Source: Treponema sp. J25 (lineage in GTDB: Bacteria; Spirochaetota; Spirochaetia; Treponematales; Breznakiellaceae). From it: a stretch of DNA of 64,000 bases. Where the stretch lies: positions 9,287 through 73,286 of the forward strand of contig NZ_PTQW01000032.1 of the NCBI RefSeq assembly GCF_004343725.1, written 5' to 3'. A program made the translations under genes and the position numbers. Under the pieces are notes generated by a model. The model worked only from the letters and a program-made list of their open reading frames with translations, did not search any database and had not been told where the DNA came from. The number at the start of each line of letters is the position of its first letter. Positions within the stretch are counted from its first letter, which is position 1. This document shows, one piece after another, positions 1-64,000 of this stretch.

Positions 1-180
1 GATGGGCTTTCCCGGGAAAGTATAAAAGAACTGCAGGCCTGGGCAAAGGGCAAAACGGCCGGCCAACTATTGGAAGTCATGGCCTGCACGGGGGGCTGCG
101 TGGCTGGCCCTTCGGTAATTACGAATCCGAAGGTGGCCCTTATGCAATTGAAAAAGCTCGTCCAGGAGGCCCAGCCTTCA
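1..180 (+). CDS. Partial CDS, 3' end only, of a hydrogenase-like Fe-S protein (C-terminal motif EVMACTGGCVAGP)
   Basis: The open frame runs in from the window edge and ends at TAA 178-180. The motif EVMAC-GGC resembles the C-terminal H-cluster region of [FeFe]-hydrogenase-like proteins. This is family-level recall only. Confidence 0.35.
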
Positions 181-419
181 TAAGCGGCTGTACTGCCGTG
201 CTCATCCCCGAGGTCTGCCCCAGCGGCAACGGGAACCCATCACCTGGCCCCGTCAGGGGCTGGGTATTTTACGGGGCGTCTTCGAGATGTGTTTCGGGGT
301 GTCCTCTCGGCACACCGCCCCGCATTCCCCAGGGGCCCCTTCTCAGTCTATCCCTTTTTCTATTTTCATCGCCTCCGCGGGGAGGCCTAGCAAAAGTCCG
401 TCGGCCTCCACCATCTTTT

Positions 420-2078
420 TTATCCCTTGTTATCGATGATAGCCCCTCCGTCCCCTGCACTTTCCTTTTTTCGTGCGAGGAGGGTCCGGAGGATACGGTC
501 ATACTCTTCTATCTGGTCCCGACTCTGCAGATAGTCCGCATACAGGGCTTCTTCAAAAAGTTCGGTAAAGCGTCGAACAGGATGAGCAAGGGACGACTCT
601 TTTTGAATCAGGGCCTCCGCATAGTCACCGGGGCTCGTGGTAGGGGTAAACCGAAGGCCCCAGATGGATTCTCCCCACCGAATAAAACGGAGATACAGGC
701 GCACCATGTAGCCCATCTGGTGTTTCTTTTGGGGATTCTTGCGACGGGCTATGAGTTCTTCCAGGTTATGCCGAACCTGCTCCAGGTTGTCCTCGTCAAT
801 AGGTAGCGCCGGCAACTTGTTCCGTTTTCTCCGACGCAGGAGCACCAGAACTCGGCGGAACCAGTTTTTAAATGCCCCAAAGGGCCGGGATTGCCGCAGA
901 CGCCGCCAGAAGGAGCGGGACCTGAGGGGTGCAAAGAGGAATACCACCACCAGGATAATGCTCCCTATAATCAGTCCCCACTTGAGATAAGGAATAAGCC
1001 AACTGAGATCCACCAGGGGCTTAAGATTTTCGATATCGGTAAGAGGGGGTGGAGGTTCTTCCAATTCACCCAGCGGGAACTCCGGATAAGCTGGGGGAAG
1101 ATCCTTAAAATGCCGTTCTGGGAAAAGGCTCGAAAGCCAGCGGAAAAAAGCCTCGAGCCAGGCAATGGGGAGGAGCGGCCTGTTACCGGTAAACACCACC
1201 GCGAGAACCAGGGAAACAGCAATCCCCCCCAGCAGTAATTTCTGCTGCCTATTTCGAGAATCGTCATCGATGGAGAATCCCGCCCCCGCATCGTACTGTT
1301 CTCGAAAATAAATTCCAATTAGACCAGAGGTAAAGGGGAAAAAGGCCACAAGAATCAAAAGGAAAAAATGCACATACCAGGGGGCCTGCGGCTCGATAAC
1401 ACTAAAAAGGAGCAGCATCAAAATAAACAGGCCGCCAAACAAAAGGGTTCCAATGCGCAGGGCCTTAAGATCGTGCTGAACTTCGGTAGTAAAATCGGCC
1501 TGTTCCCGAACCTGGTTGATAAGGGGCTCGCCACTTAATCCTTCAAACTCCCTGAGAAAGGCTTCCCGGTTTCTCCATCGGCTGTGCAAGATGGTAGTAA
1601 GAATCCACTGCAAAACAGCAACAATCAGGGGAAAAAGATTCGCCGACCGAGGTAAGAGCACAGAAAGAAACGAAAGCTCCTGGGGTAAATTCTCCCCTGC
1701 GGTGATGGCAACGCCGGAATCAGAAGAAAGCGGTGTTTCTTCCCGGGGCGTTCCCAGCACCCTGAGGCCAAAGCTATCGGCGACAGAAAAAAGGCCATAC
1801 ACCAGGATGCCAATCACAAGCAACTCCCGAAAGCGGCTTGCCCAGGAAGCCCGCTCTTGATACAAAAGATTCCCCACCACCACCGATTCGATTCCTGTTA
1901 GGGCCAGCAACAAGAGTACAGCAAAAAAGGATTGGATAGTCAGCAAGCCCCCATAGGTACCCATAAAAAGGATGGCCCCCAGGGTAGCAAAGGGCTGCAG
2001 GAAAGAAATAAGGGGGTGCACCAGATAGAATGAACGATCCCATTGGGTTTCAGGGGTATCTACCGTTTTTTTATTCAT
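420..2078 (-). CDS. DUF4129-like multi-pass membrane protein, third gene of a MoxR-DUF58 operon
   Basis: 552-aa ORF with many TM segments and a basic/acidic C-terminal domain typical of DUF4129 proteins. It overlaps the upstream DUF58 gene by 8 nt, indicating translational coupling. Confidence 0.55.
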   Translation of the reverse strand: MNKKTVDTPETQWDRSFYLVHPLISFLQPFATLGAILFMGTYGGLLTIQSFFAVLLLLALTGIESVVVGNLLYQERASWASRFRELLVIGILVYGLFSVADSFGLRVLGTPREETPLSSDSGVAITAGENLPQELSFLSVLLPRSANLFPLIVAVLQWILTTILHSRWRNREAFLREFEGLSGEPLINQVREQADFTTEVQHDLKALRIGTLLFGGLFILMLLLFSVIEPQAPWYVHFFLLILVAFFPFTSGLIGIYFREQYDAGAGFSIDDDSRNRQQKLLLGGIAVSLVLAVVFTGNRPLLPIAWLEAFFRWLSSLFPERHFKDLPPAYPEFPLGELEEPPPPLTDIENLKPLVDLSWLIPYLKWGLIIGSIILVVVFLFAPLRSRSFWRRLRQSRPFGAFKNWFRRVLVLLRRRKRNKLPALPIDEDNLEQVRHNLEELIARRKNPQKKHQMGYMVRLYLRFIRWGESIWGLRFTPTTSPGDYAEALIQKESSLAHPVRRFTELFEEALYADYLQSRDQIEEYDRILRTLLARKKESAGDGGAIIDNKG

Positions 2079-3216
2079 TCTCGTACTCCATCTCTACGAC
2101 CGGAACCTGCCACTGGTGCAGTTCCCTGAGGTTTTCAGCGGTAGCCCCAACGATGTACACCGCAAAGGTACACCCCTTCCGTCGACTGAGAAGCACCAGT
2201 TCCTGAAGCTTTTCTCCCCCAAAAACTCCCACATAGGCCACATGGGCACGATACGGAACCTCCACCAGGGCCCGATGGAACAGGTCCCATCCCTCATCAT
2301 CCTCGGAAATGCGAAGGCTTGCGAGACTATCCAGAATAGGGGTGGCGCTTTCATGGGCCGGGGGAATATAGAGCCGTTCCTCCCGATCAGGCAAAAGACC
2401 ATTCGACACAAGACCAGTCATCTGGCCCGCCATAGTGGCGGTAGACACAAGGGAGGCCCCATAGGAAATAGCCCATTCTGTATACAGATAGCGCTCTTTT
2501 AAAGGGAAAGACGGCCCATAGATATTCAAAATTACCAGAAGGGGGCTATCCATACTTGATTCATATTCGGTGGCGATAAGCTTCCCCACATGGGCGGTAG
2601 ACTTCCAGTTAATCCGACGCAGGTCATCTCCCACCTGGTATTCCCTTAGGGAACGGAAACGACCGGGATCTTCGTGAATCCGAAAGGGGCTGGGAAGTTC
2701 TCCCACCGGAGACCCATCGCCGGGATGGAAAGAGAGGGGCACCATGGCAGGATACACCACCAGATGGCCCCGTTCAGGGCTTTCCACAGTAACACTTTGC
2801 ATACCCAGAAAATCCCGCAATTCTATACGAACCGGTCCAAGTTCCCAGCGCCCCCGCTCTGTTCCCCGAAGGGCATACTGAATAATCCGCTTGCTCTTAG
2901 GAAGGATATCCAGTTTTTGCCGATTCTGACCGTGGGCATCAAAGGTACTAATACCATCGCTTAAGACGGCCGCCAGCATGGGAAACCAGCTTCGGTTCTG
3001 AATCTCTAGCTCGATACGGGCCAACTGGTTCTTATAAATTCGTACTATCGGATCTTTCCGACGGATCCGCAACCCCTGTTCCAGAAAAAACAGATACAGG
3101 AGATTTAAAAAAAGAAGGAAGGCCCCAAAAAGGGCAAGGGTTCGTAAGAGCGAAAGGGGGGCAAAAAAAGCAATAAGAATCAGGAAGAGGATCAATAAAC
3201 GACCCCGGTATTTCAT
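2071..3216 (-). CDS. DUF58 domain protein (MoxR-associated, vWA-like)
   Basis: Carries the hallmark DUF58 motif REYQVGDDLRRINWKSTAH, an N-terminal TM helix, and a 4-nt overlap with the MoxR ATPase gene. Confidence 0.75.
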   Translation of the reverse strand: MKYRGRLLILFLILIAFFAPLSLLRTLALFGAFLLFLNLLYLFFLEQGLRIRRKDPIVRIYKNQLARIELEIQNRSWFPMLAAVLSDGISTFDAHGQNRQKLDILPKSKRIIQYALRGTERGRWELGPVRIELRDFLGMQSVTVESPERGHLVVYPAMVPLSFHPGDGSPVGELPSPFRIHEDPGRFRSLREYQVGDDLRRINWKSTAHVGKLIATEYESSMDSPLLVILNIYGPSFPLKERYLYTEWAISYGASLVSTATMAGQMTGLVSNGLLPDREERLYIPPAHESATPILDSLASLRISEDDEGWDLFHRALVEVPYRAHVAYVGVFGGEKLQELVLLSRRKGCTFAVYIVGATAENLRELHQWQVPVVEMEYENE

Positions 3217-4169
3217 ACTCCTTCCTTAAATACGGGAACGGGGACACTTTCCACAATAGATTCCACCACCCGATCAACCTGAATATTTTTGATAAGGGCT
3301 TCGCTTTTTAGGATGATTCGTTTTCTAAACACATCGGCCACCAGGGCCCGGATATCCTCCGGGACCACATAGCGTCGCCCTTCCATGGCGGCCCAGGCCT
3401 GACTTGCCCGATAGAGGGCAAGGCTCCCCCGGGGCGAAACCCCCAGTCGAACTGAAGGGTGTTCCCGGCTTGCCTGGACCAGTGCCAGCATGTAATCCCG
3501 CAGGGCCGGATCTACATGAATCTGGGTTACCTCTTCTTGAAATTTTAAGAGGTCCTCTTTGTGAAAGCGGGGGGAAAGCTTTTCTACAGGATTATACAAT
3601 TGCCGCTGGCTTTCCAGAATAAGGGCTTCCGCCGTCTTATCGGGGTATCCAATAGAAAGGGAAAGAAGGAAACGGTCCTTTTGGGCTTCCGGCAAGGGGA
3701 AGGTCCCTTCGAATTCTACGGGGTTCTCCGTAGCCATGATAAAAAAGGGCTCCGGAAGGGGAAGTTTTTTTCCTTCCACCGAGATTTGCCGTTCCGCCAT
3801 GGCTTCTAGTAGGGCCGATTGGGTACGGGGCGTAGCCCGATTAATTTCGTCCACCAGAACGATATTAGAAACGATGGGGCCCTGTTTGAAAAGAAAGCGT
3901 TGTTTTTCCGCCGACCAGATGGAAACCCCCAGCACATCCGCCGGTAAAAGATCGGGCGTACATTGGATACGCTTAAAATCCAGGTCCAGCACCGCCGCCA
4001 CTGCCCGGGCAACAATTGTCTTTCCGGTCCCCGGCACATCTTCCAAAAGCACATGGCCCCGGGAAAGAAGGGCGCAGAGGATCTTTTTAATTACCCGTTG
4101 TTTTCCATAAAAAACTTCTTCTACCGCCGCTACCAGTTCTTTTGACCAGGATTGAATTGATATACTCAT
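3213..4169 (-). CDS. MoxR-family AAA+ ATPase
   Basis: Walker A motif (VLLEDVPGTGKT) and Walker B motif (IVLVDEINRA); length 318 aa is typical of MoxR/RavA-like ATPases. Confidence 0.85.
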   Translation of the reverse strand: MSISIQSWSKELVAAVEEVFYGKQRVIKKILCALLSRGHVLLEDVPGTGKTIVARAVAAVLDLDFKRIQCTPDLLPADVLGVSIWSAEKQRFLFKQGPIVSNIVLVDEINRATPRTQSALLEAMAERQISVEGKKLPLPEPFFIMATENPVEFEGTFPLPEAQKDRFLLSLSIGYPDKTAEALILESQRQLYNPVEKLSPRFHKEDLLKFQEEVTQIHVDPALRDYMLALVQASREHPSVRLGVSPRGSLALYRASQAWAAMEGRRYVVPEDIRALVADVFRKRIILKSEALIKNIQVDRVVESIVESVPVPVFKEGV

Positions 4170-4195
4170 AGGAGCATTATATCATACATTTGGGT

Positions 4196-4687
4196 TTATG
4201 CATTTTTACCACAGCACTGTTTGTACTTTTTTCCACTGCCACAGGGACAGGGGTCGTTTCGTCCAATCCGTGGACCGGCCCGTACAATAGTCGTGGGCAC
4301 AATATCTCCCCGTTCATATCGCCAGTGCCCCCCTTCCTTTTTAAAATAGGCCCGTTCATGGTGGGTATCCTTAAGACCATCCAGGATATAGGTGGCTTCG
4401 AATTCCACGATTCCTTCCGTGTCATTGGGACTTCCTTTTTCGCTTGTCAGGATTCGCAGCCCCAGCCACTGGGAACGCTTACTCCATAGGCGAGTTTGTT
4501 CTACATCAATATCCTTTTGACCTTCGGCAACACAGGTTTTTACGATGTAATCGATGTCATGGACCACATAGGCGGTATACCGACTGCGCATCAGGGCCTC
4601 TGCCGTGGGAGCATCCTTGCTTCCCTTTATATACGGCTCACAACACTGGGCATATTCACGACCAGAACCACAGGGACAAAGGGACAT
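4196..4687 (-). CDS. YchJ-family protein with SEC-C metal-binding motifs at both termini
   Basis: N-terminal CPCGSG…QCC and C-terminal [18 protein letters not shown] motifs, matching the UPF0225/YchJ architecture. Confidence 0.75.
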
Positions 4688-4792
4688 GACGGTTTTTCCT
4701 CCTTCCTTTTCTGTGCTATGACATACCTTGCAGGATAAAAGGGACCCCTATTTTTGGGGTAGGGGGGCCCCTGCTTTCCGCAAGCTTCGGTA

Positions 4793-4832
4793 CCCTGAGG
4801 GGGCGATTGAAGGAACTGCCGCCCCCTCAGGG
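4793..4832. promoter_or_regulatory. Perfect 13-bp-stem hairpin (CCCTGAGGGGGCG / 14-nt loop / CGCCCCCTCAGGG) in the divergent ychJ-like/eamA intergenic region
   Basis: Read directly from the sequence; arms at 4793-4805 and 4820-4832. Confidence 0.5.
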
Positions 4833-4940
4833 GGATCGTCCCTTTGTTGTACCCCAGAATAAAGGTCCTACTCAAGACGGACGTATCCCAACGAAGGGCC
4901 CTTGCGTTTCTCCCTTTCCTTGACGTACTGTGGTTGTACT

Positions 4941-5870
4941 ATGAGAAAAACAACCAAAGGACTTATCAAGATAAATGGGGCCGTTATTTTCTGGGGTGTC
5001 TCCTTTGTTTCTATCAAGGTAGCGGTTGCGGTCATTCCTCCTATGACGTTAGGGGCCCTCAGGTTTGCCCTGGCGCTCTTTTTTTTATACGGAATCAAAT
5101 GGTGGAAAATCCCGGACGAAAAGCTCCAAAAAGGAGACCTCCCCTATCTTGCAGGGGCCGGACTTGTGGGAGTTACCGCCTATTTCTTTTTCGAGAACAA
5201 CGGTGTATCCCTTATTCCCGCCTCTGAGGCTTCGCTTATCGTGGCGGCTATACCCGTGTTTTCTATGCTCGCAGAGCAAATCGCCTCCGCTCTGTTTTCC
5301 CAGAAAACAAAGCCCCTCCATCTTCTTCAATGGTTCGGCGCGGCCCTTTCCATGCTGGGGGTGTGGTGCATTACCTTGCCTTCTTTATCCGGCGCAATGA
5401 ACGCCCCTGGAATGAGCGACCCCCGGGGGTACCTTTTCATGCTGGGAGCGGTCGTAAGCTGGGTTCTCTACGCCTTTCTTACTCGTCCGCTGTTTAGTCG
5501 TCATTCCAATATTTTTATTGTTTTCTGGCAATCCCTTTTTGGCTTCCTGGGATTTTTACCATTTACCCTCCGTGAGTAGGCCCAGTGGTCGAGCATTCCT
5601 GCCCTGGTGTGGGGCCACGTGGGATACCTGGGAATTTTTTGTTCCGCCCTGGGCTATCTCTTTTATGTGGAAGGCCTCGAAACCCTCGGTGTTGGGACCT
5701 CTTCGGTATTTATCAATCTTATTCCGGTAGTTACGTTGGGAGTGGCTTTTTTCTCATTAGGTGAGCGGCTTACCCCTATTCAATTAGCCGGGACCATCCT
5801 TGTTTTGGGAGGGATTTACCTCACAACTCTCCCCCAAATACAACGACATTACTCTCGAGGCTCTGATTGA
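4941..5870 (+). pseudogene. EamA/DMT-family transporter (10-TM, two EamA domains) interrupted by one in-frame TAG at 5577-5579
   Basis: ORFs 4902-5579 and 5607-5870 are in the same frame. The second ORF encodes the second EamA domain (…GERLTPIQLAGTILVLGGIYL). TAG is a genuine stop elsewhere in the window (murA, thrC). Confidence 0.6.
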
Positions 5871-5903
5871 CCTCTTCCTTAAAGAGAGTATAGAGTAACA
5901 ACC

Positions 5904-7190
5904 ATGCACGAATATTATATTGAAGGAGGGTATCCCCTCGGCGGAACCCTTGTAGCAAGTGGTAATAAAAATGCGGCCCTTCCCTGTATTGCGGCGGCCC
6001 TGCTTACCGATGAACCGGTAGTGCTTTCTAATATTCCCCTTATAGAAGACGTTCAGGTAATGCTTGATATCTACCGAGCCCTGGGGGGAACGGTAGAATC
6101 CCTGGGGAACCACACCTATCGATTACAGATTACCAATATTCAACACACCGAAATTCCCGTGGCCCTGGCAAAGAAAATCCGGGCATCCATCCTCTTTGCG
6201 GGTCCCCTTCTGGCCCGGGCGGGGGTGGTGGAACTGCCCCCACCCGGGGGAGACGTGATCGGGCGGCGCCGGCTGGACACCCATTTCCTTGCCCTTACCG
6301 AACTTGGCGCTCAGGTCGACATAAACGGGACCTTTCGATTCACCGTTCCGACTACCTTGCAAGGGGCGGATATTTTCTTAGACGAAGCTTCGGTAACGGC
6401 CACCGAAAACGCCATCATGGCGGCAGTGCTGGCCCGGGGGACAACCCGCCTTACCAATGCGGCCAGTGAACCCCATGTGCAGGACCTCTGCCGGATGCTG
6501 GTCCAGATGGGGGCCCGCATCCAGGGGATTGGATCCAATGTGCTCACCATTGAGGGGGTAAAACGCCTTTCAGGCTGCACCTTTGAAATTGGTCCCGACT
6601 TTATGGAAATCGGCTCCTTCATCGGCCTTGCGGCGGCTACAAAAAGTGAACTCACCATCGAAAAAACCCGCCCTGAAGATCTGCGACCCGCGAAAATCGC
6701 CTTTAACAAGCTGGGAATTCGCTGGGAAGTTTCGGGATCCACCATTTATGTGCCCGCCCAGCAGGAACGGCGGGTAAACTGTGACCTCGGCGGCATGATT
6801 CCCAAAATAGATGATGCCCCCTGGCCCGGATTTCCGCCGGATCTTACGAGCATCATCACGGTAGTAGCAACCCAGGTGGAAGGGACGGTCCTTGTTCATG
6901 AAAAGATGTTTGAGTCCCGCATGTTTTTTGTGGATAAATTGATAGGCATGGGAGCCCGCATCGTCCTGTGCGATCCGCACCGGGCAGTCGTAAGCGGCCC
7001 AGCTCAACTCAGTGGGTCAGAACTTACTTCCCCCGACGTCCGGGCCGGAATGGCCATGGTCATTGCCGCCCTTTGCGCCCGGGGCAAGAGTATTATTCGT
7101 AATGTATACCAGATTGAGCGGGGATACGAATCGCTGGTAGAACGCCTTGCCGCTATAGGGGCCCATATTACCCGCCACGGAGAATGTTAG
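5904..7190 (+). CDS. murA: UDP-N-acetylglucosamine 1-carboxyvinyltransferase
   Basis: 428 aa with an N-terminus typical of MurA (…GGTLVASGNKNAALPCIAAALLTDEPVVLSNIP…) and full-length similarity to the EPT family. Confidence 0.9.
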   Translation: MHEYYIEGGYPLGGTLVASGNKNAALPCIAAALLTDEPVVLSNIPLIEDVQVMLDIYRALGGTVESLGNHTYRLQITNIQHTEIPVALAKKIRASILFAGPLLARAGVVELPPPGGDVIGRRRLDTHFLALTELGAQVDINGTFRFTVPTTLQGADIFLDEASVTATENAIMAAVLARGTTRLTNAASEPHVQDLCRMLVQMGARIQGIGSNVLTIEGVKRLSGCTFEIGPDFMEIGSFIGLAAATKSELTIEKTRPEDLRPAKIAFNKLGIRWEVSGSTIYVPAQQERRVNCDLGGMIPKIDDAPWPGFPPDLTSIITVVATQVEGTVLVHEKMFESRMFFVDKLIGMGARIVLCDPHRAVVSGPAQLSGSELTSPDVRAGMAMVIAALCARGKSIIRNVYQIERGYESLVERLAAIGAHITRHGEC

Positions 7191-7211
7191 GGTGTTTGAT
7201 AGGGGGCCTTT

Positions 7212-8996
7212 CTAGGTCTTCTGAGCCCCCAGCGCAAAAAATCCCAGGAACAACAAAGCCCCATAACTTCCCAGAAGAATAAACAGGGTAGGCAAGAAAG
7301 ACACCGATACCAGTAAATAGAGATAGATATCCGAAAGAACGGTGGTGCCCATCTGGTAGGCAGGAATCGTAAGGACAGGAAGTAAACCGAGAAACACCAA
7401 AGAGAGGAAGCCTACTTTTCCCGTACTTCTGAGTCTCCATGCTCCTACCAGAACAAAAATAGCCAGGGTCAAACAAAAGAAGGGATCAAATATATACATG
7501 AGAAGGGTCTGCTGTTGGAACACACTGTTTATGTCTTTCTGGGGGACCCTTAGGCTATTCCATAAATCCACCACCGACTGAGTCTGAGGCGCCTTTTGAG
7601 AGCGGATTTGATAATAGAGATCACCGAAAGACAGAGGGAAAACAACAAAGGTCTTATCTTGAGATTTTTTGCCATTTATTGTAGGAAGATACTGGATCGT
7701 TTCATTTTTTCTATCTATCGCTTTTAACAGAAGGATCGTAGCAGATTGTCGGGAAGCAGGACCTGTGGTTTGGGGAATGATTTTACCATAGGGCGCCTGG
7801 ATAGTCTGGAGCATCGCACCCTTTTTATCCACCGTCATAACAGAAAGGTCCAGCAGGTATACCGCATCGCTTACAAAAGAAATTTGGCGAGCCGCGAGAA
7901 CGGTCAGAGTGCCCGCCGACGTTTTATCATCCGGCAGTGGCAACAGAACGTCCACATAGGGTTCTCCCAGATTAGTGGTAATTTCATCAATAAAAAAGGC
8001 AATTTTCTGGAGTCCCCGTAATGCCAGAGGATAATAGGTTATTACATCGGGATCCTTGGGATATTGTTCAATAAGACGGGCATACACATAATAGGCCTTT
8101 TGGTACTCTTCCGCAAGAAGCGCCATATACCCTTCTTGCTTTTGTTTAAAAAGGGTATATCGTTCTGTTTCTTTCTTATCGGGCGTAAGGTTCTGTATTG
8201 CTTCCCAGGTCTCGGAGGCAATCCTCTGGCCTTCTGTTTGTTCCAGGGTTCCCGGCGAAGCCAAACGGATGGCAAGGGAAGCAAGCCAATGCGCATCATA
8301 GAGGCGCCCGGAGGCTTTTGCCTTCTTTGCCTGTTGGAGGGCCTCCGAAGCCTTAAGATTCGCAGGAATACCCTTTAAGGCAGGAACGGTTCCTTCTGGC
8401 GTTATCACAAGCCCCGACGGAGGCTGCTTTTTTTGAAGGCTAAATTCTTGAACCCGCTCCTTTTCTAGTTCCGTGGCTACCGTGTCTCGGATACCAACAA
8501 GCTCTGGATCACCCTTCCAGATTTCTTCACATAAAGTCAAATGGAAGGCCGCTTCTTTCCATGATTTTCTTTGTACTTCTGCCTGAAGTAACGATTTGGC
8601 CCGTTCATAAATATACTTTTTTGTTTTCATTGTTTCCAGGGAATTTACACAAAGGGGACGCACCAACAGAAGTAAAAGGCTGTATAAAACAACCACAATT
8701 ATAATCTGAACAATTATATTCCCCATAAATTTCATAAATTCCAAAGAAAAACGTTCTGTAGAAGGCGCTTTCTGACTATACAGGCCGATACTGGTGATGA
8801 TCGCACAAAAGAGCACGGGTGGAATAAGAGGGATAGTTCTTTCTATGGCGGTACAAAAAATCCAATTACCTGCGAAACCAGGCAAAGGGATATGGGACTG
8901 TTCTACGAAAAAACTAACAATAACGTTTCCGCCCAGTATTATGAGGGCATACACCAAAAGGGAAAGAAGAAGAGAAGGTCTTCGTTGTTCATTCAT
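7212..8996 (-). CDS. Hypothetical membrane protein with TM segments at both ends and a TPR-like helical middle
   Basis: 594-aa ORF with hydrophobic N- and C-terminal regions and a helical-repeat central region; no specific family recognised. Confidence 0.45.
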   Translation of the reverse strand: MNEQRRPSLLLSLLVYALIILGGNVIVSFFVEQSHIPLPGFAGNWIFCTAIERTIPLIPPVLFCAIITSIGLYSQKAPSTERFSLEFMKFMGNIIVQIIIVVVLYSLLLLLVRPLCVNSLETMKTKKYIYERAKSLLQAEVQRKSWKEAAFHLTLCEEIWKGDPELVGIRDTVATELEKERVQEFSLQKKQPPSGLVITPEGTVPALKGIPANLKASEALQQAKKAKASGRLYDAHWLASLAIRLASPGTLEQTEGQRIASETWEAIQNLTPDKKETERYTLFKQKQEGYMALLAEEYQKAYYVYARLIEQYPKDPDVITYYPLALRGLQKIAFFIDEITTNLGEPYVDVLLPLPDDKTSAGTLTVLAARQISFVSDAVYLLDLSVMTVDKKGAMLQTIQAPYGKIIPQTTGPASRQSATILLLKAIDRKNETIQYLPTINGKKSQDKTFVVFPLSFGDLYYQIRSQKAPQTQSVVDLWNSLRVPQKDINSVFQQQTLLMYIFDPFFCLTLAIFVLVGAWRLRSTGKVGFLSLVFLGLLPVLTIPAYQMGTTVLSDIYLYLLVSVSFLPTLFILLGSYGALLFLGFFALGAQKT

Positions 8997-9046
8997 GGAG
9001 CCTTCTCCTTATTATCCAACACCGCAACGCCTGTTTTTCGTACTCT

Positions 9047-9955
9047 CTAGTCATACCGTCGCTCCTTGTCGCCTGCCAGGTACAATAGAAGATCCAACAG
9101 ATTGCAAAGCAGGGCCCCCGCAACACAGGCAAAGGGCTGCACCTGTTCAGGGGTAAGAAGGCCGTAGCTATATTTGCTCATAAAACCAGTAAATTGAGGT
9201 TCGAAAAGGGGTTGAATTAAAATTAACCAAAGACCTCCTATTGTAATCGCCCAGATCATGTTGATAAATGGCCACGAACGGATTCTCAGGAAAACTCGAA
9301 GGGATATTAAGAAATATGCAAGGCTGAGCACACAGAAAAGAAAAGCGGGGAACCCCTTCTGCCATTGGTCTTTAAGATAAGATGCGGCCCTTCTTATAGA
9401 TGTATGTATAATTTCCGGGAAAATAAAAGAATAGGCTGTTCCATAAAAAGAAAGAGGGGTGTCGGTAGATTGTACCTGCGGGCCCTTTTCTCCAAAGACA
9501 AGGATTACCGAGCGTTCTTTCTCTGCAGTAAAAAGATACAAGGCTTCCTGAGAATTGCTCTTAACTCTTGTTCCCATTCGGAGAAAAGAAACGGAAGATG
9601 GTACGGGAGAGGAAGCATCTTTATAGGTAGGGGCAGAGCCTGGTATCACCGAGGTAAAACCAAGGATGGTAAGGGATACTCCGGACAGTACAGTAAGGAT
9701 CATAATAACAAAAGGAGCAAGTATTTTTTTTCGTATTCCGTAACCATTTCCCAGGCTAATCATGCCTATAAAGGCGAGAATAGCCGCTTCCCATATTCTT
9801 TCTCCCCCTATCATTTCCCTTGAATTAGAGATAATAGGAGGATAGATACTAAACCCCTTAGTTCTCTCATGGAGTTCTAATAAAAGCTGTACACTGAAAA
9901 CAAGCACCCCAAAAGTGATACCACTTAATAAAATAAGCTTCGCTATCCTCTTCAC
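9047..9955 (-). CDS. Hypothetical polytopic membrane protein
   Basis: 302-aa ORF with several hydrophobic segments. It lies downstream of the repeat-bearing AT-rich region on the same strand. Confidence 0.45.
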   Translation of the reverse strand: MKRIAKLILLSGITFGVLVFSVQLLLELHERTKGFSIYPPIISNSREMIGGERIWEAAILAFIGMISLGNGYGIRKKILAPFVIMILTVLSGVSLTILGFTSVIPGSAPTYKDASSPVPSSVSFLRMGTRVKSNSQEALYLFTAEKERSVILVFGEKGPQVQSTDTPLSFYGTAYSFIFPEIIHTSIRRAASYLKDQWQKGFPAFLFCVLSLAYFLISLRVFLRIRSWPFINMIWAITIGGLWLILIQPLFEPQFTGFMSKYSYGLLTPEQVQPFACVAGALLCNLLDLLLYLAGDKERRYD

Positions 9956-10054
9956 CTTGATTCTAGCCTATCATGCAACCCCAAGGAATGCAAGTTTTAT
10001 TCATTAAAAAAGTCAATCAGAATATACCGCTTATACAGAAGGAGTCCACAAAGA

Positions 10055-10306
10055 TTTCACAAGTTATCCACAATTTATGTTACACTTTTTTGTCCGGACT
10101 GGAGATTTTTTAGAAAATAGGAAAAATATACTTTTCTTTTTTTAAGTCACCAAACACCATCTTCTTATTTTATTTCATTTTTATACAAATAATTATAAAT
10201 ATTTAAAAAAAGCTATGTATACTTTTATTCCATAAAAGTGTATACAAAGATATACGGAAAGAAACTGTTTCTCTTATTTCACAAATTATCCACAATTTGT
10301 TCACAT
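10055..10306. promoter_or_regulatory. AT-rich ~400-bp intergenic region with two ~30-bp direct repeats, each made of three T(T/C)CACA(A/T) units at 11-bp periodicity
   Basis: Repeat 1 is TTTCACAAGTTATCCACAATTTATGTTACAC and repeat 2 is TTTCACAAATTATCCACAATTTGTTCACAT (10277-10306); they are 222 bp apart. Each contains a perfect TTATCCACA 9-mer (10064-10072 and 10286-10294). GTATAC palindromes lie between them. Confidence 0.6.
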
Positions 10307-10357
10307 TTAGAAATGTTAGATACATCACACAGAGACATTAAACTTCTCACAGAATCA

Positions 10358-11032
10358 CTAGAACTTTTCTTCCGCCCGAGGTTCCTGATATTCTAACTGA
10401 TACCCTGTTCCTCGTACAGCACGAATAGTTACCTGCCCCTGAAACAAACAAACCAATGCTATTTTTTTCCGGAGTCGGCTGATATACACATCTACAATTC
10501 TACTTTGTCTGTGGCTCTCGTCGCTTAGCTCTTTATACACATGCCCTCGAACGAGTATACGGGATGGATTATGGAGGAAATGGGTCATAATCATAACCTC
10601 AAAAGGATTAAGATACACCTTTCCTGCCGGTCCTATGAGGAAACATCGGTCTAACCATACAGGGCTATGAGAAGGCGGTTCCTTTTGAACCTTTTCTAAT
10701 TCCTTGAAAGCATAGACTAAGCGGCTATCAAATTCTTTCGCGTTAAAAGGAAAAGAAAGATGATCCAAGGCCCCTGCTTTAAAGGCCCGAGAGATATATT
10801 CTACCTTGCCAAAGGTGATAAACGGAACAGAGAGATGGACCTTCCCAAACGAACCCACCTCTTCAAATGGAACAAGAAATAGACAATCCTTTACGAAGGA
10901 GCTTTTACCTTCTGTATCTTCGGCAGGCAACCAACGACAGACCCGATAGAGACCCTTTCTCCGCCGTATCCACTCTTCTATCACCGGAGAAACACGAAAA
11001 AGGTAAAGGGTCTTTTCCGAGCCCGCGCTCAT
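10358..11032 (-). CDS. Atypical OmpR/PhoB-family regulator: C-terminal winged-helix trans_reg_C domain and an aspartate-less receiver-like N-terminus
   Basis: The C-terminus (…VYISRLRKKI…IRAVRGTGYQLEY) matches the OmpR wHTH. The N-terminal region keeps the receiver-like K…PF element (KAGALDHLSFPF) but lacks the acidic pocket and the phospho-acceptor Asp (CLFLVPFEE). Confidence 0.55.
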   Translation of the reverse strand: MSAGSEKTLYLFRVSPVIEEWIRRRKGLYRVCRWLPAEDTEGKSSFVKDCLFLVPFEEVGSFGKVHLSVPFITFGKVEYISRAFKAGALDHLSFPFNAKEFDSRLVYAFKELEKVQKEPPSHSPVWLDRCFLIGPAGKVYLNPFEVMIMTHFLHNPSRILVRGHVYKELSDESHRQSRIVDVYISRLRKKIALVCLFQGQVTIRAVRGTGYQLEYQEPRAEEKF

Positions 11033-11055
11033 TATTCGATTATTACATACCTACC

Positions 11056-11760
11056 TTATTTTTCTTGTTTGGTTCCATCCGGCAGGGCCTGCATTTTCTG
11101 CTTCAATTCTTCCAGCATCAAATCCGCCGAGGCAGAGGATTTCTCTAGTTCCGCAAAACGCTTCTCAAGGCTTGCATTTTTAGAAAGGTCCTCCAGTTCT
11201 TTTGCCGCATCGGCCTCTGCCTCTAATTGATCCACCTTTTGGGCCATTCGATCAAAGGCTTCGAAGGCACTGGTATTACCCGTCACATTGGAGATGGTCT
11301 TCTGGATCTTCTGCTGCGCCTCAGCCCGCTTAGCCCGGGCAATCAGCAGGTTCTTCTTACGCTGGGCCTCTTCTATCTTCGTCTGCAGTTCCTTAAGGGA
11401 TTCCTTCAGTTTTTCCACCGCCGCTTTTTGGGCTTCCCACTGTTTTTTATATTCGACGTAGTTATTTTCATGCTCCTGCTTTCTGAGGAGGGCTTCCTTT
11501 GCAAGATCGTCCTGCCCGGCCCGGACCGCCAGCATAGCCTTCCTCTCCCATTCCTGGGCCTGGGCTTGCTGGTTCAACATTTCCCGTTCGAGCTTTTTTT
11601 CATCCGCAATAGCCAGGGCAACCCCTTTCTTTGCTTCGATTAACTGCTCATTCATATCGATGATCAGCTGATTCAGCATTTTCTCGGGGTTCTCAGCCTT
11701 ATTGATCATATCATTTACATTTGAAGCAATGAGGGTTTTTAAGCGAGAAAAAATACCCAT
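11056..11760 (-). CDS. pspA: PspA/IM30 family protein (phage-shock protein A / Vipp1-like)
   Basis: N-terminus MGIFSRLKTLIASNVNDMINKAENPEKMLNQLIIDM is canonical for PspA/IM30, and the protein is coiled-coil rich throughout. Confidence 0.85.
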   Translation of the reverse strand: MGIFSRLKTLIASNVNDMINKAENPEKMLNQLIIDMNEQLIEAKKGVALAIADEKKLEREMLNQQAQAQEWERKAMLAVRAGQDDLAKEALLRKQEHENNYVEYKKQWEAQKAAVEKLKESLKELQTKIEEAQRKKNLLIARAKRAEAQQKIQKTISNVTGNTSAFEAFDRMAQKVDQLEAEADAAKELEDLSKNASLEKRFAELEKSSASADLMLEELKQKMQALPDGTKQEK

Positions 11761-11773
11761 GCTGATATTCCTC

Positions 11774-12172
11774 CTATTTGTGGGGTTCCCGATACTGGGA
11801 GAGTATAGGATAATGCTGGGTTAGGGCAAGGCTAATCGCTTCCAGGGACGCCCGAAATTCTTCATAATCCATGGTATCGTATTCCAGCGTATCGATAAGG
11901 ACTATATCGTCTCCTTCCAGGGCATAGGCCCCATGGACAAGGTCACTGCTATTAAGTTCCAGGAGTTTAGTAAACAAGGGAAGCCGATTTTCCTTAGGGG
12001 CCTTCATGACAAGAACCCGAATAATTACCACCGGCGGCTCCAATAACACCACCACACCGTTTAAGCTATGGGGCTCATCTTCGATGATCCATAGATTCTT
12101 TTCTACCTCCCGGTAACTTACCATCATATTGATAAGATACCGTTCGATCTTGTTTTCCTGTAGCTCTCCCAT
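11774..12172 (-). CDS. Hypothetical small protein, possibly YbjN-like
   Basis: 132 aa; the assignment rests on a weak recalled resemblance to YbjN-domain proteins. Confidence 0.35.
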   Translation of the reverse strand: MGELQENKIERYLINMMVSYREVEKNLWIIEDEPHSLNGVVVLLEPPVVIIRVLVMKAPKENRLPLFTKLLELNSSDLVHGAYALEGDDIVLIDTLEYDTMDYEEFRASLEAISLALTQHYPILSQYREPHK

Positions 12173-12217
12173 AGAGCCCCCTTACAATCTTCTTTGTATA
12201 TGCTCTTTTTCCGATAC

Positions 12218-12865
12218 CTATCCTAAGAACACCTGCCCTGCATTATCAATCGCCAGAATAGTTTTACATTCGGAGCACCGGAAGCGCCCTGCCTTTACGG
12301 CCTTTAACTTTTTAGAACATATGGGACAGGAGAAAATCTTGGGGAATACCGAACTTGATTCGGTGGGAACGGCGGAACGGAAAAAAGAAATAGCATCTTC
12401 TAGGTTTTCTTTGATGTTAAAAAACTGGGAGAACCCCAAAAGCTGGAATACTTCGTATACCTTGGGCTGAATTTCCAGCAGAACCAAATCGCCGCCCCGG
12501 GGCTTCACGGACTTTAAAAAGGCCGTAAAAGACCCAATCCCCGTGGAAGATACGTAATTGAGGCCACCACATTGAAAAATGAGCCGGATAAAGCCCGCTT
12601 CAATAGCCTTTGCTACCCGCTTTTGGAAATAGTTCGAATTGTACGTATCAATGTAACCGGTGAGATACAGGATAAGACATCCTTCCACATCATGCACCTT
12701 TTCGAGCTTAATCTTAAGGCTATCATCCTTCTCATCATCAAAACCAGGCACAATATCGTTATTTGTCATGACACTCCTTCCATTCTGGGTGTTGGAGTAT
12801 GGCTCGCGCCCCCAGACATCCCACGACCTCATTATATTATTATGTGGCTCCCTGCTTTTTGTCAA
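12218..12865 (-). CDS. STAS-domain protein (anti-sigma-factor-antagonist fold) with a C-terminal CxxC…CxxC zinc ribbon
   Basis: STAS core (…LYLTGYIDTYNS…GGLNYVSSTGIGSF…LVLLEIQPKVYEVFQLLGF) followed by CPICS…CSEC. The true start is probably an internal Met. Confidence 0.55.
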   Translation of the reverse strand: MTKSREPHNNIMRSWDVWGREPYSNTQNGRSVMTNNDIVPGFDDEKDDSLKIKLEKVHDVEGCLILYLTGYIDTYNSNYFQKRVAKAIEAGFIRLIFQCGGLNYVSSTGIGSFTAFLKSVKPRGGDLVLLEIQPKVYEVFQLLGFSQFFNIKENLEDAISFFRSAVPTESSSVFPKIFSCPICSKKLKAVKAGRFRCSECKTILAIDNAGQVFLG

Positions 12866-12904
12866 ACAGCCCGACGCTAAAACAGCCCTCTATTGTGTTT
12901 ATAA

Positions 12905-13633
12905 TTAGAGGACAATACCCCTGTCAAGACTCATTAAAATTCCATTGATAGATTCATGGGCTGTCACGTACACTACTATATCGGCAATTTCTTCAGGAAG
13001 TATAAGCTTCCCGTCCGGTGTTTTTTGAAGCGCATAGGATCGATCTTCGCCCTGCAGATGCTCTGTATCAACCATTCCCGGGCAAAAAAGGTTACACGTT
13101 ACATGATAGGGCGCTCCTAGACGGGCCACCGACCGAGCAAGGACCCCAAGGCCTGTTTTGGCAGCGCTGTAGGGGACAGTGGTAGAAAAACCACGGATCT
13201 GGGTAGTATCGGTCCCGCCAAACAGGATAATCCGTCCCCAGTTCTGGCGTTTCATCGCCGAAAAATAGTGGGAAACGAGGGCGCCGGGGATGGCAAGGTT
13301 TGCATCCACCAGATACTGCCATTCGGAAGGGGTGTATTCTTCCAGGGATTTCCGTAAAAATGGCCCCCAGGCACATACTAAAATATCTACTTCCGGGACC
13401 CATTCAATAAGAGAAGAAGTGTCCTGGACCGAAGATAGGGGTATAATCTTGCCCTGACATTTACCTTCTTGCTGACGTAAGCGGGAAATAAGATGCTGGA
13501 GCCGCTCTTCGTTGTGCCCTCCGGTGATAAAAAGCTCTACCCCTTCCCGGGCAAAGGCCTCGCAGACAGCCCTCCCTATACCGCTCGTACCGCCAATGAC
13601 AAGGGCCCGTTTATGCAGTAGTATGGAAGCCAT
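12905..13633 (-). CDS. Short-chain dehydrogenase/reductase (SDR) family oxidoreductase
   Basis: N-terminal Rossmann motif ALVIGGTSGIGRA and a length of 242 aa. Confidence 0.8.
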   Translation of the reverse strand: MASILLHKRALVIGGTSGIGRAVCEAFAREGVELFITGGHNEERLQHLISRLRQQEGKCQGKIIPLSSVQDTSSLIEWVPEVDILVCAWGPFLRKSLEEYTPSEWQYLVDANLAIPGALVSHYFSAMKRQNWGRIILFGGTDTTQIRGFSTTVPYSAAKTGLGVLARSVARLGAPYHVTCNLFCPGMVDTEHLQGEDRSYALQKTPDGKLILPEEIADIVVYVTAHESINGILMSLDRGIVL

Positions 13634-13764
13634 GGGCTACACTATACCGATAGAGTCCCTCTTGTTAAAGGGGAGCCCTCTATAAATTAAAAAACACAAA
13701 GATGGGTGGGCCGCTGTCCATCTCCAAGAAGAACCTACAACAAGAAGAACCTTACAACGAGGAC

Positions 13765-14577
13765 GTGACTATGCTATTTGATGATGTGGTGGTCATTCTC
13801 TGTAGACCAGAAGATTCGGGCAATGTGGGGGCCGTATGCCGGGCCATGAAAAACATGGGCTTTTCTTCTCTCCGTATCGTAGCGCCAGAGGCCCCTCTGG
13901 AAGAAGAAAAAATCCAGACCCGGGCAATCCATGCCTTTGATGTATACCAGGGGGCCCGCTTTTTCAACAGTCTTGTGGAGGCCATTCAGGATATTCCCTT
14001 AGTCATTGGAACCACCCGTCGCCGGGGGAAAAAACGTAAAGACATTTCAGTTACCCCGGAAGAACTAGCACTCTATTTGTACGAACAGCGGGGACCCGCC
14101 GCCCTGGTGTTCGGAAACGAACGGACTGGATTGAATCAGGAAGAAATAGCCCTCTGTACCCTCGCCTCTCATATCCCGAGCTCGGAAGTCTTCCCCTCTC
14201 TTAATCTTTCCCATGCAGTACAGGTGTACACCTATGAGCTTTTCAAAACCTGGTCGAAGTTTTTAACAGCCCCCTCTGCCAGTCAACAGTCCGAACCAAG
14301 GGCCAGCACCGTTTCCCCTTTCGATACCAGTTCTGGGTCTCAGTGGGTTCCGGTAGGTCGGCACGATATTGATGAAACCGTACAGATCATGACCGATGCC
14401 CTGGCTAGTATCGGCTTTTACAAACAGGCCGGTAGGCCAGAGCAGGAACGGTTTTTCCGGGATATCTTGAGTCGAGCAGGGGTCACCTTACAGGAAAAGC
14501 GGTATCTGGAGCAAATTTTTCGTAAGATTGGACGTCTAGAAAGCAAATTATCCTCAGCAAGACCGGGTGAATCTTAA
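13765..14577 (+). CDS. TrmH/SpoU-family (SPOUT) RNA 2'-O-methyltransferase
   Basis: SpoU motifs are present (VVVILCRPEDSGNVGAVCRAMKNMGF…LVFGNERTGL). The start was chosen at the Met preceded by a GAGGA ribosome-binding site; the ORF-track start is 13702. Confidence 0.75.
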   Translation: MTMLFDDVVVILCRPEDSGNVGAVCRAMKNMGFSSLRIVAPEAPLEEEKIQTRAIHAFDVYQGARFFNSLVEAIQDIPLVIGTTRRRGKKRKDISVTPEELALYLYEQRGPAALVFGNERTGLNQEEIALCTLASHIPSSEVFPSLNLSHAVQVYTYELFKTWSKFLTAPSASQQSEPRASTVSPFDTSSGSQWVPVGRHDIDETVQIMTDALASIGFYKQAGRPEQERFFRDILSRAGVTLQEKRYLEQIFRKIGRLESKLSSARPGES

Positions 14578-14715
14578 CGTATGGCCCTTCTTTTTTTTAG
14601 AGGGCGGACCCCACGTATCTATACCGCAAGAAATTGAGAGAGGCCTGTCCTATTAAAGGCCAAAATCCGGCGGAACCTCTTGCTAAAGAAGGATTCCCGT
14701 ACCATACTCATGCTA

Positions 14716-15200
14716 TGAAACGAATAGTCATCGCCCTCATTGCGGCTCTGATACTCGTCGAGAATAATGGGTTCTCTCAAAATCGTTCGGGGAATCTGGC
14801 AGAAAAAACCGTGTATTCCGTCGACTTTTCTAAAACCCTGGAAGATTTTGGCCGTATCACGAAAACCCTTGATGACTCCTGGGTGTCAAAAAGCACGGCG
14901 TATATCCTGGATGGGACCATTGGGTCGGTGATAGTCCGGAATGACTCGGAGACCTCTTTTCTTGCGGAAGTGGAACTGCTGGGAGGAAAGTGGAAAGACG
15001 AAGAAACGGTGGAGCTTTTCCGGGCCTATGTGCTTTTCGAAGATCCCCAATTCCGTCAATATTTTATTGCCGGATCCTCTCAACGGCTTCGAATTGGGCA
15101 GCATATTCTTGTTTTAGTAGAATACCAGGGTCTGGGAACCGATTATGATGCGGTAACTCCTATTGCGGTGCTTCGCTGTCGGATGCTTCGCCCCTTGTAA
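14716..15200 (+). CDS. Hypothetical secreted protein
   Basis: A signal-peptide-like N-terminus (MKRIVIALIAALILV) begins at an internal Met of ORF 14634-15200. Confidence 0.4.
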
Positions 15201-15278
15201 CATAACACATGGATACCGGCCCCCAGGCATTACATCCCTTACAGTATCCGGAGACGAGTCGGCATCCCTCTAATAGCT

Positions 15279-16019
15279 TTAGTAATACCGAATCTTATAA
15301 TACAAAAGGAGAATTTTGAATTTCAAATACGGGAAAATGCGAAAAAGTTTTAAAGGATTACGAAGGCAATACCCTACCCATTCAAGACCGTGATTAAAGG
15401 CCTTTCGAGAAGGTCGATGCCGTCGTTCCGCAAAAATATCAAAAAGGTCGCTACACCAAATATGAATCCCCGGTCCTAGACTTGCTTCGTTACGCACAAG
15501 CCAGTTTTCATCCCCCGGAACTCCTCGACCAACCAAGAGAAGAGTGGGAGAAGATTTTTTAATAGCCAAAAGGATGGATGCTTCTTCATTCCTTTTATAA
15601 TATCCCGCACAGCGCCCCACAATCCGCAGTCCAGGGAAGGTATGGCGAATATTCCGCTCCGCGATTTTAAGTGTCCGAGGACGGCCGCCCAAGAGATACA
15701 GCGACTTTCCCCGGCTTTCCAGGGCATGGAGGGTTTTTATAAAAAAGTCAAAGGGCATGTATCGGGGTACCGTTTTGCCATATAAGAATTTTAAGCCCCC
15801 TATAATACTTTTAGAAATGGGGATTACCATGGCAGCCTGTTGCACAAAGGTCCGGTATTCCTTGTGTTTTCGAGCCCGAAGAAGATCCCACAGGGAAAGC
15901 AATACAATGTGCTCCGCCTTACCGGACGCAGCTACCTCTAATATTCGTTCTGAAAGTTCTTCAGGGGAAAGATTGGTAATAGGAACATTACAACAATCTA
16001 ATTTTTCAACGGAAGCCAC
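15279..16019 (-). CDS. WecB/TagA/CpsF-family glycosyltransferase
   Basis: Conserved core …LLGGRPRTLKIAERNI…GLRIVGRCAGYY…LLLVGRGVP… is typical of the TagA/WecG family. Confidence 0.75.
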   Translation of the reverse strand: MASVEKLDCCNVPITNLSPEELSERILEVAASGKAEHIVLLSLWDLLRARKHKEYRTFVQQAAMVIPISKSIIGGLKFLYGKTVPRYMPFDFFIKTLHALESRGKSLYLLGGRPRTLKIAERNIRHTFPGLRIVGRCAGYYKRNEEASILLAIKKSSPTLLLVGRGVPGDENWLVRNEASLGPGIHIWCSDLFDIFAERRHRPSRKAFNHGLEWVGYCLRNPLKLFRIFPYLKFKILLLYYKIRYY

Positions 16020-16894
16020 GAATGTTTCTCCATCAGAATAACAGATACCGCCGCAAGCGCACTGATTGCAGCAGTTTCAACCCGTAGTACAGTAGCACCA
16101 ATGACCACTGGTACGCAACCGGCTTTCTTAAATTGTGCCACTTCGAAAAAAGAAAACCCCCCTTCGGGCCCAACAATAAGCATAACCTCCTCCACCCTAT
16201 CAGCCACAAGGTGATGTAGAAAAGCTACGTCTTCCGCATCTTGATGAAAGAGGAGAGCGCAGGTGTGGGGATTCTTCCCTTTTCTTTCGAGAATAATATC
16301 GCAAAGGCCTGCCACATCCGTAAGGGCTTTACAAGAGGTAGATACAAATGAACCACTCTGCTGTTGAGCTTCGATAATTATCTGCTGCCAACGACGGGAT
16401 CGGTTCTGGACGTCCTTTTCTGCGGAAAAACGAGGAATCGAATGTTCAGACGTAAAAGGGATAATTTCATCCACCCCCCATTCTGTGGCTTGCCGAATAA
16501 TGGTATCCATCTTGCTCCCCTTCGGCAGGGCCTGACAAAGCACAAGGCGCTCTGAACGGGAACGTCCCAGCCGTTTAGCGTCCGACTGCAAAGCCCGCAC
16601 CATGGCGGGTTTTAAGGACGAAATAGCCGCTGGATTTTCCGCTCCTGCCGTCATCGCCTCTTCTCCTCCTGGAGGAGCCAAAGGGCTGCCGCTCGGAGGC
16701 GATGATACCCTCGCCCACAGAGAAGTAGGGCCTAGACGTTCGATAGTACAGAGGACCTCTTCCCCGGCGGGAAGAAGGGCCCGAAACGAATCCCCTTCTT
16801 TAAAGCGCAGCACCCGTACAAGGTAACGGAAGTTCCTCCCCCCGAGTTGGATCCTTCCTTCCTGGGGGGCCTCTTCAAGTACCAGTCGCCGCAT
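15998..16894 (-). CDS. rsmE: 16S rRNA (uracil1498-N3)-methyltransferase RsmE
   Basis: PUA-like N-terminus (…YLVRVLRFKEGD…) and SPOUT C-terminus (…MLIVGPEGGFSFFEV…VIGATVLRVETA). The start was trimmed to the Met of MRRLVL so the gene does not overlap the ctp gene. Confidence 0.7.
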   Translation of the reverse strand: MRRLVLEEAPQEGRIQLGGRNFRYLVRVLRFKEGDSFRALLPAGEEVLCTIERLGPTSLWARVSSPPSGSPLAPPGGEEAMTAGAENPAAISSLKPAMVRALQSDAKRLGRSRSERLVLCQALPKGSKMDTIIRQATEWGVDEIIPFTSEHSIPRFSAEKDVQNRSRRWQQIIIEAQQQSGSFVSTSCKALTDVAGLCDIILERKGKNPHTCALLFHQDAEDVAFLHHLVADRVEEVMLIVGPEGGFSFFEVAQFKKAGCVPVVIGATVLRVETAAISALAAVSVILMEKHSWLPLKN

Positions 16895-16916
16895 ATCCTT
16901 TAAGGGTCCCTTATAG

Positions 16917-18437
16917 TCATTGCTGTGTGTTCGTTGACTTCCCTTCCGAGCCAACGGGTTCATCTTTCGCTTCCGCTTCTTCCTGGAGTTGCTTTAAGGT
17001 TTTGCTTTGTTTTATCAGTTCCGGTACGTTCTTTTCTTTCAACACCCGGACTGCGGCTTGTAATTGTATATCAAATTCCAAATCGTACACCGGGGCAATC
17101 TTGGTACGCATCTGTTCATTGTGGATAAGCCGCCGCACCAATTGAAAATCCAGATTGTAGGTTGTGGCCACCTGGCGGGCAAATTCCTCGATCCTCTGGG
17201 GACTGGCATTCCCTTCATTTTTTACAAAATTGGGAATCCTGTTATCCTGGTACAGCTTGTTGAGCGATTCAAGCTGAACTTCGGTCAGCTCCGGTTCTTT
17301 CACCTCCATGTCCGGGGGGATACCCTTTTTATCAATATTTACATCGCTGGGGGTATAGTATCGGGCAGTGGTAAGTTTAAAGCCCGCCGTATCAATGGGG
17401 AACACCTGCTGGACGGAACCCTTCCCGTAGGAACGCTCTCCAATAAGATAGGCCCGTCCCCGATCCTTCAGAGCCCCTGCCACAATTTCCGAAGCCGAGG
17501 CAGATGCCCGATTAATTAATACCACCACAGGAATAGAAGGCGGTACTAACGGATTCCGACGGGCCGTATACACCACACTTTCTCCGGGCAAACGGGATTT
17601 GGTAGAAACCACCACTCCCCCATCCAGGAAGAAATCGGCTACCCCAATAGCAGCATTGAGAAGACCACCATAATTATTGCGGAGATCCACAATACAGGCC
17701 TGGTAGTTCTTCTTTTTAAAATCTTCTATTGCTTCTCGGGTTCGTTCTACCGTCATAGGGGTAAACGTAAGGATCTTTAAATACCCAATAGAATCGCCAA
17801 TCATGGCATGTTTTACGGTGGGAACCTCTATGACTGCCCGTTTCAGGGTCAGGGGGAATTCCATCTTTTCTCCCCGCCGGATTCGAATGGTCACTTCTGT
17901 ACCCGGTTCTCCCCGCAGGCGGGAGAGCACCTCATCCATGGTAAGCTTATCGGTGGATTCACCATTGATTTCCAGAATGAGGTCCCCAGGCATAATACCA
18001 GCCCGCCACCCCGGAGTGTCTTCGATAGGGGCAGCTACTTCCACGTAGGGAAGCTTCCCTTCCGGAAGCTTGCCCGAAGGCTTAGAGATATAAAGACCTA
18101 CTCCCCCAAAGGATCCCTGGGTGGTATCATTTAGATCGGTCATATCCGATTCAGTAAGATACGTAGAATAGGGGTCCTCCAGGGCTTCAAACATCCCTTT
18201 CATGGCCCCTTCGTAGAGGACCCGGGGGTCTACCTGATCGACATAGTGATTCAAAATAAAGTTGTACACGTTCTGAAGAATGGCAGAATAGTTCTGCTGA
18301 CTTTTTTGAGTATTCTGTCCCACCACCTGGGAAACAATAACGAGGGAAAAGAAAAGTCCTATACACAGGGTCGTTCCCAGCCAGGTTCTTCGCACAATAC
18401 GAGAGCGTTTATCGCTCGATGCTTGTTCGTAGTTCAT
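16917..18437 (-). CDS. Carboxyl-terminal processing protease (S41 family, PDZ-containing)
   Basis: PDZ domain (GIMPGDLILEINGE) and S41 catalytic region (…NRASASASEIVAGALKD…GERSYGKGSVQ), with an N-terminal signal/TM segment. Confidence 0.85.
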   Translation of the reverse strand: MNYEQASSDKRSRIVRRTWLGTTLCIGLFFSLVIVSQVVGQNTQKSQQNYSAILQNVYNFILNHYVDQVDPRVLYEGAMKGMFEALEDPYSTYLTESDMTDLNDTTQGSFGGVGLYISKPSGKLPEGKLPYVEVAAPIEDTPGWRAGIMPGDLILEINGESTDKLTMDEVLSRLRGEPGTEVTIRIRRGEKMEFPLTLKRAVIEVPTVKHAMIGDSIGYLKILTFTPMTVERTREAIEDFKKKNYQACIVDLRNNYGGLLNAAIGVADFFLDGGVVVSTKSRLPGESVVYTARRNPLVPPSIPVVVLINRASASASEIVAGALKDRGRAYLIGERSYGKGSVQQVFPIDTAGFKLTTARYYTPSDVNIDKKGIPPDMEVKEPELTEVQLESLNKLYQDNRIPNFVKNEGNASPQRIEEFARQVATTYNLDFQLVRRLIHNEQMRTKIAPVYDLEFDIQLQAAVRVLKEKNVPELIKQSKTLKQLQEEAEAKDEPVGSEGKSTNTQQ

Positions 18438-18575
18438 GGTTACATTCTAGAGATGAATAGCCCTTTGTCAATGAGATAAATCCAGAAAAGGGACTTCCGC
18501 CACCACTTCGCCATATGCCCTCCAACCTGCAATAGGGCCCTTGACCCAAAGGGATGAGAACCGTAGATTTTTATC

Positions 18576-19061
18576 ATGAAAAAGCGTGCGTTGTGGCTTC
18601 TCCTGCTGGTTGGATATGAAGCTATCCGGTTATTGGTGTTAGTTGGCTGCATCCTGGGGGCACAGGAAAATCCCGGTGGAACGGTTCTTAGCGCAAGCGG
18701 CAAAGTGGGGTTCCTTCTCTTGTTAATTCCACAGGCGTTGTTTGTGTATATGCCCCTCATGGTGTATAGTGATAAAAACACCTATATTCAGTATCTTCCC
18801 CTCTATGGGGTAGGTAAACTTTTATCGCTCTGGATCGGAGGGGTAGCTTTGTTCTTCTTCTGGAAACCTTTTATAACCCAGTTGATAAGTTACTCGGTGG
18901 ATGTTCTCGGCATCCTTTTTATAGGATGGGGGGCCTTTCTCCCTTTCGAAGGGCTCGCTGCATTCGGAGCCTATCGGTGGTATAAGAACTATCAACGCTC
19001 TCAGGGAAATATGGTGTACCTAGAAGATAAACAAGCGCTCTCGCAAGAAGGGGGAACATAG
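18576..19061 (+). CDS. Hypothetical small membrane protein
   Basis: 161 aa with four hydrophobic segments; it lies immediately upstream of the MinD-like gene. Confidence 0.4.
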   Translation: MKKRALWLLLLVGYEAIRLLVLVGCILGAQENPGGTVLSASGKVGFLLLLIPQALFVYMPLMVYSDKNTYIQYLPLYGVGKLLSLWIGGVALFFFWKPFITQLISYSVDVLGILFIGWGAFLPFEGLAAFGAYRWYKNYQRSQGNMVYLEDKQALSQEGGT

Positions 19062-19065
19062 AGAT

Positions 19066-20205
19066 ATGCGGATACTACCGATTGCCAGTGGGAAAGGAGG
19101 AGTAGGCAAGTCCCTGATTGCAGCAAACCTCTCAGTGGCCTTTGCGCAGGCGGGGAAACGGGTAATCCTGGCAGACCTCGATCTGGGGGCATCTAATCTT
19201 CACCTGATTATTGGATGTCGCTCTCCTCAAACTGGAATCGGCACCTTCCTCAGCGACACCCGCTCCGATTTCTCCCGGGTCATCATGGATACGGACATTC
19301 CCAATCTGCGCTTTATTCCTGGCGACGCGGAAATTCCGGGAAGCGCCAACCTTAAGCAGAATCAGATTACCGCCCTGGCAAAGCGCCTGTTAAGTGTAGA
19401 TGCGGATATCCTGGTGATTGACCTGGGAGCGGGGAGTCATCAATCGATCCTCGACTTTTTTCTCCTCTCAGGCCGGGGTATTGTAGTAAGCACCCCCACG
19501 GTGACTGCCACACTGAATGCATATCTTTTCCTTAAAAATACGGTCTTTCGGCTTATGTATTCCTCATTCAGTCGAGGTTCACCGGCCCATATCTACCTGG
19601 AGGGTCTCCGTAAAGAAGGGACGGCCCTGCAAAAGCTTTACATCCCCAAACTTCTGGAACACATAAGCCGGATCGATCCCGAATCGCACGGGAAATTTCT
19701 TAAGCGGATGCAGTATTTTCATCCCCGGCTCATTCTCAACATGCTCGATGAGCCCAAACAGGCAGAGGTGGCCCTTAAAATTCGCCGTTCCTGTTCAGAA
19801 TATCTGGGGCTCGATCTCGAACACCTGGGGGTGATATACCGGGATTCGCTCCAGGACATTGCCCTGGCTTCGCATCTACCGATTCTATTGTATAAAAACG
19901 AAGCTATCCTCTCCCAGGCTATCTATCGCATCGCCGATAAAATCCTTCAGAGCGAAGAAGATGAGGTATTTCTGGAAGGCCGGAGCATTGAAGAAAGTTT
20001 TCAGGAAGCGGAACTGGAAGCGGAGGTGGATTTTGAAGCCCGCATGGGCTATGTGGAAGACCTCCTCCATTGCGGAGCCTTGAGTATGGGAGACCTGGTA
20101 GAAACGGTGAAAAGCCAGCAATTAGAAATCAACCAGCTACGAAAAGAAAACTTGTTTCTAAAATCCAAGTTAACCAAAGCCATAACCCAGGGATTCAAGA
20201 TTTAG
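19066..20205 (+). CDS. MinD/ParA/FlhG-family P-loop ATPase with a coiled-coil C-terminal extension
   Basis: Deviant Walker A motif SGKGGVGKS and 379 aa length. Confidence 0.8.
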   Translation: MRILPIASGKGGVGKSLIAANLSVAFAQAGKRVILADLDLGASNLHLIIGCRSPQTGIGTFLSDTRSDFSRVIMDTDIPNLRFIPGDAEIPGSANLKQNQITALAKRLLSVDADILVIDLGAGSHQSILDFFLLSGRGIVVSTPTVTATLNAYLFLKNTVFRLMYSSFSRGSPAHIYLEGLRKEGTALQKLYIPKLLEHISRIDPESHGKFLKRMQYFHPRLILNMLDEPKQAEVALKIRRSCSEYLGLDLEHLGVIYRDSLQDIALASHLPILLYKNEAILSQAIYRIADKILQSEEDEVFLEGRSIEESFQEAELEAEVDFEARMGYVEDLLHCGALSMGDLVETVKSQQLEINQLRKENLFLKSKLTKAITQGFKI

Positions 20206-20215
20206 AAGGTGCACT

Positions 20216-23128
20216 ATGGGTGGGCTCGTCATTAAAGGAGACCTGGAACTCGTCCTGGACCCCCTGGAAGTAGAAGTGGCCCTCCGTTTTACTCCCCGTT
20301 CGCAGGGTCCCCAGTGGGGCGTCGAAGAAATTCTGAAACTTCTTTCCGAACGACAGATAGTTCCCCCACCATCTCCCAAGAAAATGGAAGAGGTTCTTTT
20401 TAATCTTGCCCGAGCGAAGAGTCCCGTTACGGAGGTACTCCTCCGGGGGCAGCCCCCCGAACCTACCGTCCCCGAACGGGTGCAATGGCTAGAACTGCCC
20501 ATTCCCGGTGAACTTACCCCCTACGTGGATGAAGCTCTGGAGCGCGCGGGGGCCCCCATCGTGTACCGAATAAAAACAGAAAAAATAAAACGAGAAACGG
20601 TGGTGACCAAACCGGGCCCCCTCCCCTTCCTGCCTCCTAAGAAAGAGGTGGTAATTACCTATGATAAAAAGGAAAGCCGCGAACGGGTTTTTGTAGATAC
20701 CACCGTACAGGACCGTCTGTATGCCGACAGGGGAGTAAAAGTAGGCACCCTTATTCCGGCTAAACCCGGCAAACCAGGAAAAAGTGTGTTTGGGAAACCC
20801 ATTCCGGTCTCGGAAAATGACAAAACAAACTTTCTCTTTGGAGAAGGCCTACGGGTTGAACGGAACGAAATATACTGTGACACAAGCGGTATCATTCGGG
20901 TTGGAGATGGCTGGGCCGACGTGGTCCCCCTTCCCCGGCATCGCTGGCGGGTAGAGCGGGGTACCGATGGCACCACCCTTTATCTCTACTTTGAACCGGG
21001 GCTTCGGGAACTCCCTTTGCCAGATCCCATAACCATAAAAGAAGCGGCCCGTTCCCAGGGGGCGGTGGATAAATATCTTATTTCTGACGAACTCATCAAA
21101 AAGGAACTCCAGAAGGCCCTTGAAACAGGTCAGCCCCTTTCGGCCTTTCCCCTCACGAGTTACCAGGAGGCGGATGCCCGGGTGGAAATAACCCCTGACG
21201 GCCTTCGGGCCTATTTGTATCTTCGCAAAGGGATGGCCGGCGCCCCTCCCCTGGAACCGAAACGTATTGGCGAAGTCATCCGCCAATCAGGCGTACGACT
21301 AAAGGACCCCCAAAAAGTAAAAACAGATATTCTTGCTTTTTTAAAGGGCCCCGCTACGGAACTTAGCGACTATATCCTTGCAGAAGGAACAGCCCCAAGT
21401 CGTGGAAAAGATAAAGAAATAAAGATAACCGTTTCCCCCTTAAATGAAGAGGAATGGCAAAAAAAGAAAGAAAGGCTCCAGCAGTGGCTTTCCCATCCTT
21501 TACAAAAAGGGATTTCCCTCCTCTTTCCTCCCGAGGAAGCAACGATAAGTGCGATGGTACAGAAGGGCAGCCGGGTAGCCCAATTAGTAAGCGCTGCTTC
21601 TGGCACACCGGGGATGGACGTGTATGGCCAGCCAATTCCCGCCATTCCTGGCAATGACCCGGACATGGACTATTCATCGGGCCTTTCCCTGATAAAAGGA
21701 GACCTGATCTGTGAACAGTCGGGCTTGCTCCTGATTAAACAGGTAGAACGAAGTTATGTGTTTCAACTCCTGGAGTATCAGGACGCTCGTATCACCGTCC
21801 AGATTCGAGAGGATGGGATGGAAGCCACCCTCAGCCTAGAGAAAGAACAGGGAGCGGGAACACCGCTTACCGCCGAAGGGGTCCGGCAGGCCCTTTCCGA
21901 CGCGGGAGTTCAGCGGGGCATCGATGGGAATGCGCTGGGGGACCTTATAAAAGAAGCCCTCGAACAGGGGAGCGCCGGTCCTCGGGTGGTAGCCCGGGGA
22001 GAACCGGCGATTCCTGCGGGCGGAGTAGCCCTGGTGTGGCAGCTACCATCCTTACAACAGGAAGGGGCTCCCATGGGTCGTCAACCCACAAAGGCACCTG
22101 TGGAAAAAGGACAAGAGGTAGCCCAGCTTATCAAAACAGGAGAAGCGGGACGGGCCGGCTTTGATGTACGGGGTAATGTGATAGAACCCGAAAAAGGGGA
22201 AGGCTTCCCTGTTAAATACGATGAGTCTTTGCAGGCCCTTCCCTTTGAACGGGGGCTTCGCCTTATCGCCGGCCGTTCAGGGGAACTGGTATTTGATGGG
22301 TGGAGTCTTACCATCCGTTCTCAGTATGTGGTTTCCGCCGATGTGGGCCCCCGCACGGGGAACATTAATTTTACAGGGGAGATTCGAATTGCCGGAAAGG
22401 TCCAGAGCGGTTTTGCCGTTTTCGGCGGTACCGACATTTACATCGGTGGACCGGTAGAAGGGGCCCTGGTTTCCGCGGGTGGGAAAGTGGTCATCCAACA
22501 GGGAATCATTGGTGGAGACCGGGGGGTGGTCCGGGCGCGCAAAACCATAGAGGCTTCTTTTGTGGAACGGGCAACCCTTTTAGCGGTGGAAAACATCGTC
22601 ATTAAAAACGGGGCCCTGGGCTGTAACATTAAAACCAATGGGAAGCTCCATCTTGTAAGCGAACGGGGAGTCCTGGTAGGAGGGGTCTGCAAGGCCCGGC
22701 TCGGCATTGATGTTATGCAGGTTGGTTCGGAACGGGGCATTCGGACCGAAATTTCCTTCGGTCAGGACTATCTGATTGCGGATCAGATAGAAGTATTAGA
22801 ACGGGAACAGGAAAAGGTGCGGCAGGCAATTCAAGCGCTGGATAAACAGATTAAACAGGCCCTTGCCTCGGGTAAAAACATCGATGGGCTGGGAGCCGAA
22901 AAGGTGCGGCTCCTTAAATTGCTCGAGAAATACGGCATGAAGTTGTTTACCCTGCGGGAAAAATTTGAAGAACATTTCCCCTCGGAAATTCGGGTGCGGG
23001 GGAATATCTTCCCCGGGGTGGTCATGGAAAGCCATGGTCGGTATTATGAAGTAAAGCAACGTCGAAGTCAGGTGGTCTTTTTCTTTAACCGGGAGACTGG
23101 CCGGATTCAAGAAAAATCTCTTGTGTAA
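20216..23128 (+). CDS. Large FapA/DUF342-family protein (β-helix region)
   Basis: A DUF342 β-helix repeat region (…GNINFTGEIRIAGKV…GTDIYIGGPVEG…GGKVVIQQGIIGG…) is followed by a C-terminal coiled coil. The gene begins 11 nt after the ATPase gene. Confidence 0.6.
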   Translation: MGGLVIKGDLELVLDPLEVEVALRFTPRSQGPQWGVEEILKLLSERQIVPPPSPKKMEEVLFNLARAKSPVTEVLLRGQPPEPTVPERVQWLELPIPGELTPYVDEALERAGAPIVYRIKTEKIKRETVVTKPGPLPFLPPKKEVVITYDKKESRERVFVDTTVQDRLYADRGVKVGTLIPAKPGKPGKSVFGKPIPVSENDKTNFLFGEGLRVERNEIYCDTSGIIRVGDGWADVVPLPRHRWRVERGTDGTTLYLYFEPGLRELPLPDPITIKEAARSQGAVDKYLISDELIKKELQKALETGQPLSAFPLTSYQEADARVEITPDGLRAYLYLRKGMAGAPPLEPKRIGEVIRQSGVRLKDPQKVKTDILAFLKGPATELSDYILAEGTAPSRGKDKEIKITVSPLNEEEWQKKKERLQQWLSHPLQKGISLLFPPEEATISAMVQKGSRVAQLVSAASGTPGMDVYGQPIPAIPGNDPDMDYSSGLSLIKGDLICEQSGLLLIKQVERSYVFQLLEYQDARITVQIREDGMEATLSLEKEQGAGTPLTAEGVRQALSDAGVQRGIDGNALGDLIKEALEQGSAGPRVVARGEPAIPAGGVALVWQLPSLQQEGAPMGRQPTKAPVEKGQEVAQLIKTGEAGRAGFDVRGNVIEPEKGEGFPVKYDESLQALPFERGLRLIAGRSGELVFDGWSLTIRSQYVVSADVGPRTGNINFTGEIRIAGKVQSGFAVFGGTDIYIGGPVEGALVSAGGKVVIQQGIIGGDRGVVRARKTIEASFVERATLLAVENIVIKNGALGCNIKTNGKLHLVSERGVLVGGVCKARLGIDVMQVGSERGIRTEISFGQDYLIADQIEVLEREQEKVRQAIQALDKQIKQALASGKNIDGLGAEKVRLLKLLEKYGMKLFTLREKFEEHFPSEIRVRGNIFPGVVMESHGRYYEVKQRRSQVVFFFNRETGRIQEKSLV

Positions 23129-23137
23129 GGAGTTTCT

Positions 23138-24199
23138 ATGCCCCTCTATATTCAGTATCCATCGTGGTTACACCCGGAGATAATTCCAGGCTTACCTATC
23201 CGCTGGTATGGGCTCATGTATCTGGTAGCCTTTGGGATTACCTATTTTTTGTTTAGGCGACAGCTAAAAGAGCGCTCCATTCAGGTAGATGAGGATAGCA
23301 TTTCGGGGCTCTTTTTTTGGGGAATCCTCTCGCTCCTCATAGGAGCCCGTGTTTTTGCCACCATTGTGTACGACACCAGCGGAATCTACCTTCGGGCCCC
23401 CTGGAGAATCTTCTGGCCCTTTGACGAAAAGGGCCACTTCGTAGGACTCCAAGGTATGAGCTACCATGGAGGGGTTATTGGGGCCATCATTGGCATTGCT
23501 GGCTATTGCCGGTACAAAAAATGGTCCATCCGCGAGATTGGGGACCTTCTTGTGGCGGGCATTCCCCTAGGGTATACCTTTGGGCGGCTTGGGAACTTTA
23601 TCAATGGAGAACTGTACGGCCGGGTTACCACCGCTCCCATAGGGATGATTTTCCCCCAGGCTGAACAGTTTCCCGTCACCGAACCGTGGGTGCGGGAAAT
23701 CGTAGAAAAACTAAACCTGGCGGTGACTTCCGGCTATGTCAACCTTCCCCGCCACCCCTCCCAACTATACGAGGCCCTCTTCGAAGGGGTAATTCTCTGG
23801 CTTATTCTGTGGTTTCTTCGCAACCGGCGCCCATTCCGGGGTTTTTTGATCGGCCTGTATCTTATCGGGTATGGGCTTTTCCGTTTTGTAATTGAATATT
23901 TCCGGGAACCCGATGCGGATTTGGGCTACCGCATCCAACTGGTGGACACCGGTTTACCTCCGGCCCTTTTTTCTTCTCCTTTTAATCTCTCCACCGGCCA
24001 GGTACTCTGCCTGTTGATGATTATAGGTGGGGGTATCTGGCTATGGGTGGCTTCCCGCTTACCTGGCCGGGAACTCCTTGCTTCTTCCATACAGGCGGGA
24101 ACCTTTGTGCCCGGGGCCTCATCAGAAAAAGGCCGGGGAGGTGCGGGTTCGAATCGTCCAAAGAATGAACAACGGAAACTCCGTAAGAAATTACGATGA
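23138..24199 (+). CDS. lgt: Prolipoprotein diacylglyceryl transferase
   Basis: Lgt signature regions are present (…GLMYLVAFGI…HGGVIGAIIG…GRLGNFINGELYG…), with a basic C-terminal tail. Confidence 0.85.
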   Translation: MPLYIQYPSWLHPEIIPGLPIRWYGLMYLVAFGITYFLFRRQLKERSIQVDEDSISGLFFWGILSLLIGARVFATIVYDTSGIYLRAPWRIFWPFDEKGHFVGLQGMSYHGGVIGAIIGIAGYCRYKKWSIREIGDLLVAGIPLGYTFGRLGNFINGELYGRVTTAPIGMIFPQAEQFPVTEPWVREIVEKLNLAVTSGYVNLPRHPSQLYEALFEGVILWLILWFLRNRRPFRGFLIGLYLIGYGLFRFVIEYFREPDADLGYRIQLVDTGLPPALFSSPFNLSTGQVLCLLMIIGGGIWLWVASRLPGRELLASSIQAGTFVPGASSEKGRGGAGSNRPKNEQRKLRKKLR

Positions 24200-24291
24200 T
24201 TTTTTCAGGAAGAAGGGATCCATTTTTAATTTATTTTTGATATTTAAAGATTTTAAAGATAACCATTGTCGGAGCCCAGGAAGCACCGACA

Positions 24292-25692
24292 ATGTTGAAT
24301 GAGGAGGTTATTGTGCGCTACTACAGTACCCGGGATCCTAGCCATTATGTCGATTTTAGAACCGCCGCTCTCACGGGGCTCGCCCCCGATGGAGGCCTGT
24401 ACATTCCCGAAGAATTTCCCGCCTATCGAGGGGCGGTCCGTAATTCTTTGCATACCATGTCTTTTCTGGAAATAGCCTTCGAGACGATTCGCCCCTACGT
24501 GCAGGGGGAAATTCCCGATTCGGTGTTGCAAGACCTGGTAGCCTCCGCCTATCCTTTTACAGCCCCCATCGTACCGGTGGGGGATCGCCTGGTACTGGAG
24601 CTTTTTCATGGGCCCACGGCCGCCTTTAAGGACTTTGGGGCCCGTTTCATGGCCCGGGCTTTCTCGTACCTCCGACGGAACGAAGATAAACCCCTGCATA
24701 TTCTCGTAGCCACCTCCGGTGATACCGGGGGGGCTGTGGCGGACGGTTTTTTTCAGGTGGAAGGGATCTCGGTAACCGTGTTGTACCCCCGGGGGAGGGT
24801 AAGTCCCCTTCAGGAACGGCAAATTGCCGGTCTTGGGGGCAATATTCAAGCCCTCGCGGTAGAAGGTTCCTTTGATGATTGTCAGCGCCTGGTAAAGGCC
24901 GCCTTTGGGGACCGGCGGCTCCAGCAAAAGCTGGTGTTATCCTCGGCCAATTCCATCAATGTGGCCCGGCTTATTCCCCAGGCCGTGTACTATGCCGCAG
25001 GGGCAGGTCGCCTGTGGGGAGGTCATTACGATACTGACGGCGCAGCCACCCCCCGCCTTGAAGGCAAAGCGGAAGAACAACGGGTAGTCAAAAAAGGCAT
25101 TCCCCAGGGAAGCAGGGTGATCTTTTGCGTCCCCAGCGGTAATTTTGGGAACCTGACGGCGGGGCTGTATGCCATGGAGATGGGAGCCCCCATTCAGGGT
25201 TTCATTGCAGCCACAAACATCAATAAAACAATTCCCGAATACCTGGAAAACGGGGTATATACCCCTCGGACCTCCGTGGCCACCATTTCGAATGCCATGG
25301 ATGTGGGGGCCCCCAGCAATTTTGAACGGATGAAGGCCCACTGGTCCTACGAAGCCCTCCGGAGTCGAATCCAGGGGGTATGGGTCACCGACGAAGCCAC
25401 CCGGGAAACCATCCAGGAAGTAAAAAAACAGCACGGTTATGTACTGGATCCCCATGGCGCGGTAGGATGGCGGGCCGTCGACCACCTCTTACGGGATAAG
25501 AAGCTCCGCGTCGAAGAGGAGCCCCTGGCGGTGCTGGCCACCGCCCATCCGGCTAAATTTTCAGAAGTGGTGGAAGACCTGGTAGGGCCTGTTCCCCTTC
25601 CCGAGGCATTACAAAAAGCCCTGGAACGGCCCGTCCTTTCTCAGGTAATCCCTGCGGACCTGGATGCCCTGGTTTCGGTTCTCCTGAAATAG
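24292..25692 (+). CDS. thrC: Threonine synthase
   Basis: PLP-fold motifs (…FHGPTAAFKDFG…VATSGDTGGAVA…), a length of 466 aa, and a TAG stop codon. Confidence 0.9.
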   Translation: MLNEEVIVRYYSTRDPSHYVDFRTAALTGLAPDGGLYIPEEFPAYRGAVRNSLHTMSFLEIAFETIRPYVQGEIPDSVLQDLVASAYPFTAPIVPVGDRLVLELFHGPTAAFKDFGARFMARAFSYLRRNEDKPLHILVATSGDTGGAVADGFFQVEGISVTVLYPRGRVSPLQERQIAGLGGNIQALAVEGSFDDCQRLVKAAFGDRRLQQKLVLSSANSINVARLIPQAVYYAAGAGRLWGGHYDTDGAATPRLEGKAEEQRVVKKGIPQGSRVIFCVPSGNFGNLTAGLYAMEMGAPIQGFIAATNINKTIPEYLENGVYTPRTSVATISNAMDVGAPSNFERMKAHWSYEALRSRIQGVWVTDEATRETIQEVKKQHGYVLDPHGAVGWRAVDHLLRDKKLRVEEEPLAVLATAHPAKFSEVVEDLVGPVPLPEALQKALERPVLSQVIPADLDALVSVLLK

Positions 25693-25715
25693 AAAAAATA
25701 AAATGGCCAGGAGAA

Positions 25716-25750
25716 CATATTCCTGGCCCTTCTTCTTTTTTACAAAAGCC
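25716..25750. terminator. Bidirectional intrinsic terminator between convergent thrC and hsp20
   Basis: GGCCAGGAgaacatatTCCTGGCC hairpin flanked by A-run/T-run. Confidence 0.55.
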
Positions 25751-25866
25751 CTTTTTTTACTGTTCAGTTACTGTTCAGTCGGAAAACACAAAAGCCGGGC
25801 TCCCGGGCACCCCCGAGAGCACCGGCCTTTTAATCCAGGAGGACGTGCCCCGGAATATCGGCTCCT

Positions 25867-26313
25867 TTAGCCTTCAATCTTGATGAGTTTCCGCTGCGCT
25901 TCGGGCTGTTTCTTAATGGTCATGGTAAGGAGCCCATTTTTGAACGAAGCGGTAATCGCATCAGGATTGGCATCTTCCGGAAGCGTAAAGGACCGTTTAA
26001 AGGCCTGGCAGTACCGTTCCTGCAATACATAGGTGCCTTCCCGTTTTTCGGTCTTTTCGTCCCGTTTGGTTTCGATGGTAAGAACCTTACCATCCACATG
26101 GGCCGAAATAGACTTTTCATCAAAGCCGGGAAGTTCTGCCTCCAGGATATAGGCATCTTCCGTTTCGCGGACATCAACGGCGGGAATACGGGTGGTCAGA
26201 ACCCCCTTACCGTTAGAATCTCCAAAATCACCAAAGAAAGAATCGAAGAGCCGATCAAAATCTTCCAGGGCCTTCTGGATTGAGCGGGGTCGATACAGAC
26301 TCAGAGCGTTCAT
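25867..26313 (-). CDS. Hsp20/α-crystallin small heat-shock protein
   Basis: The ACD domain is present (…VDVRETEDAYILEAELPGFDEKSI…). The start was set at the ATG at 26311-13, which is preceded by a GGAGG ribosome-binding site; the ORF-track extension begins at TTG. Confidence 0.85.
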   Translation of the reverse strand: MNALSLYRPRSIQKALEDFDRLFDSFFGDFGDSNGKGVLTTRIPAVDVRETEDAYILEAELPGFDEKSISAHVDGKVLTIETKRDEKTEKREGTYVLQERYCQAFKRSFTLPEDANPDAITASFKNGLLTMTIKKQPEAQRKLIKIEG

Positions 26314-26359
26314 AGGAACCTCCTTCTTTATACGTTTTAACATCCCCATACGGCGGATG

Positions 26360-26382
26360 TTGCACCTCCACAGCCGGTGCAA
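26360..26382. promoter_or_regulatory. Inverted repeat TTGCACC-N9-GGTGCAA 47-70 bp upstream of hsp20 (CIRCE-like architecture with a different sequence)
   Basis: Read directly from the sequence. Confidence 0.5.
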
Positions 26383-26701
26383 TTATTTATTTACAAAAAC
26401 CGTGCCAAAATGCAAAAACAAGAAACAGATTATAAATATATACAATGAAATAACTTAAAATTATCTGCATAACAACTTGCAAGATGCGTTCTTTTTACTT
26501 ACAGGGAAATCGGGTCAGAGGGAAAAACAAACCCTTCGTTTCGGTAAGGTGGTTTAATCAAAAGGAAACAAAATGTATCATAAAGAATCACCAGAAAGAG
26601 TCATATTGACACAACCGGCGACCGGGGCTCCAAGCGGGGCCACAAAACCCCAGAACAACCCTTGATTATTCTTTCTCTTCCGGATAATAGTAGAAAATCT
26701 G

Positions 26702-28795
26702 ATGACCTTGACTCAAGAAGACGCCCTTTACGACTTTTTAGATATTACCACCAGCCCCTTCAGTGTACAGGATGCGGTAGCGGCCGTGCTTGCTCAGGAC
26801 GCATCTCTCAAGCGTAACCTTGAACGGGATATCCTTGCGTTTTTACAGGAGCGGCGCCTCGCATTCCCCATGAATGACGGCCGATGGCTATCCCGCTGCG
26901 GCTATTTTCAAAATGGGTATTTTCTTATTACTCCGAGCCGCTTAGAAATCCAAAATGGGATTCTTATTCCAGGGCACCGCTGCGTTCCCTTTGCCAACCC
27001 CTTATTGCTGCCCCACGAGTATACCTTTTACTGGAAAGAAAAAACCATTCCCTACACTACCACCGAAGGGGCCCCCGAGGATTTTTATCCCTACTATAGC
27101 ATTTTTGGAGAGGAATACGCCCCCCAGTACATAGCCCGGGATAACCCACAAAACGAAAGTCTGTATAACCAGGACCCCTACGAAGAACCCGCAGAAGTTT
27201 CAATCCATACGCTGGATATGCGTTCCTTCTATCGCGAGACAGGGGTGCTTCCCGGCCAGAGCATCCTTGTTCAACTCAAAAACTGGAAACTAGGCTATTT
27301 TGAGATTGTGTCGGTGGTTGCAGAGCCGCCGAAACAAGAAGAGGCAAACATCTGGATTGAAGCCCTGGACCGGGGATTTTCCCAATCCTTTAATAGCATT
27401 GGCCCCGGAAGCTCTACCGAGGAACAGGTCGCCTTTGCCTATTGGTTTGCCGGAAGCGATGTTCTGCACCATCCTGCCTATGCCTTAGAAACCTATCTTT
27501 ACGAAAAAACCAATGTGGTAGACGTGGTACCCTACGGCATGGAAAGCCGTTTTTGGTTTGTTGGGAAAGATATTCCCGACGGTTCTGCCGATGCTACCGT
27601 CACAGGACCACCGGATAAAACCGAATTGGAAGAACTTCTCTATGACTATGGGATTCCGGTTTCAGAATATGTGGTCCAATCCTACATTCGGGATGTGCTG
27701 GCCTTTCCTCCAGAAGAAGGCGATACCATAGTTCCTGCGGAATTCCCTCCCCAACAGCGGTTAATATGGACTGTTTTGTATCGATTGGTACCACCTCCCA
27801 TCAAACTAGAAGAGCAGGATTTCTTCTTTGTGTTCCAGTACATTCAAGAGGTGCTCCTCGAAATTCAGCCTAACTATAACCCCTTTACGGATCTTCCCCT
27901 GGCCACAATACGGCACAGCGCCGCCGAATTTCATACCGCTCTCATCGAACAGATGGCCCGTCTTTCCCGATCTCCTATTGAGATGGAATGGCTTCCCAAG
28001 CACACATTTATCGTCCTCTCCCAATTACAGTTCCATACGGCCCATATACTCGAAGAATTGGACACCGACGGGGGGCTTTCAGAGGTGGAGTTAGAAAGCC
28101 TCGAAATCAGCCTGGATGGCATGCTTGATACGTATCAAGAAGTGCGGCAACGGATAGAAGAAGCCCTGGAAGAGGGGCGCAAACAGCGCCTTTCCCTTGT
28201 AAGGCCAGAGAAAGAACGCTTTCCCCGGGCAGACGAAAAAACCGGCAACCTTGTTTCCGCCGTTGTGTTGCAGGCCTCATTACGGGGGACCGATGTATGG
28301 AGACGTTTCGTGGTCCCTCAAGAATGTTCCCTCGCGATGCTCCATCGAATTCTTACCATTCTTTTTGACTGGTCAGGGAACCTGTGGTATAGCTTTATAA
28401 TAGATGCTATGGTATACACAGAAAAACCCAATGAGGGGGGCTTTACGGTTCATACAACGACGGTAGACCAGCTTCTAAAAGAAAACATCCGGGAATTGGT
28501 GTATGATTATGGGGAAGATTCTCCCTGGGAAATTCATTTGCGGATAATGTATGATCTTACCCTTTCCCCAGAAGAAGCGCCATTCCAATGTCTTTTAGGG
28601 GAAAAGGCCGCCCCTCCAGAATACATTGGGGGCCCCTTGCGATTTCGAAGGTTTTTAGCCGCCCTGGGAGGAAGCGATACAGAACAGCGTCTTGCCCGTC
28701 ATGAATTAGGAGAGAATTTTAATCCCGACTTTTTTGATCGGGATCGATACAATCGTCAACTCGAAAGGTTGACCCAAGAAGTACGCAGCACCTAG
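26702..28795 (+). CDS. Large acidic hypothetical protein (697 aa), possibly carrying a pRiA4b ORF-3-like domain
   Basis: Long ORF with a good codon periodicity appearance. The motif …CSLAMLHRILTILFDWSGNLWYSF… resembles the PRiA4_ORF3 family; this is weak recall. Confidence 0.4.
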   Translation: MTLTQEDALYDFLDITTSPFSVQDAVAAVLAQDASLKRNLERDILAFLQERRLAFPMNDGRWLSRCGYFQNGYFLITPSRLEIQNGILIPGHRCVPFANPLLLPHEYTFYWKEKTIPYTTTEGAPEDFYPYYSIFGEEYAPQYIARDNPQNESLYNQDPYEEPAEVSIHTLDMRSFYRETGVLPGQSILVQLKNWKLGYFEIVSVVAEPPKQEEANIWIEALDRGFSQSFNSIGPGSSTEEQVAFAYWFAGSDVLHHPAYALETYLYEKTNVVDVVPYGMESRFWFVGKDIPDGSADATVTGPPDKTELEELLYDYGIPVSEYVVQSYIRDVLAFPPEEGDTIVPAEFPPQQRLIWTVLYRLVPPPIKLEEQDFFFVFQYIQEVLLEIQPNYNPFTDLPLATIRHSAAEFHTALIEQMARLSRSPIEMEWLPKHTFIVLSQLQFHTAHILEELDTDGGLSEVELESLEISLDGMLDTYQEVRQRIEEALEEGRKQRLSLVRPEKERFPRADEKTGNLVSAVVLQASLRGTDVWRRFVVPQECSLAMLHRILTILFDWSGNLWYSFIIDAMVYTEKPNEGGFTVHTTTVDQLLKENIRELVYDYGEDSPWEIHLRIMYDLTLSPEEAPFQCLLGEKAAPPEYIGGPLRFRRFLAALGGSDTEQRLARHELGENFNPDFFDRDRYNRQLERLTQEVRST

Positions 28796-28847
28796 ACATA
28801 CCGTACCCAAGGAACCGAGGAGAATCTGAGCAAAGGAGGTTTTACAT

Positions 28848-29321
28848 ATGGAACAGGGGAGTTTAGTACCACTTTTACATCGAGGTGGGGTTTTTTATAA
28901 CATTCCAGGAGAGACCTCCACCGAAGCACTTGTTGCCTTTGTAGATTCTCTTACGTTACCCCAGAGTTTACCCGCCGAATTATTAAAAACCGCCATCCTG
29001 GAACGGGAGAATTTGATGCCCACCGCGGTAGGCCATGGCATCGCTCTACCCCACCCCCGCACGCCGCTTTTGTCACGACCGGAAGAAGAATTCATCGCCA
29101 TGGGGTATTTGCAACGGGCTCTCGATTGGCATGCCCTGGATGGGAAACCCGTTCGTACCCTGATTCTTATTGGGTCGGCTACCCCTAAATCGCACCTGTG
29201 GATTCTTTCTCGTCTGAGCTTCTTATGCCAACAGGAACCGTTTAGAAAGCATTTAGAGGAACGGGCCTCTATACAAGAATTGACGAATCTATTACAAAAA
29301 ATAGAGCAAACCTGGAAATAA
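28848..29321 (+). CDS. PTS EIIA type-2 domain protein (PtsN / IIA-Ntr-like)
   Basis: …AVGHGIALPHPRT… places the active-site His in a fructose/mannitol-type IIA fold; length 157 aa. Confidence 0.65.
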   Translation: MEQGSLVPLLHRGGVFYNIPGETSTEALVAFVDSLTLPQSLPAELLKTAILERENLMPTAVGHGIALPHPRTPLLSRPEEEFIAMGYLQRALDWHALDGKPVRTLILIGSATPKSHLWILSRLSFLCQQEPFRKHLEERASIQELTNLLQKIEQTWK

Positions 29322-29331
29322 GGAGTAGTGT

Positions 29332-31299
29332 ATGAATACCCATGCCTTGGAAAAGGTGGCCTTAAGCGTCCGGGCTCTTTCGATGGACGCAATTCAGAAG
29401 GCAAACTCAGGCCATCCCGGCCTTCCGTTAGGAGCAGCTGAACTAGGAGCAGTCTTATACGGCGAAATCCTTAAACATGATCCATCGGATCCCACCTGGC
29501 CCGACCGGGATCGTTTTGTGTTATCCGCCGGCCATGGTTCGATGTTCTTGTATTCCCTGTTGCACCTTAGCGGGTATCCTATCTCTTTGGAGGATATAAA
29601 GAATTTCCGGCAAGTGGGATCTCCCTGTGCAGGTCACCCTGAATACGGCATGGCTCCGGGGATTGAAACTACCACCGGGCCTCTTGGTCAGGGGATCGCT
29701 ACAGCAGTAGGGATGGCCATTGCAGAAACCATGCTTGCCGCCCGCTTTAATACCCCGGACTATACGATTGTGGACCACTACACGTACACCCTGGTAGGCG
29801 ACGGTTGTCTCCAAGAGGGGGTTTCTGCGGAAGCATCTTCCTTAGCAGGGCATCTGGGACTTGGTAAGCTTATCGCCTTTTATGATTCAAATCATATTAC
29901 AATTGATGGTTCTACGGACCTGTCGTTCACCGAAAATGTGGCCAAACGGTATGAGGCCTACGGGTGGCAAGTGCTAGAAGGTTCCATGTATGACCTCGAA
30001 GGGATCCTTTCGCTTGTTCAGCAAGCAAAGCAGGAGACTTCAAAGCCCACCCTTATTATTCTTACCTCTATTATTGGGAAAGGGGCCCCCTCTAAGCAGG
30101 GATCCCACGAAGCCCATGGGGCTCCCCTGGGAACCGAAGAAGTGGCCGCCGCCAAGGCCTACTTAGGAATCCCCGGTGACTTTTACGTAGCCCCTGAGGC
30201 AACTTCATATTTCGCAGAAAAACAAAAGGAATGGAAAAAGGCCCGGGAGAACTGGGAACTTCGCTTTAACGAGTGGTCCAAAAAGTACCCCGATAAACGA
30301 GCCCAGTGGGATGCCTTTTATGCAGGAAAATCTGAAGGGACTCCCTCCTTTCCCTCTTTCAACATAGGGGACAAGGTAGCCACCCGGAGCGCTTCCAACA
30401 AGGCATTGGTAGCGTTCTCAAAGGTTACCCCCAATCTGGTGGGAGGTTCGGCGGATCTGCAGGGTCCCAACGCGGTGGCCATGCCAGAGGCTGGCACCTA
30501 TTCCCGACACAACCGGGCAGGGCGTTACCTCCACTATGGGATTCGTGAATTCGGCATGGCCGCTATTTCCAATGGGTTACAACTCCATGGCGGATTGCGG
30601 GCCTTCTGCGCTACCTTCATGGTATTCTCGGATTATCTCCGGCCGGCCCTGCGACTTTCGGCCTTGATGAAGCAACCGGTGATTTATGTTCTGACCCATG
30701 ATTCAATCTTTGTGGGCGAAGATGGACCTACCCATCAACCTATTGAACACCTGGCAAGTCTCCGGGCTATTCCCAATGTACGGGTCCTCCGGCCGGCAGA
30801 TGCGGAAGAAACCATGGTCGCCTGGGAAATGGCTATGGAACATCGAACAGGACCAACGGTGCTGGCCCTGACTCGTCAGAACGTACTGGTCTTTAAGAAG
30901 GACGATCCCGAATGGAAAAATACGATCCGTACGGGGGCCTATATCGTGCGTCAAACCGAGGGGACCCCGGATGTTACCATCATTGCTACCGGTTCGGAAG
31001 TAGCCATGGCCCTGGCAGCGGCAGACAAACTGGCTCCCAAAAAGGTGCGGGTGGTCTCCATGATCTGCAAAGAACTCTTTGAAAGTCAGCCCGCGGTACT
31101 CCAGAACAGCATCGTACCGCCGGGGGTACGAACCGTAGTGTGTGAAGCGGCCTGCCATCTCGGCTGGGAAGGCTGGGCAAAGCGGGAAGATATCCTTTCA
31201 ATTGATCGTTTTGGCGAATCTGGACCGGGAGATAAGGTGGCCCACCATCTGGGCTTTACGGTGGATGCCCTGGTGGCCCTGATTCAACGAGGGCTGTAA
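29332..31299 (+). CDS. tkt: Transketolase
   Basis: ThDP-binding motifs (…SGHPG…GHGS…GPLGQGIATAVGMA…GDGCLQEG…); length 655 aa. Confidence 0.9.
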   Translation: MNTHALEKVALSVRALSMDAIQKANSGHPGLPLGAAELGAVLYGEILKHDPSDPTWPDRDRFVLSAGHGSMFLYSLLHLSGYPISLEDIKNFRQVGSPCAGHPEYGMAPGIETTTGPLGQGIATAVGMAIAETMLAARFNTPDYTIVDHYTYTLVGDGCLQEGVSAEASSLAGHLGLGKLIAFYDSNHITIDGSTDLSFTENVAKRYEAYGWQVLEGSMYDLEGILSLVQQAKQETSKPTLIILTSIIGKGAPSKQGSHEAHGAPLGTEEVAAAKAYLGIPGDFYVAPEATSYFAEKQKEWKKARENWELRFNEWSKKYPDKRAQWDAFYAGKSEGTPSFPSFNIGDKVATRSASNKALVAFSKVTPNLVGGSADLQGPNAVAMPEAGTYSRHNRAGRYLHYGIREFGMAAISNGLQLHGGLRAFCATFMVFSDYLRPALRLSALMKQPVIYVLTHDSIFVGEDGPTHQPIEHLASLRAIPNVRVLRPADAEETMVAWEMAMEHRTGPTVLALTRQNVLVFKKDDPEWKNTIRTGAYIVRQTEGTPDVTIIATGSEVAMALAAADKLAPKKVRVVSMICKELFESQPAVLQNSIVPPGVRTVVCEAACHLGWEGWAKREDILSIDRFGESGPGDKVAHHLGFTVDALVALIQRGL

Positions 31300-32150
31300 T
31301 GGGGAACCGGTCCTCGAGAAAGCTTCGGCAAAGGTCTCTCCCTTTCCCGTTGCAGAGCCCTATCGAGGGAGATAGCTACCATACGCCGGAAGGGATTCCC
31401 CGGGCGTTGAGGGAATATTTTCTCCTGGGTTCCCGGTGGAGTCCTTATAGTTTTTTCATCGCCTCGGTTCTTCGGTATCGGACCTTTGCTCTCGAGGGCC
31501 GCTATAGTCACGAACTGTTTGCCCATAGTTCCCTTGAACTCATGCACAATCTGGAACGGTGTGGGGCCCGTTTTAGCATTCAGGGGCTTGATCACCTGCG
31601 AAGGGTACCGGGCCCCCTGGTGCTCGTGGCCAATCACATGAGCACCCTGGAAACAACCCTTTTGCCGGGGCTTATTACCCCCATCAAGCCCGTAACCTTT
31701 GTGGTAAAAGAGTCGCTCCTGCGGGGATTTTTCTGGGGACCTATCATGCGATCCCGGGATCCCATTCCGGTAACCCGACGGGATCCCCGTCAGGACCTCG
31801 AGACGGTTTTGAATGAAGGGGTAAAGCGGCTCCAAGAGGGAATTTCGATAATTATCTTCCCCCAAGGCACAAGAAGTGAAGTGTTTGATCCCCGCTCTTT
31901 TAACAGCCTGGGGGTAAAGCTTGCCTCCCGCGCCGGTGTCCCCTTGATGCCCGTGGCCCTAAAAACCGACTTCTGGGGGAATGGCAAAGTCTTCCGTCCC
32001 TTCGGGGCTGTCCACCGGGATAGGATAATCCACATTGCCTTGGGGGAAGCCCTTCCAGTATCTGGCAGGGGAAAAGCCGAACATGAGGCGTGCCTTGCGT
32101 TCATTACGGGACGCCTTAAAGAATGGGGCGCGTCAATAGTCGTGGAGTAA
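31299..32150 (+). CDS. 1-acyl-sn-glycerol-3-phosphate acyltransferase family (PlsC/LPLAT)
   Basis: HX4D-type acyltransferase motifs are present (VANHMSTLE…FPQGTRS). The start codon overlaps the tkt stop codon. Confidence 0.75.
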   Translation: MGNRSSRKLRQRSLPFPLQSPIEGDSYHTPEGIPRALREYFLLGSRWSPYSFFIASVLRYRTFALEGRYSHELFAHSSLELMHNLERCGARFSIQGLDHLRRVPGPLVLVANHMSTLETTLLPGLITPIKPVTFVVKESLLRGFFWGPIMRSRDPIPVTRRDPRQDLETVLNEGVKRLQEGISIIIFPQGTRSEVFDPRSFNSLGVKLASRAGVPLMPVALKTDFWGNGKVFRPFGAVHRDRIIHIALGEALPVSGRGKAEHEACLAFITGRLKEWGASIVVE

Positions 32151-32375
32151 CAACAGGGGAAGGGGAACCTATTCTGGGCCCCCTTCCCTTTCCATGAAAC
32201 ACCTCAGGACAGGGAAAAGCCCCAAGAGGGAAGTTCTCCAAGAGAGGCAGGTTTTTCCCGGGTTTTCTCTAACGACATTTATCTAATTTCTAACAAATCT
32301 CTAAAAACTCCAAAAAGTATAATTTTGAAAAATCCCATTGAAAGGGGTATAATAGAAAATACCCTAAGAGGACCT

Positions 32376-33548
32376 ATGATGCCCCGGAAACCTGTGAAAT
32401 TGATGTTACTTGGATGTCTATGTTTTGTGCTACCCCTATGGCAGGGTGGGGCTGAATCTTTCTTTTTACAGACCCTGCGCCCCAAAGATGCCCGTACCAT
32501 GGCCCTGGGGGGAACCTACGGCACGACTTCCCGGGGCTACGGAACTTTATACGGAAATCCCGCGGGGTTCTCGCTGGGGAAAGCTCAGTTTGCAACCTTC
32601 TCTTCCCTGTGGATATATGCCCCGCTGTCAGAAAAAAACATACACACCCTCCTTGGTTCTGGGTCAAAAGAAGAAAATCTACATACCCTGGAAGAGGTTC
32701 TCCTGAGCAATGGTTTTGGCGGAGGCGCTCTGGTAGGGTTGGGAATAAGCGGGAATAACCTTGGACTTGGAATAACTTTGATTACCGACAATTATGGGAA
32801 AGGAGAGGCAGGAGAACAGGATACTTCATTTTATTCGCAAACCCAGGGGAACCTTATCATCGGTATGGCAGTACCCTTGACCGTAGGGTCAGCAATCCTT
32901 GCTATTGGGGGAGATATTCGTCCCTTCTTTCGAATAGAAGGGAGCACATCGGTCACGGGGGTTATCCAGGACCTTGTGTCAGGGGGTATCTCCCAGATTG
33001 TCATGGGGATGCTGGATAAAGAAGCCCGTTTTGGGGTGGGGCTCGCCCTTGATCTGGGGTTGCTGGTCCAGTTTGACCGGTTTGAGATGGGGCTTACTGT
33101 TCGGGATATAGGGTTTCCTTTTCCCATGGGAACGGTGACTTACCAGGAGACCCTGCAGTCCTTCGCATCCCTCTCCCTTCCCCGAAACAAAGGTTCCCTC
33201 ACCGATTCGGCACAGCCTATCCCTGAGGTAAACCTGGGATTCCGCTGGGCCCCCTATGGGGTACCAGGCATTCTGGAGCCCCTCTTGCTTCTGGAAATCC
33301 AGGATCCTATTCCGGTATTCATGGATGGGGCTTCCTGGTGGAATCTTCTTCACCTGGGGCTGGAAGTAAAAACCCTTTCTTTCCTTTCGCTACGAACCGG
33401 ATTTAACAAGGGCTGGATTTCCGGCGGTCTAGCCCTTAATCTTGCCTTTTGTACGATCGAAGGGGCCATTTTTACCGAAGAACTGGGGCTTCAATGGGGT
33501 TCCCAGCCCCGCAGAGGTTTTTCTCTCACCGCGGCGCTCCACTTCTAA
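32376..33548 (+). CDS. Hypothetical secreted/outer-membrane Gly-rich protein
   Basis: The signal peptide MMPRKPVKLMLLGCLCFVLPLWQG begins at an internal Met of ORF 32325-33548. The Gly-rich composition is β-barrel-like. Confidence 0.4.
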   Translation: MMPRKPVKLMLLGCLCFVLPLWQGGAESFFLQTLRPKDARTMALGGTYGTTSRGYGTLYGNPAGFSLGKAQFATFSSLWIYAPLSEKNIHTLLGSGSKEENLHTLEEVLLSNGFGGGALVGLGISGNNLGLGITLITDNYGKGEAGEQDTSFYSQTQGNLIIGMAVPLTVGSAILAIGGDIRPFFRIEGSTSVTGVIQDLVSGGISQIVMGMLDKEARFGVGLALDLGLLVQFDRFEMGLTVRDIGFPFPMGTVTYQETLQSFASLSLPRNKGSLTDSAQPIPEVNLGFRWAPYGVPGILEPLLLLEIQDPIPVFMDGASWWNLLHLGLEVKTLSFLSLRTGFNKGWISGGLALNLAFCTIEGAIFTEELGLQWGSQPRRGFSLTAALHF

Positions 33549-33847
33549 GCACCCACTGTCATGGCCCGTTGGGGCTGGATTAATAGGAGCGGGGAGCGAG
33601 GGTGTACAGCAGGCGGTTCTCACATTGCCCGGTTTCATTTACTCCAGTACGAAATTGGAAGCGGCTTTATTCCATCCTACGGGAACAAGCGGCAGGAGGG
33701 GCTTTCGGGCCGCTTAAGGAAATAACACATAGAGGGCAATAAGAGGGGTCCCAGATAGCTTTCAGGGAAATCGAGGTGAAGGGGTCATCCCCATCCCAAG
33801 CCACAGTTCCCGGCTTTCACCTACCATAAGGAGCCCACCGAGAGGGC

Positions 33848-34765
33848 CTATCCATGGTAATCAAAACTATCAGGGAACTCGGGATGGGCATCGGTACTGA
33901 TATCTCCCGGCATAGTCCGCAGGGCCTCAATGTAGGGATAGGTAGCAAAAAAGGCCTGCCAGCTTGAGGGGGCAATGAGGTTCAAATTGCCCAGGGCCCG
34001 CTGAGAAAGCCGCCTTTCCACATCGGCTGGGGTAAGCACCGCTGGGTCAAGCTGGGGAGAGCAAATCGCAAAGGACCAGAGGCTTCCGTACATACGAACA
34101 TAGGTATAGGCCGGCCGTACCACAGAAAACACCGCCGATAGGGTCCGGTGAATTCGCCCAAAGGCCAGTGGGCGTGTTTCTGGCGACTCGCTATGCATTA
34201 CAAAAAAAGAGTTACCGTCTTTTAAAAGCCGGGAGACAAGACTGAAAAACTCTTTTGTGTATAAAAAAAGGGATGGCCCCATGGGGTCGGTCATGTCCAT
34301 GATAACCCCATCATACTGGCCGGTACAGGTTTCCACGAAATGCCGGCCATCCTGGAAGAAAAGCTCCACCCGGGGATCCTCGAAGGCCCCGCCGTTTAAA
34401 TGGGGAAGATACTGGCGGGAAAAACGAACCACCTCTTCATCAAGCTCAACAAAATCTACCCGCTCTACCGTGGGGTGACGGAGCACTTCCCGCAGGATTC
34501 CCCCATCGCCTCCCCCAATGATAAGGATACGGCGGGGTTCAGGGTGGGCAAGCATGGCGAGGTGTACCATGGGCTCATGGTACTGGAACTCGTTCTTTTC
34601 CATAACCTGGGTTGCCCCATCTAAGAGGAGGACCGTGCCAAACTCCTGGGAACGAACCACCTCTATTTCTTGATAGGCCGTTGCACCTTTTTGGAGCGTT
34701 TCTTCTACTTCATAGAACCAGCCACTCGACAGGCTGAGCCGTTCCATAATACGCCGTTTTTGCAC
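33848..34765 (-). CDS. speE: Polyamine aminopropyltransferase (spermidine synthase)
   Basis: …ILIIGGGDGGILREV…VELDEEVV…DGVIMDMTDP… core motifs. Confidence 0.85.
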   Translation of the reverse strand: MQKRRIMERLSLSSGWFYEVEETLQKGATAYQEIEVVRSQEFGTVLLLDGATQVMEKNEFQYHEPMVHLAMLAHPEPRRILIIGGGDGGILREVLRHPTVERVDFVELDEEVVRFSRQYLPHLNGGAFEDPRVELFFQDGRHFVETCTGQYDGVIMDMTDPMGPSLFLYTKEFFSLVSRLLKDGNSFFVMHSESPETRPLAFGRIHRTLSAVFSVVRPAYTYVRMYGSLWSFAICSPQLDPAVLTPADVERRLSQRALGNLNLIAPSSWQAFFATYPYIEALRTMPGDISTDAHPEFPDSFDYHG

Positions 34766-34921
34766 AAACTACCCCTTTCGCACCAAAGCGATTGTACCCC
34801 CGAGATCTCTATCAGCTTGATTGGCTGTTGGGCCTTCCCCCAACAAATCCTGGGCGGCTACAACCTCGCCCTCGGCTTCTTCCGATTTAGTCCCCTCTTA
34901 AACCGCCGTGGAGACCCCTTC

Positions 34922-35755
34922 CTAGAAGTTTTCGCACTCAAAAATCTCCTGCATTTCTTTTTTCAAAAGATCCCGAATGCGTTTGCGTTCTTCCTGGTCC
35001 AGGTCTTCAATGTCGGGGCCAAAAAGATAGTCGTTGAGTTTTATTTCTTTCTTTCGCATCTTTGTATGGAAAATATTATCCGAGAGGATATTGATATCAT
35101 ACACGAGGTAATCCGCCAGGATGTCCTCATCTATAAAGTCTTGAATAGATGAAATATCATGATCGATAAAGATCTTTTGCCCCTTGGTATCCCGCGTAAA
35201 ACCCCGTACCCGGTAATCGATAAGCACCACATCCGAATCAAAACAATCGATAAGGTAATGAAGGGCCCGAAGGGGACTGATCATCCCACAGGTAGATACA
35301 TCAATATCTACCCGAAAGGTAGCAATTCCCGTAGCGGTATCAAATTCGGGATACGTGTGGGCGGTGATATGACTTTTATCGAGATGTCCAACCACACTCG
35401 CCTCTGGAAGAGGAGGAGCTATCTGATTTACACCATGGCTACCATAGGACTGATGGGTAACCGCCGGGGTCAAAATAGGGTGATCCTCATTGATAAGGGC
35501 CACCACACTTGCCCCTCGGGGATCATAATCCTGGGTAGTGATACTAACAAGCTTGGCATCAATAATACGGGTTACCTCTTCGATAATGTTTTTAAGCCGT
35601 TCCGAATCATATTCTTTATCAATATATTCCAGATACTCAATCTGGGACTGGTGAGAACGGGCATAACAGACATCGTAAATGTTAAAACTCAGTGATTTAG
35701 TCAGGTTATTAAAACCTTCAAGCCTGACTTTCCGGCCCCGGACGTGTTTTAGCAC
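34922..35755 (-). CDS. speD: S-adenosylmethionine decarboxylase proenzyme (E. coli SpeD type)
   Basis: …LEGFNNLTKSLSFNIYDVCYA…QDYDPRGASV… aligns closely to the E. coli SpeD N-terminus, including the serine cleavage region. It is adjacent to speE. Confidence 0.85.
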   Translation of the reverse strand: MLKHVRGRKVRLEGFNNLTKSLSFNIYDVCYARSHQSQIEYLEYIDKEYDSERLKNIIEEVTRIIDAKLVSITTQDYDPRGASVVALINEDHPILTPAVTHQSYGSHGVNQIAPPLPEASVVGHLDKSHITAHTYPEFDTATGIATFRVDIDVSTCGMISPLRALHYLIDCFDSDVVLIDYRVRGFTRDTKGQKIFIDHDISSIQDFIDEDILADYLVYDINILSDNIFHTKMRKKEIKLNDYLFGPDIEDLDQEERKRIRDLLKKEMQEIFECENF

Positions 35756-35973
35756 TTCGGTGTCGTCCTCCTTGTCTTGCTGGATAAAACCTTATCATGG
35801 TACAAAAAACATCCCCCGTCAATACCTTAAAAGCTCCTGATAAACAAGAACTTCTACTAATGCTAAGTAGCACAAAGTTGCGAAAATTTAGAGATATTGG
35901 AGATTTTCCTGTTTACTCAGGCATAGCTTTTATGATATAGTATTTTATATATTCTAAAGTGTGATATAGGTTC

Positions 35974-37674
35974 ATGGTAAAAGAAAACGACTCGGAAAAG
36001 TCTACTGCAGCGATTATCGATCTTCTTCTAGAATTAGACTGGTATGAATGGGATCCCCGGCTCTACTATCACCGATTACTCGAAGTGGTGCTCTCCATCA
36101 TCCCTGAAGCTTCTAGTGGAACAGTAAGCATCCGAAACCCCGAACGATGGGAATTTGTGGCCTCCATAGGGCATGAAATGCCTAAGCTCCTCTCCCTCCA
36201 GTTGGACCCTCGCTGGTGGGTCCCTTTACACGGGGTTCGACTGGTAGGCAGTTTACTGGAATGTCTTTCGCTGGCAACCCCTCATGAAAGCCAGCGGGCC
36301 CTTCAAGAATGTTTTGGCCCCGCAGGGAAAACCCTAGTGGGAGCCTATCAATTAGACAACGATGAGGAAATCATTCTTACCGTTGAAAGTACCAATAAAA
36401 AGGACAGCGGGGCCTTTGCCCCAAGCCATATTCGTACCTTTGAGGCCTTTCTTAAATTAGCGGGTAAGTACCAGAGCATCACCCTGCAAAAAATGGCGCT
36501 GGAAAACGTCCACGAATCCCTCGTGTGTAGTTATGAGGAAATATCTACCCTTTCTACCAAGATTCGGGAACTTCTATCCCTTTCTCAGCAATTTGGGGAC
36601 AGTTCCGTAAAACTTTCAATGTTCTTTAAACAGCTCTTGCTGGTTCTTTTTAAACTGGTAGATGGGATTGATTATGGAAGCATCGCCTTAATCAAAGGAG
36701 AGCGCATTTCCTTTATTTCCGCCCGGGGCCATCGTCTTAAAGAGTTGAATCAGCGGTATCTTAAAAAACAGTGGTTCCTCCTGGAAGAACAAAAGACCAT
36801 GCTGGAAATTCAGCACCTGCACCAGATATGGAAAGTGAAAATGCCCCCGGAAGTGTATACCGAAATACAACGGGTATTCCTGCCTACCGAATCTACTTTG
36901 ATGTTAACCGTGCCCGTAGATAACCGGATAAGCCTGCTTTTTATGCTCGACATTGCGGCGGGGAAAAAAGGACGCTTCACAAACCTGACCAAACGGATGT
37001 GCCTTTCCTTTGCGGAACTTGCCCGGGGTTTTGTAAGCCTTCGGGTCCAGGCGGAACTTACCCAACACGCCTACTATACCTTTTCCCAGAAGCTGGCCCG
37101 GGTAGTAGAACAGTACGACCCTGAAACAGGGGCCCACAATTACCGGGTCTCCCTTTTATCGGAATACCTGGCCCGTAAAATGGGGCTTTCCCCTAAACGG
37201 TGCGAAGAGATAGGTCGCTATGCGGGACTACATGATATCGGCAAAATTTTTATCGATTCCGTCATCCTTCGAAAGGAAGGGCCCCTTACTGCCCAGGAAT
37301 TCGATACGGTAAAACAGCATACCACCTTTTCCCAGGAACTCCTGGAAGGCTCCTTTTTCGAAGTGGCCCGCAACATTGCCATGTACCACCATGAACGCTG
37401 GGATGGAAAGGGCTATCCCCTGGGCTTACGGGGAAACCAGATACCCATTGAGGCGCAAATTGTGGCCCTTGCCGATGTATACGACGCCCTTCGTTCCAGT
37501 CGGGTGTATAAGCGGCCCTATACAAAAGAAGAGGCCCTGCGCATCCTGATAGAAGGGGACGAACGGGACCTGCGGGGCCAGTTCAATCCTCACCTGCTTA
37601 AGATTTTTCTGGACCACATTGAAGAAATCGAATGCACCATTTATAAACACTGCCCTGAAGGGGCTGCCTTCTAA
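35974..37674 (+). CDS. HD-GYP domain c-di-GMP phosphodiesterase with an N-terminal GAF-like sensor region
   Basis: HD…HHERWDGKGYP…ADVYDAL motifs. Confidence 0.85.
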   Translation: MVKENDSEKSTAAIIDLLLELDWYEWDPRLYYHRLLEVVLSIIPEASSGTVSIRNPERWEFVASIGHEMPKLLSLQLDPRWWVPLHGVRLVGSLLECLSLATPHESQRALQECFGPAGKTLVGAYQLDNDEEIILTVESTNKKDSGAFAPSHIRTFEAFLKLAGKYQSITLQKMALENVHESLVCSYEEISTLSTKIRELLSLSQQFGDSSVKLSMFFKQLLLVLFKLVDGIDYGSIALIKGERISFISARGHRLKELNQRYLKKQWFLLEEQKTMLEIQHLHQIWKVKMPPEVYTEIQRVFLPTESTLMLTVPVDNRISLLFMLDIAAGKKGRFTNLTKRMCLSFAELARGFVSLRVQAELTQHAYYTFSQKLARVVEQYDPETGAHNYRVSLLSEYLARKMGLSPKRCEEIGRYAGLHDIGKIFIDSVILRKEGPLTAQEFDTVKQHTTFSQELLEGSFFEVARNIAMYHHERWDGKGYPLGLRGNQIPIEAQIVALADVYDALRSSRVYKRPYTKEEALRILIEGDERDLRGQFNPHLLKIFLDHIEEIECTIYKHCPEGAAF

Positions 37675-37793
37675 GCGCTGGTATGTTCAAGGGGCGCCGC
37701 ATGATACGTTTTGGCGCCGTTCCCGGAGCTATACGGCAGTGGTTTGGATGCCGCCCCTTTTACAAAAATAGCCGAGCAGGTATACTTTAGGCC

Positions 37794-39764
37794 ATGGCTT
37801 ATGAAGTTACCGCCAATCGGCGAAGACCAAAAACCTTCGATGAACTTGCAGGGCAGGAATTTGTGGTGGCCACCCTTAAAAGCGCCATCCAGTCGGGACG
37901 TATTGCCCATGCGTACCTTTTTTCGGGCCCCCGGGGATGCGGAAAAACCAGCGCGGCCCGTATTCTAGCCCGCTCCTTAAACTGCGAAAAGGGTCCCACC
38001 CCTACCCCCTGTGGGGTCTGTACAAACTGCCAGGAAATTGCCCGCGGAACAAGCCTCGATGTTATAGAAATCGATGGGGCCAGCAACACCAGCGTAAACG
38101 ATGTGCGCCAAATAAAGGATGAGGTGCTTTTCCCCCCCAACAGCGGGCGATACAAGGTGTACATTATCGACGAAGTACACATGTTGTCGAACAGCGCCTT
38201 TAATGCCCTTCTAAAAACCATCGAAGAACCGCCACCGTACATCATCTTTATCTTTGCCACCACCGAACTCCATAAGGTACCGGCTACTATCAAGAGTCGC
38301 TGTCAGCAGTTTAACTTTCGGCTCATACCCATCGATACGATTAAATCGATTCTGAAAGAAACCTGCGAAGAGATGGGTATCCAGGCAGAGGAGGAAGCCC
38401 TTTTCTGGATTGCCAAAGAATCCACCGGCAGTCTCCGGGATGCCTACACCCTCTTTGACCAGGTAGTGGCTTTTTCGGAGGGTTTTCTCAGGACCGAGCT
38501 TATCAGGGAAAAGCTCGGACTTGTCGGCTTTGATGCGGTTAACAGTCTTGCCGAGGCCTGTGTGGCAGAAAATTCTCAGGAGGCCCTTTCCCAGTTGGAC
38601 CACATCATCGAACGGGGTGTTTCCATCGAACAATGCATCACCGATTTGGCCCATTACTATCGAAGTATCCTTCTACTTAAAAATGGCATTACCAAAGATA
38701 GCCTCTTGGGTTACAGCGCAGAACGGTTTTCGCAAAGGGTAATCAACGAGTTAACTACACCGCAGGTAGAACAGGCCCTGGAACTTCTGTTGCAGGCGTA
38801 TCGCAACATCCGGTACACCCTATCTCCCCGTTTTGAGCTTGAACGGGTAATCTCTCAACTCTGCTGGCTTAAACGGTGGATTTCTCCTGAGGAACTTTCC
38901 CAGTCCCTGGAAAGGGTAAAGGAGTTTCTGATAAACCCTAAGGAGGGTGTCCGCGGAACGCAGGGAGGAAACCCGCCGACACCCTCTGGAAGTTTCTCTG
39001 TTCCTCCGCAAAAAAGCGGGTTGCAACAAAGCGGGGCCCCGAAGGGGATGTGTTCCGCAAAAGACAGTAGCCGCCAACAAAGCGGGGTTCCCGGCGGGGC
39101 GGTTTCTGACAAACCCACTAGTCCTGTAGCTCATACCACGGACACGGAGAACATCACCCCAAAAAGCTCCCCCGGGACCAATACGCCACCGGAATACGGG
39201 AGAGAACCCTTTTCCCTGAGTGAAGAGTTTAAACGTATGATGGCCGAGCGGGCCCAATCGGAAAAGCCCCTCGGTGTCCAGAGGGAAATTCGGGAAGAAA
39301 CAATCGGTCAGGCCAGGGGGGGCCCGCAACCATCTACTGGCCAGCAAACCAATGGAGGAATACCATCTTTCCAGCAAGAGGAACAAGAAAAGCCAGGTGC
39401 TGGGAGGATTGCCCCCTCAGTAGTCCCTCAAAATCTGGACATCCCTATCCTTAAAGAAAAATGCATTTCCCTCTTAAAACACGAACGGGGGCTTCTGGCT
39501 TCCAGTTTGGAGAAAACCGCTCCCTGGACTCTCGAAGGGAGCAAGCTCTCTGTCCCCGTACAGGATACGCTCACGGGCGAACTTATCCGAAAAGACATGC
39601 CCATCCTTTCCCAGACCTTGCACAAACTGGGCCTTACGGGTATAGAAATACATGTTACTATAAGCGATGCCCCCCCCTCCGAAAAAAAGGGGGAAAAGGA
39701 AATTCCACCGGAGGTAGAAATGGTTCGCCGACTTTTCCGGGGAACCATTGTAACACTAGGATAA
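37794..39764 (+). CDS. dnaX: DNA polymerase III subunits gamma/tau
   Basis: AAA+ clamp-loader motifs (GPRGCGKTS, zinc module CGVCTNC, SRC motif). The conserved dnaX-ybaB-recR order follows. Confidence 0.9.
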   Translation: MAYEVTANRRRPKTFDELAGQEFVVATLKSAIQSGRIAHAYLFSGPRGCGKTSAARILARSLNCEKGPTPTPCGVCTNCQEIARGTSLDVIEIDGASNTSVNDVRQIKDEVLFPPNSGRYKVYIIDEVHMLSNSAFNALLKTIEEPPPYIIFIFATTELHKVPATIKSRCQQFNFRLIPIDTIKSILKETCEEMGIQAEEEALFWIAKESTGSLRDAYTLFDQVVAFSEGFLRTELIREKLGLVGFDAVNSLAEACVAENSQEALSQLDHIIERGVSIEQCITDLAHYYRSILLLKNGITKDSLLGYSAERFSQRVINELTTPQVEQALELLLQAYRNIRYTLSPRFELERVISQLCWLKRWISPEELSQSLERVKEFLINPKEGVRGTQGGNPPTPSGSFSVPPQKSGLQQSGAPKGMCSAKDSSRQQSGVPGGAVSDKPTSPVAHTTDTENITPKSSPGTNTPPEYGREPFSLSEEFKRMMAERAQSEKPLGVQREIREETIGQARGGPQPSTGQQTNGGIPSFQQEEQEKPGAGRIAPSVVPQNLDIPILKEKCISLLKHERGLLASSLEKTAPWTLEGSKLSVPVQDTLTGELIRKDMPILSQTLHKLGLTGIEIHVTISDAPPSEKKGEKEIPPEVEMVRRLFRGTIVTLG

Positions 39765-39768
39765 CCCT

Positions 39769-40089
39769 ATGAATCCCTTTGATGCTTTAAAAGTCGCCCA
39801 GAAGCTCCAGGAACAAATGGCCGATATGCAAGAAAAACTGGGGAAGACGGTCTGTACCGGCAGTGCCGGGGGCGGCATGGTCCAAATTGATATGAATGGA
39901 AAGATGGAAGTTCTCGCGGTTCGGATAGCCCCCGAAACACTCACTGAAGTCGATAGGGAGCTATTGCAGGACCTTATTAAGGCGGCCTTCTCGGATGCGA
40001 CAGAAAAAGTCCGGCAACAACTACAAACCGAAATGGGTTCCCTTATGGGCGCCCTGGGTCTTCCACCGGGTATGTGGGGTCTGGGATGA
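39769..40089 (+). CDS. ybaB: Nucleoid-associated protein YbaB/EbfC
   Basis: 106 aa lying between dnaX and recR, with a typical N-terminus (MNPFDALKVAQKLQEQM…). Confidence 0.85.
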   Translation: MNPFDALKVAQKLQEQMADMQEKLGKTVCTGSAGGGMVQIDMNGKMEVLAVRIAPETLTEVDRELLQDLIKAAFSDATEKVRQQLQTEMGSLMGALGLPPGMWGLG

Positions 40090-40676
40090 CAACATTAGAC
40101 AACCTGGTACAACTCCTGGCAAAACTCCCGGGGATTGGGAAAAAAACGGCTACCCGGCTGGCCTACCATATTCTGGATGGCTCTCCTTCCTATGCCCGGG
40201 AGCTTGCGGAACAGCTTGCCAACCTTCACAGCCGGATTCGGCGTTGCTCTCGGTGTGGCAATTACACCGAAGAAGACCCCTGCCCTATCTGCCAGGACCC
40301 GGGGCGGGATGCGTCCCTCCTTTGTGTGGTAGAGAAACCGCAGGATATACGGATCATCGAAGAGGGCAGGGAATTCCGGGGGCACTACCATGTGCTCGGC
40401 GGTCTTATTGCTCCCCTCGAAGGAGTTGGCCCCGACCAGCTTGCCATAGGAAAACTCCTGGAACGACTCCGGGGAGGGCACATCCAGGAGGTAATCCTTG
40501 CCCTTAATCCTACCATCGAAGGGGATACCACGGCATTGTACCTTCATAAATTACTGAAAGATACGGGGATCCGGGTTACCCGCCTCGCTTCCGGCCTTCC
40601 TGTGGGGGGAGACCTGGAATACGCCGATCGGCTTACCCTTTCTCGCAGTTTCCGGGGCCGGCTTCCCATGGGCTAG
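40074..40676 (+). CDS. recR: Recombination protein RecR
   Basis: HhH region, C4 zinc finger (CSRCGN…CPIC) and Toprim domain; length 200 aa. Confidence 0.9.
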   Translation: MGSGMTTLDNLVQLLAKLPGIGKKTATRLAYHILDGSPSYARELAEQLANLHSRIRRCSRCGNYTEEDPCPICQDPGRDASLLCVVEKPQDIRIIEEGREFRGHYHVLGGLIAPLEGVGPDQLAIGKLLERLRGGHIQEVILALNPTIEGDTTALYLHKLLKDTGIRVTRLASGLPVGGDLEYADRLTLSRSFRGRLPMG

Positions 40677-40754
40677 TATCCCTCTACAACAAACTGTTGT
40701 ACGCAGAGATGCGGGAGGAAAGACAAACATGCCAGCCGTTTTCTCTGAAAGCCC

Positions 40755-42461
40755 TTACCGTTGCATGCGACGATAACAGGCTTCGATGATGGGATCGAGG
40801 GACGGAACATCAAAGCCTTCCTGACGAAGGGCCCCGCGGGTATCGCTTTCTTCCCAATTCATAAAGGGATTGTGGTAATTTTCTTTTAAAAACTCATAAA
40901 TCGCATCTTCTACGCTTTCGGGGACCGTAAAAAACAGGCCCTTACCCTTACTCAGGACCTGCCGAATGGCGGGCCGAACCTGCATAAAGAAAAGGTCCCC
41001 ATATACATCGTAGGCCTTTCCTGAAAGGCGCTTCAGTCTATCTGAGACGGACCCACCGCTCATCGTTCCGCCCGCGCCCGGGGGAACAGGGCTCATAGAT
41101 ACAGCTTCTTGTTTTTTGGGCACCCTTCGTGTGGATGGGGAGCCTGTTTTTCGTTGCGAGGGTATGCTCTTTGAGAGCACAGCCACACGCGCTCGCGGGG
41201 ACTGAATAGAATCCTTCCCGTGCAGTGAAGTACTAGCGTTGCGACTAGCCTCAGGGGCCCCCGTTGTCCTCGGGGCAACTTCCCCTTGTACCGAAGCAGG
41301 CCTTCCCCTTGAACCTGCTGAGGAACCCACTCTTCTGGAGGAAAGGGGGGGGCGGCGGGGCACAGCAGGATGAGGGGCCATTTCTTTCTGGCCGACCGAT
41401 GGGGATTCTACACCCTTTCCTTCAAGCTTTTTCTTTAAGATAGCCCACTGTTGCTGAAGATATATATCTCCCCGGATGGAATAGTAATACCCTGAAATAA
41501 GGGCCCCCATCACGGCGGCAAGAATTTCATCGTCCCGTTTACCGGTTCTCCTTCCCCGCTGGATAATGGAAAACACTTCGTAGTGCTTAGTGCCATACTT
41601 TCGGGAATAAAGGAACAACACCCGTTCAAAGGCCGCATCGTTTACCAGGTTCCAGTATTTAAAACAATAGGCAAGGGTTTTGTCTTCTACTCGGGTTAAG
41701 GTTGGAGGGATCTGAATACGGGCAAGATCATAGGGAGAAAAATGCACCCGAGAAAGGTCCAGCACCACCGTCCGCCGGGGAGCAGCCGTTTTCTCCGGTC
41801 CAGTTTTTTTCCCCCGGATAGGTTCTGAAAGCTCCCTCTGCTGGGAGCGCAGGCGGGCAAGTTCTGCCTTATCCTGTTCCACCAGGCGCCGACGGGCCTC
41901 TTCCTGCTGGTGCCGCAGAGCCGCTTGACGCCTGCTCCGCTCTTCTTCCACCACCTGCAGGGACTCGGTGAGGTAGGCCCGGATCAGGGCCTCTGCCTTC
42001 TGGATTGCCGTCACATGGAAACGGAGCCGTTCGGCATACCGGAGAAGCCGCTCCATGCTAAGAATCGCTTCATATCGTTCCTTGGGAAGCAAGGCCAGAA
42101 TAGCCTCCGCAGTTTTTATGGTGGAATAGACATCGGTAGGATCATAGGAACGGGCCTTCTGGGCGATATACTCGATCAGGGTCTTTACCTTATCTATAAG
42201 ACGCTCTCCAATTTTTTCGTAGGCCCGTTGTAATAATCGGGGATAATCCGGGCTATGGGTTCGATAGGCCCGTAACAATTCCATCCGAAAGGCTTCTTCA
42301 GGATACCGGGGTACCAGTTTTGTTCTATAAAGGATGAGGGCATCCTGATCCCGCCCCAGGGAGCGAAGCTCGTAGTACCGTTCTATATCGGGATCGCCTG
42401 TTTCGGTTAAGTAGGGATATTCAATTTGAAATAGTTCTTTTTCTAATCCGGAGGAGCCCAT
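40755..42461 (-). CDS. Hypothetical protein with a coiled-coil and a Ser/Arg/Pro-rich disordered region
   Basis: Long ORF 40755-42605. The start is uncertain; I placed it at MGSSGLEKE. No family was recognised. Confidence 0.4.
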   Translation of the reverse strand: MGSSGLEKELFQIEYPYLTETGDPDIERYYELRSLGRDQDALILYRTKLVPRYPEEAFRMELLRAYRTHSPDYPRLLQRAYEKIGERLIDKVKTLIEYIAQKARSYDPTDVYSTIKTAEAILALLPKERYEAILSMERLLRYAERLRFHVTAIQKAEALIRAYLTESLQVVEEERSRRQAALRHQQEEARRRLVEQDKAELARLRSQQRELSEPIRGKKTGPEKTAAPRRTVVLDLSRVHFSPYDLARIQIPPTLTRVEDKTLAYCFKYWNLVNDAAFERVLFLYSRKYGTKHYEVFSIIQRGRRTGKRDDEILAAVMGALISGYYYSIRGDIYLQQQWAILKKKLEGKGVESPSVGQKEMAPHPAVPRRPPLSSRRVGSSAGSRGRPASVQGEVAPRTTGAPEASRNASTSLHGKDSIQSPRARVAVLSKSIPSQRKTGSPSTRRVPKKQEAVSMSPVPPGAGGTMSGGSVSDRLKRLSGKAYDVYGDLFFMQVRPAIRQVLSKGKGLFFTVPESVEDAIYEFLKENYHNPFMNWEESDTRGALRQEGFDVPSLDPIIEACYRRMQR

Positions 42462-42727
42462 GGCGCAGGTATTATACGATACTTTCTTATCTTTCCGCAA
42501 TCCAGAGATAGGGGAAATACAGAAAGGGGCTGCTCTTTCCTGTTTGATAGACCTGCCACCCTTTATCATGATCCATACCACATCCACACAACATTGGGGT
42601 ATCAAAAGGCCCCCTTCCCTTCTCCCTTCAGAAAAAAGCCTGGCCTCGCTGTTTAAAAGAACAGGTCCATCTCTCTAGCAAGAAACTCGATAAGGTACTA
42701 CTATTACAGAAAGGAGGAAGTGGCTCC

Positions 42728-44224
42728 ATGCCTCTTACGGAGTATTACATTCTTGCCCTCGATCAGGGGACTACTTCATCACGGGCCATCCTGTTTAATC
42801 GTTCAGGATTGGTTATTGGTCTTTCTCAGCATCCCTTTCGCCAAATCTACCCCCAGGGGGGCTGGGTAGAACAGAATCCCGAAGAAATCTGGGAATCCCA
42901 ATACACCGCCGCCCGGGAAGCAATAAAGGCGGCCCAGATAACTCCGGAACAAATAGCCGCCATAGGTATCACCAATCAACGAGAAACCATTATTTTGTGG
43001 GAACGTCGGACGGGCAAGCCCGTCTACAATGCCATCGTATGGCAGTGCCGGCGTTCTGCCGATATCTGCCGGGAACTTAAAGCGCTGGGCCACGAAGAAC
43101 GGATCCGGGAGAAAACGGGCCTTATCCTGGACCCCTATTTTTCCGCCACTAAACTCATGTGGCTGTTTGAAGAGGTCCCCCACCTTAAGGAACGGGCGGA
43201 GCGGGGAGAGATCCTTTTTGGTACCGTTGATTCCTGGCTCCTGTACAAACTGACGGGGAAACACCTTACCGATTATACCAATGCATCCCGAACGATGCTT
43301 TTTAACATAAAGACCGGCGAATGGGATCGGGAACTCCTAACGCTCATGGGAATACCTGACGTCATTCTGCCGGAGGTACGCCCTTCCTCTGGCCTTTTCG
43401 CGTCCACCAAAACAGAGCTCTTTGGGAAACCCATTCCCGTCACGGGCTGTGCAGGGGATCAACAAGCGGCTTTATTCGGTCATGCCTGCTTTGAGCCGGG
43501 GGACATTAAAAACACCTATGGCACGGGGTGTTTTACCCTCCTTAACACCGGCGACCGGCCCGTGACGTCGAACCATAATCTGCTCACCACCATCGCCTGG
43601 CGACTCGGCGGGAAAACCACCTACGCTCTAGAAGGTTCGGTGTTCATTGCGGGGGCCCTTATCCAATGGCTTCGGGACGAGTTGGGACTCATCGCCAGCG
43701 CCCCCGAAACGGATAACCTTGCCCAGTCGGTTCCTGATTCGGGGAAGGTCATCATCGTTCCTGCCTTTGTGGGTATGGGAGCCCCCTACTGGGACCCGGA
43801 TGTACGGGGAACCATCTTTGGCCTTACCCGGGGGACCACAAAGGCCCACCTGGTCCGGGCAGCCCTGGAAAGCATTGCCCTCCAGTCCCAGGATCTCTTT
43901 GAAGCCATGGAAGCCGACTGTGGTAAACCAATCACCGTCCTTAAAGCCGATGGAGGCGCCTCGGCCAATTCTTTCTTGATGCAGTATCAGGCAGACATCC
44001 TGGGGAAAACGGTGGTACTTCCTGAAGTTACGGAGATTACCGCCCTGGGAGCGGCCTATCTGGCGGGCCTAGAAGTAGGCTATTGGGATAGCCTGCGAGA
44101 CATTGCCTTAAACTGGCGGGTCCGTCGACGGTTCTCTCCTTTGCTTGGCGAAGAAGAGCGGCAACGGAGGATTCAACGCTGGCACCGGGCAGTGGCGGTA
44201 GCCCGGGCATTTCGAGAGGAATAA
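42728..44224 (+). CDS. glpK: Glycerol kinase
   Basis: FGGY-family signature throughout (…ALDQGTTSSRAILF…GTGCF…); length 498 aa. Confidence 0.9.
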   Translation: MPLTEYYILALDQGTTSSRAILFNRSGLVIGLSQHPFRQIYPQGGWVEQNPEEIWESQYTAAREAIKAAQITPEQIAAIGITNQRETIILWERRTGKPVYNAIVWQCRRSADICRELKALGHEERIREKTGLILDPYFSATKLMWLFEEVPHLKERAERGEILFGTVDSWLLYKLTGKHLTDYTNASRTMLFNIKTGEWDRELLTLMGIPDVILPEVRPSSGLFASTKTELFGKPIPVTGCAGDQQAALFGHACFEPGDIKNTYGTGCFTLLNTGDRPVTSNHNLLTTIAWRLGGKTTYALEGSVFIAGALIQWLRDELGLIASAPETDNLAQSVPDSGKVIIVPAFVGMGAPYWDPDVRGTIFGLTRGTTKAHLVRAALESIALQSQDLFEAMEADCGKPITVLKADGGASANSFLMQYQADILGKTVVLPEVTEITALGAAYLAGLEVGYWDSLRDIALNWRVRRRFSPLLGEEERQRRIQRWHRAVAVARAFREE

Positions 44225-44232
44225 AGGCTCCT

Positions 44233-46578
44233 ATGGGAACGGCAGAATCCCTCAAACCCGATCCTGACAGACGTTACCTTAACCTGGTGGAGGCCTTACC
44301 GGACATCGTCTACGAACTTGATCCGGAGGGGCACTTTACTTTTGTAAATCAGGCCGTTTCCCTCTTAGGGTACACACCGGAAGAACTCATTGGGAAACAT
44401 TTTAGTGCCATCCTTTTTGAAGAAGATATCCCCTATGTAAGCCGGGAATACCTGTTACCCCTTTACCAGAAACGGAACACCGGGGCACGGGGAGCCCCCA
44501 AACTTTTCGATGAACGACGGGGGGTGCCCCGTAAAACAGAGAACCTGGAACTACGGCTTAAACGCAAAACCCCTTCTCCGCTTGAGGGGAAAGAGATGTA
44601 CGCATCTATCATTTCCTACGGAGAAGTAACTTCGGCGGGGGCATATAAAAGGGGCGATACTTCTTCGGAGCCCGTATTTGTGGGAACCGTTGGTATCATA
44701 CGAGACATAACCCTTCGCCGAAAATCGGAAGAAATGCTCCGAAAAATGTACCAGGCCGTCGATCAGAGCCCCCTGGGGATTGCCATTTTGAATCGAGATC
44801 TTATCATAGAATATGTGAATCCCGCCTTCTTTTCTCTTACCGCCACCGGCCCTGACCAGGTAATCGGCCAAAAAATCACTCATTTTATACTTCCTGATCC
44901 CTCTATAAAGAAGAATTATGAAGCCCTATGTACTTCGATCGAATCGGGGCTTGATTGGCGAGGGGAACTCCGCTGGAACCGTGCCGGGGCCACTCCCCTT
45001 TGGGTAGATTTTTCTTTTTCAGCCGTCAGGAATCCCGCAGGGGCCATTACCCATTATCTTTGTAATATTGAAGATATTACGGCCCGAAAAACCCTCGAAG
45101 AACTGAGTATTCAGGCCAGGGATGCCGCCGAAGAAGCCCATCGAGCTAAGGAAGAATTTATTTCCCACTGGAGCAGCCAGATTCAAAATCCCCTTTTAGA
45201 ACTGATTATGGTAAGCGAAAAGCTTCGCCACAGTGGAAACTATGAAGACGAAGTGGCCCAGGAAATTCAAAAAAAGTGCCGGGAGTTGTTGGCCACCCTG
45301 GACGATTTTTCCCTCTTTTTTGCTCCCCAGGGAGAAATCCTCCATTTTTACCCCGAGGAAGTACTCCTCAGCAAGGATATTGAAGAGACCCTACTCCCCT
45401 ATAAAAACGAGGCAACGGAGCGGGGGCTTTCTTGGAGCATCCATATTGATGATGGAGGCTTTCCCATGGTTCGCATGGATTTCACTAAAATTCGGAAGAT
45501 CCTTTCCGTGTTGGTAACTAATGCCCTTACCCATACCAGTGCAGGGGGCATTCAGATTTCTTGCCACGTCCGGGCAAAGGAACAAATTCCGGCTTTGTTC
45601 GTATCGGTAAAAGACACGGGGAGTGGATTCTCGGGGGAAGAACAGCAACATTTGTTTACCGCCCCAGGGCAAAACAACGGCGAAAAAGCTCTTAAAAAAG
45701 AATCTTATCAAGAAATAGGCTTACCCCTCATCAAAAAACTCATAGAACGGATGGGAGGGGCCATATCGGTAGAAAGTACTCCGGGGGTGGGAAGTATCTT
45801 TTCGTTTTTTGTCCCCCTGGAAGTTACTTCTTTTCCTGTCTCACCATCCCCAGGGAGATCCCCTTCTTCCCCTCTTTTGATTCTTATCGGGGAACAAAAT
45901 CCGGTAAATCAGGAATATTTCCGTCATATTCTAGAAAAGGCTGGCCACCAGGTATTTTTTGCGGTAGGACAGAAGGCCATCCTTGCTCTTTTGGAATCCA
46001 GGGATTTTGACTGCCTTATTGTAGATATTCAAGAGCCAGAAGTAGAGGGTTTACAGACCGTAATGGCCATCCGTTCTTCCCACAGTCAGCATTTTGATCC
46101 TTCCCTTCCCATCATAGGACTGGGAACCATCGAAGGCAAACAGGGGCTCCCGAGCAGGAGTTTTTTTGATGCCCTCCTTCCCAAGCCGGTTACCATTCAA
46201 CACCTGGTACAACAGATAGAAACGCTTACCCTGCATCGTCTCCCTCTTAACATAGAAAGGCTCCGACGAATCTATGCGGGGAGCGAGGAAGACCTCCGCC
46301 ATCTTCTTATGACGGCCCATACGGAATTACCTAAATACCTTACCAGTCTTGAAGGGGCGTACGAGTCTCAGGACACGGAAAAAATCCGTCAGAGTCTTCA
46401 GCATATGGTAAATATTTTTGCGATCCTGGGAAATAAGAGCGCAGAGAATCTTATTAAGAGATACTATACCGCATTAACCAACCCTCAGGAGGAGGAACAA
46501 GGGACGATACATCGGCGACTTGTACGAGAGGCGATGGCAACAACGCATCACCTTCAGCGGATCTTAGAAGAATCCTGA
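44233..46578 (+). CDS. Hybrid sensor histidine kinase (PAS, HisKA, HATPase_c, receiver, HPt-like C-terminus)
   Basis: Two PAS-like segments, H-box …EFISHWSSQI…, G-boxes …DTGSGFSGEE…GVGSIF…, and a receiver block …LLILIGEQNP…DCLIVDIQEPEV…. Confidence 0.75.
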   Translation: MGTAESLKPDPDRRYLNLVEALPDIVYELDPEGHFTFVNQAVSLLGYTPEELIGKHFSAILFEEDIPYVSREYLLPLYQKRNTGARGAPKLFDERRGVPRKTENLELRLKRKTPSPLEGKEMYASIISYGEVTSAGAYKRGDTSSEPVFVGTVGIIRDITLRRKSEEMLRKMYQAVDQSPLGIAILNRDLIIEYVNPAFFSLTATGPDQVIGQKITHFILPDPSIKKNYEALCTSIESGLDWRGELRWNRAGATPLWVDFSFSAVRNPAGAITHYLCNIEDITARKTLEELSIQARDAAEEAHRAKEEFISHWSSQIQNPLLELIMVSEKLRHSGNYEDEVAQEIQKKCRELLATLDDFSLFFAPQGEILHFYPEEVLLSKDIEETLLPYKNEATERGLSWSIHIDDGGFPMVRMDFTKIRKILSVLVTNALTHTSAGGIQISCHVRAKEQIPALFVSVKDTGSGFSGEEQQHLFTAPGQNNGEKALKKESYQEIGLPLIKKLIERMGGAISVESTPGVGSIFSFFVPLEVTSFPVSPSPGRSPSSPLLILIGEQNPVNQEYFRHILEKAGHQVFFAVGQKAILALLESRDFDCLIVDIQEPEVEGLQTVMAIRSSHSQHFDPSLPIIGLGTIEGKQGLPSRSFFDALLPKPVTIQHLVQQIETLTLHRLPLNIERLRRIYAGSEEDLRHLLMTAHTELPKYLTSLEGAYESQDTEKIRQSLQHMVNIFAILGNKSAENLIKRYYTALTNPQEEEQGTIHRRLVREAMATTHHLQRILEES

Positions 46579-46782
46579 GAAGCTTTTCCCCTCGCAGTTT
46601 TTAAAAGGCCCTTAAGAGCCCACAAAATGGGCGACTCCTCATAAGAGTTTATTCGCTCTTTCCCATTTATAAATCATCTTGCCCCGCTGGAGGATAAGCC
46701 CGGGGGCACTACATCTGTTTACAGAACAAAGGGGGAATAAAAGCCCTTCAGAAAAACTTCAAAACATGATAGAGTTCCTCTC

Positions 46783-47817
46783 ATGAATAAGAGAATGAAA
46801 GAGGGACGTTTTTTTATTTTTTCCATCATCCTTTTAGGGACCATAGGTTGTATCATGGCTAATCCTTCCAACACCCAACTCGGGGATGGGCTTTTTGCCC
46901 GCATCAGTACCACCAAAGGGGATATTGTCGTTCGCTTGGAATTTGAGAAAACCCCCCTGACGGTTTGCAATTTTGTCGCCCTGGCAGAGGGGAAAATGAA
47001 CGTAACAGGGGGAAAACCCTTTTATAACGGCCTTACCTTCCACCGGGTAATCCCCGATTTCATGATTCAGGGGGGCGATCCCCTGGGTAATGGCACGGGA
47101 GGACCGGGCTATAAATTTCCGGACGAAATCGATCCTTCCCTCAAACATGATGGGCCAGGAGTGCTTTCCATGGCCAATGCGGGGCCCAACACGAATGGGA
47201 GTCAGTTTTTTATCACCCACAAGGCCACTCCCTGGCTCGATGGGAAGCATACCGTTTTTGGTAGAGTAGTCCAGGGACAGGAAGTGGTTAATGCCATTGT
47301 CCAGGGAGATAAGATAGAGAAGATCACCATCATTCGAAACGGTCAGGCTGCCCGAGCCTTTAAAGCCGATCAGGCGAGCTTTGACAACCTACTTAAAAGC
47401 ACCCTGGCGGCCCTTCAGGAACGGCAGGCAAAACAACGAGAAGCGGATCTGGCTACCATCGCCACCAAGTACCCTGGAGCCCAGACAAGCCCCACAGGAC
47501 TCCGCTACCTCATCCTTAAAGAGGGGAAGGGACCTGCCCCGACACCAGGAAAAATGGTGGCGGTAAGATACAAGGGGATGTTTCTTTCCGGAGAAGTGTT
47601 TGATAATTCGGACCTGCGGGGCGGGCCCCTGGAGGTTGTGATTGGCCAGGGGCGTCTTATTCCCGGCTGGGAACAGGCGGTACTGGATATGAAGGTAGGG
47701 GAACGCCGTCTTGTTATTATTCCTCCCGAGTTAGCCTATGGGGAACGGGGCGCCGGGAATGTCATTCCTCCGAACGCCTTTCTTGTTTTTGAGTTAGAAC
47801 TCGTAAAGATTAAATAG
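46783..47817 (+). CDS. Dual-family peptidyl-prolyl cis-trans isomerase: N-terminal cyclophilin domain fused to a C-terminal FKBP domain, lipoprotein-like signal
   Basis: Cyclophilin motifs (…[15 protein letters not shown]…[16 protein letters not shown]…) and an FKBP domain (…[16 protein letters not shown]…[16 protein letters not shown]…LVFELELV). Confidence 0.8.
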
Positions 47818-47837
47818 GCCCCGAAAAAAAGAGGGGT

Positions 47838-48536
47838 TTGTTTTTTGGTATGAAAAAGAAGAAAGCCGGGAAAACACAGGGGCGCCCACAAAAAAAAGCC
47901 CTTTCTTCTATTTCCGTTTCTCCGTCCCCAGGCGCCGGATGGGAAGAAGAGGGCTCCCCCGAAACGGTGCTGGCCGATTTTTCCCGGCTTACCCACCTTG
48001 TGGTGGATACCTCGAGTTTTATCCTTTTTCAGGAACTGGGTCTTCTGGGACCCCTTACAAGCCGTTGGCAATGTTCCATTACTGAAAAGGTGTTACAGGA
48101 ACTGGAAAGGGGACCGAATCCCCCTGCGGCAAAGGACGTTTTGGGCTTTACGATTGAACCGTCTCTTACCGTCCTTAGCTCTCATACTCCAGATAATCAT
48201 CTTGACCCGGCAAAAAAAGAGGGAGGACATGGTACGCCCCGTACGCCCCTTTCGACAGCTTCACCAAACACCGACTGGGAACTTCTTTTATTAGCAGAAC
48301 GTTCGGGACAGGCCCTGCTTTCGGAGGACCGAAAACTGCTCCGCGCGGGAGAGGAGCGAAAGCTTCTGTCCTTAGATACTCTCCTTGCCCTGGTGATTCT
48401 CCGGTACCTGGGAACCATATCAAGGGCCTGTTATGTCCAGGCCCAGGAGTATCTTTTAAAACGAAATCGCTACAGTGCCGCCTACCTGGGGTTTATAGAG
48501 CAACTCCTATTGTGGATGGAAAAAGAAGGGAGATAA
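47838..48536 (+). CDS. Hypothetical protein, possibly PIN-like
   Basis: 232-aa ORF with no confident family assignment. Confidence 0.3.
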   Translation: MFFGMKKKKAGKTQGRPQKKALSSISVSPSPGAGWEEEGSPETVLADFSRLTHLVVDTSSFILFQELGLLGPLTSRWQCSITEKVLQELERGPNPPAAKDVLGFTIEPSLTVLSSHTPDNHLDPAKKEGGHGTPRTPLSTASPNTDWELLLLAERSGQALLSEDRKLLRAGEERKLLSLDTLLALVILRYLGTISRACYVQAQEYLLKRNRYSAAYLGFIEQLLLWMEKEGR

Positions 48537-48703
48537 GGTTCGTTTTTATTAAAAAATTAACAAAGGGGGAACCCACCGCCATATATCCCCATTGAACAAC
48601 AGGCCGTTCATAAAGCGTTGCCATCACATAGGCGTCGCTAGCCTCCTGTGTTCATAACCATTTACCCAAAGGCCCCCTCATAAGGTCCAGCAGGATCCCT
48701 TTT

Positions 48704-49624
48704 TCACAGCCGAAGCCCGAACAAAACCACTAAAGGAATGGTTCCAACGCAAAATAGGGTAGACAAAAACACAAGGGAACTGGCACATTCCGCATCGGCG
48801 CCGTACACATCCGCCAGGATGCTGGTGTTGGCCGCCACGGGCATGGCCGTAATGATAGTGGGGAGCACCCACAACAGGCCCCGCAGTCCTACCGCGTACA
48901 GGAGGGCCCCCACAAGGGCCGGTAGTCCCAACAGCCGAACCAGAACAGTCACATAGTATTGCCAGCGCCCCACGATTTTGCGGACATCCATCCGGGCCAG
49001 AATCGCCCCAATCACTATCATTGAAAGGGGACTGGTTATATCACCGGTCATCTTGATAGTTCTGTACAGGCTCTCGGGCAATTTCACTGAACCTACAAAC
49101 AAAAGGAACCCTAGCAGGGTAGCCACCACACTGGGATTCACGAAGGTCTTCCAGGAAAGAACCACCTGGCGCTTCCCTTCCCGGGCGATAAGCCAGGCTC
49201 CTATGGAAAAGGCCAATACATTAAAGGGGATGTTAAAAATGGCCAGGTGAAAAAGAGCACCCTGCCCCAAGAGGGCTTCTACCACCGGGAAGCCCATAAA
49301 ACCCACATTCGAAAAAATAAGGGCATACCGGTGCACCCCCCGTTCCTGGGGAAAAAGGGGAATTGCCAGCGGATACAAAACAGCTACCAGAAAATACAGC
49401 CCATACAGGGCAAAAGAAAGGGCCAGGGTAATCAGGGCTTCCTGTAAAAGTTCCTGACTAAAGGGACGTTGCAGCGAAGCCAGAATGAGGGCAGGGAGAG
49501 AAATATGCAGGATAAAACGGGAAAAATGTCCCACCGCCGCATCTTCAATGGTCTGGGTTTTCCTTCCCCCGTAGCCAATCAGAATCAACAAAAAAAGCAC
49601 CAGTACCTGGTTAAACACCTGCAT
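48704..49624 (-). CDS. AEC (auxin efflux carrier) family transporter
   Basis: N-terminus MQVFNQVLVLFLLILIGY and about 10 TM segments, typical of the AEC/YfdV family. Confidence 0.8.
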   Translation of the reverse strand: MQVFNQVLVLFLLILIGYGGRKTQTIEDAAVGHFSRFILHISLPALILASLQRPFSQELLQEALITLALSFALYGLYFLVAVLYPLAIPLFPQERGVHRYALIFSNVGFMGFPVVEALLGQGALFHLAIFNIPFNVLAFSIGAWLIAREGKRQVVLSWKTFVNPSVVATLLGFLLFVGSVKLPESLYRTIKMTGDITSPLSMIVIGAILARMDVRKIVGRWQYYVTVLVRLLGLPALVGALLYAVGLRGLLWVLPTIITAMPVAANTSILADVYGADAECASSLVFLSTLFCVGTIPLVVLFGLRL

Positions 49625-49653
49625 GAAGCATCGGCCCCTTTCATGGGACGCCC

Positions 49654-50976
49654 TTAGAAACGGACAGACACCTGGCTTCCCAGTGTAAACACCTGGTTTT
49701 CCTGGGCAGCTCCATCCCCTGGCGTCCCCACTTGATAATGGGCATAGCCTACCAGGGAGACTCCCCTTTGTAAAGCGTATCGGATAGAAGCTTGAACAAA
49801 GAACTCCGGGGAACCGGGCTCAAAAAGGCCCAGCGCTGCCCCTTGCAGGCTTTCCGTAAAAGTATAGGACAACTGAGCAAAACCGACCTGTCTCGCCCGG
49901 AACCCACTCCAGGGGTACTCGGATCCCCCCGAAACCTGGTATTCCAAATTGAACGTCAGGTCCCCGAGGGAATAATTGATGCCCCCCATAAGGCTATAGG
50001 AAATATCCTCAAACGAAAGGGCCCCTTCAGTAAGGGGGAGACGAAGCATACCTTCTCCTACAAGGCCCACCAGGAGGTCCCCCTGCACATCCGCTCCCAG
50101 GAGCAAGGCTTTGTCGGAGGATACGCTCGAGGCAACTCCTCCCCCTGAAGAAGCGGCCCCCAATAAAAGATTACCCCCGAGAACTGAGTGGCCCTGACGG
50201 AGGGTAGGCAACGCACCGCCATCATAGCCGGCGAGCATACCCATCTCCCATCCTGCCATATTAGCCTTAAAATGGGCCGCTCCGTATCCTTCCGCTACTG
50301 GCGGGAGCAGGGTATACACCATATCGATATTCGAAAGCATTCCAAGAGGGATAGTCCATCGGACCACATCGGTGCCGGGGCGACTTATACTGGTTCCTTC
50401 TAAAAAGGCCGAAGCAAGGAGATCCGTCGGCGAAAGGGCCCGGCCGCGGCCCCAGTTTACTATCATGCGGCCCACCGAAAGATCCCCCCATCCGGTGTAC
50501 AGGGCCAGGAAAAGGCGGCTCACCTCGGCCGTAACAAAGGGCAGGGCAACTCCGCTCTGTCCCTGTAACGTCCAGGCCAGGGCGGCCAGGTCTCCGTACA
50601 GGAGCGTAACCCGGCCGGTCGCAAAAACCTGGGCACTGTCCCTCTGGCCCCCTTTAAGGTTCAAGGTAGCGGAGAAAAGGGGGCCCTCTAAGGGGTCCAG
50701 CCAGCCTTCACGAGAAAGATCGGTCCAATAAAAGGAGGTGGTGAAAGCCCCCTCGCCCCAGAGATGGAGCGTATCCTGGGGAGCCCATTGCCGGGTGGTT
50801 TCTGATAGTTCCGGGGAAGCTTCTGTTTGTTCCAGGGAAGTAGGTTGATTTTCTGCAGGAAACCCTTCCTGAGCCCCGAGGGTCATTCCTGAATGGACCC
50901 CTATGGTTTCCCAGAGCCAAAACAACATAACCAAAAGAATAAGGGACTGTTGTTTTTTCTTTGTCCCTCTCATCAT
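49654..50976 (-). CDS. Hypothetical secreted Gly-rich (outer-membrane β-barrel-like) protein
   Basis: The signal-like N-terminus MMRGTKKKQQSLILLVMLFWLW starts at an internal Met of ORF 49654-51042. The protein is Gly/Ser-rich with alternating hydrophobic residues. Confidence 0.4.
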   Translation of the reverse strand: MMRGTKKKQQSLILLVMLFWLWETIGVHSGMTLGAQEGFPAENQPTSLEQTEASPELSETTRQWAPQDTLHLWGEGAFTTSFYWTDLSREGWLDPLEGPLFSATLNLKGGQRDSAQVFATGRVTLLYGDLAALAWTLQGQSGVALPFVTAEVSRLFLALYTGWGDLSVGRMIVNWGRGRALSPTDLLASAFLEGTSISRPGTDVVRWTIPLGMLSNIDMVYTLLPPVAEGYGAAHFKANMAGWEMGMLAGYDGGALPTLRQGHSVLGGNLLLGAASSGGGVASSVSSDKALLLGADVQGDLLVGLVGEGMLRLPLTEGALSFEDISYSLMGGINYSLGDLTFNLEYQVSGGSEYPWSGFRARQVGFAQLSYTFTESLQGAALGLFEPGSPEFFVQASIRYALQRGVSLVGYAHYQVGTPGDGAAQENQVFTLGSQVSVRF

Positions 50977-51113
50977 TGGTGCAATCTTCTTACCCCCTCC
51001 CAGGGGGAAAAAAACATTCGGAAAATGATGGTTCTGCTTCATAGGATTTCCTTTTGGCGGCGGTAAGCGCCGCCACCATGGGTTTTGCAGTACAGCCTAT
51101 GTTGTAGGAGCCC

Positions 51114-51890
51114 TTAACGGCTTAAACGCCGTAGGCTAAACTGGTCCGCCGGGAGTTTTACATCGAGCTGGATGTTTTGCATCACAAAACGGGTGCCCGC
51201 CGTTTTTTTCAACATGTCCCGCATGACAAGCTCGGTGACAAACCAGCGGTTGCCGACCCGTTCTACCTTAAGGCTCTCGCTCACCTTAAGGAGTTTTCCG
51301 CTCTTAGCGTACATTTCGGCTTTCAGGGGAACAAAGCGCTCCCCATCTATCCAGAGTTTTTGTTTTTCGTAGGAAACATTCCGTACCTTGGCGGTAAGCT
51401 CCACCACATAGGCAGGGCGTTCCCCGACCTGTTCGGTGCCAAGCAAACGGGCATCGTACTTATCCAAAAGGGTTTCCGACTCCAGGGCATCCTCATAGGA
51501 AAAATCCGAGCCCATCATCCCTTCTTTTAAAAGATGTCCCGCTATCTTTACCGTTTCCTGCTCTTCCGGGAAGTACATCCACAGTTCCTTATCGATCTTA
51601 AGGTAGCGGATGCCCCGATCCTCGGGATTCACAAATTCCACAAAGGCCCGGCGACTCCCTTCAGCGACGGCCACCATCTCTTTTACCAGGGTCCGTCGTC
51701 CCTGATCGATAATCATCTGACCCCGATAGGAAATGGTCCCGATGTTTTTCTGTGCATCGTAGCGACGAAGCACTTCTTCCACCGTGAGGGACGGAAGCGG
51801 GGTAAGGCTCTGGGCCATCCCACGATAGGGTTGGCACAGAACCCCTAACAGCATTATCAGCCCCAGCATATATCGTTGTACTCTTTTCAT
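51114..51890 (-). CDS. LolA-like outer-membrane lipoprotein-sorting protein
   Basis: Signal peptide and the LolA_like (DUF4292-type) architecture. It is the last gene of the ABC permease/ATPase operon. Confidence 0.6.
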   Translation of the reverse strand: MKRVQRYMLGLIMLLGVLCQPYRGMAQSLTPLPSLTVEEVLRRYDAQKNIGTISYRGQMIIDQGRRTLVKEMVAVAEGSRRAFVEFVNPEDRGIRYLKIDKELWMYFPEEQETVKIAGHLLKEGMMGSDFSYEDALESETLLDKYDARLLGTEQVGERPAYVVELTAKVRNVSYEKQKLWIDGERFVPLKAEMYAKSGKLLKVSESLKVERVGNRWFVTELVMRDMLKKTAGTRFVMQNIQLDVKLPADQFSLRRLSR

Positions 51891-53158
51891 ATCACGCTCC
51901 TTATAGCAATTACCGGATCCAGTTGGGCCGCCCTTCGACTGGGTAAATACGACACCAGCAATGAAACAAGCACCCCGATGCCAAACATCATAAGGCTCCC
52001 CGGAATGCTAACCACCGTATAAAAGATGGGATCCATGGGAAACGTAAGGCCCGACATGGCCGAGGTATAATCGATACCCACAATAGAGAAGAGGTAACAG
52101 ATTCCCAGTCCCAACAGGGCCCCGATACCACTTCCCACAATCCCCATGGCCAGGCCTTCGCTGATAAAGAGGGCTAGAATTTCCCTCTTTTTAAGTCCCA
52201 TGGCTTTAAGGATACCTATCTCCCGCCGGCGCTCCAGCACCACCATCATCAAGATATTCGAAATGATAAGGGCCCCTAAAAAGGCGATGACCCAGTAGAT
52301 AACCCCGTATATAGTCTCCATCATTTTGATGAGCCGGGGATAGTCCCCGATCTCCGTCCAGGGCTTTACCAGGAGATCCGTCTGTACCGGGGCAACCAGT
52401 TGGGCCACGCGGCGGGCGATTTCCGGAGCCCTGGTATAATCCCGCAGCATGATAAGAATTTGCTGGACCCCACCACCGGTTCGCAGGAATTCCCGGGCAT
52501 CCTCCAGGGGAATCTGGAAAAAGGTTCGGTCCATCTGGGTAAGCCCCGTTTTAAAGAGCCCCACGATTGTAAAATTGCGAAGCCGTAAACTGGAATCGGC
52601 CCCCTGGGTTAAAATCCGCAGGGTATCTCCTACGCTGAGTCCCAACTTCTCTGCAAGCTGATACCCCAGGATTACCTCCCGATTTCCCCCGAGGTAGCGC
52701 CCCTGTACAATACTTCTATCTAAATTGAGCAAGTACTGTTCTACCTTCGCATCCCCCGCGATACCCATAGCAGCCACCGTAGTCGGACCGCTCGAAAGAA
52801 GGGTCCCAAAGGTAATCCGGGGGGCGATATACTGAATCTCCTGAGAAAGGATCGCATCCTCCCGAAGACGGGAGAGAAGCTCTTCGGGATCCAAAACCAG
52901 TTCATCCAGGGGCATAAAACGGGCCCGTTCATCAAAGCCCCGGGTGGTAATCCGAATGTGACCGCTTTCATTTTTGGTGATGTTCTTCACCAGATTCTGA
53001 AGCACCCCATTGGCAAGGCCATACATAAAGGACATGAGCATCACCGAAAGGGTGATGGAACTGACGGCTAACAGGGTTCTCCGACGGTTCCGCCGGATAT
53101 TTCGAAACGCCATAGCAATTATCCACATAGGAGCCTCCCTATACAAAGCGCAGGGCAT
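51887..53158 (-). CDS. ABC transporter permease, FtsX/LolE-like
   Basis: FtsX-like C-terminal 4-TM bundle plus a MacB_PCD-type periplasmic domain. It overlaps both neighbouring genes. Confidence 0.8.
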   Translation of the reverse strand: MPCALYREAPMWIIAMAFRNIRRNRRRTLLAVSSITLSVMLMSFMYGLANGVLQNLVKNITKNESGHIRITTRGFDERARFMPLDELVLDPEELLSRLREDAILSQEIQYIAPRITFGTLLSSGPTTVAAMGIAGDAKVEQYLLNLDRSIVQGRYLGGNREVILGYQLAEKLGLSVGDTLRILTQGADSSLRLRNFTIVGLFKTGLTQMDRTFFQIPLEDAREFLRTGGGVQQILIMLRDYTRAPEIARRVAQLVAPVQTDLLVKPWTEIGDYPRLIKMMETIYGVIYWVIAFLGALIISNILMMVVLERRREIGILKAMGLKKREILALFISEGLAMGIVGSGIGALLGLGICYLFSIVGIDYTSAMSGLTFPMDPIFYTVVSIPGSLMMFGIGVLVSLLVSYLPSRRAAQLDPVIAIRSVI

Positions 53159-54380
53159 CGGTCACTTCCATCTTACTTGCCCGTTTTGCGGGTCCCCAGC
53201 TGGCCATGATGGCAAGAAGAAAGCCCAACGAGAGGGCTACCACAAAGGCATCGGGGTTCCACTCTCCATACAGGTTTCCGCTTAAGGGAAGTCCCATATC
53301 GATATTTCCCATCATCGCGTCCAGGGGAAAGCCATACACAATAAGCTGGAGGTCCAGAAGCAATCCAAACAAAAGGCCCGATGCGGAACCCACAAGGCCA
53401 ATAATCGCCCCTTCAATCATAAAAAGACGGCGGATTTGCCGGGGGTTAAGCCCAAAGGCCCGAAGGACCCCAATTTCTTTAATCCGGCTGAACACGCTCA
53501 TCAAAATAGTATTGGCAATGCCAAGTCCTCCAATAAGGAGCACCACCAGGATGATGATGCTGGCCCCCTTTGATTTAGCCTTAGAAAGTTCCAGGAAGGC
53601 CCGGCCAACTTCGCCAAAGCTCTTGGCTCGGAGCTCCGGGAAACGTTCTTCTATTTTACGGGCCAGTTCATCAGAGTCCGCCATGGCCCAGGCAAGGTTG
53701 GTCCGTTTTTCCATGCGCACCGAAATTTCCGTGCGCAGGCCCTCGAGCTCAAGGAAATCTTCGCCTACCGAGAAGGGAATAAAAACCGTCCCCTTGTTAA
53801 GTGAGGGTTCTGGGGCATGCAACAGTCCCACTATCTGAAAATCCCGGGCATTATGGGCCTCCCAGCGGGTGCGCCCCGCCAGGGTAATCCAATCACCAAG
53901 ACCCACGCCCAACTCTGTGGCCAGGGCTTTACCTACGATGATTGGAGCCGCCACATCTTGCGGGAACCAGCTTCCTTCTATATACTCTCCCAGGGTATAC
54001 ACTCTGCGATCCTTCTCGGGGTCTATCACCGTAATAAGCACCGGCGTCGCATCCCGGCCGTTGGAAAGCTGCCCCAGAGCCCTGGTCCGTGTGGTAACCG
54101 CCAGAACCCGGGGATCTTCTTTCAGAGCCGACTCCACTTCCTGAAGCCGGTCTATCCCGTAATCCAGCGAATAGCCCCCCTCCTCCTCATACTGACGGGT
54201 GGTAATTTTTAGGGACGAATCGGTAAGGTTGATGATATTTTCCAGGCCCACCCGATCCATCCCCTTCAACATCGAATCCATCCATATGAAGAGGCCCAGG
54301 CCAAAGGTCATGGTCACAATCGTAAGGGCCGTGCGTTTTCCGTGACGCCATACGTTTCGCCAGGCAATTTTCCATAACAT
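53139..54380 (-). CDS. ABC transporter permease, FtsX/LolC-like
   Basis: Same architecture as the adjacent permease gene, to which it is a paralog. Confidence 0.8.
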   Translation of the reverse strand: MLWKIAWRNVWRHGKRTALTIVTMTFGLGLFIWMDSMLKGMDRVGLENIINLTDSSLKITTRQYEEEGGYSLDYGIDRLQEVESALKEDPRVLAVTTRTRALGQLSNGRDATPVLITVIDPEKDRRVYTLGEYIEGSWFPQDVAAPIIVGKALATELGVGLGDWITLAGRTRWEAHNARDFQIVGLLHAPEPSLNKGTVFIPFSVGEDFLELEGLRTEISVRMEKRTNLAWAMADSDELARKIEERFPELRAKSFGEVGRAFLELSKAKSKGASIIILVVLLIGGLGIANTILMSVFSRIKEIGVLRAFGLNPRQIRRLFMIEGAIIGLVGSASGLLFGLLLDLQLIVYGFPLDAMMGNIDMGLPLSGNLYGEWNPDAFVVALSLGFLLAIMASWGPAKRASKMEVTDALRFV

Positions 54381-54382
54381 GG

Positions 54383-55144
54383 TTATACCCCCCGAGTTGA
54401 GTCGGCCTGTGGTGCAAAGCGTCCAGGCGAACTGTTGTGTGGCCCCTCGGCAGGGGCACCCTCCCGCCGGTCATCGCTAAAGATTTTTCCATCCCGGATG
54501 GTTACCACCCGGCGGGCGTGTTTTTGGACAAGGGCATCGTGGGTAGAAAAGATAAACGTGGCCCCCCGTTCCTTGTTTATCCGCGCCATAAGGTCCACGA
54601 TTTCTTCGGCCGTGTGGGAGTCCAGATTGGCCGTGGGCTCATCGGCCAGCACTATGTAGGGTTCCTTAACCAGGGCCCGGGCAATAGCCACCCGCTGTTC
54701 CTGGCCCCCCGATAGTTCCCGGGGATAGCGATTTTCGGTGCCCTCAAGCCCCACCGCATGGATAAGATCCAGAGCCCGGTTACGAATCTGTTGGCGGGAA
54801 AGCCGCCGTTCTATCACCAGGGGTAGTTCCACATTTTCCAGAACGGTAAGAACCGGAATTAAATTATAGGATTGAAAAATGAAGGAAATGTGATGCTTCC
54901 GATACTCGGACCGTTCGTTTTCCGTCATTGAGCCAAGAATTTGGCCATTATACCGAATAATTCCTTCCGTAAGACTATCAAGGCACCCAATAATGTTGAG
55001 CAGGGTGGTTTTCCCCGAACCAGAGGGGCCCACGATAGCCATGAATTGTCCCTTTTCGATATCCAGGGTAATACCATCCAGGGCATGAATCGTTTCTGCC
55101 CCCTTTTGATAGTATCGCTTTATTCCTTCCAGTTGCAGAATCAT
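54383..55144 (-). CDS. ABC transporter ATP-binding protein (LolD/MacB-type)
   Basis: Walker A motif GPSGSGKTT, ABC signature LSGGQEQR and Walker B motif LADEPT. Confidence 0.9.
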   Translation of the reverse strand: MILQLEGIKRYYQKGAETIHALDGITLDIEKGQFMAIVGPSGSGKTTLLNIIGCLDSLTEGIIRYNGQILGSMTENERSEYRKHHISFIFQSYNLIPVLTVLENVELPLVIERRLSRQQIRNRALDLIHAVGLEGTENRYPRELSGGQEQRVAIARALVKEPYIVLADEPTANLDSHTAEEIVDLMARINKERGATFIFSTHDALVQKHARRVVTIRDGKIFSDDRREGAPAEGPHNSSPGRFAPQADSTRGV

Positions 55145-55163
55145 TCTCTACCTCCTGTCTCTC

Positions 55164-56297
55164 TTAGTTCTTTCCTTTCGGTTCCTGTTCAGAAGCCCCT
55201 GCCGCGTCCTTCTTCTTTTGTTGACGAATTTCCTGCAGGGCCTCAAGGCCAAAGACATCGGTGGCCTGTAATTCCTCGGTAATCGAATTGGGCACCAGCA
55301 TCATGGAATTTCCCGCCTTAAGCCCTTCATTCAAGATAGATAGATGTTTCAGGCGCAGGGCCGTATCGCTCGAGGCATAAATCTCCGCCGCATCCCGCAG
55401 GCGCTTTGCGATTTCGATTTCCGCCTCCGCAAGAAGCACCCGCCCTTTCTTTTCCCGCTCCGCCTGGGCAAGGCGACTCAAGGGCCCCTGTAATTCCTGG
55501 GGAATTTGAATGTCCGTAATTTCAATATGTTGAATGGTTATTCCCCAATCGGTGGTCTTTTTATCCACCTCTTCCCGGATTTGCCGTTCAATTTCATCGC
55601 CCTGTTCCAGGAAGGTACTCAGGTCATGCCTGCTGATGGCGCTGCGAAGGGCCGTTTTCGCCGAGAGGATGACCGCCTCTTCGTAGTGTTCTACTTCGCA
55701 GATAGCCTTTTCAGGATCCCAGACAAGCCAGAAACAGATCGCATCTACTGTCACGGTAACCGAATCCCGGGTAAGGGTGGTCTCCGCCGAGAAATCGGTC
55801 ACCCGGATACGGAGATCTACCACCGAGGCTATCCGGTCAAGGATAGGAAAGAGTAAGAACACCCCTGGCCCCTTTACACGATAAAACTTTCCGAGCCGTA
55901 AAACGATTGCCCGCTCCCATTCGTCAAGCCGCTGAAAAGCGGGGGCCACAAAGGCCCCAAAGGCGGCACAGAGCACCGCCAGCTGGGGGTCTTTTAGCAC
56001 CCAGATAAGTATAAGAAGAGTAATAATAAGAAACACCTTGATTGCCACCTTCCAGCGGGGGAACAGGCTCATGATGAAAGAAGTTCCTATGGGGGCTCCT
56101 AACAGGGCTCCTACATCCACCCAGCCAAGGGGAAGTCCCCGAACAAAGCGAATGCCGCTTAGGGTAAGCAAAAATAACAGTACCACCCCCAGCCCAATAG
56201 TCTGAACAGTGAAATCCCGGGGATTTCCCCGCTTAGGTGGGTTTTTAATATAACTTTTATGGGCTTCTTTCTTTCCAAACCAGCTTTCTAGTCCCAT
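55164..56297 (-). CDS. SPFH/band-7 (stomatin/prohibitin-like) membrane protein
   Basis: SPFH core (…IVLRLGKFYRVKGPG…) with N-terminal TM segments. Confidence 0.8.
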   Translation of the reverse strand: MGLESWFGKKEAHKSYIKNPPKRGNPRDFTVQTIGLGVVLLFLLTLSGIRFVRGLPLGWVDVGALLGAPIGTSFIMSLFPRWKVAIKVFLIITLLILIWVLKDPQLAVLCAAFGAFVAPAFQRLDEWERAIVLRLGKFYRVKGPGVFLLFPILDRIASVVDLRIRVTDFSAETTLTRDSVTVTVDAICFWLVWDPEKAICEVEHYEEAVILSAKTALRSAISRHDLSTFLEQGDEIERQIREEVDKKTTDWGITIQHIEITDIQIPQELQGPLSRLAQAEREKKGRVLLAEAEIEIAKRLRDAAEIYASSDTALRLKHLSILNEGLKAGNSMMLVPNSITEELQATDVFGLEALQEIRQQKKKDAAGASEQEPKGKN

Positions 56298-56298
56298 C

Positions 56299-56700
56299 CT
56301 ATTCCTCCTTAAACTCCTGTATAAGTTGAATGAGTTCTTCCTTATTTTTTACACCCAGGGCTTCCATCTCCCGGAAAAAGCGCCCCAGGCATTCTTCTAT
56401 CTTTTTTTGCCGTTCCGCCTCTTCGATATCGATCTTTTTATCCGAAATGTAGGTGCCGCTCCCCACCTGGGTTACCACGAGGCCCCGGAGTTCCAGTTCG
56501 TTGTAGGCCTTGGCGATGGTGTTCGGATTTATCTGCAGTTCAATGGCCAGGGACCGAATGGTAGGCAGCCTATCCCCCGGCACCAGGCGACCCGCCAGAA
56601 TCGCCTGTTCTACCTGCTGGATAATCTGCCGATAAAAGGGCACCCCCGAGGCGGGATCCAGGATAAAATCGATTTTATGGCGTATATTTGAACTACTCAT
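56299..56700 (-). CDS. GntR-family transcriptional regulator (short YtrA-like)
   Basis: wHTH region …VPFYRQIIQQVEQAILAGRLVPGDRLPTIRSLAIELQINPNTIAKAYNELE…; length 133 aa. It heads the SPFH-ABC operon. Confidence 0.8.
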   Translation of the reverse strand: MSSSNIRHKIDFILDPASGVPFYRQIIQQVEQAILAGRLVPGDRLPTIRSLAIELQINPNTIAKAYNELELRGLVVTQVGSGTYISDKKIDIEEAERQKKIEECLGRFFREMEALGVKNKEELIQLIQEFKEE

Positions 56701-56703
56701 CTA

Positions 56704-56736
56704 TGACAATTGTACTATTGTTATAGTACAATGTCA
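56704..56736. promoter_or_regulatory. Near-perfect 33-bp palindrome TGACAATTGTACTAT-TGT-TATAGTACAATGTCA abutting the GntR gene start; candidate operator
   Basis: Read directly from the sequence. GntR operators are typically (T)GT-N-AC(A)-containing palindromes. Confidence 0.5.
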
Positions 56737-57030
56737 AGACAAAACAGGAAATTTCCCCGTGAAATAGGTGCGAAGCATGTACCGGTTACCGAGAAGCAGG
56801 TGAGGCGAATCATGGTTCGGACCAAATTACAAGCGATTTTCCCAGGTCGGAATCTGTCAAAGGCCCGACAGGAGCATAAAAAGTATCCGTATCTTCTTGC
56901 TGGCAATAAAATACGATATCCGAATCAGGTGTGGGCAACTGATCTGACCTATATCAAGCTGCCTTCGGGTCATGTCTATTTGATGGCAATCATTGTGGAC
57001 CTGCCCCGGTATAGTGGAGAGGTAGTTAAG
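56710..57030 (+). mobile_element. IS3-family transposase OrfB internal fragment (remnant A), truncated at both ends
   Basis: …VTEKQVRRIMVRTKLQAIF…KYPYLLAGNKIRYPNQVWATDLTYIKLPSGHVYLMAIIVD… is a typical IS3 OrfB N-terminal region. It is cut off at ~57026 exactly where the minus-strand copy ends. Confidence 0.7.
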
Positions 57031-57545
57031 CCTCTTTTCGTGCAACCATCGCGGGAGCTTTGTAGCCGTTCCGCGAATACAGCCTGATCCGATTATAGTA
57101 CACCTCGATGTATTCGAACACCGCCGACTTGACGTTCCGGCGGGATTTCCATCCGTCCAGTTCTTCCACTTCCCGTTTCAACGTCTTGAAAAAGGATTCC
57201 GCACAGGCATTGTCCTAGAGTTGCCCTTTCGCGACATGCTCCTGACCAGCATCGGAAGTGCCGCCGTCGAGGCTTCGCAAAATGCCGCCCCGCAGTGCAG
57301 GAAGGTTTGCGGCCGTTCCCTGCGTAGTACCCCGATGCGCTGACGGTAAGAACCTTTGCCATCTTCCCAATCGACCAACGATTCCGGTGGGCGTCCATGA
57401 ACCGAAAACTCATCTCTGTTTTCCGTTCACCGAGAAGATGGCTACCGCTTTTTTTAGTATTTCATTCGCCTCGCGGAGGTCCTCAACCTCGCGTAAGAGT
57501 CTGGTTATACTGAGCCCAGGTTGAAAGACCAAGGACGCGCAAGAA
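57026..57545 (-). mobile_element. IS3-family remnant B (minus strand): OrfA C-terminus, A7G slippery site, and OrfB disrupted by a frameshift and stop
   Basis: Minus-strand translation gives …LREVEDLREANEILKKAVAIFS… across CTAAAAAAAG, and …MDAHRNRWSIGKMAKVLTVSASGYY…ESFFKTLKREVEELDGWKSRRNVKSAVFEYIEVYYNRIRLYSRNGYKAPAMVARKEA* ending at 57026-28, with an internal TAG/frame break near 57215. Confidence 0.7.
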
Positions 57546-57552
57546 CTAAGGT

Positions 57553-58330
57553 GTGAATCGCCTCCTTGAGAGACAGGAGGAAGGAGGCGTAGAATCAGCC
57601 ATGCGCAAGCACTACGACAAAGAGTTCAAGGCCAAAGTAGCCTTGGATGCGGTACGGAGTGAGAAAACGATCCAGGAGATCGCGAAGGCCTTCGCGGTTC
57701 ATCCGAACCTCGTGAGCCTTTGGAAAAGACAGTTGCTCGAGAACGCGGGCAAGCTCTTTGAATAAAGAAGGGAAGGACAAGACAGCGGAAGAGGCCGAGC
57801 GGAAACAGGACCAGCTGTACAGGCAGATCGGTCAGCTCCAGGTGGAGAACGAGTTTCTAAAAAAAAGTACAGGCAACTGTACGGGACCGAGCCCAAGTTG
57901 TAGAGCCGGATGATCCGGAGCTTTCGATTCGGAGACAGTGCGAGCTTCTATCGATCAGCCGGACGGCCTACTACTACAAGCCGAAGAAGGAGGAGGAAAC
58001 CGAGGATCCCGAGCTGGGCATACTGCTCGCGATTCTGGACGAACTGCGGGAGCATCCCTTCTACGGGTACCGGAAGGTCGCCCTGGCGGTTTCGTACCTC
58101 GTGGTAAGCAGGAAACAGGTCCGCAGGATCATGGGAAAGACAGGCTGAGGACTATGTACCCTGGGGAACAGCTGTCCAAGCCGGACCGGAAGCATCCGAA
58201 GTATCCGTACCTGTTGAGGGGAAAGACGATCTGGATGCCCAATCAGGTATGGGCCTCCGAGATGAACCCCAATGAACCGGAGAAACACGGAGGGCCTCTT
58301 TACCCTGGACCGCAGGCTAAAACTGGTGCT
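57553..58330 (+). mobile_element. IS3-family remnant C (plus strand): OrfA with a frameshift, poly-A slippery site, and a 5' part of OrfB with a further frameshift, 3'-truncated
   Basis: MRKHYDKEFKAKVALDAVRSEKTIQEIAKAFAVHPNLVSLWKRQLLENAGKLFE*. The next frame gives …EEAERKQDQLYRQIGQLQVENEFLKKS…, then …RQCELLSISRTAYYYKP…GYRKVALAV…, then …KYPYLLRGKTIWMPNQVWASEM, after which homology is lost. Confidence 0.7.
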
Positions 58331-58344
58331 AACGTAAGGGGGCT

Positions 58345-59085
58345 CTAATCTACTACTTTTTCGTATTCGATGCTGACTATTTGAATGCCCGGCGTAGTGC
58401 AGATTATTTTATAATATTTGCTATAGCCCTTTTCAGCAAAAACAAGACCGAAATATTCCGCATTGGGCTGAAGGTCTACACTATAGAAAAGATTTTTTTC
58501 AAGTACATCGAGCCATTGTTTTCCCCTTTGGGCGTATTGGGAGACTGCCTCGAAATTTCTTTGTCTTGCCAGTTCTGCTGCTGTAGGGTCATAATAACTG
58601 GTTGAGCTGCTGTAGATACCGGAAACAGAACCATATCGAGATCCGCCGTATATGGTTCCGGTAGTGGATGTGTAACCTCTGCCGGCATCTATAGAACTAG
58701 CTACAGCTCCCAGTGCAAGCAGCACTGCCCCTGCGGTATATTCTGCTTTTTCTTTTCTATAATATTCTTCCGATGTATAAACCTTAAGTTTTTTCCAGTT
58801 TACCCTATCGTCGCTTTCATAAACAGAAAAATGGGTATCTGTAAATGAAATTGTTTTTCCTGAATAATTTTTTATTGCAATTTTTATCATTAAATCCTCA
58901 TCAACATAGACAGGATAGATGATCATACCAATATTTTGGTCGGTATAAACAGGGTAGTAAGCAGATCTTTCCTGAATAACCTGAATCTGATCATTTTGAA
59001 TGGGTACAAAATGGTATGTTGCGCATGAAATTACAGAAAGTACCAGTAATAACAAAATGCTCATCCTGCAGTAATGATTTTTCAC
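58345..59085 (-). CDS. Hypothetical lipoprotein, AT-rich gene with a Tyr/Ser/Gly-rich segment
   Basis: Signal sequence plus lipobox-like …LLLVLSVISC; composition visibly lower in GC than its neighbours. It is the second gene of the σ54-promoter-driven unit. Confidence 0.5.
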   Translation of the reverse strand: MKNHYCRMSILLLLVLSVISCATYHFVPIQNDQIQVIQERSAYYPVYTDQNIGMIIYPVYVDEDLMIKIAIKNYSGKTISFTDTHFSVYESDDRVNWKKLKVYTSEEYYRKEKAEYTAGAVLLALGAVASSIDAGRGYTSTTGTIYGGSRYGSVSGIYSSSTSYYDPTAAELARQRNFEAVSQYAQRGKQWLDVLEKNLFYSVDLQPNAEYFGLVFAEKGYSKYYKIICTTPGIQIVSIEYEKVVD

Positions 59086-59100
59086 AAGATTCTCCTTGCT

Positions 59101-59643
59101 TTATTGAATAGCTTCTATGCTCGAATACCAAGGGAAATAACTCTTATATTTGCTAAGGTAATACTCCAGCCCTGTGGTGTTAAAAAAAAGGGTAATGGGA
59201 TCTTGATAAGAAGGGGTACAGCGGACTACGAATCTATCGGCTTTTGCTATTTGTTGTAATAGTTCAGAGATGTCTCCTATGTAAAAGCTTGCTTCCCCAT
59301 CGGTCGAATTAGACCAGAATGTTCTTTGGGCTGGATTATTTCCAACTCTAAAATCAATATATTTACCCCGAAGATTAAAATATTCTATATCACTTCCCAA
59401 AAAGGTATTCCAGATAATAAATAGCTCGATTGTTTCAGAAGTAGCTCGAATTACCAAACGTTCTTTAGTTTTAAAATAATTTTTTGGCCCATCTGCCTCA
59501 AGGATTAAGAATACTTTTGATTCGTCGGTAATTGGGTCCGTTTCTTCATAATCTATCCATTCTGAATCGGGTGGTGGGCTTTGGGCCGGGATAGAAGAAA
59601 GGGAAACCAGCATAGCCACGATCATAACAAATGTTCGTTTCAT
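59101..59643 (-). CDS. Hypothetical secreted protein, AT-rich gene
   Basis: Start set at MKRTFVMIVAMLVSLSSIPAQ, which is preceded by an AGAGGA ribosome-binding site; the ORF-track extension runs to 59787. No family was recognised. Confidence 0.5.
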   Translation of the reverse strand: MKRTFVMIVAMLVSLSSIPAQSPPPDSEWIDYEETDPITDESKVFLILEADGPKNYFKTKERLVIRATSETIELFIIWNTFLGSDIEYFNLRGKYIDFRVGNNPAQRTFWSNSTDGEASFYIGDISELLQQIAKADRFVVRCTPSYQDPITLFFNTTGLEYYLSKYKSYFPWYSSIEAIQ

Positions 59644-59667
59644 ATTTATTCCTCTTTTTTGTGTTAA

Positions 59668-59683
59668 TGCAAATATCATGCCA
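59668..59683 (-). promoter_or_regulatory. σ54-type promoter on the minus strand (TGGCAT-N5-TTGCA, -24 GG / -12 GC) about 25 nt upstream of the 59643 start codon
   Basis: Plus strand reads TGCAAATATCATGCCA, whose reverse complement is TGGCATGATATTTGCA, against the consensus TGGCAC-N5-TTGCW. Spacing to the RBS and ATG is correct. The promoter is divergent from a σ54 enhancer-binding-protein gene. Confidence 0.55.
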
Positions 59684-59758
59684 AGTGTTTTTTGGTGGAA
59701 AGACCCTGGCGGGGTACGTAAAAAGCAGTATTTCATAGCACTAAGGGCCAGGAAAACA

Positions 59759-59794
59759 GTAACGATAGTTTCATAGTTACGGAACAAAAGTTAC
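59759..59794. repeat. 36-nt nested palindrome GTAACGATAGTTTCATAGTTACGGAACAAAAGTTAC (copy 1), ~95-120 bp upstream of the σ54 promoter; candidate enhancer (UAS) or CRISPR-repeat-like element
   Basis: Outer arms GTAAC/GTTAC and inner arms GTT(T/C)C/GGAAC. A second copy lies at 62647-62682 with 28 of 36 positions identical. Confidence 0.55.
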
Positions 59795-59885
59795 GAAGCA
59801 TTATGAAAACTAATCTTATAGGGGTGTCTAAAATAAAAAGAATGGTGGCTGCTGTGGCACCTGTAATTGGCATGTTTTATGCAGA

Positions 59886-61484
59886 TTGTCTGCCATGGAT
59901 TCTCATGATACTATGAAAGATATGGCAAAGACAGTCTCGGTTCTGGTGACCTTTATAGGAAATCGGGATCCCTATCCACAGGATGATGAAACTCCGGGGC
60001 CTATTCTATCCTTTTTATTGCAGCATCCGGTAGATATCGTTTATATGCTTTGCAGCAGCGCTGCCTACCATGAGCGAGCCCAAGATTTAATAAGAGAAGC
60101 TAAAGATGAAGGATTGGTCACCAAATTCGAAACGGTAGATTTTTATGTTCCCGATGTGGTCGATTACGGAATAATCTGGGAACGGTTGCTCATGAGTCTT
60201 ACGGATATACAACAGCGTGTTCATGAACATCTTCCAGTACGGATAAGTGTAGAATGGCTTTTTTTACTGGACTCCGGAACCCCGCAGATGAAATCCTGCC
60301 TTTTTCTTGCTGCCGCGACACAACAATTTCCGGCTCGTCTTTACCAGGGCATTCCGCCAGCCTTCTCCGGTGGAGCCTATAAGAGCCGCCAAGTAAACAT
60401 AGAACCTTTTTCTTTTATGCGGCCTGCATTCATTGTGGAAGGGAAGGTTCCAAATGTATATGAGGCTGATATAGGAGCGAATACAAATACCACTGGGAGT
60501 AATGCTCCCAAATATCGGGAAGCAGAAGAACGGGCATTGCGTATTGCCCGATATGAAGACCCGGTACTGCTTTTAGGCGAGACCGGTACAGGAAAAACCA
60601 GAATAGCCCGTCAGATACATGATGCGAGTCCCCGGAAAAGCGGGCCATTTGTAGAAGTAAATTGTTCAGCTATTCCGCGGGATCTAGCAGAAAGCGAACT
60701 TTTTGGTCATGTCCAGGGAGCCTTTACCGGAGCCAATAAAAATCGAAGCGGCAAAATCCGGGCTGCTCAAGGGGGGACCCTGTTCCTTGACGAAATCGGA
60801 GACCTGCCGCTGGAACTGCAGGTTAAGCTCCTTAAGGTGTTGGAAGAACACACCCTGTATCCAGTTGGCTCCGATGAACCTGTTACGGTTAATGTCCGGC
60901 TTATCGCGGCAACCCACCGGGATTTAGAACACATGGTAAAAGATGGCAGTTTTCGTAAGGACTTGTACCAGCGCCTTAAGGTTGTTGTCATTCGGCTTCC
61001 GCCTCTGCGGGACCGCAAAGAAGATATTTTACCTCTGGCTGACTATTTCCTTGATGAACGGAACCGTAAATATGGGGAACATAAGGAGCTTTCTGAGGCA
61101 GTAAAAAGCCGTTTGCTTGAATACTCGTGGCCCGGAAATGTCCGGGAATTGCGGAATACGATAGACAGCGCCTGTTCCATATCCCAGAAGGAGCTCATCG
61201 AGCTGGATGTATTGCCCGAAGAATTACAAGCTGGCACCTGGAGTAAGTATGGAATGCACGGCGCGTCTGGTGATATGCCGGGGGAGATCCTGCCTCCGGA
61301 AGGCTTGGATCTGCGGGCCCGACTGCTCCAAATGGAATGGAGTTATGTAGCGGCGGCTTTGCGCAGAACCGGAGGTAACCGGGAAGCGGCGGCAAAACTT
61401 TTGGGCATGACTGGTCATGCGTTTCGCAAGGCCCTACGGGAACGGCTTGCCGGTTTTTTCGAAAACGAATGGGAAGGAGAATAA
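59886..61484 (+). CDS. RtcR-family σ54-dependent transcriptional activator: N-terminal CARF domain, σ54-interaction AAA+ domain, C-terminal HTH
   Basis: AAA+ motifs [14 protein letters not shown] loop, …LFLDEIGDL…. The N-terminus (…[10 protein letters not shown]…[28 protein letters not shown]…) aligns in my recall with the E. coli RtcR CARF region (…HITTGTHVAQICWFLLAEARYLPARLIQ…). At 532 aa it matches RtcR in length. The exact start is uncertain (Met at 59886, 59895 or 59922). Confidence 0.8.
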
Positions 61485-61485
61485 G

Positions 61486-62628
61486 ATGCCGGAACGACAG
61501 GTACTCATTTGTACGGTAGGAACCAGTCTTTTTTCTGGGAATCTGGAACGGCTTCCCTTCGAAAGAGACAATCCCCCGAATTGGGAGAACCTTAAAAGGA
61601 CATATCAAGAAAAAAATTGGAGGGCCCTCGCAAGAGAATTAGCGTGCCTTCCGCCAGATAGCCGGGTCTGTGGTGCAGAAATTAATACCATCCACGAACT
61701 TATTACCCAAAAAGGACTTCCTTTGAGGGCCATCCATTTTCTTGTCTCGGATACGCCGGCAGGAGAAGAAACAGGAAAGGTACTTCAATATTACTTTAAA
61801 AATCATTCTTCCCATCATTTTAGTGTCGTAGAATATCACCGAATCGAAAAATTACAGGACCAACATCCTCAGGATTTTAAAGTGTATGGGTTACGTAACC
61901 TGGCCCGGGAAATTGGCACTATCATTCAGCGGATAGGTGGCCCCGAAAAGGTGCTTATCGATGCCACCGGTGGTTACAAGGCCCAAATTGCCATTGGATT
62001 GCTTATCGGCCAGGTGCTCAATATTCCGGTCATGTATAAACATGAACGGTTTTCTCAGATTATCGATTTTCCCCCTTTGCCGGTTTCTTTTGATTACAGC
62101 CTTTTTGGAACCTATGCGGGGCTTTTGCACTATCTTGAAAAAGGTATTGTCACGGTAGATTCGGAAGAACTAGATCTAACCGAAGAGGATGAAAAACTCC
62201 GGGTCCTCCTGGAAGAAACAGATGTGGGGAACAGACGACTTTTTGCCTTAAGCCCCATTGGTCAAATATACCTTCTTGGATACCGATTACACCATCAACG
62301 GGAAGTAACAGAACTGGCTTCAGCTCAAAATAAAGAGGTGCCCCACTTTTCGGATGACCACTATCCCGAAGGTTTTAAGGACTATGTGAAAAAGATTTGG
62401 AGAGAAGTCCCCTGGATTGTAACCATAAAAAGCCTTCCTTATTACCAACAACGGTCCATTAAAGGGAGGGGTTTTACGGTACGAGAAATAGAAGGGCAGC
62501 TTCGACTGGTTGGCACCTATCGGGATAGAAACGACTTCGGAGCCCGCTTTGAGATTATTCCCACCGATACTTCCCGGGAAGCCCTTATATACGCGGTGGA
62601 ACTGTTAAATGAAAGATACGGAGATTAA
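61486..62628 (+). CDS. CARF-domain protein (Csx1/Csm6/Csa3-like sensor domain) with a non-HEPN C-terminal region (wHTH-like segment plus ~100 aa unknown)
   Basis: CARF signatures …VLICTVGTS… and …VLIDATGGYK…. The ATG at 61486 is preceded by a GGAAGGAG ribosome-binding site and begins 1 nt after the activator stop codon. No Rx4-6H motif is present in the C-terminal half. Confidence 0.7.
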   Translation: MPERQVLICTVGTSLFSGNLERLPFERDNPPNWENLKRTYQEKNWRALARELACLPPDSRVCGAEINTIHELITQKGLPLRAIHFLVSDTPAGEETGKVLQYYFKNHSSHHFSVVEYHRIEKLQDQHPQDFKVYGLRNLAREIGTIIQRIGGPEKVLIDATGGYKAQIAIGLLIGQVLNIPVMYKHERFSQIIDFPPLPVSFDYSLFGTYAGLLHYLEKGIVTVDSEELDLTEEDEKLRVLLEETDVGNRRLFALSPIGQIYLLGYRLHHQREVTELASAQNKEVPHFSDDHYPEGFKDYVKKIWREVPWIVTIKSLPYYQQRSIKGRGFTVREIEGQLRLVGTYRDRNDFGARFEIIPTDTSREALIYAVELLNERYGD

Positions 62629-62646
62629 AGGAAAAGGATGTGTGGC

Positions 62647-62688
62647 GTAACAAAAGTTCCATAACGACGGAACAAAGGTTACTTTTTT
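62647..62688 (+). terminator. Copy 2 of the 36-nt nested palindrome (GTAACAAAAGTTCCATAACGACGGAACAAAGGTTAC) followed by TTTTTT; likely intrinsic terminator and/or protein-binding site
   Basis: Lies 19 nt after the CARF gene stop, with a T-run directly 3' of the stem. Confidence 0.5.
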
Positions 62689-62907
62689 AAGCACCCCTAT
62701 TTTAGGAACGCCGGGTTGAATTTCCGTGTTTGAGTCGCCTACAGCCGGACTACCGTTCCAAAGTTCCTACAGGGAAGTGGTTTTTTCTTCTCGTATAAAT
62801 AAGAGGATGTTAGTAGTATGGCGGATAGAGTTTTTAGAGATATTAGAGATTATAGAAATATCAAGTCATTTAACCATTTCTAATATAAGAAATTAAACAC
62901 AAAAACA

Positions 62908-62937
62908 TTGACAATTTTTAAATCTCAGAAGTATCAT
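62908..62937 (+). promoter_or_regulatory. Candidate σ70-type promoter upstream of cas6 (TTGACA-18 nt-TATCAT)
   Basis: Sequence match only. The 18-nt spacer and the closeness of the -10 to the AGGAG ribosome-binding site make it uncertain. Confidence 0.3.
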
Positions 62938-62950
62938 AGGAGTAACTATC

Positions 62951-63874
62951 ATGGGCCATCAGCTTACCAGCCTTTCACTCAATTGTACTATCACTTTTCA
63001 GAAAGCCGTTAGAGTAGATACCTATCCACCCTTTGTTATCCGAAGTGTGTTGGGCTACCATCTTAAACGAATGCACTGTGTAAGCCACCAGACCCCCTGT
63101 CAGGACTGCGTTTTCCGGCGCACCTGTGCCTATGTGTTTTTGTTCGAGAGTATTATCGACAAGGATACCCCGGTTTTAGAGGGCCGCGATCGAGCAAGTC
63201 ATCCCTTTAGGCTCATTGCCCACACTGAACCGGGTAGGGAGGCACGGGAACTTCCCTTAACGGTTCAGCTATTTGGTCGAGGGGTGGAATATGTGCCCCA
63301 CGTGGTCTTTGCATTACGGGAAGGAGGGAAAGGGGGACTTTTTCGGGAGCGGGTCCCCTACAAAATCAGCGTGAACAATGTAAAGGGAGAGGCAATTCTT
63401 GAAGGGGACCGGCTCGTGCAGTCCCGTCTGAGCACTGAGCGGTATAGCTATCCGGACGGCGACGAGATGGAAAGCCGAACGCTTCATATTTACTGTCACA
63501 GTCCCCTGCGTTTTAAGGTGAATAATCGCCTAACCAGCGATTTTTCTGGTCGGGACCTGATAGCCGCCACGAGCCGGCATCTGGACACGCTGTTTTTTCT
63601 TTATGGGAATGGCACAGAATTTGCAAAAGAAATACAAAACCAAAAGTGGGAGGGAGAAGTAAAAATAACCCATCGGGACCTGGCATGGCGGGATTACCCG
63701 CGGTTCTCCCGCCGCCAGGGAACTCCGATGAAACTGGGCGGCCACGTGGGACGCCTTACCCTAAGTGGAAGCGCCCCCCGCTGGGTCTGGGAAACCCTGC
63801 ACCTGGCAGGCCGCATCGGCACCGGCAAAAACACAAGCTTCGGCTTTGGCCATATCGAAGTAACGGAGGAGTGA
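62951..63874 (+). CDS. cas6: CRISPR-associated endoribonuclease Cas6
   Basis: Duplicated ferredoxin-like (RAMP) organisation with the C-terminal glycine-rich loop GRIGTGKNTSFGFGHIE characteristic of Cas6; length 307 aa. Confidence 0.7.
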   Translation: MGHQLTSLSLNCTITFQKAVRVDTYPPFVIRSVLGYHLKRMHCVSHQTPCQDCVFRRTCAYVFLFESIIDKDTPVLEGRDRASHPFRLIAHTEPGREARELPLTVQLFGRGVEYVPHVVFALREGGKGGLFRERVPYKISVNNVKGEAILEGDRLVQSRLSTERYSYPDGDEMESRTLHIYCHSPLRFKVNNRLTSDFSGRDLIAATSRHLDTLFFLYGNGTEFAKEIQNQKWEGEVKITHRDLAWRDYPRFSRRQGTPMKLGGHVGRLTLSGSAPRWVWETLHLAGRIGTGKNTSFGFGHIEVTEE

Positions 63875-63881
63875 GGGGAAG

Positions 63882-63995
63882 ATGGAATTTTATATTGAAC
63901 GTTATAAAAACAGAGAAGAACTTGTATTTGATTGTGAAGTCATTACACCAATGTTTTTATCCGGTGCGGACCCTAAAACATATAATGAGCCCTAG
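63882..63995 (+). CDS. Start of a RAMP-superfamily (Cmr1/Cas7-like) gene; very AT-rich and terminated by an in-frame TAG after 37 codons within the window (fragment or pseudogene?)
   Basis: MEFYIERYKNREELVFDCEVITPMFLSGADPKTYNEP*. The motif ITP-F-GGADP resembles RAMP N-terminal motifs. The window ends at 64000. Confidence 0.3.
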   Translation: MEFYIERYKNREELVFDCEVITPMFLSGADPKTYNEP

Positions 63996-64000
63996 AAACT

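Follow-up and report, generated by a model that had tools for sequence, protein, structure and literature searches.

To our knowledge, control sites for the replication initiator DnaA outside the origin (datA, DARS, and DnaA-box clusters) are mechanistically known in E. coli and B. subtilis only, and the control of replication in spirochaetes is almost unstudied. The clusters of B. subtilis hold many DnaA boxes with no fixed geometry. Lying outside oriC, they regulate neighbouring genes and damp initiation (PMC3245932), and at datA of E. coli looping has been proposed to bring box-bound DnaA molecules together, the length of the interval being constrained (PMC5742627). For unwinding itself, the rules of a basal system have been given as tandem boxes, a GC cluster, and at least three DnaA-trios within 16 bp (PMC8287927). 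Here, we analyzed a stretch of 64,000 bp from Treponema sp. J25 (hereafter, the window), in which the original prediction had seen two repeats as operators of an adjacent, aspartate-less OmpR-family regulator, adding that DnaA could bind as well. Our comparisons suggest, with a probability of about 0.6, that the repeats are instead the anchor sites of a conserved, old, and free-standing two-DnaA-box module of fixed geometry which is not an origin. The features of the locus are collected in Table 1.

Table 1. Features at and around the two-box module (positions within the window)
Feature	Position	Strand	Basis or remark
Downstream membrane-protein pair, 302 aa (9047-9955) and 594 aa (7212-8996)	7212-9955	-	
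Candidate promoter of the membrane-protein pair, TTGCAT (9993-9988), 17 bp, TAGGCT (9970-9965)	9965-9993	-	
Array A (first repeat): GAGTCCACA (3 mismatches), GATTTCACA (4), TTATCCACA (0), degenerate TGTTACA-ending unit	10042-10084	+	
Box A, perfect DnaA box TTATCCACA	10064-10072	+	Same orientation as box B, 222 bp apart
AT-rich module interior	10073-10285	.	
Array B (second repeat): TATTTCACA (3 mismatches), TTATCCACA (0), TTGTTCACA (2)	10275-10308	+	
Box B, perfect DnaA box TTATCCACA (TGTGGATAA on the gene strand)	10286-10294	+	
Pseudo-receiver (aspartate-less) OmpR/PhoB-type regulator, 224 aa	10358-11032	-	Pfam, hhalign, family alignment, structure model, fold search, synteny
PspA	11056-11760	-	Pfam
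CesT/YbjN-like gene	11774-12172	-	Pfam
STAS with zinc ribbon	12218 to about 12769	-	Pfam
psp operon promoter, TTGACA-17-TAATAA	12865-12837	-	Conserved in relatives L001, L004, L126, L129, L125

The core of the two repeats is a 23-nt direct repeat (10054-10076 and 10276-10298) which is 96% identical and recurs at 222 bp from start to start. As had been predicted, each repeat carries three T(T/C)CACA(A/T) units (TYCACAW) at 11-bp spacing, which we read from the sequence at 10045, 10056, and 10067 and at 10278, 10289, and 10300, and the arrangement is non-random: the TYCACAW doublet pattern has four exact matches, all of them at the repeats, against 0.29 expected in the window. The perfect DnaA-box 9-mer claimed for each repeat is also present, and the window holds five perfect boxes of this sequence where 0.47 would be expected. 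The placement of both repeats about 50 bp downstream of the regulator applies to the nearer repeat only (box B lies 64 bp past the regulator's stop codon), as the repeats are not adjacent and bracket an AT-rich stretch between them; the span given at first (10055-11032) also misses the opening unit of the distal repeat. Array B consists of three in-phase DnaA-like boxes with 2-bp spacers (sequence reading and mismatch scan), and its third unit reads TTATTCACA in L001, with one mismatch. The array A unit at 10042-10050 lies inside a stretch of about 36 bp that is confined to the window's clade. No bin of the window is richer in AT than that at 10-11 kb (GC 0.379). Within the module interior we found a GTATA-N6-TATAC inverted repeat (10240-10255), which is common to L126, L155, L135, and L179, and, on the minus strand, a weak AT-rich hairpin followed by a T-run (about 10204-10245). 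A small plus-strand ORF over array A (9973-10113, 46 aa) was rejected as coding because its counterparts measure 46, 57, and 36 aa in relatives and carry non-synonymous changes.

The repeats are invariant in three close relatives, and the 9-mer of box B is invariant in L001, L003, L004, and L126-129. A perfect 9-mer is retained at every orthologous locus, including L126-129 where the regulator is only ~25% identical, and the box spacing is 221-223 bp in all of these loci. The intergenic region is conserved like coding sequence (75% to L004, other spacers 12-66%). In the ~25%-identity relatives, the invariant unit comprises TGTGGATAA plus C, followed by a weaker copy of the 9-mer at the 11-bp register; judged by its sequence, this unit is a tandem DnaA-box signature and not a 7-bp half-site. 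Since the helix of DnaA reads TnCACA and its Arg399 reads TTA (PMC5742627), the T(T/C)CACA half-site is the major-groove half of a DnaA box.

The two-box module may be written as the pattern TGTGGATAAC-N(about 212)-TGTGGATAAC. A metagenome scan, whose pattern demanded the 9-mer plus YYTG at 218-226 bp from start to start, yielded 72 such modules with spacings of 219-226 bp and a mode of 222-223. Among 59 non-redundant modules, spacings of 219, 220, 221, 222, 223, 224, 225, and 226 bp were counted 1, 2, 5, 14, 17, 7, 5, and 8 times, a distribution that is incomplete at its edge (8/59 at the upper limit) because of the range scanned. The 9-mer is invariant in the 59 modules by construction, as the pattern demanded it. 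Positions left free by the pattern are conserved as well, namely +13 as T (55/59 and 59/59), +14 as G or T, +16 as A (44-50/59), and +18 and +19 as A, and at +9, where the pattern permitted C or T, 57/59 modules have C. From the conservation of positions +13 to +19, the second unit reads TGTKnAwAA, which is a degenerate DnaA box. The AT content across the modules peaks centrally at 0.72-0.77, and a subset combines an AT-rich centre with central palindromes.

The genomic contexts of the modules include STAS-module, PspA-module, regulator-module-murA, module-murA (Sphaerochaetaceae), and module-dnaA-dnaN. The module near murA occupies a syntenic site across two spirochaete orders. Upstream sequence sufficient for assessing the regulator was available for 57 of the 72 modules; in 17 of them the gene immediately upstream is that of the regulator, and in the other 40 no member of the regulator family was found upstream (HMM) or, by tblastn, anywhere in the sequenced locus. 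In at least eight modules dnaA follows directly, and one of the boxes falls within the spacer of its promoter. These dnaA-linked copies hold exactly two perfect boxes, 222-226 bp apart, when 300 bp on each side of the module are scanned. In seven modules of this type, box A falls between promoter elements of the form TTG(ATA/CAT/CCT/CTT/CTA)-18-TATA-like; translation of four of them places the ATG of dnaA 44-45 bp past box A. The position of box A, within the 18-bp spacer of this promoter, makes the module copy before dnaA in related spirochaetes look like an operator for autoregulation.

The module is not a replication origin. Two perfect and several weaker boxes, an AT-rich interior, and coding-like conservation could conceivably point to a primary or auxiliary chromosomal origin in which DnaA boxes flank an AT-rich unwinding region, and in Sphaerochaetaceae loci the module is only 8-11 kb away from dnaA-dnaN; we nevertheless consider an origin very improbable. 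By regression, no GC3-skew polarity switch occurs at the module in the window, where the strand-independent term has the same sign on the left (-0.108 +/- 0.026) and on the right (-0.084 +/- 0.024). In pooled loci, the right-minus-left difference departs from zero by at most about 1.2 standard errors in each of the four non-dnaA contexts, and that of the dnaA-linked group (-0.084 +/- 0.056) is not origin-like; multi-box oriC controls gave +0.086 +/- 0.045. Across orthologues, no DnaA-trio or GC-cluster element is conserved beside the boxes. The window has no YTA-repeat run, and at a 13-bp spacer after its box A there is only TTT TTT GTC, which satisfies a loose trio rule and is absent in L126 and L129. 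Neither dnaA nor dnaN was found among the scanned ORFs flanking the module in the window. In the dnaA-linked loci, a clear unwinding element, a DnaA-trio run (TTA TTA CTA CTA...), is located in the dnaA-dnaN spacer, which is indicative that the module is not the origin. Origins usually hold clusters of many DnaA boxes near dnaA or dnaN; the box content of the module is two perfect boxes and a few with 2-3 mismatches. A genuine spirochaete oriC is the dnaA-dnaN spacer of L042 (among the matches listed from a genome-collection scan for three TTGTGRA-type half-sites), which is composed of tandem TTGTGGATAAC 11-mers, with many perfect boxes in tandem. The module resembles the arrayed low-affinity sites by the R boxes of E. 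coli oriC and the tandem boxes 6/7 of the basal unwinding system (PMC8287927), where a strong box is likewise followed by weaker ones in the same orientation, with 2-bp spacers and an 11-bp period; unlike those arrays and the basal unwinding system, the module lacks DnaA-trios, a GC cluster after the boxes, and a skew switch.

The regulator next to the module answers well to its first description. Its sole Pfam domain is Trans_reg_C (PF00486; residues 139-213, E 3.4e-12), no Response_reg match was obtained in it by Pfam even at E 0.1, and the effector domain has PDB matches to those of BaeR, AdeR, and PhoB. In hhalign, the regulator family aligned over its full length with canonical OmpR/PhoB regulators (probability 99.9%, E 2.8e-31), residues 1-217 corresponding to whole canonical regulators. 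The OmpR-type wHTH that had been proposed is confirmed. The absence of a phospho-acceptor aspartate from the receiver-like domain was confirmed too, and the losses extend beyond that residue. In the profile-profile alignment, the original proposal's own check, no D57-type acceptor emerged; D53 of PhoB faces a 4-residue gap in the family, with V54-P55 opposite the L-P of PhoB. The acidic pair after beta1 is replaced by R13-V14, followed by S15, the Lys of beta5 is F94, and the Thr of beta4 is retained as T73. The AF2 model, of low confidence (pLDDT 63.5), has receiver-like beta/alpha elements with alpha2 missing, followed by the wHTH, and with this model Foldseek gave full-length alignments to BaeR, KdpE, RpaA, RitR, CosR, and HP1043. 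Within the pseudo-receiver, conservation is highest over alpha4-beta5-alpha5, with G75, G87, P95, E100, and R104 invariant in the family alignment. All matches of the family with a taxonomic label are from spirochaetes. From the alignments, this is a genuine pseudo-receiver regulator of the OmpR/PhoB type for which phosphorylation at the canonical site is predicted to be impossible.

The regulator gene is the last of a STAS-CesT/YbjN-PspA-regulator operon whose synteny is conserved. The neighbours scanned were STAS, CesT/YbjN, PspA, SDR, and SpoU upstream and two membrane proteins downstream, and no HisKA or HATPase kinase domain was found among these flanking genes. The regulator is comparable with HP1043, ChxR, RitR, and CosR, which also pair a REC-like domain lacking the phospho-acceptor with a wHTH. 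What sets it apart from them is that its pocket retains none of the three acidic residues and has no Lys, that four residues are deleted in the family where the Asp would stand, and that the gene belongs to a STAS-CesT-PspA operon. Its control is probably exerted through protein partners and not by a kinase. The family is a candidate kinase-independent regulator for Psp envelope-stress systems.

TCACA-type half-sites in direct repeats of 11-bp period are typical of OmpR/PhoB-family sites such as those of M. tuberculosis PhoP and MtrA. The first description of the locus had seen the arrays as operators of the regulator; on this model, head-to-tail dimers or oligomers of it would bind them and control the downstream membrane genes or its own operon, and the match to a DnaA box would be incidental. 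The geometry of three half-sites per direct repeat fits, the regulator gene adjoins the site in the window and in the 17 modules mentioned above, and a predicted promoter has a -35-like TGGACT that overlaps array A's proximal unit. This reading was not borne out and is improbable. Most assessable modules (40/57) are without the regulator, including those upstream of dnaA, and L125 presents the converse, with the regulator in the same psp operon and the box and module absent. The outcome that its proponents had named as speaking against it, a motif beside dnaA without enrichment at regulator-linked promoters, is largely what we observed, the two boxes standing directly before dnaA in at least eight loci. 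Across the 59 modules the supposed spacer TAAC is as conserved as the supposed half-site, and A-(T/A)-A-A, the tail of a DnaA box, is retained in the unit that follows. The outer half-sites are variable or lost between lineages. The recognition-helix residues which we take to be base-contacting, from the PhoB-DNA structure, differ between orthologues (VY, IT, ET, MH) and the DNA site remains constant. Besides, the conserved psp promoter is a plain TTGACA-17-TAATAA(T) promoter without a TYCACAW array. As the pair of boxes occurs in many spirochaetes, with or without the regulator, and also before dnaA, the repeats most likely bind DnaA and not the neighbouring regulator; the binding of DnaA, a side remark at first, thus becomes the better reading of the repeats. 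This observation emphasizes that an 11-bp TnCACA array beside a wHTH gene may be a DnaA-box array and not an OmpR operator.

A joint occupancy, with DnaA on the strong boxes and the regulator on the TnCACA units in competition or cooperation, would link the Psp envelope-stress operon to DnaA activity. Spo0A, MtrA, CtrA, and HP1021 are established examples of response regulators which bind and act within DnaA-box regions (for a review, see PMC4285127), and the regulator gene beside DnaA boxes and the half-site resembling TnCACA recall these cases; unlike their sites, the module is not an origin and binding of the regulator is putative. In the window's clade, further TYCACAW units accompany the universal box and weak box, and the stop codon of the regulator falls within box B in some lineages, Cys-Gly-stop being TGT GGA TAA. 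We hold joint occupancy to be unlikely, as the unit of box and weak box is the same with or without the regulator and the flanking units bear no regulator-specific signature. Distinctly unlikely, as a combined claim, is an undescribed spirochaete element which would act in the manner of datA or DARS outside the Proteobacteria, with two box arrays at a fixed distance of 21 helical turns on either side of a flexible centre, a murA-syntenic site, a duplicate at the dnaA promoter, and docking of the regulator on TnCACA in the J25 lineage; if the docking were true, membrane stress would feed directly into DnaA availability and replication initiation in that lineage. A purely local role, as a DnaA-bracketed promoter/terminator cassette or a small RNA gene which insulates the psp operon from the downstream genes or drives them, is quite improbable. 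A co-directional upstream gene always ends within about 5-165 bp of box B, the interior has a promoter-like TATACA-18-TATAAT, and a promoter is clearly present in the dnaA-linked copy. Nevertheless, in the regulator-module-murA and module-murA contexts the module sits between convergent genes with no downstream gene to drive, no Rfam family was matched in the window, and the interior hairpin is no better than shuffles as a terminator (-7.5 kcal/mol, z -1.47). Nor does the scan for sigma-70 promoters give a conserved position inside the module across the modules.

In the two-box module that we favour, each end holds one perfect, high-affinity box (TGTGGATAA-C), after which come one or two boxes of decreasing strength that keep its orientation and an exact 11-bp register. 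The ends lie ~222 bp or ~21 helical turns apart and enclose an interior that is most AT-rich at its centre. DnaA would bind each strong box and from there extend over the in-phase weak boxes as a short head-to-tail oligomer; given the fixed in-phase spacing and a flexible centre, the two DnaA assemblies could then meet through a loop. Conceivably, the outcome is a control of DnaA by titration or nucleotide state, as at E. coli datA and the B. subtilis DnaA-box clusters, or a DnaA-dependent control of local transcription. The STAS-CesT-PspA operon with its regulator would happen to adjoin the older module in this lineage.

Like E. coli datA and DARS1/2, the module is non-coding, intergenic, and away from the unwinding origin, and it shares with datA high-affinity boxes in the same direction, an adjacent low-affinity box, and a constrained interval. 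It differs from datA and DARS in having only two strong boxes, with no IHF consensus between them, and in coming from Spirochaetota and not from Proteobacteria; we claim no sequence homology. Non-origin boxes are shared with the B. subtilis clusters and with DnaA-autoregulated dnaA promoters, and the copy before dnaA, one box of which occupies the promoter spacer, resembles the latter. Exactly two anchors at ~222 bp, syntenic with murA in two spirochaete orders, set the module apart from the B. subtilis clusters. If this reading is true, the two-anchor module of ~222 bp would be a compact natural test system for DnaA looping and the nucleation of oligomers. Its occurrence in Treponematales and Sphaerochaetaceae would give the control of spirochaete replication a concrete handle.

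Some observations sit less easily with the two-box module. It has only two strong boxes, fewer than datA or the DnaA-box clusters of B. subtilis, the exact IHF consensus between the boxes is not enriched (1/59 module interiors, 1.9 in shuffles), and a conserved promoter position is wanting inside it.

The membrane-protein pair downstream of the module is missing in the regulator-module-murA context and in the contexts with module and murA only. The orthologue of the 594-aa protein has a weak LptF_LptG match. The sequence TTGGGGTTGCAT, found before the membrane gene, was rejected as a sigma-54 site on inspection because of its GG-GC spacing. The TTGCAT-17-TAGGCT element is a candidate promoter of the pair, ending 9 nt before the GTG at 9955, and TTGCA(T/A)-17-TA(G/C)GCT also stands 8 nt before a GTG in L126 and L129.

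The most striking feature of the locus is a two-anchor DnaA-box element of fixed geometry, for which no description was found in the literature searched; it is kept in more than one spirochaete order and recurs at the dnaA promoter. This module consists of two perfect DnaA boxes in the same orientation with in-phase weaker boxes, a fixed interval of ~222 bp and an AT-rich centre, and it is independent of the regulator gene. In the window, it is visible as a 23-nt repeat in two copies (96% identical, 222 bp apart), each with a perfect TTATCCACA, which occurs five times in the whole window against 0.47 expected. TYCACAW units at 11-bp spacing gave four exact doublet matches against 0.29 expected, and occurred nowhere else in the window. 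Arrays A and B do not vary among three close relatives, whose regulators are 91, 71 and 63% identical, and the spacer between the regulator gene and the membrane-protein pair is conserved like the flanking genes (75% to related locus L004; other spacers of the locus, 12-66%), which indicates that the repeats are real and under selection. Their placement about 50 bp from the regulator is right for one repeat; the other lies 222 bp away across an AT-rich stretch. A perfect box inside murA is also found in loci L001 and L126-128.

Features of the locus and of the right part of the window (window positions)
Feature	Position	Strand	Remark
STAS protein with zinc ribbon	12218 to ~12769	minus	Pfam
CesT/YbjN-like protein	11774-12172	minus	Pfam
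PspA	11056-11760	minus	Pfam
Regulator	10358-11032	minus	224 aa
Spacer	9956-10357		402 bp, between regulator and membrane pair
Membrane-protein pair	9047-9955 and 7212-8996	minus	
murA	5904-7190		convergent with the minus-strand run; product identical to WP_132781387.1 (Treponema sp. J25)
psp operon promoter	12837-12865	minus	TTGACA-17-TAATAA(T)
Candidate membrane-pair promoter	9965-9993	minus	TTGCAT-17-TAGGCT
Array A; box A	10042-10084; 10064-10072		
Array B; box B	10275-10308; 10286-10294		
23-nt repeat	10054-10076 and 10276-10298		
Inverted repeat	10240-10255		GTATA-N6-TATAC
Other perfect DnaA boxes	6929-6937; 17120-17128; 53119-53127	minus; minus; plus	
GntR-like gene	56299-56700		by eye
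GntR-like gene and IS3-family fragments	56299-58340		by eye
Sigma-54 activator	59886-61484		
Sigma-54 activator to Cas6	59886-63874		

A scan of the metagenome collection for TGTGGATAAYYTG-N(205-213)-TGTGGATAAYYTG matched 98 loci, about 20 of which were ordinary multi-box origins (6-25 perfect boxes) and 72 of which had, within 300 bp of the module, at most four perfect boxes (in most cases exactly two). L130, L187, L196 and L178 carry GC-rich long direct repeats with one TGTGGATAA per repeat, unrelated to the AT-rich module (L178 resembles a duplicated coding segment), and were left out of the module statistics. Sorted by tblastn, the gene contexts of the 72 modules comprised the complete order psp-regulator-module-membrane pair-murA; two contexts without the regulator gene, PspA-module and STAS-module; regulator-module-murA, where the genes converge and the membrane pair is missing; module-murA by itself (Sphaerochaetaceae, with dnaN-dnaA 8-11 kb off in two loci); and, in at least eight loci, module-dnaA-dnaN, with a DnaA that groups with proteins of Treponema and Rectinemataceae. 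Where at least 650 bp of upstream sequence was available (57 modules), a regulator-family member was found upstream by HMM in 17 and none in 40.

Among 59 non-redundant modules, positions left free in the search pattern were conserved (+13 T, +14 G/T, +16 A, +18/+19 A), and +9 was C in 57, where the pattern allowed C or T. Thus, a degenerate DnaA box, TGTKnAwAA, follows each anchor in precise 11-bp register; a third box is faint. Box spacing peaks at 222-223 bp (counts for 219-226 bp: 1, 2, 5, 14, 17, 7, 5, 8; chi-square against uniform ~40, 8 degrees of freedom, for related sequences and a distribution bounded by the search range), and AT content peaks at 0.72-0.77 in the middle of the module. 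In about 15 of the 59, the best palindrome sits near the midpoint between the boxes (centre at +110.5 to +113.5, counted from box B), and its arms reach 18 bp. Such modules include L197, L142, L177, L179, L222 and L135; in L135 the sequence is different but the dyad symmetry is preserved, which resembles compensatory change. The inverted repeat ~40-60 bp after box B is common to distant psp-type modules (L126, L155, L135, L179, L197), including loci without the regulator gene, and may be a candidate site for some dimeric protein.

The TYCACAW half-sites had been proposed as the operator of the adjacent regulator. However, TnCACA is read by the DnaA recognition helix and TTA by Arg399 (PMC5742627), and therefore the half-site is the major-groove half of a DnaA box. 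Since L042, a genuine spirochaete origin (Sphaerochaetaceae dnaA-dnaN spacer), is built of tandem TTGTGGATAAC 11-mers, the 11-bp period of TGTGGA cores is DnaA-box arraying in this phylum. The STAS-CesT-PspA-regulator-spacer-membrane pair-(DnaJ)-murA synteny recurs in L126-128 and L129 (regulator ~25% identical). Each of their spacers carries two perfect TGTGGATAA boxes and no more, pointing the same way at an interval of 222-223 bp; apart from these boxes the spacers have diverged, and the outer half-sites are altered or gone. Regulator residues that we take to be base-contacting, from the PhoB-DNA structure, differ among orthologues (VY, IT, ET, MH) while the DNA site is constant. The conserved psp operon promoter has no TYCACAW array. 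The operator reading is not supported, as the module occurs without the regulator, L125 has the same psp operon and regulator with a different downstream gene and no DnaA box, and the supposed spacer equals the half-site in conservation across the 59 modules. Predicted DnaA binding, a caveat of the original prediction, is the better explanation. Co-binding with DnaA has been seen for Spo0A, MtrA, CtrA and HP1021 (PMC4285127); that this regulator also binds the module alongside DnaA is unlikely.

Seven dnaA-type modules share TTG(ATA/CAT/CCT/CTT/CTA)-18-TATA(T/C)A-like promoter elements whose 18-bp spacer contains box A, and the dnaA ATG follows box A by 44-45 bp in the four loci translated; judged from sequence, the arrangement is the classic one for a promoter that DnaA autorepresses. 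The dnaA-dnaN spacer of these loci contains a box, a GC cluster, TTA TTA CTA CTA CTG trios and then AT-rich DNA, an unwinding element by the rules of PMC8287927, which places the origin there and not in the module. Spacers with such basal-unwinding-system signatures (L139, L141, L166, L180, L213, L226) are good oriC candidates for Treponema-like spirochaetes. We also regressed GC3 skew on gene strand, splitting a strand-independent (replication) term from the coding term. The replication term was -0.108 +/- 0.026 left of the window spacer (8 genes) and -0.084 +/- 0.024 to its right (10-30 kb, 18 genes). Right minus left, pooled non-dnaA contexts gave -0.044 to +0.040 (none further than ~1.2 standard errors from zero), pooled dnaA-linked two-box loci -0.084 +/- 0.056, and multi-box origin controls +0.086 +/- 0.045. 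It is thus highly improbable that the window module is a replication origin, as the skew does not switch polarity at the module, its boxes have no conserved DnaA-trio element next to them, and dnaA and dnaN are absent among the scanned flanking ORFs.

In the most likely mechanism, DnaA would bind each anchor box, a short head-to-tail oligomer would extend onto the in-phase weak boxes, and a loop of ~21 helical turns would let the two assemblies interact. Of the described systems, E. coli datA is nearest in its logic: its essential boxes all point the same way, the lengths of the intervals are optimised, and box-bound DnaA is brought together by looping (PMC5742627); the module likewise has same-direction boxes at a fixed interval, and its looping is presumed. 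B. subtilis DnaA-box clusters (PMC3245932) are also close. The module's position between convergent genes in the regulator-module-murA and module-murA contexts argues more for a putative free-standing DnaA-control role than for a plain promoter operator. In the window lineage, a transcriptional effect on the membrane pair is possible, because box A lies ~70 bp upstream of the -35 of the candidate promoter.

The regulator itself was confirmed as an aspartate-less OmpR-family protein. Trans_reg_C (residues 139-213) is the sole Pfam domain detected, with no Response_reg match even at E 0.1; alignments to complete response regulators from NCBIfam and PDB extend back to residues 70-85 (alpha4-beta5-alpha5 region). 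Exhaustive HMMER searching recovered a single close cluster, together with relatives of 200-230 aa (21-31% identity over nearly the whole length), labelled Spirochaetales where a source is given. Canonical OmpR/PhoB regulators match the family profile along its whole length (99.9% probability, E 2.8e-31), and this alignment puts PhoB D53 opposite a 4-residue gap, R13/V14 at the acidic-pair position and F94 at the beta5 Lys position; the beta4 Thr (T73) is the only pocket residue retained. The low-confidence AF2 model (pLDDT 63.5) has a receiver-like strand/helix succession and then a wHTH, and matches BaeR, KdpE, RpaA, RitR, CosR and HP1043 over the full-length fold. As the acceptor pocket is lost and no kinase gene was found among the scanned flanking genes, the regulator is probably controlled by protein partners, much as PspA sequesters PspF in E. 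coli, and it probably dimerises via the conserved alpha4-beta5-alpha5 face. In some lineages (L129 6643-6651; proteins P0009, P0012, P0015), box B overlaps the regulator stop codon and the final Cys-Gly-stop is encoded TGT GGA TAA; thus, the DnaA box constrains the protein C-terminus.

The regulator gene is the last of a psp-type operon whose promoter is kept in all lineages examined (L001, L004, L126, L129, L125); the pairing of CesT with PspA is familiar from Psp systems (PMC11237479). In the listed STAS ORF (12218-12865), the TTG taken as the 'start' belongs to the -35 hexamer; translation probably begins at the ATG near 12769, preceded by GGAAGGAG, giving 183 aa. The candidate membrane-pair promoter is conserved and ends 9 nt before the GTG at 9955 that starts the 302-aa membrane protein (8 nt in L126 and L129), which would imply a leaderless or nearly leaderless mRNA. 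Cluster mates of the window MurA are labelled Termitinemataceae or Treponemataceae. Upstream of the module or psp block, a sigma-54-activator-like AAA+ gene is repeatedly present (L140 3048-4256, L145 1549-2808, L126 906-2060), and in L140 and L126 RsmE lies upstream of that gene in turn, which suggests an old RsmE ... module ... murA synteny that later took in the psp genes and membrane pair. Towards the right end of the window, the GC3-skew term changes sign at ~57 kb (5 genes only), probably due to an acquired or inverted island; a GntR-like gene is followed there by degenerate IS3-family transposase fragments and, beyond these, two ORFs without Pfam match, a sigma-54 activator, a Cas_APE2256-family gene and Cas6.

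Follow-up and report, generated by a model that had tools for sequence, protein, structure and literature searches.

A type III CRISPR locus headed by a CARF-containing σ54 activator was found in Treponema sp. J25, and its organization is best explained by a CARF-gated σ54 regulon to which the type III genes themselves belong, a reading we regard as probable. Judged from its sequence, the activator appears to use three σ54 promoters to switch on its own gene, the CRISPR genes, and the genes of two exported proteins. The elements lie within positions 59101-63995 of a 64-kb stretch of DNA, which was analyzed as a whole and is referred to here as the window; homologous loci from other sources are numbered with the prefix L. 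An original prediction had named four elements, a CARF-σ54 activator, a divergent σ54 promoter, a CARF effector, and cas6 followed by the start of a RAMP gene; all four are confirmed as present in the window, with small corrections. A CRISPR array was not found within the 64 kb, and neither was rpoN, for which ten large ORFs were covered.

The activator is encoded on the plus strand at 59895..61484 according to the database gene call, while alignment with homologs places the true start likely at 59922. Pfam recognizes the domains Sigma54_activat (1.3e-66), AAA_lid_14, and HTH_8, and the protein keeps Walker A, Walker B (LFLDEI), and the GAFTGA motif (60717-60734). The PADLOC profile RtcR_PspF2--CARF_AAA_HTH matches along the full length with 4.5e-121. 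RtcR proper was rejected as its identity, because RtcR is the best NCBIfam match but with a score of 358.6 falls far under the cut-off of 650 of that family, and because the PADLOC profile for RtcR reaches 3.1e-71. By these profiles, the activator belongs, over its entire length, to the already catalogued RtcR_PspF2 family and is distinct from RtcR proper.

Two exact matches to the σ54 consensus TGGCAY-N5-TTGCW are present in the 64 kb compared to 0.07 expected. One of them, P1 (TGGCATGATATTTGCA, 59668..59683, minus strand), lies 24 nt upstream of the start codon of lipoA (59101..59643, minus strand), which encodes an exported protein of 180 aa that carries a signal peptide but no Cys. A TTG at 59787 was rejected as the start of this first exported-protein gene; the real start is the ATG at 59643. 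The second gene of the divergent operon, lipoB (58345..59085, minus strand), follows after 15 nt and encodes a 246-aa predicted lipoprotein with the lipobox VISC, for which no family was found in Pfam, NCBIfam, or PADLOC. The original prediction overlooked the promoter P2, the cas6-internal promoter P3, and an enhancer-like dyad that occurs twice. P2 (TGGCATGTTTTATGCA, 59868..59883, plus strand) has one mismatch to the consensus and would serve the operon of the activator itself. Among homologous loci, at least 17 of 22 and further ones besides have a GG-N10-GC match 15-70 nt before the activator start, a minus-strand equivalent of P1 is located in the divergent spacer of most, and the back-to-back pair of the P1/P2 type is present in most of about 70.

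Between P1 and P2 lies the putative enhancer UAS-1 (59759..59794, no strand), a 36-bp dyad GTAACgataGTTTC-N8-GGAACaaaaGTTAC consisting of two 14-mers at a spacing of 22 bp. A motif of this type between back-to-back promoters also occurs in L011, L012, L019, L021, L029-L033, and L086, none of which was used for construction of the matrix. The only matches of at least 19 bits to this matrix in the window are UAS-1 and a second dyad copy, UAS-2 (GTAACaaaaGTTCC-N8-GGAACaaagGTTAC, 62647..62682, no strand), which is located in the 322-nt spacer before cas6. The near-identical strain L035 shares UAS-2, which was not found in the other lineages compared. These dyads, of the form GTAAC-N4-GTTYC, would presumably be bound by the activator.

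The ATG of the second CARF protein follows 2 nt after the stop codon of the activator. This 380-aa protein (61486..62628, plus strand) has a CARF7, CARF-wHTH-RelE-fold/DUF2103 architecture, and matches Pfam Cas_APE2256 (1.6e-32) as well as the PADLOC profiles CARF7--CARF_DUF2103 (5.5e-97) and CARF_RelE (4.2e-55). Its AF2 model (pLDDT 87.9) has Cami1 (8phb/8phj) as best fold match in the PDB, with an E-value of 3e-14 over the full length, and reading of the translation by eye revealed no R-x4-6-H motif in the C-terminal part. Based on the profiles and the modeled fold, the protein is a Cami1-like effector outside the route to σ54, in which the original prediction had placed it; the same effector-cas6 cassette also exists without any activator. 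The gene cas6 (62951..63874, plus strand; Pfam CRISPR_Cas6 3.3e-10) is syntenic with the cas6 genes of L004, L029, L031, and L035-L042. Directly upstream of it lies a σ70-like promoter, TTGACA-18-TATCAT (62908..62937, plus strand), a consensus match that agrees at 11 of 12 positions and is the best in the region 58-64 kb.

The second exact σ54 site, P3 (TGGCACAGAATTTGCA, 63610..63625, plus strand), lies within the 3' part of cas6 and 257 nt before the RAMP gene that starts at 63882; synteny with L004 and L035 identifies this gene as cmr1 (type III-B). P3 is found at the same codon position of cas6 in six lineages (the window and L035, L029/L031, L036/L037, L038/L086, L042, and L025/L026), in which its key bases are fixed and only the spacer varies, irrespective of whether Cmr or Csm genes follow downstream. 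Like the enhancers, P1-P3 are predicted elements, i.e. consensus matches backed by conservation, and they would presumably depend on the activator.

In the proposed regulon, the activator would bind the dyad enhancer between the two back-to-back promoters, and occupation of its CARF domain would allow the AAA+ ring to remodel the σ54 holoenzyme at three promoters. P2 would then yield the activator together with the co-transcribed Cami1-like effector, resulting in positive autoregulation, while P3 would drive the genes of the Cmr effector complex and the divergent P1 the two exported protein and lipoprotein genes; cas6 would additionally be served by its own σ70-like promoter. If the ligand is a cyclic oligoadenylate (cOA), detection of target RNA would lead via cOA to more type III machinery, Cami1-like effector, and envelope proteins, and a positive feedback loop would thereby be closed.

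The ligand is addressed by the CARF domain, which comprises approximately residues 10-170. Pfam by itself recognizes it weakly, whereas the full-length PADLOC match and the match of its own profile to Csm6 CARF domains bear out the original assignment. In a profile comparison with the PDB, the whole domain matches the CARF domains of StCsm6' (8pcw, 4e-15) and EiCsm6 (6tug, 5e-14). Within GNRDPYP (59958-59978), GNRDP aligns with G-N10-T11-D-P of EiCsm6, T11 being replaced by Arg, and within DSGTPQMK (60270-60293), TPQMK aligns with the cA6-contacting loop T-P-Q110-I-K112 of StCsm6'. The nearest relatives that are not activators are CARF1 CARF-HEPN proteins, in which these motifs recur. These alignments place the sensor among the Csm6-type CARF domains, with the cA6-contacting loops retained. 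As it thus resembles a cOA-binding domain, the originally proposed signaling from a cyclic nucleotide to σ54 is plausible. Of 15 type III-linked activators, 14 have N or Y at the position equivalent to N10 of Csm6, and of 31 activators that do not adjoin type III genes, 30 have M or L there; these 31 comprise 25 next to BREX, Hma, UvrD-like, or Druantia-like genes and 6 of unidentified context. The exceptions are L065, which is type III-linked but has Met, and L044, which has Asn and is of unidentified context. Because this pattern follows clades, it represents about two evolutionary events and not 46 independent observations. For the type III-linked branch, cOA made by Cas10 is the foremost candidate ligand, which we propose tentatively; the main alternative, which we consider possible but rather unlikely, is an RtcR-like signal, namely RNA with a 2',3'-cyclic phosphate.

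This bears on the strongest competing explanation, according to which the regulon is the same but its CARF domain responds to a generic cue of infection or RNA damage rather than to Cas10-made cOA. Activators with near-identical pocket motifs head BREX, Hma, UvrD-like, and Druantia-like operons without a cyclase, and apart from the N10-equivalent residue these motifs are the same in activators adjoining BREX, Hma, and Druantia-like systems; their occurrence with systems that make no cOA fits a generic signal. RtcR of E. coli aligns with the activator from the beta4 loop of the CARF domain through the AAA+ domain with 36% identity, its ligand has been reported to be tRNA halves with 2',3'-cP (PMC7790460, PMC10159003), and Bell et al. 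proposed such a signal for RtcR homologs at defence superoperons (PMC11090510). However, the CARF domain of the activator is nearer to the cA6-binding Csm6 domains than to RtcR and keeps Q and K where RtcR has THVAQ, the N10-equivalent residue co-varies with the type III context, and the protein scores well under the RtcR cut-off. A generic cue is a minority possibility. The feedback loop would survive in this case as well, since cleavage by the Cami1-like RelE-type effector and by Cmr4/Csm3 would make such RNA ends.

The CARF-gated regulon differs in its output from the original prediction, in which a type III or RNA-damage signal was rewired to a secreted-protein operon that replaces rtcBA, with the cas genes as mere source of the signal. 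An exact σ54 promoter does precede lipoA-lipoB. Homologs of lipoA are rare, with only 4 clusters among 5.8 billion proteins, contigs from two of these clusters were compared (L029 and L031-L033), and there lipoA lies divergent from the activator-effector-cas6-cas10 operon wherever the contigs reach; in L029, lipoB is kept beside it. In addition, the divergent slot encodes a small exported or membrane protein of some kind at all type III-linked loci examined. The occupant of this slot is not conserved among lineages, though, and varies between lipoA/B, a P13-like protein, a 186-aa secreted protein, a 191-aa OMP-like protein, and a WYL regulator. P2 and P3 are conserved at least equally well and point to the activator, the effector, and the type III genes. 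In L022, the divergent σ54 promoter directly heads the type III operon itself (cas6-cad1-cas10-csm2-5), and in loci of the L004 type an exact σ54 site is found 181 nt upstream of cas6. The conserved outputs are the own operon of the activator and the type III genes, with the exported proteins as presumable further outputs, and an exclusively secreted output seems improbable.

It is equally doubtful that the locus is decayed or a chance juxtaposition within a defence island, in which the activator controls only itself and its divergent partner and the motif inside cas6 only reflects a conserved peptide. This explanation regards the type III module as broken here, in view of the truncated cmr1 and of IS fragments nearby. 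Indeed, the 5' fragment of cmr1 (63882..63980, plus strand, 33 codons) departs from the intact homolog at 63981, so the output may be broken in this genome, and transposase-like ORF fragments are located at 56.7-58.3 kb. P3 lies in coding sequence and overlaps the coding motif G-T-E/D/K-F/I-A, so that part of its conservation could be due to protein selection; it has no nearby enhancer in most lineages, and in the window the closest one, UAS-2, is 940 bp upstream. The existence of the effector-cas6 cassette without an activator would also be in line with a chance association. On the other hand, the order activator-effector-cas6-type III genes recurs in at least 7 lineages with different type III subtypes, whose activators are down to about 45% identical to that of the window, and the near-identical strain L035 has an intact cmr operon, in which cmr1 is followed by cmr2, retaining the GGDD cyclase motif, and cmr3. 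In a codon alignment of seven cas6 genes, the Gly codon GGC of P3 is among 4 invariant four-fold sites out of 63, a synonymous-site pattern that favors selection at the nucleotide level. Furthermore, UAS-2 is positioned upstream of cas6, and L025/L026 retain both P2 and P3 although the activator is reduced to a stub.

That the activator is an RtcR ortholog with rtcBA targets elsewhere in the genome is very improbable despite the shared architecture and the best NCBIfam match, given the profile scores above, the local position of its cognate promoters and enhancers, and the absence of rtcA and rtcB, as originally predicted, from the window (best tblastn E-values 0.15 and 0.51) and also from L001-L023 and the metagenome loci, for which the scan used the same markers.

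The RtcR_PspF2 family is rare and, in the loci analyzed here, confined to Spirochaetota, in which its members head variable defence operons such as BREX, Hma, Druantia-like, and type III CRISPR systems. With its own profile in PADLOC-DB (PDLC01995), the family is not wholly undescribed. A 2014 study predicted that RtcR-like CARF-NtrC-HTH proteins control defence genes through σ54 (Makarova, PMC4012209), and in 2024 such proteins were placed at the head of defence superoperons (Bell, PMC11090510). The predicted σ54 activation of downstream defence genes is common to these proposals and the regulon described here. However, they linked the family to R-M systems and CoCoNuT superoperons, and it was stated not to adjoin cas genes typically (PMC4012209), whereas in the present comparison an entire branch is linked to type III CRISPR. 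The original claim of a system not yet described does not hold for the activator family; for the present wiring there is no earlier description. New are the back-to-back σ54 promoters around a conserved 36-bp dyad enhancer, one directed to exported genes and the other to the activator operon, the third promoter inside cas6 at an equal codon position in six lineages, the second enhancer copy upstream of cas6, the Csm6-type CARF sensor with cA6-contacting loops, and the N10-equivalent loop residue that tracks the type III context.

Several known systems share individual features with this locus. RtcR, the σ54 activator of the rtcBA RNA-repair operon in E. coli and Salmonella, has the same CARF-AAA+(NtrC/PspF type)-HTH architecture and a divergent σ54 target promoter, and by analogy the CARF domain presumably holds the ATPase off until the signal comes. 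In contrast to RtcR, the activator has no rtcBA genes, keeps the Csm6-like TPQxK and GNxDP loops that RtcR lost, and would target defence genes, envelope genes, and itself. The cA6 sensors of the Csm6 type share the ligand loops G-N-x-D-P and (S/A)-T-P-Q-x-K, but their output is a HEPN RNase instead of a σ54 AAA+ ATPase with HTH domain. Csa3, a CARF-HTH protein that binds cA4, is likewise a CARF-gated transcription factor; it raises CRISPR and cas expression, which has been proposed to act as positive feedback upon detection of foreign RNA (PMC8284326, PMC8844856). Unlike the activator, Csa3 is a simple CARF-wHTH protein, mainly archaeal and type I-A-linked, without AAA+ motor or σ54. In CalpL-CalpT-CalpS, a type III cA4 signal also ends in a promoter change by an alternative sigma factor (PMC11229360), but there a SAVED-Lon protease cleaves an anti-sigma factor and releases an ECF-like sigma factor, and no component is common to both systems. 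PspF is a divergently encoded σ54 activator with an envelope-related target, the pspA operon; the name RtcR_PspF2 notes the PspF-like AAA+ domain, and the analogy was also drawn for RtcR-like proteins by Makarova in 2014 (PMC4012209). PspF differs in lacking a sensor domain and in being regulated through PspA binding, and the exported proteins of the window are dissimilar to Psp proteins. Finally, Cami1, a cA4-activated ribosome-dependent mRNase of the CARF-RelE type, resembles the window effector in its full-length fold and CARF_RelE profile, and this effector heads type III cassettes; the best profile of the effector is that of the sister group CARF7--CARF_DUF2103, however, and identity is only 17-19%. 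A point against the main reading is that the Cami1-like and Cad1 effectors at these loci point to cA4, and the closest solved relatives of the activator CARF bind cA6.

Within the window, the terminal 5.7 kb carry two exported-protein genes on the minus strand, followed on the plus strand by the genes for a CARF-AAA+-HTH sigma-54 activator and a second CARF protein, cas6, and the start of a RAMP gene; the remainder of the window consists of ordinary chromosomal genes. The gene lipoB (58345-59085) encodes a protein with a lipobox, and lipoA, which extends from 59101 to its real ATG start codon at 59643, encodes a protein with a signal peptide but no Cys. The activator gene starts at 59895 or 59922 and ends at 61484, resulting in a product of 529 or 520 aa. 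The ATG of the gene for the second CARF protein (61486-62628, 380 aa) lies 2 nt past the activator stop codon. After a spacer of 322 nt follows cas6 (62951-63874; Pfam CRISPR_Cas6, 3.3e-10), and cmr1, the RAMP gene, starts at 63882 with only 33 codons in the window. In an exact-sequence look-up, a 532-aa product, the 380-aa product, and Cas6 returned no match, and only the 529-aa form of the activator is recorded, on two short contigs.

For the DNA past the window end, locus L035 of a near-identical strain, found in a metagenome scan, was used as a stand-in. A full type III-B set with cas6, cmr1, cmr2 encoding a GGDD motif, and cmr3 onward is present in L035 as well as in the homologous locus L004; the window holds cas6 and the 33 cmr1 codons. 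Comparison of 63882-64000 with the intact gene of L035 revealed that the window cmr1 is identical in frame through 63980 and then departs. The final 20 nt (TATAATGAGCCCTAGAAACT) occur a single time in the window and introduce a stop codon; the departure stems either from an insertion into cmr1 in Treponema sp. J25 or from a break in the assembly. No CRISPR array was found within the 64-kb window, and one may lie beyond its end. Searches for Rfam families in 58-64 kb and for rpoN among ten large ORFs of the window gave no result.

The activator has the features of a bacterial enhancer-binding protein. Its AAA+ domain matches Pfam Sigma54_activat (PF00158, 1.3e-66) and AAA_lid_14, with Walker A, GAFTGA, and Walker B (LFLDEI) motifs all located; a Fis-type HTH (HTH_8, 3.9e-06) predicted to bind DNA forms the C-terminus, and -24/-12 promoters as well as an upstream dyad are found at the locus. 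The best NCBIfam model is RtcR (NF038308). However, the score of 358.6 bits stays below the curated cut-off of 650, and PADLOC prefers RtcR_PspF2--CARF_AAA_HTH (PDLC01995; 4.5e-121, residues 6-504) over RtcR (3.1e-71) and RtcR_PspF1 (1.8e-65), a ranking shared by the relatives P0129-P0160. Also, no rtcB/rtcA adjoins the gene: as predicted, tblastn with E. coli RtcA and RtcB revealed no homolog in loci L001-L023 or in the window, where E-values did not fall below 0.15 and 0.51, respectively; the metagenome loci yielded none either. An identity as RtcR in the strict sense was thus rejected.

The N-terminal domain of the activator belongs to a rare family. Four relatives were retrieved from 5.8 billion proteins in a word-based search, and 104 at E<=1e-3 from 1.84 billion cluster representatives in an exhaustive search with phmmer; all 20 loci recovered from species-representative genomes belong to Spirochaetota MAGs. 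The family itself has already been catalogued. RtcR-like CARF-NtrC-HTH proteins without a link to Rtc have been reported by Makarova et al. in 2014 in association with R-M systems; these proteins were predicted to activate downstream genes via sigma-54 and were stated to be not typically near cas genes (PMC4012209). RtcR homologs heading defence superoperons have been described by Bell et al. in 2024 (PMC11090510). A literature search whose coverage did not extend to the 2020 CARF census by Makarova et al. (NAR) revealed no paper that describes an activator of this kind at type III loci, and none that describes one as a sensor of cyclic oligoadenylates (cOA). The original claim of an undescribed system therefore has to be narrowed to the type III context and to the wiring of three promoters, a dyad enhancer, and a Csm6-type sensor, which were not found described.

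About 70 homologous loci were examined. Downstream of the activator homologs, variable defence operons are encoded, namely BREX, Hma (HmaA and HmaB at E = 0), UvrD-like helicase with DruE, and type III CRISPR. The order activator, Cami1-like gene, cas6, and type III genes recurs with Cmr in the window, L034, and L035 and in L038/L042/L086, and with Csm in L029, L031, and L036/L037. The L004 group has the same order with Cmr and a Cad1 deaminase gene inserted between the activator and the Cami1-like gene. L065 shows the arrangement activator-cas6-cas10, and in L022/L079 a type III-A operon is divergent from the activator. As the activator homologs recur near cas genes across lineages, the predicted association is real. 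The Cami1-like-cas6-cas10 cassette also occurs without the activator (L028, L088). In L025 (9707-9979) and L026 (1392-1694) the activator is an N-terminal stub of 81 and 100 aa, respectively, that ends within the CARF domain and is followed by a Cami1-like-cas6-csm-cas1-cas2 operon; the sigma-54 promoter (TGGCATGCTTTTTGCA) is retained in L025, and the cas6-internal sigma-54 site in both loci. The type III-A operon of L022, which is under a divergent sigma-54 promoter, includes a NUDIX-like 219-aa ORF (5676-6335, minus strand) between cad1 and cas10.

The second CARF protein, which is 100% identical to a protein of Treponema sp. J25, had been counted as part of a candidate cyclic-nucleotide-to-sigma-54 module, an assignment that its profile and fold matches do not bear out. 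Pfam identifies it as Cas_APE2256 (PF09651, 1.6e-32), and the best PADLOC match is CARF7--CARF_DUF2103 over the full length (5.5e-97), followed by CARF_RelE (4.2e-55, residues 5-331 only). An AlphaFold (AF2) model built from 42 sequences reached a pLDDT of 87.9 and a pTM of 0.85, compared to a pLDDT of 43 from the single sequence. The best solved match of this model in Foldseek is apo Cami1 (8phb; E 3.3e-14, about 408 aligned columns, TM 0.52); cA4-bound Cami1 on the ribosome (8phj) is also found at E 3e-14, and CARF ring nucleases rank next. The model is consistent with a Cami1-type architecture of a CARF7/APE2256 CARF domain followed by a wHTH and a RelE fold. Fold and PADLOC matches together identify the protein, at the level of the model, as a Cami1-like ancillary effector and not as a second sensor feeding sigma-54. 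Homologs form at least 1600 clusters in many phyla with about 50-55% identity, and Cami1-like ancillary effectors are a known kind (PMC11229360).

Putative sigma-54 promoters are found at three positions of the locus. The exact consensus TGGCAY-N5-TTGCW has two matches in 64 kb versus 0.07 expected. One of these, P1 (59668-59683), precedes lipoA by 24 nt on the minus strand and is the promoter noted in the original prediction; the other, P3 (63610-63625), is a plus-strand site within cas6 that precedes the RAMP gene by 257 nt. P2 (59868-59883, plus strand) has one mismatch and is located just upstream of the activator. Most homologous loci have two back-to-back GG-N10-GC promoters between the activator and its divergent neighbor, one facing each. 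The activator-facing copy is found 15-70 nt upstream of the start codon; the first set shows it in at least 17 of its 22 loci, and the later sets show it as well. By our own estimate, this relaxed pattern would be expected about once in 33 kb on each strand.

Between the back-to-back promoters lies a dyad, GTAAC-N4-GTTYC-N8-GRAAC-N4-GTTAC, consisting of two 14-mers 22 bp apart. A matrix derived from some of these sites also matches loci that did not contribute to it (L011, L012, L019, L021, L029-L033, L086), and the dyad is a candidate enhancer for the activator. Matches of at least 19 bits in the window are restricted to 59781 (UAS-1) and to 62647 and 62669, which form a second copy (UAS-2) in the spacer before cas6. 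UAS-2 is common to the window and L035 and absent from other lineages. Neither reading of the spacer nor consensus scans revealed a sigma-54 promoter between UAS-2 and cas6; only a sigma-70-like site (TTGACA-18-TATCAT, 62908-62937), the best of the region, is found directly upstream of cas6. The spacer is 322 nt long in the window compared to 34-130 nt in other lineages, and the extra DNA, which holds UAS-2 and the sigma-70-like promoter, resembles an inserted promoter cassette. This spacer also includes two tandem copies of an AT-rich 18-nt repeat (62826-62861).

The proteins LipoA and LipoB belong to no Pfam, NCBIfam, or PADLOC family. LipoA is rare, with four clusters; in the two clusters for which contigs were fetched (L029, L031-L033), the gene is preceded by P1 and faces away from the same operon in every contig long enough to show it. 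In other type III-linked lineages, this slot is occupied by a Borrelia_P13-like membrane protein (PF05628, 3.4e-15), a 186-aa secreted protein, or a 191-aa OMP-like protein. The common theme of the slot in these lineages is a small envelope protein under a putative sigma-54 promoter, for which the pspF-pspA arrangement is the nearest analogy. In non-CRISPR branches, the slot often holds a WYL protein. A WYL and transglutaminase-like protein, in place of a membrane protein, is encoded divergently from the activator in many BREX-, Hma-, and Druantia-like-linked loci (L006, L010, L046, L049, L055, L062-L064, L066, and L074), which puts two predicted ligand-sensing defence regulators back to back.

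The cas6-internal promoter P3 is conserved beyond the window. An exact sigma-54 consensus is present at the same cas6 codon position in six lineages (window/L035, L029/L031, L036/L037, L038/L086, L042, L025/L026), independent of whether Cmr or Csm genes follow downstream. TGGCAC and TTGCW do not change between these lineages, whereas the spacers vary (AGAAT, GGAAA, GGAAT, GGATT, AGATT, AAAAT). The peptide encoded here is G-T-(E/D/K)-(F/I)-A, in a part of Cas6 that differs in other homologs. In a codon alignment of seven cas6 genes with 50-89% amino-acid identity, the third base is invariant in all genes at only 4 of 63 four-fold sites with invariant residues, and the GGC of P3 is among these four; the Thr codon, by contrast, varies at its third base, a position within the P3 spacer. 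Members of the L004 group have an exact site in the 3' end of the Cami1-like gene instead, 181 nt before cas6. This site (L004:14835-14850, also L039:13004; TGGCATAGAATTTGCT) has a spacer identical to that of the window P3, encodes G-I-E-F-A in a different protein, and looks like a convergent internal promoter. In L022, the divergent sigma-54 promoter heads the type III operon.

A weak point of P3 is the lack of a nearby enhancer in most lineages: no convincing enhancer-like site was found within 400 bp upstream of P3 in seven lineages. P3 would therefore have to be served from UAS-1 at a distance of about 3.8 kb or, in the window, from UAS-2 at -940. Action of enhancers over kilobases is established for NtrC-type activators and is assumed here for P3. 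The cas6-internal P3 is also a caution for annotation, as regulatory signals of cas operons can sit within coding sequence.

The presence of a CARF sensor on the sigma-54 activator, as originally proposed, could be substantiated, although the domain is barely detected by Pfam (Csm6_CARF 0.004, RtcR 0.08) and its recognition required PADLOC and a family profile searched against the PDB. E. coli RtcR aligns with the activator only from the beta4 loop of RtcR's CARF domain onward (aligned segment IHITTGTHVAQICWFLL). A profile of the activator CARF (A4), in contrast, matches StCsm6' (8pcw, 4e-15) and EiCsm6 (6tug, 5e-14) at positions 2-147, so that homology to solved cA6-bound Csm6 CARFs covers the whole domain. 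The motif GNRDP aligns with G-N-T-D-P of EiCsm6, and SGTPQMK with S(A/G)TPQ(I/M)(K/E). Contacts of StCsm6' to cA6 have been described for A107, Q110, and K112 in the beta4 loop and for position 10/T11 in the first loop, and N10 and T11 are described as absolutely conserved between this protein and EiCsm6 (PMC10702470); an offset of 4 was deduced for the chain index. Further contacts are S39, D73, H77, N139, and R167. In the two loops compared, the activator keeps N, Q, and K (GNRDP, TPQMK) and has Arg in place of T11. Weaker phmmer matches belong to CARF1 CARF-HEPN proteins, which share the motifs GNRDP or GYRDP and SSGTPQM.

The amino acid that follows the beta1 Gly differs between defence contexts. 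In type III-linked activators it is N in 12, Y in two, and M in one case; in activators that are not next to type III genes, whose neighbors are BREX, Hma, UvrD-like, or Druantia-like genes or could not be assigned, it is M in 28, L in two, and N in one. The idea of a CARF pocket that is invariant across defence contexts was overturned by this count over all loci. In a neighbor-joining tree without bootstrap support, the majority of type III-linked proteins group in a single clade, L022 branches basally, and there are two separate Met clades, so that the pattern corresponds to about two changes and not to dozens. Together, the Csm6 profile match, the loop motifs, the residue pattern, and the GGDD motif in Cmr2 of the near-identical strain make cOA the foremost ligand candidate in the type III-linked branch, an assignment that we place just short of an even chance. 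A generic RNA-damage signal as the ligand is the less likely alternative; it is kept in play by the rest of the CARF pocket, which does not change in branches whose neighboring systems produce no cOA.

With cOA as the preferred ligand, a joint reading can be proposed, which is tentative and which we hold to be somewhat more doubtful than not: cOA made by Cas10 would be read by the Csm6-type CARF domain of the sigma-54 activator. Upon detection of foreign RNA, the type III machinery and the Cami1-like effector would be transcriptionally amplified via the promoter hidden in cas6, and the small envelope proteins would be switched on at the same time, linking intracellular RNA sensing to the cell surface. 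In sister branches of the activator, replacement of the pocket Asn by Met or Leu would have re-tuned the sensor to another signal when it moved to BREX, Hma, and Druantia-like operons. The observation behind the original prediction is confirmed, and its interpretation is supported in part.

Type III CRISPR signalling is known to act post-translationally on nucleases, proteases, deaminases, and membrane proteins. Its known links to transcription are two: the cA4-binding CARF-HTH factor Csa3 (PMC8284326, PMC8844856) and the protease-released sigma factor of CalpL/T/S (PMC11229360). A CARF-gated sigma-54 activator heading a type III operon would add a third route and, if the proposed reading is true, would be the first cOA-dependent enhancer-binding protein. 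Since a sigma-54 promoter stays tightly shut without its activator, expression of the CRISPR effector genes would itself be inducible. Whether cOA drives the activator is the central question and is now directly testable. The locus is a small test system with three promoters, one 36-bp enhancer, and one 170-residue sensor. It also makes testable which signal is sensed by RtcR-like CARFs at defence islands and whether one sensor scaffold can be re-tuned as it moves between defence systems.

The DNA around the divergent genes shows further peculiarities. The GC content is 38.5% at 59001-60000, which covers lipoA/lipoB and the divergent spacer, compared to about 50% window-wide, suggesting a separate acquisition of these genes. 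Immediately past lipoB (56710-58350), short overlapping ORFs resembling transposase fragments are found on both strands, one of which (57553-57765, 'MRKHYDKEFKAKVALDAV...') we take to be IS3 OrfA-like. In L029-L031, the side beyond lipoB is occupied instead by two Glyco_hydro_17 genes and a 125-aa ORF. Elsewhere in the window and unrelated to the locus, a 697-aa PRiA4_ORF3-domain protein (26702-28795) and a 970-aa FapA-domain protein (20216-23128) are encoded.

Follow-up and report, generated by a model that had tools for sequence, protein, structure and literature searches.

We read the site at 59668..59683, on the minus strand of the 64-kb stretch of DNA that was analyzed here (the window), as a working sigma-54 promoter that would be activated from a shared enhancer by the adjacent sigma-54 activator (bEBP), with the same activator also driving its own operon; we put the probability of this reading at about 0.8. 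The first-pass annotation, which had flagged the site, overlooked a further promoter, which would be autoregulatory, and the enhancer shared by the two, as well as the activator's CARF domain and its type III CRISPR-Cas setting. In its mechanism the promoter is of the ordinary sigma-54 type, and we infer from its sequence that transcription of the two genes behind it (T1 and T2) depends on sigma-54 in vivo.

Probable divergent promoters and a candidate shared enhancer

Around the flagged site the minus strand of 59300-60200 reads CACTTGGCATGATATTTGCATTAACACAAAAAAGAGGAATAAATATGAAACGA, and the motif itself, TGGCATGATATTTGCA (59683 to 59668), falls inside the interval first reported, 59656-59690. 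The GG doublet lies at 59682-59681 and the GC doublet at 59670-59669, 10 bp apart, which is the canonical -24/-12 spacing that had been claimed. Because the C of the GC is taken as position -12, the start site of the T1-T2 operon is predicted at ~59657. The ATG of T1 (59643) is found 24 nt downstream of the motif, preceded by the Shine-Dalgarno sequence AGAGGA (59655-59650) as described in the first-pass annotation, and therefore the predicted leader (59644..59657, minus strand) would be only ~14 nt long with the ribosome-binding site still inside it. A 14-nt leader is unusually short: relatives have T1 leaders of 70-126 nt, and ~92 nt that are present in the related locus L005 are absent from the window.

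The motif exceeds chance expectation in the counts that we made in the 64-kb window. The pattern TGGCAYN5TTGCW has 2 matches, where 0.07 are expected; when W is allowed as the first -12 base, the count rises to 3 (0.13 expected), a number that was not attained in any of 100 shuffles. When sites were ranked by a graded score with the GG and GC fixed, the three best in the window were those at 59668, 59868 and 63610, and all three are less than 4 kb from the sole GAFTGA-bearing bEBP ORF.

The second of these sites emerged from an inverted-repeat search. The motif TGGCATGTTTTATGCA (59868..59883, plus strand) mirrors the flagged one and lies just upstream of the bEBP gene, which it faces, with a predicted start at ~59894; a sigma-54 promoter in this position implies positive autoregulation. 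The sequence between the two promoters, GTAACGATAGTTTCATAGTTACGGAACAAAAGTTACG, includes an island at 59759..59795 that is conserved in the alignment of the window with L005 and that we regard as a candidate enhancer (UAS). Its core (59781-59794) is the palindrome GGAAC-AAAA-GTTAC, and extra GTAAC/GTTAC half-sites are present at 59759-63 and 59776-80. The core is ~130 bp upstream of the predicted T1 start and ~106 bp upstream of the predicted bEBP start, distances within the ~80-150 bp that are typical of enhancers for sigma-54 activators. Upstream regions of 10 loci contain the pattern G[TG]AAC-AAAA-G[TG]TAC, which is 27-fold denser there than elsewhere. In the related locus L071 the enhancer is GGAAC-TTTA-GTTAC, with the half-sites retained and the spacer altered; it follows that the half-sites, and not the spacer, are the conserved part of the UAS. 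We did not adopt the strict pattern with the AAAA spacer, which misses L071, nor enhancer models based on TACG-N-TACG direct repeats, which are present in few loci only. As it reads, the arrangement is that of a divergent promoter pair with a common palindromic enhancer, GGAAC-N4-GTTAC, which would be the binding site of the bEBP.

To place these elements in a wider context we scanned species-representative genomes with an alignment of the CARF domain of the activator, which yielded 58 loci, all but two of them apparently from Spirochaetota; further loci came from exact-protein look-ups (L numbers denote individual loci). A motif was counted if the GG and GC were fixed and at least 10 of the 12 consensus positions matched, and the upstream zone was defined as the 800 bp before the bEBP gene. 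By this measure the 49 kb of upstream sequence of the bEBP homologues has 78 sigma-54 motifs and the other 743 kb has 56. The upstream density is 21-fold higher, and this enrichment, across 54 loci, supports the first-pass claim of a promoter divergent from, and dependent on, the bEBP. Those 54 are the non-redundant loci with enough upstream sequence; the divergent motif is found in 30 of them, the bEBP-facing motif (counted within 200 nt of the bEBP start and typically at -36 to -108) in 28, and both motifs in 20. The T1-side promoter is kept in place in L005 (TGGCATGAAAATTGCT), L071 (TGGCATGATATTTGCT), L006/L010, L027, L031 and ~25 other loci. In the spacer alignment of the window and L005, whose bEBP is 85% identical, conservation is confined to islands, namely the two promoters and the UAS block, outside which the sequence has diverged or contains indels. 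L071, in which T1 is 53% identical, agrees in that TGGCATGATATTTGCT precedes T1. Even a T1-like/T2 pair that has no bEBP within 8 kb, in L068, has an exact motif, TGGCACACAATCTGCA, 77 nt before the ATG.

Two of these loci have further features of note. The gene set of L068 (7397-9867) consists of T1-like (171 aa), T2 (250 aa) and 345-aa coiled-coil genes with their own sigma-54 motif, and is situated directly upstream of a BREX system (BrxA, BrxB, BrxC, Fic, PglX). In L070, the exact sigma-54 motifs TGGCACACAACCTGCA and TGGCACACAACCTGCT are present on opposite strands, 15 nt apart (2982-3027), just downstream of a T2 homologue at the contig end.

The conservation of the site is the reason that we reject the alternative in which TGGCATGATATTTGCA matches the consensus by chance, within an AT-rich spacer, and transcription of T1-T2 starts from an unrecognised promoter of the sigma-70 type. 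Its position and strand are kept at bEBP identities of 41-85% while the surrounding spacer diverges, and only 0.07 such matches would be expected per window. The just 14 nt that would remain for the T1 leader speak for a chance match, as does the consideration that spirochaete sigma-70 promoters may elude a simple consensus scan; yet our scan of the minus strand of the intergenic spacer gave no sigma-70-like site facing T1. We judge this alternative to be very improbable.

The activator and its CARF domain

The bEBP gene (59913..61484, plus strand) encodes a CARF-AAA+(sigma-54 activator)-HTH_8 protein, as recognized from Pfam, PADLOC and a fold model. Its start may be 59913 or 59922 (the Met conserved in the family), and gene finders also give 59895; from the -24 element of the flagged promoter to the conserved start is ~230 nt, rather than the 200 bp first reported. 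Pfam identifies Sigma54_activat (PF00158, 1.3e-66), AAA_lid_14 (PF25601) and HTH_8 (PF02954), and the translation shows the GAFTGA loop and LFLDEIG, so that the AAA+ domain with its GAFTGA loop and Walker A/B motifs and the C-terminal HTH, by which a bEBP is recognized, are in place. One GAFTGA-bearing ORF was found in the window, in agreement with the claim that the window encodes a single bEBP; the window contains no rpoN gene. The PADLOC model RtcR_PspF2--CARF_AAA_HTH (PDLC01995) matches over the full length (E 4.6e-121, residues 9-507 against profile positions 2-474 of 481), and the protein is a member of this RtcR_PspF2 CARF_AAA_HTH family.

The first-pass annotation had also compared the locus to rtcR/rtcBA. 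The comparison goes further than was claimed, for the bEBP is homologous to E. coli RtcR (36% identity over 335 aa, last CARF strand included) as well as encoded divergently from its putative targets; it does not extend to orthology or to the targets. The NCBIfam RtcR model (NF038308) aligns to residues 60-513 of the bEBP with 358.6 bits against a cut-off of 650, and domain searches of T1 and T2 found no RtcA or RtcB domains. We therefore rejected an assignment to RtcR proper, on the grounds of the score below the cut-off, the absence of rtcBA targets and a different CARF motif.

The sensor domain was examined with a profile built from the N-terminal 200 residues of 20 family members. Searched against the PDB, the profile matched the CARF domain of Csm6' (E 0.0027), with both CARF motifs aligned. 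An AlphaFold (AF2) model of the domain, predicted from the family alignment with a pLDDT of 84.5, has a six-stranded Rossmann-like pattern, and all 46 of its Foldseek matches in the PDB at E <= 0.001 are CARF proteins: the best are cA6-bound Csm6 (6tug, 3e-8) and Csm6', followed by Cam1, Cad1, Crn1, Csa3, Csx1, Can2 and Card1. Strand 1 is followed by a polar motif, FxGxxDP, and strand 4 by SGTPQMK, which is of the [ST]xxx[KR] type and aligns with SATPQIK of Csm6'; T129 and K133 are invariant in the 20 sequences, and the motif is the same in CRISPR-linked and unlinked members. E. coli RtcR (NC_000913.3) reads TGTHVAQ at this position, with Q in place of K. Makarova et al. 2014 (PMC4012209) observed that the basic residue is mostly missing from RtcR-family CARFs, the ligand of which may be a different one. 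The CARF domain of the bEBP is homologous to that of RtcR, yet, as modeled, it looks closer to a conventional nucleotide-binding CARF.

Putative target genes and the type III CRISPR-Cas setting

The product of T1 (59101..59643, minus strand) is a 180-aa secreted protein that has a signal peptide and, by remote similarity, a VasI-like (PF11319) domain, and T2 (58345..59085, minus strand) encodes a 246-aa lipoprotein with a DUF4352/MPT63-like beta-sandwich, into which a hydrophobic helical hairpin and a Gly/Ser/Tyr-rich hairpin are inserted. The N-termini, MKRTFVMIVAMLVSLSSIPAQS and ...LLVLSVISC, show the signal peptide and the lipobox, as expected from the first-pass description of secreted and lipoprotein products, and the low GC content ascribed to these genes is likewise evident (0.34-0.42 over 58400-59800 against 0.50-0.57 in the flanks). 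The same 180-aa T1 gene is called in four assemblies by exact look-up; exact look-ups of the window's cas6 and APE2256 products returned no match. Neither T1 nor T2 had a significant match in Pfam, NCBIfam or PADLOC. Close homologues of T1 form four clusters only, and an exhaustive search returned 1021 remote homologues; Pfam VasI was matched by 5 of the 10 remote homologues that were scanned. T2 has 15 homologue clusters, in which the lipobox cysteine (Cys21) is invariant. Judging from localisation and fold, T1 and T2 may act in envelope remodelling, infection exclusion or membrane damage.

On the 3' side of T2 there is no convincing intrinsic terminator (folding z-score 0.15), and no Rfam family was found in 56-64 kb. 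Fragments of IS3-type transposases (HTH_Tnp_1 and rve pieces, on both strands) occupy 56710-58340, directly downstream of T2, and separate the low-GC cassette from a cluster of GntR, SPFH-Band7 and ABC transporter genes.

Elsewhere in the family, the targets include a Borrelia-P13-like membrane protein with a small lipoprotein, PEGA-like lipoproteins and a WYL-domain protein, and in L031 the divergent promoter faces an operon of cas6-cad1-nudix-cas10-csm2-RAMPs (csm2-5). In the non-CRISPR loci, the Pfam families that recur in the 132 neighbouring ORFs are WYL (9), UvrD-like helicase (6), P13 (5), BrxA (2) and PEGA (2). The targets share a theme, that of small envelope or WYL proteins in defence-island settings. 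In many non-CRISPR members (L009, L013, L016, L043-L055, L064 and L065), the divergent target is a WYL-domain protein of 330-460 aa, and in the same loci a gene for a large UvrD/SF1-type helicase comes after the bEBP gene; the combination of CARF-bEBP, WYL protein and helicase is a recurrent module of the non-CRISPR loci.

In the window the bEBP gene is followed by a gene for a CARF7-DUF2103 protein of the Cas_APE2256 family (61486..62628, plus strand; Pfam Cas_APE2256 1.6e-32, PADLOC CARF7--CARF_DUF2103 5.5e-97, PDB 8phb 'APE2256 family' 3.6e-7). The two genes are translationally coupled, with the bEBP stop at 61484 and the next ATG at 61486. Next are cas6 (62951..63874, plus strand; Pfam CRISPR_Cas6, PADLOC Cas6 2.2e-64), with a sigma-70-like TTGACA-N18-TATCAT ahead of it (~62909-62944) in the APE2256-cas6 spacer, which is low in GC, and the 5' end of a cmr1-like RAMP gene (63882..63977, plus strand), the first 32 aa of which are identical to the Cmr1 of L006 and mark a type III effector module. 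By this gene order, the promoter pair borders a type III CRISPR-Cas locus. The window, which contains no CRISPR array, ends before cas10; the Cas10/Cmr2 proteins of L071, L031 and L006 have GGDD, and in sister contigs cas10 is found at the position of the window's cmr1 start.

The junction behind cas6 deserves a comment of its own. Positions 63850-64000 of the window and 15949-16100 of L006 are 93% identical in nucleotide sequence over the 32 shared Cmr1 residues, after which they diverge, with a stop at 63993, and in the near-identical sister L001 (1100-1460; cas6 94% identical) cas10/csm1 starts at exactly the same junction. The conserved 3' end of cas6 looks like a swap point for effector modules, or else the window is rearranged or chimeric there.

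Linkage of the bEBP to type III systems has arisen independently in three or four lineages. They comprise the Csm-type loci (window, L005 and L071), the Cmr loci with Cad1 (L006/L010) and L031. About 45 of the 54 family loci are not beside cas genes (for most there is none within 10 kb), and their neighbours are WYL proteins, UvrD-like helicases, P13/PEGA envelope proteins and BREX; the CRISPR link is thus a minority context, and an association of the family as a whole with type III loci is not seen. A Cad1-like CARF-adenosine deaminase gene (PADLOC CARF5--CARF_ADA 7e-161) lies beside the bEBP gene in L006/L007/L008/L010 and in L031, that is, in two independent type III lineages, and in L031 a NUDIX gene comes after it.

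The third of the high-scoring motifs in the window, TGGCACAGAATTTGCA (63610..63625, plus strand), lies inside cas6, ~260 nt before the next cas gene, where it might serve the type III effector genes as an internal promoter. L005 and L071 carry a motif in the same position, within a loop that varies among Cas6 proteins, although codon changes (N->D and F->I) have occurred there; the conservation extends over three related sequences. In L006/L010 a sigma-54 motif is found 180 nt before cas6 instead. A scan with a UAS-like pattern gave 5 matches in the window, with 1.35 expected, and 3 of the 5 are in the bEBP-CRISPR locus; two of the sites, GTAACAAAAGTTCC and GGAACAAAGGTTAC, are located 22 bp apart in the APE2256-cas6 spacer (62647..62682) and are absent from L005. 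We regard these observations as suggestive of sigma-54 control of cas genes.

A proposed circuit, its ligand and its relatives

We propose that the CARF domain probably keeps the AAA+ ring inactive until a ligand is bound, by analogy with RtcR, which is constitutively active once its CARF domain is deleted (PMC9650030). A bEBP hexamer bound at the enhancer would then use ATP to open both sigma-54 closed complexes. One promoter arm would express T1 and T2, and the other would drive the activator operon, comprising the CARF-AAA+-HTH bEBP and the CARF7-DUF2103 protein; the outcome would be a self-amplifying burst of activator together with the two envelope proteins. Because related loci have the same kind of promoter before type III cas genes, the activator may also raise CRISPR expression.

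As the ligand we put forward cyclic oligoadenylate (cOA), made by Cas10 upon detection of invader RNA, because the locus is a type III locus and because the CARF domain resembles cA6/cA4-binding CARFs and keeps the Thr/Lys motif. The neighbouring cOA sensors (CARF7 and, in relatives, Cad1), the GGDD-intact Cas10 of relatives, the structural neighbours and the retained Lys all favour this identification, which we nevertheless offer tentatively and at clearly less than even odds. In its full form the proposal is that RtcR_PspF2 is a cyclic-oligoadenylate receptor that turns type III target recognition into a self-amplifying sigma-54 programme; this programme would induce envelope proteins by which infection is blocked or aborted, and in some lineages it would also induce the cas operon of the type III system. 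The envelope proteins would be the VasI-like, DUF4352-like and P13-like proteins or PEGA lipoproteins. Taken as a whole, this scheme is doubtful.

It has to be weighed against a reading in which the promoter pair and the bEBP are real and the CARF domain senses something other than cOA, such as damaged RNA ends, a protein partner or another infection or stress signal. We consider this a substantial possibility, if somewhat short of an even chance. The damaged RNA ends would, as for RtcR, be tRNA fragments with 2',3'-cyclic phosphates, and the whole would be a general, phage-shock-like module for envelope or defence stress, which is sometimes found in CRISPR loci because defence genes cluster. 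That most homologous loci have no cas genes and lie beside WYL, UvrD-like helicase, BREX or envelope genes favours such a more general signal, and RtcR-like CARF-NtrC proteins outside rtc and CRISPR loci had already been noted (PMC4012209). E. coli RtcR is not activated by oligoadenylates (PMC9650030) and is controlled via RtcAB and tRNA halves (PMC9650030, PMC7790460), and no difference in CARF motif separates the CRISPR-linked members of the family from the unlinked ones. A general signal is harder to reconcile with the linkage to different type III subtypes in three or four lineages, always beside a cOA sensor (CARF7 or Cad1), with the nearest folds being cA6/cA4-bound CARFs, and with the invariance in the bEBP family of the Lys that is missing in RtcR; moreover, a type III system elsewhere in the genome could still serve the unlinked loci. 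In a further reading, which we think unlikely, the bEBP serves mainly to control the type III cas genes, and T1-T2 are a lineage-specific add-on. This reading draws on the whole csm operon faced by the divergent promoter of L031, on the sigma-54 motifs just upstream of cas10/cmr (window, L005 and L071) and of cas6 (L006/L010), and on the UAS-like sites before cas6 in the window. Most loci, however, are without cas genes, the common targets are envelope-protein or WYL genes, the window's cas6 has its own sigma-70-like promoter, and the motif inside cas6 could be tolerated coding sequence.

Several known systems resemble parts of the circuit. In rtcR/rtcBA of E. coli and Salmonella, as here, the activator is divergent from its target operon across a spacer of ~200-270 bp, the target promoter is of the -24/-12 type (in E. 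coli TGGCACGACGGTTGCA, ~45 nt before rtcB), and the CARF-AAA+-HTH architecture is homologous. The differences are that rtcBA encodes RNA repair enzymes and the window's targets are envelope proteins; that the window's activator has a sigma-54 promoter of its own and is encoded among type III CRISPR genes; and that K133 is found after strand 4 of its CARF domain where RtcR has Q, alongside the NCBIfam RtcR score below the cut-off. Csa3, a CARF-wHTH protein that binds cA4, also links a CARF sensor to transcription in a CRISPR context and is a structural neighbour (6wxq, 2wte), whereas it is a simple DNA-binding regulator of the sigma-70/archaeal type, linked to type I-A, and the window's bEBP would act via an ATP-driven AAA+ ring and sigma-54. 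PspF and the psp genes provide another case of a sigma-54 bEBP driving envelope-stress proteins, and the family name RtcR_PspF reflects similarity in the AAA+ domain; PspF, though, is without a sensor domain, is held off by PspA and has unrelated targets. Finally, Cam1 and Cad1, cOA-activated type III effectors that act on the envelope or on nucleotide pools, are CARF sensors too, with Cad1 encoded beside the bEBP in L006 and L031, and here as well the outcome may be perturbation of the membrane or envelope. They are direct effectors, whereas the window's CARF protein would work indirectly, through the induction of genes.

Both the rtcR/rtcBA topology and RtcR_PspF2 as a catalogued family are already known; the family to which the window's bEBP belongs is represented in the CARF census (PADLOC-DB), and we know it through its catalogue entry and model name. 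In the literature that we searched, the 2020 CARF census aside, no promoter, enhancer, target or ligand is described for RtcR_PspF2, and full-text searches on CARF with sigma-54, bEBP, PspF, Cas10 or cOA returned only work on RtcR and the 2014 census. A 2025 classification of CRISPR systems lists 'transcriptional regulators' among the cOA effectors and mentions neither RtcR nor sigma factors. What is new is an unstudied circuit, as read from its sequence, around a CARF-bEBP, with a candidate enhancer, predicted autoregulation, putative envelope targets and a recurrent type III CRISPR link.

The locus presents a complete, testable circuit, consisting of sensor domain, enhancer, two promoters and targets, for a CARF family that has been catalogued and not studied, and the conserved promoter and enhancer could be used directly as a reporter in ligand screens. 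In the absence of their activator, sigma-54 promoters give no transcription, which makes them fitting for genes that do harm when they are not needed. If the ligand is cOA made by the CRISPR system, bacterial type III immunity would gain a transcriptional output that is self-feeding and alters the envelope, a gene-expression arm of CRISPR signalling that is distinct from the direct nuclease, deaminase and membrane effectors. If the ligand is another, the module would still be a compact infection- or stress-inducible switch that is common in the defence islands of Spirochaetota, and one that offers a handle on RtcR-like CARF sensing.

Follow-up and report, generated by a model that had tools for sequence, protein, structure and literature searches.

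The activator-CARF gene pair beside the type III-B locus of Treponema sp. J25 is flanked by two mutually inverted copies of a 36-nt sequence, and the locus raises the question of what these copies are for. In the 64,000-nt stretch of DNA that we analysed (the window), they lie at 59759-59794 and 62647-62682, where an earlier note had placed them. The pattern GTAAC-N4-GTTYC-N8-GGAAC-N4-GTTAC matches these two sites only, even with up to three mismatches allowed, which confirms that there is no third copy in the 64 kb; none is expected by chance, and 100 dinucleotide-preserving shuffles of the window gave no match. The repeat finder gives 29 identical positions of 36 (81%) rather than the 28 claimed earlier, and the similarity stops at the 36-nt limits. 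The description as a nested palindrome holds for the dyads and not for the element as a whole, which is asymmetric, the presumed N8 centre containing a fifth pentamer. We describe the element as five pentamers, GTAAC-n4-GTTCC-n3-GTTAC-GKAAC-n4-GTTAC, in which two imperfect 14-bp dyads (GKAAC-N4-GTTMC) are set 22 bp, or two helical turns, centre to centre, and the extra central GTTAC abuts the second dyad and confers polarity. Copy 1, on the plus strand, consists of dyad A (GTAAC-gata-GTTTC, 59759-59772), the central GTTAC (59776-59780) and dyad B (GGAAC-aaaa-GTTAC, 59781-59794). In copy 2 the fifth pentamer sits on the other side, reading ATAAC on the plus strand (62661-62665), and this copy is therefore inverted and assigned to the minus strand. 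A single dyad at 16823, within an ORF and at chance level (0.26 expected per window), and GTTACGTAAC at 61890, within the CARF7 gene, were both counted as chance.

Copy 1 ends 100 bp before the ATG (59895) of a plus-strand gene (59895-61484) whose product has, by Pfam, an N-terminal CARF domain, a sigma-54 AAA+ domain with GAFTGA and a C-terminal Fis-type HTH, the full architecture of an enhancer-binding protein (bEBP). The start codon is uncertain (59886, 59895, 59913 or 59922). The protein matches the PADLOC model RtcR_PspF2--CARF_AAA_HTH over its full length (403 bits) and falls in that catalogued group. We did not accept it as RtcR proper: the NCBIfam RtcR score of 358.6 bits is under the equivalog cut-off of 650, and neither rtcA nor rtcB is nearby. 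Co-transcribed with the activator gene is one for a CARF7-family protein (61486-62628, plus strand), which combines a Cas_APE2256 CARF domain with a DUF2103-type C-terminal domain. Copy 2 starts 18 bp past its stop codon (62628) and, as first described, lies upstream of cas6 and is followed directly by a T6 run (62683-62688, plus strand). To the left of copy 1, a minus-strand gene (59101-59643) encodes a 180-aa protein that has a signal-peptide-like N-terminus and matches no family; it is syntenic in L001, the locus of the 85% orthologue of the activator, and is the first gene of a divergent sigma-54 transcription unit that continues with a 246-aa ORF (58345-59085).

Copy 1 stands midway between two divergent sigma-54 (-24/-12) promoters. 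The first, TGGCATGTTTTATGCA (59868-59883, plus strand), is identical in L001 and serves the activator-CARF7 operon; its GG is 93 bp from the centre of copy 1. The second, TGGCATGATATTTGCA (59668-59683, minus strand), is conserved in L001 as TGGCATGAAAATTGCT, has its GG 95 bp from the same centre and is followed after 25 nt by the ATG at 59643 with its GAGGA ribosome-binding site. This minus-strand promoter had been overlooked at the first reading. The placement of copy 1 at the distance of an upstream activating sequence (UAS) thus stands for both promoters, each within the roughly 70-200 bp upstream of a -24 GG/-12 GC promoter that is expected of a bEBP site; what does not stand is TGGCAC at 59855, in which the GG-to-GC spacing is two bases over and which is not conserved in the 85% orthologue. 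Copy 2 is outside that range of distances, and no GG-N10-GC occurs within 330 bp on either side of it in the window. We predict from the sequence that copy 1 is an enhancer common to both divergent promoters. No RpoN-box motif, as a mark of rpoN, was found within the window.

The element is found in about 25 independent spirochaete loci with constant polarity, its central pentamer always pointing the same way relative to the activator gene. On genome contigs, which were collected protein first, it adjoins the orthologue of the CARF-AAA+-HTH activator and lies upstream of the 48-85% orthologues; copy 1 is conserved at the 85% orthologue (L001:7864-7899), and the 40-45% relatives retain paired AAC-N4-GTT dyads at 21-23 bp. 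A scan of metagenome contigs with the pattern alone gave 22 matches, 15 of them the element (the window's own contigs and duplicates counted); the other seven, an unrelated perfect hairpin, were set aside. An RtcR-like activator gene is on the same contig in nine of the 15, and the remaining six, apart from L067, break off less than 1.9 kb from the element on the side of the activator. The set was partly ascertained through the pattern, which inflates the invariance of the pentamers but leaves the central pentamer and the promoter linkage unaffected; that pentamer is outside the search pattern, and all 28 copies keep its G18, T19, T20 and A21. Most elements have a sigma-54 promoter (at most two mismatches, GG and GC intact) 70-175 bp from the centre and directed away from dyad A, against a background of 0.12 per kb-strand, from which about 0.02 would be expected in 200 nt. 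Where the activator gene is adjacent, a second such promoter is directed into it at 79-142 bp, and across the whole family a sigma-54 promoter lies at -5 to -46 of the activator start. At L081, L011 and L008 the only element and the activator's own sigma-54 promoter are 1.3-1.4 kb apart, and action at a distance must therefore be assumed for them. The leftward genes equivalent to that for the 180-aa protein encode mostly small exported proteins or lipoproteins. The activator family heads BREX, SNF2/NOV_C helicase, UvrD-like helicase and type III-B loci, and its HTH is nearly invariant among proteins only about 50% identical overall.

We consider it highly probable, on these comparative grounds, that the 36-nt element is a UAS to which the adjacent RtcR-like CARF-AAA+ activator binds through its C-terminal HTH. 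For copy 1 this had been proposed in the earlier note, and the proposal has gained strong support from conservation, linkage to the activator and promoter position. The pentamers are conserved and the spacers free; no base pair of the element has changed on both sides, and the pair of columns 13/24 is broken and uncompensated in eight of 28 copies. This pattern, with compensatory changes absent, argues for a protein-binding enhancer and not an RNA hairpin. A reading as structured RNA was rejected, covariation being absent and the fold energies modest (-7.2 kcal/mol for copy 1), and an Rfam scan of 59600-63000, judged by E-value, gave no matches. Since the dyad centres are 22 bp apart, two HTH dimers would share one face of the DNA. 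bEBP enhancers usually have two or more dyad sites for HTH dimers, phased on one DNA face, and the element has two; a cognate GAFTGA AAA+ activator with an HTH is nearby and co-occurs with it across genomes.

We suggest that binding of a ligand to the CARF domain would allow the AAA+ domain to oligomerise on the element, and that DNA looping would then bring about remodelling of sigma-54 RNA polymerase at both flanking promoters. The promoter at 59868 would auto-activate the activator-CARF7 operon, and that at 59683 on the minus strand would express the operon of the small exported protein. A candidate ligand is cyclic oligoadenylate from the neighbouring type III-B system; alternatively, as for RtcR, it may be RNA ends with 2',3'-cyclic phosphate. 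Copy 2 would be a second, inverted site for the same activator, presumably retained by selection in one sub-lineage, and would most likely double as a weak terminator or insulator that separates the sigma-54 operon from the sigma-70-driven cas6 operon, as a remote enhancer, or as both; it may instead be a relic. It is a conserved island (33 of 36 positions invariant) between diverged flanks in the window, L066 and L002, and it is absent from the orthologous type III-B loci L001, L085 and L005.

A terminator role for copy 2 is compatible with protein binding. The stronger statement, that copy 2 alone is mainly an intrinsic terminator or insulator that ends the activator-CARF7 operon, a binding-site dyad having been co-opted as an RNA hairpin with T6, seems to us possible though not likely. 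The copy 2 hairpin (two 5-bp stems, -9.9 kcal/mol, z -4.0) stands directly before the T6, and the run is kept at each of the three copy 2 loci despite their diverged flanks; no other element copy, copy 1 included, has a T or A run. A second small hairpin with a T run, GTTCC-tacag-GGAAG (62763-62786, plus strand), built of the same pentamers, forms a further conserved island between copy 2 and the cas6 promoter, a sigma-70-like TTGACA-18-TATCAT (62908-62937, plus strand) with 11 of 12 matches; the fold of this hairpin is no better than that of shuffles. Where copy 2 is missing, the spacer between the CARF gene and cas6 is very short (117 and 34 bp), as would fit read-through there. The stem of copy 2 is, however, weak and interrupted by a 4x4 internal loop, its pentamer sequence is conserved without covariation, and the central GTTAC-type pentamer, for which a hairpin loop has no need, is also kept in L002 and L066.

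Somewhat less likely again is that copy 2 serves as the remote enhancer of a perfect sigma-54 consensus, TGGCACAGAATTTGCA (63610-63625, plus strand), located inside the 3' part of cas6 and 258 bp before the next cas gene, so that the downstream cmr effector genes would come under the activator. By our own estimate about 0.06 such perfect 16-nt sites are expected by chance in 64 kb, and the site is kept in L002 and, with changes in the spacer only, in L001, in an otherwise variable part of Cas6; this conservation could, however, be a by-product of coding (G-T-E-x-A), and the site is not retained in the 46% and 30% Cas6 orthologues. Copy 2 in its own frame turns toward cas6 the side that bears the promoter at other elements, and elements 1.3-1.4 kb away seem to serve other members of the family, but the 945 bp from copy 2 to the TGGCACAGAATTTGCA site is long. 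There is also no co-occurrence, L001 having the internal cas6 promoter and no copy 2. Elsewhere, L026 has a perfect sigma-54 promoter about 300 bp ahead of cas6, and L005 has a one-mismatch site 190 bp ahead of it. Between copy 2 and cas6 no sigma-54 promoter was found in the window, and a site near copy 2 in L002 was discarded, with three mismatches and, at 42 bp from the centre, too close.

It is improbable that the activator works without the element and that the latter is bound by a different regulator, for instance an unlinked factor or the WYL protein whose gene neighbours many family members. Some bEBPs do act without specific DNA binding, and at L081-type loci a divergent WYL-domain gene has its stop codon within the last pentamer of the element. 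The WYL gene is, however, absent from the window and from many other element loci, and the activator is the sole gene always linked to the element; its almost invariant HTH and the fit of the element's position to enhancer geometry also speak against another regulator. The CARF7 gene is not the counterpart of the roughly 400-aa gene that abuts the element elsewhere: BLAST finds no homology, and the latter has a WYL domain.

Least probable by far is a reading of the copies as CRISPR repeats, solo or degenerate, or as terminal repeats that bound a mobile two-gene cassette, as their 36-nt length, dyad symmetry and mutually inverted placement around the activator-CARF pair beside a type III-B locus might suggest. 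The element is very unlikely to be a CRISPR relic because it is also present at BREX and helicase loci that lack CRISPR and cas genes, and its similarity is confined to the 36 nt. At the 85%, 65% and 52% orthologous loci the activator and CARF genes are accompanied by copy 1 and by no copy 2, and the recombination (mosaic) breakpoints at about 61250-61280 and 63200 are away from both copies. By TRF and a k-mer spacing scan, no CRISPR array was detected in the window, in L066 or in any of the 86 loci; an exact look-up of the window's Cas6, intended to extend the search downstream, gave no record. A generic REP or terminator, also considered earlier, does not describe an element that is rare metagenome-wide and confined to activator and sigma-54 contexts; two copies in 64 kb and 15 element-bearing contigs in the metagenome scan are not the numbers of a REP or MITE, and a terminator reading remains for copy 2 only.

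The preferred reading, an enhancer bound by the RtcR-like activator, has parallels in well-known systems. At zraP/zraSR (ZraR) and pspF/pspA (PspF), a bEBP site with tandem dyads lies between divergent units, one of which is the activator and the other a small envelope or periplasmic protein, as here. The sensory domains differ, ZraR having a receiver domain and PspF none where this activator has CARF, the DNA motif is unrelated, and pspF itself is sigma-70 dependent, unlike, by prediction, the activator gene here. NtrC at glnAp2 likewise uses two dyad sites that are phased on the same face of the helix, some 100-140 bp ahead of a -24/-12 promoter, and NtrC sites can act at kilobase distances; its motif, TGCACC-N5-GGTGCA, differs from the element, however, with sites 32 bp apart and no fifth half-site.

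The closest relative in architecture is the CARF-AAA+-HTH activator RtcR of rtcBA in Escherichia coli and Salmonella, which is divergent from its sigma-54 target promoter with the UAS in the spacer, and whose CARF domain is an inhibitory sensor to which that of the present activator may be likened (Genschik 1998; PMC7790460; PMC9650030). The two proteins are 36% identical over residues 120-444 and their HTH regions do not align; rtcA and rtcB neighbours are absent here, and the activator's own gene is, by prediction, also sigma-54 dependent. The E. coli rtcB-rtcR spacer contains no GKAAC-N4-GTTMC dyads and, with the HTH regions unalignable, was discarded as a template for the motif. RtcR-like CARF-bEBPs are known to head defence "superoperons", with the same predicted logic of a CARF sensor-activator that lies upstream of restriction or defence genes and binds a UAS, which was predicted but not defined (Makarova et al. 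2014, PMC4012209; Bell et al. 2024, PMC11090510). In the 2014 census the family was mostly not next to cas genes (PMC4012209), whereas here the activator adjoins a type III-B locus and a CARF7 gene; nor is a divergent small exported-protein target described in PMC4012209 or PMC11090510. Among the papers searched we found neither a described motif of this kind nor a link between sigma-54 and type III CRISPR.

Control of defence systems by RtcR-like CARF activators has been predicted since 2014 (PMC4012209), with binding site and regulon left undefined. The element is of an ordinary kind, yet, as far as sequence comparison can tell, it very probably newly defines what this defence-associated regulator family controls in spirochaetes. 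As a concrete, searchable operator it would allow the regulon to be listed in any spirochaete genome and the question to be asked which ligand opens the switch. In annotation, a 36-nt dyad next to a cas gene is not to be mistaken for a CRISPR repeat or the end of a cassette. Type III-B CRISPR, BREX and helicase-based systems are all headed by the same activator family, whose HTH hardly varies, and in every case the activator is paired with a divergent small exported protein; this hints at a common transcriptional alarm module moving between defence islands. We suggest, only tentatively, an infection-alarm regulon common to many spirochaete defence islands, in which the CARF sensor-activator would induce itself, the CARF7 effector, small envelope proteins and, via copy 2 and the cas6 promoter, the Cmr genes. 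The signal would be a nucleotide or RNA damage, here possibly cyclic oligoadenylate of the adjacent type III-B Cas10, and the arrangement, if true, would amount to positive transcriptional feedback from CRISPR signalling via sigma-54. The CARF7-family protein shows a weak match to PDB 8phb, an APE2256-family protein.

Two genes face away from copy 1 of the 36-nt element (59759-59794), and we conclude with high confidence, from sequence evidence, that the RtcR-like activator encoded next to it has its enhancer in this copy, which would serve two divergent sigma-54 promoters. A gap of 100 bp separates the copy from the ATG (59895) of the activator, an enhancer-binding protein (bEBP; 59895-61484) with a sigma-54 interaction domain, an AAA lid, a C-terminal Fis-type HTH, a weak N-terminal match to Csm6-type CARF domains, and GAFTGA and Walker motifs. 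Among curated models it matches RtcR best, scoring 358.6 bits where the cut-off is 650, and the PADLOC model RtcR_PspF2--CARF_AAA_HTH spans it end to end (403 bits). A -24/-12 element with correct spacing, TGGCATGTTTTATGCA, lies at 59868-59883; TGGCAC at 59855 was rejected as the activator promoter, being wrongly spaced and not kept in the 85% orthologue. On the minus strand, a better match, TGGCATGATATTTGCA (59683-59668), stands 25 nt before the ATG of a gene with a GAGGA ribosome-binding site, which encodes a 180-aa protein (59101-59643) with a signal-peptide-like N-terminus, for which a search found no family match; a 246-aa ORF comes after it. Measured from the centre of copy 1 (59776.5), the GGs of these two promoters are thus 93 bp and 95 bp away. 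Mechanism of activation and ligand would follow RtcR and other bEBPs, from which we infer them (PMC9650030; PMC7790460).

One set of comparison loci was fetched by CARF domain alone and is therefore independent of the DNA pattern. The activator family is large in spirochaetes (about 100 clusters, 47-60% identical to the activator over full length), and in the CARF-fetched set the element lies upstream of the 48-85% orthologues. When the metagenome collection was scanned with the pattern alone, 22 contigs matched, seven through an unrelated perfect hairpin and 15 through the element; 9 of the 15 carry the activator gene, and of the remaining six, five are short contigs ending at most 1.9 kb away on the activator side. 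Most elements have a sigma-54 promoter 70-175 bp from their centre that points away from dyad A, the GTAAC-n4-GTTYC dyad, and where the activator gene is adjacent a second promoter points into it, 79-142 bp from the centre (at most two mismatches, GG and GC intact; background 0.12 sites per kb-strand). In a set of 55 loci reaching down to 40% identity, the activator start is preceded by a sigma-54 promoter at -5 to -46 and by a divergent one at -110 to -460. Paired AAC-N4-GTT dyads at 21-23 bp persist in the 40-45% relatives, which have no central pentamer, and the activator's C-terminal HTH is near-invariant among proteins only about 50% identical overall. This linkage and promoter spacing lend strong support to the earlier note's proposal that copy 1 could be the upstream activating sequence of the CARF-bEBP.

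The pattern searched for, GTAAC-N4-GTTYC-N8-GGAAC-N4-GTTAC, matches the window only at copy 1 and copy 2 (62647-62682) with up to three mismatches and never in 100 dinucleotide-preserving shuffles, so that the pair is indeed unique in the 64 kb, as had been claimed; the copies are identical at 29/36 positions, not 28/36. All 15 element contigs carry, within the central eight bases and abutting the inner pentamer, an extra GTTAC that the search pattern did not specify. The consensus of 28 aligned copies is GTAAC-n4-GTTCC-n3-GTTAC-GKAAC-n4-GTTAC, with G18, T19, T20 and A21 invariant. Its outer and inner pentamers were partly fixed by the way in which the copies were collected, but its central pentamer, its polarity and its linkage to promoters were free of that bias. 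Because GTTCC is one base off the complement of GTAAC, the element reduces most simply to a pair of imperfect 14-bp dyads (GKAAC-N4-GTTMC) whose centres lie 22 bp apart, together with one additional half-site. Its polarity is constant wherever it is upstream of an activator gene. The palindromic core GTTACGTAAC has one further occurrence, at 61890-61899 within the CARF7 coding sequence, which is probably fortuitous, as by our estimate chance alone would give about 0.2 such sites.

Copy 2, inverted relative to copy 1 as judged by the central pentamer, is predicted to be a second site of uncertain output. It starts 18 bp past the stop codon (62628) of the gene for a CARF7/Cas_APE2256 protein with a DUF2103-type C-terminal domain (61486-62628), upstream of cas6 (62951-63874); the intergenic regions around the two copies are rich in A+T (38% and 36% G+C, against 50% window-wide). 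It occurs only in the window, the conspecific contig L066 and loci L002-L004, as a conserved island (33/36 invariant, plus the T6 directly after it) between diverged flanks. Copy 2 is missing from the 85%, 65% and 52% orthologous type III-B loci, where the CARF gene and cas6 are separated by 117 bp, 34 bp and about 15 bp. There is no GG-N10-GC promoter within 330 bp on either side, and the cas6 promoter is sigma-70-like (TTGACA-18-TATCAT). Possibly copy 2 is a weak terminator or insulator: the T6 noticed earlier is present and conserved after the hairpin, and a second small hairpin and T run follow at 62763-62786, but the terminator role is kept only as one of three possibilities. It may also act at a distance as enhancer of TGGCACAGAATTTGCA, a perfect sigma-54 consensus in the 3' part of cas6 (63610-63625, plus strand; L001:11513-11528; L002:3905-3920), 258 bp before the next cas gene. 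In the 74% Cas6 orthologue of L001 the consensus is kept, with changes confined to the promoter's spacer, although this stretch of Cas6 is otherwise variable; however, L001 lacks copy 2. A reach of about 1 kb would not be implausible: in L081, L011 and L008, 1.3-1.4 kb separate the sole element from the sigma-54 promoter of the activator itself. Finally, copy 2 could be a relic or decoy site. Upstream of the cas6 promoter are TAGAG repeats of 9-bp period (four copies, 62826-62861; six in L002, ~3105-3170, and L066, 4462-4497), possibly serving a different regulator as an operator array.

We also considered an RNA structure, and the element is, as far as its sequence allows us to judge, a protein site instead: in the 28-copy alignment none of the nested hairpin's pairs has changed on both sides, 8/28 copies break the one at columns 13/24 (C opposite T) without compensation, the N4 spacers vary freely, the folds are modest (-7.2 and -9.9 kcal/mol), and Rfam gave no match. 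Nor do the copies mark the boundaries of an inserted two-gene cassette. The window is 100% identical to L066 to about 61250 and then 83-97% until about 63200, and identity to L002 shifts from 50-67% to 78-96% at about 61280, in that end of the activator gene which codes for the highly conserved HTH; none of the breakpoints thus coincides with a palindrome, and the activator gene does not travel with the CARF7 gene as a single unit. The locus is mosaic, with an unrelated segment of ~75 nt (62689-62760) directly past copy 2. No CRISPR array turned up in the window or in any fetched locus. A solo CRISPR-repeat remnant is argued against by the presence of the element at loci without CRISPR.

Leftward targets are mostly small proteins of several unrelated families with signal peptides or lipoprotein boxes; others are an N-formylglutamate amidohydrolase and, in L026, cas6. 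Past other family activators lie BREX genes (BrxA, BrxB, BrxC; L008, L081), SNF2 and NOV_C helicases (L006, L011) or UvrD-like helicases (L012, L018, L023). The type III-B arrangement of the window was found at five loci (among them L005, L001, L002 and L085), the genes past cas6 in related loci being RAMP, Cmr2/Cas10 and Cmr3. This make-up agrees with a prediction in print, by which RtcR-like CARF activators stand at the head of defence operons and bind to an upstream activating sequence, a site that neither study defined (PMC4012209; PMC11090510). In the 2014 census the family is mostly away from cas genes, whereas in the window it is cas-adjacent (PMC4012209). An enhancer for the activator is unsurprising in principle, but useful and amenable to testing.

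Several different anti-phage systems in spirochaete MAGs thus have this one activator family at their head, with its near-invariant HTH and a common enhancer; a divergent gene for a small lipoprotein or exported protein usually accompanies the activator. A divergent WYL-domain gene (~400 aa) often ends inside the element's last pentamer (GTTAC/GTAAC), its TAA stop falling there in L081:5493-5528, L011:975-1010, L015:4387-4422 and L068:1042-1077, and the enhancer therefore overlaps the gene end in those loci. L015 has the element and its left flank duplicated (4387 and 8063), and the second-copy promoter appears to be decaying because its -12 GC is now GT. In L085 (element 4597-4632) the -12 element of the leftward sigma-54 promoter is mutated (TGGCACAGTTTTTGAG), and a YefM/YoeB-like toxin-antitoxin pair, recognised by eye, occupies the place that the exported-protein gene has in the related L057. 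Beside the L011 element, which has no leftward sigma-54 promoter, are 5-6 direct repeats of GAATCCACCTG at ~24 nt spacing (~770-900). Chance matches to the pattern came from the unrelated hairpin, GTAACGGTCGTTTCCTTTGAAGGGAACGRCCGTTAC, in L067, L069, L074, L076, L077, L079 (labelled human gut) and L083, with a degenerate second copy 45 nt off in four of them (L067, L074, L077 and L079).
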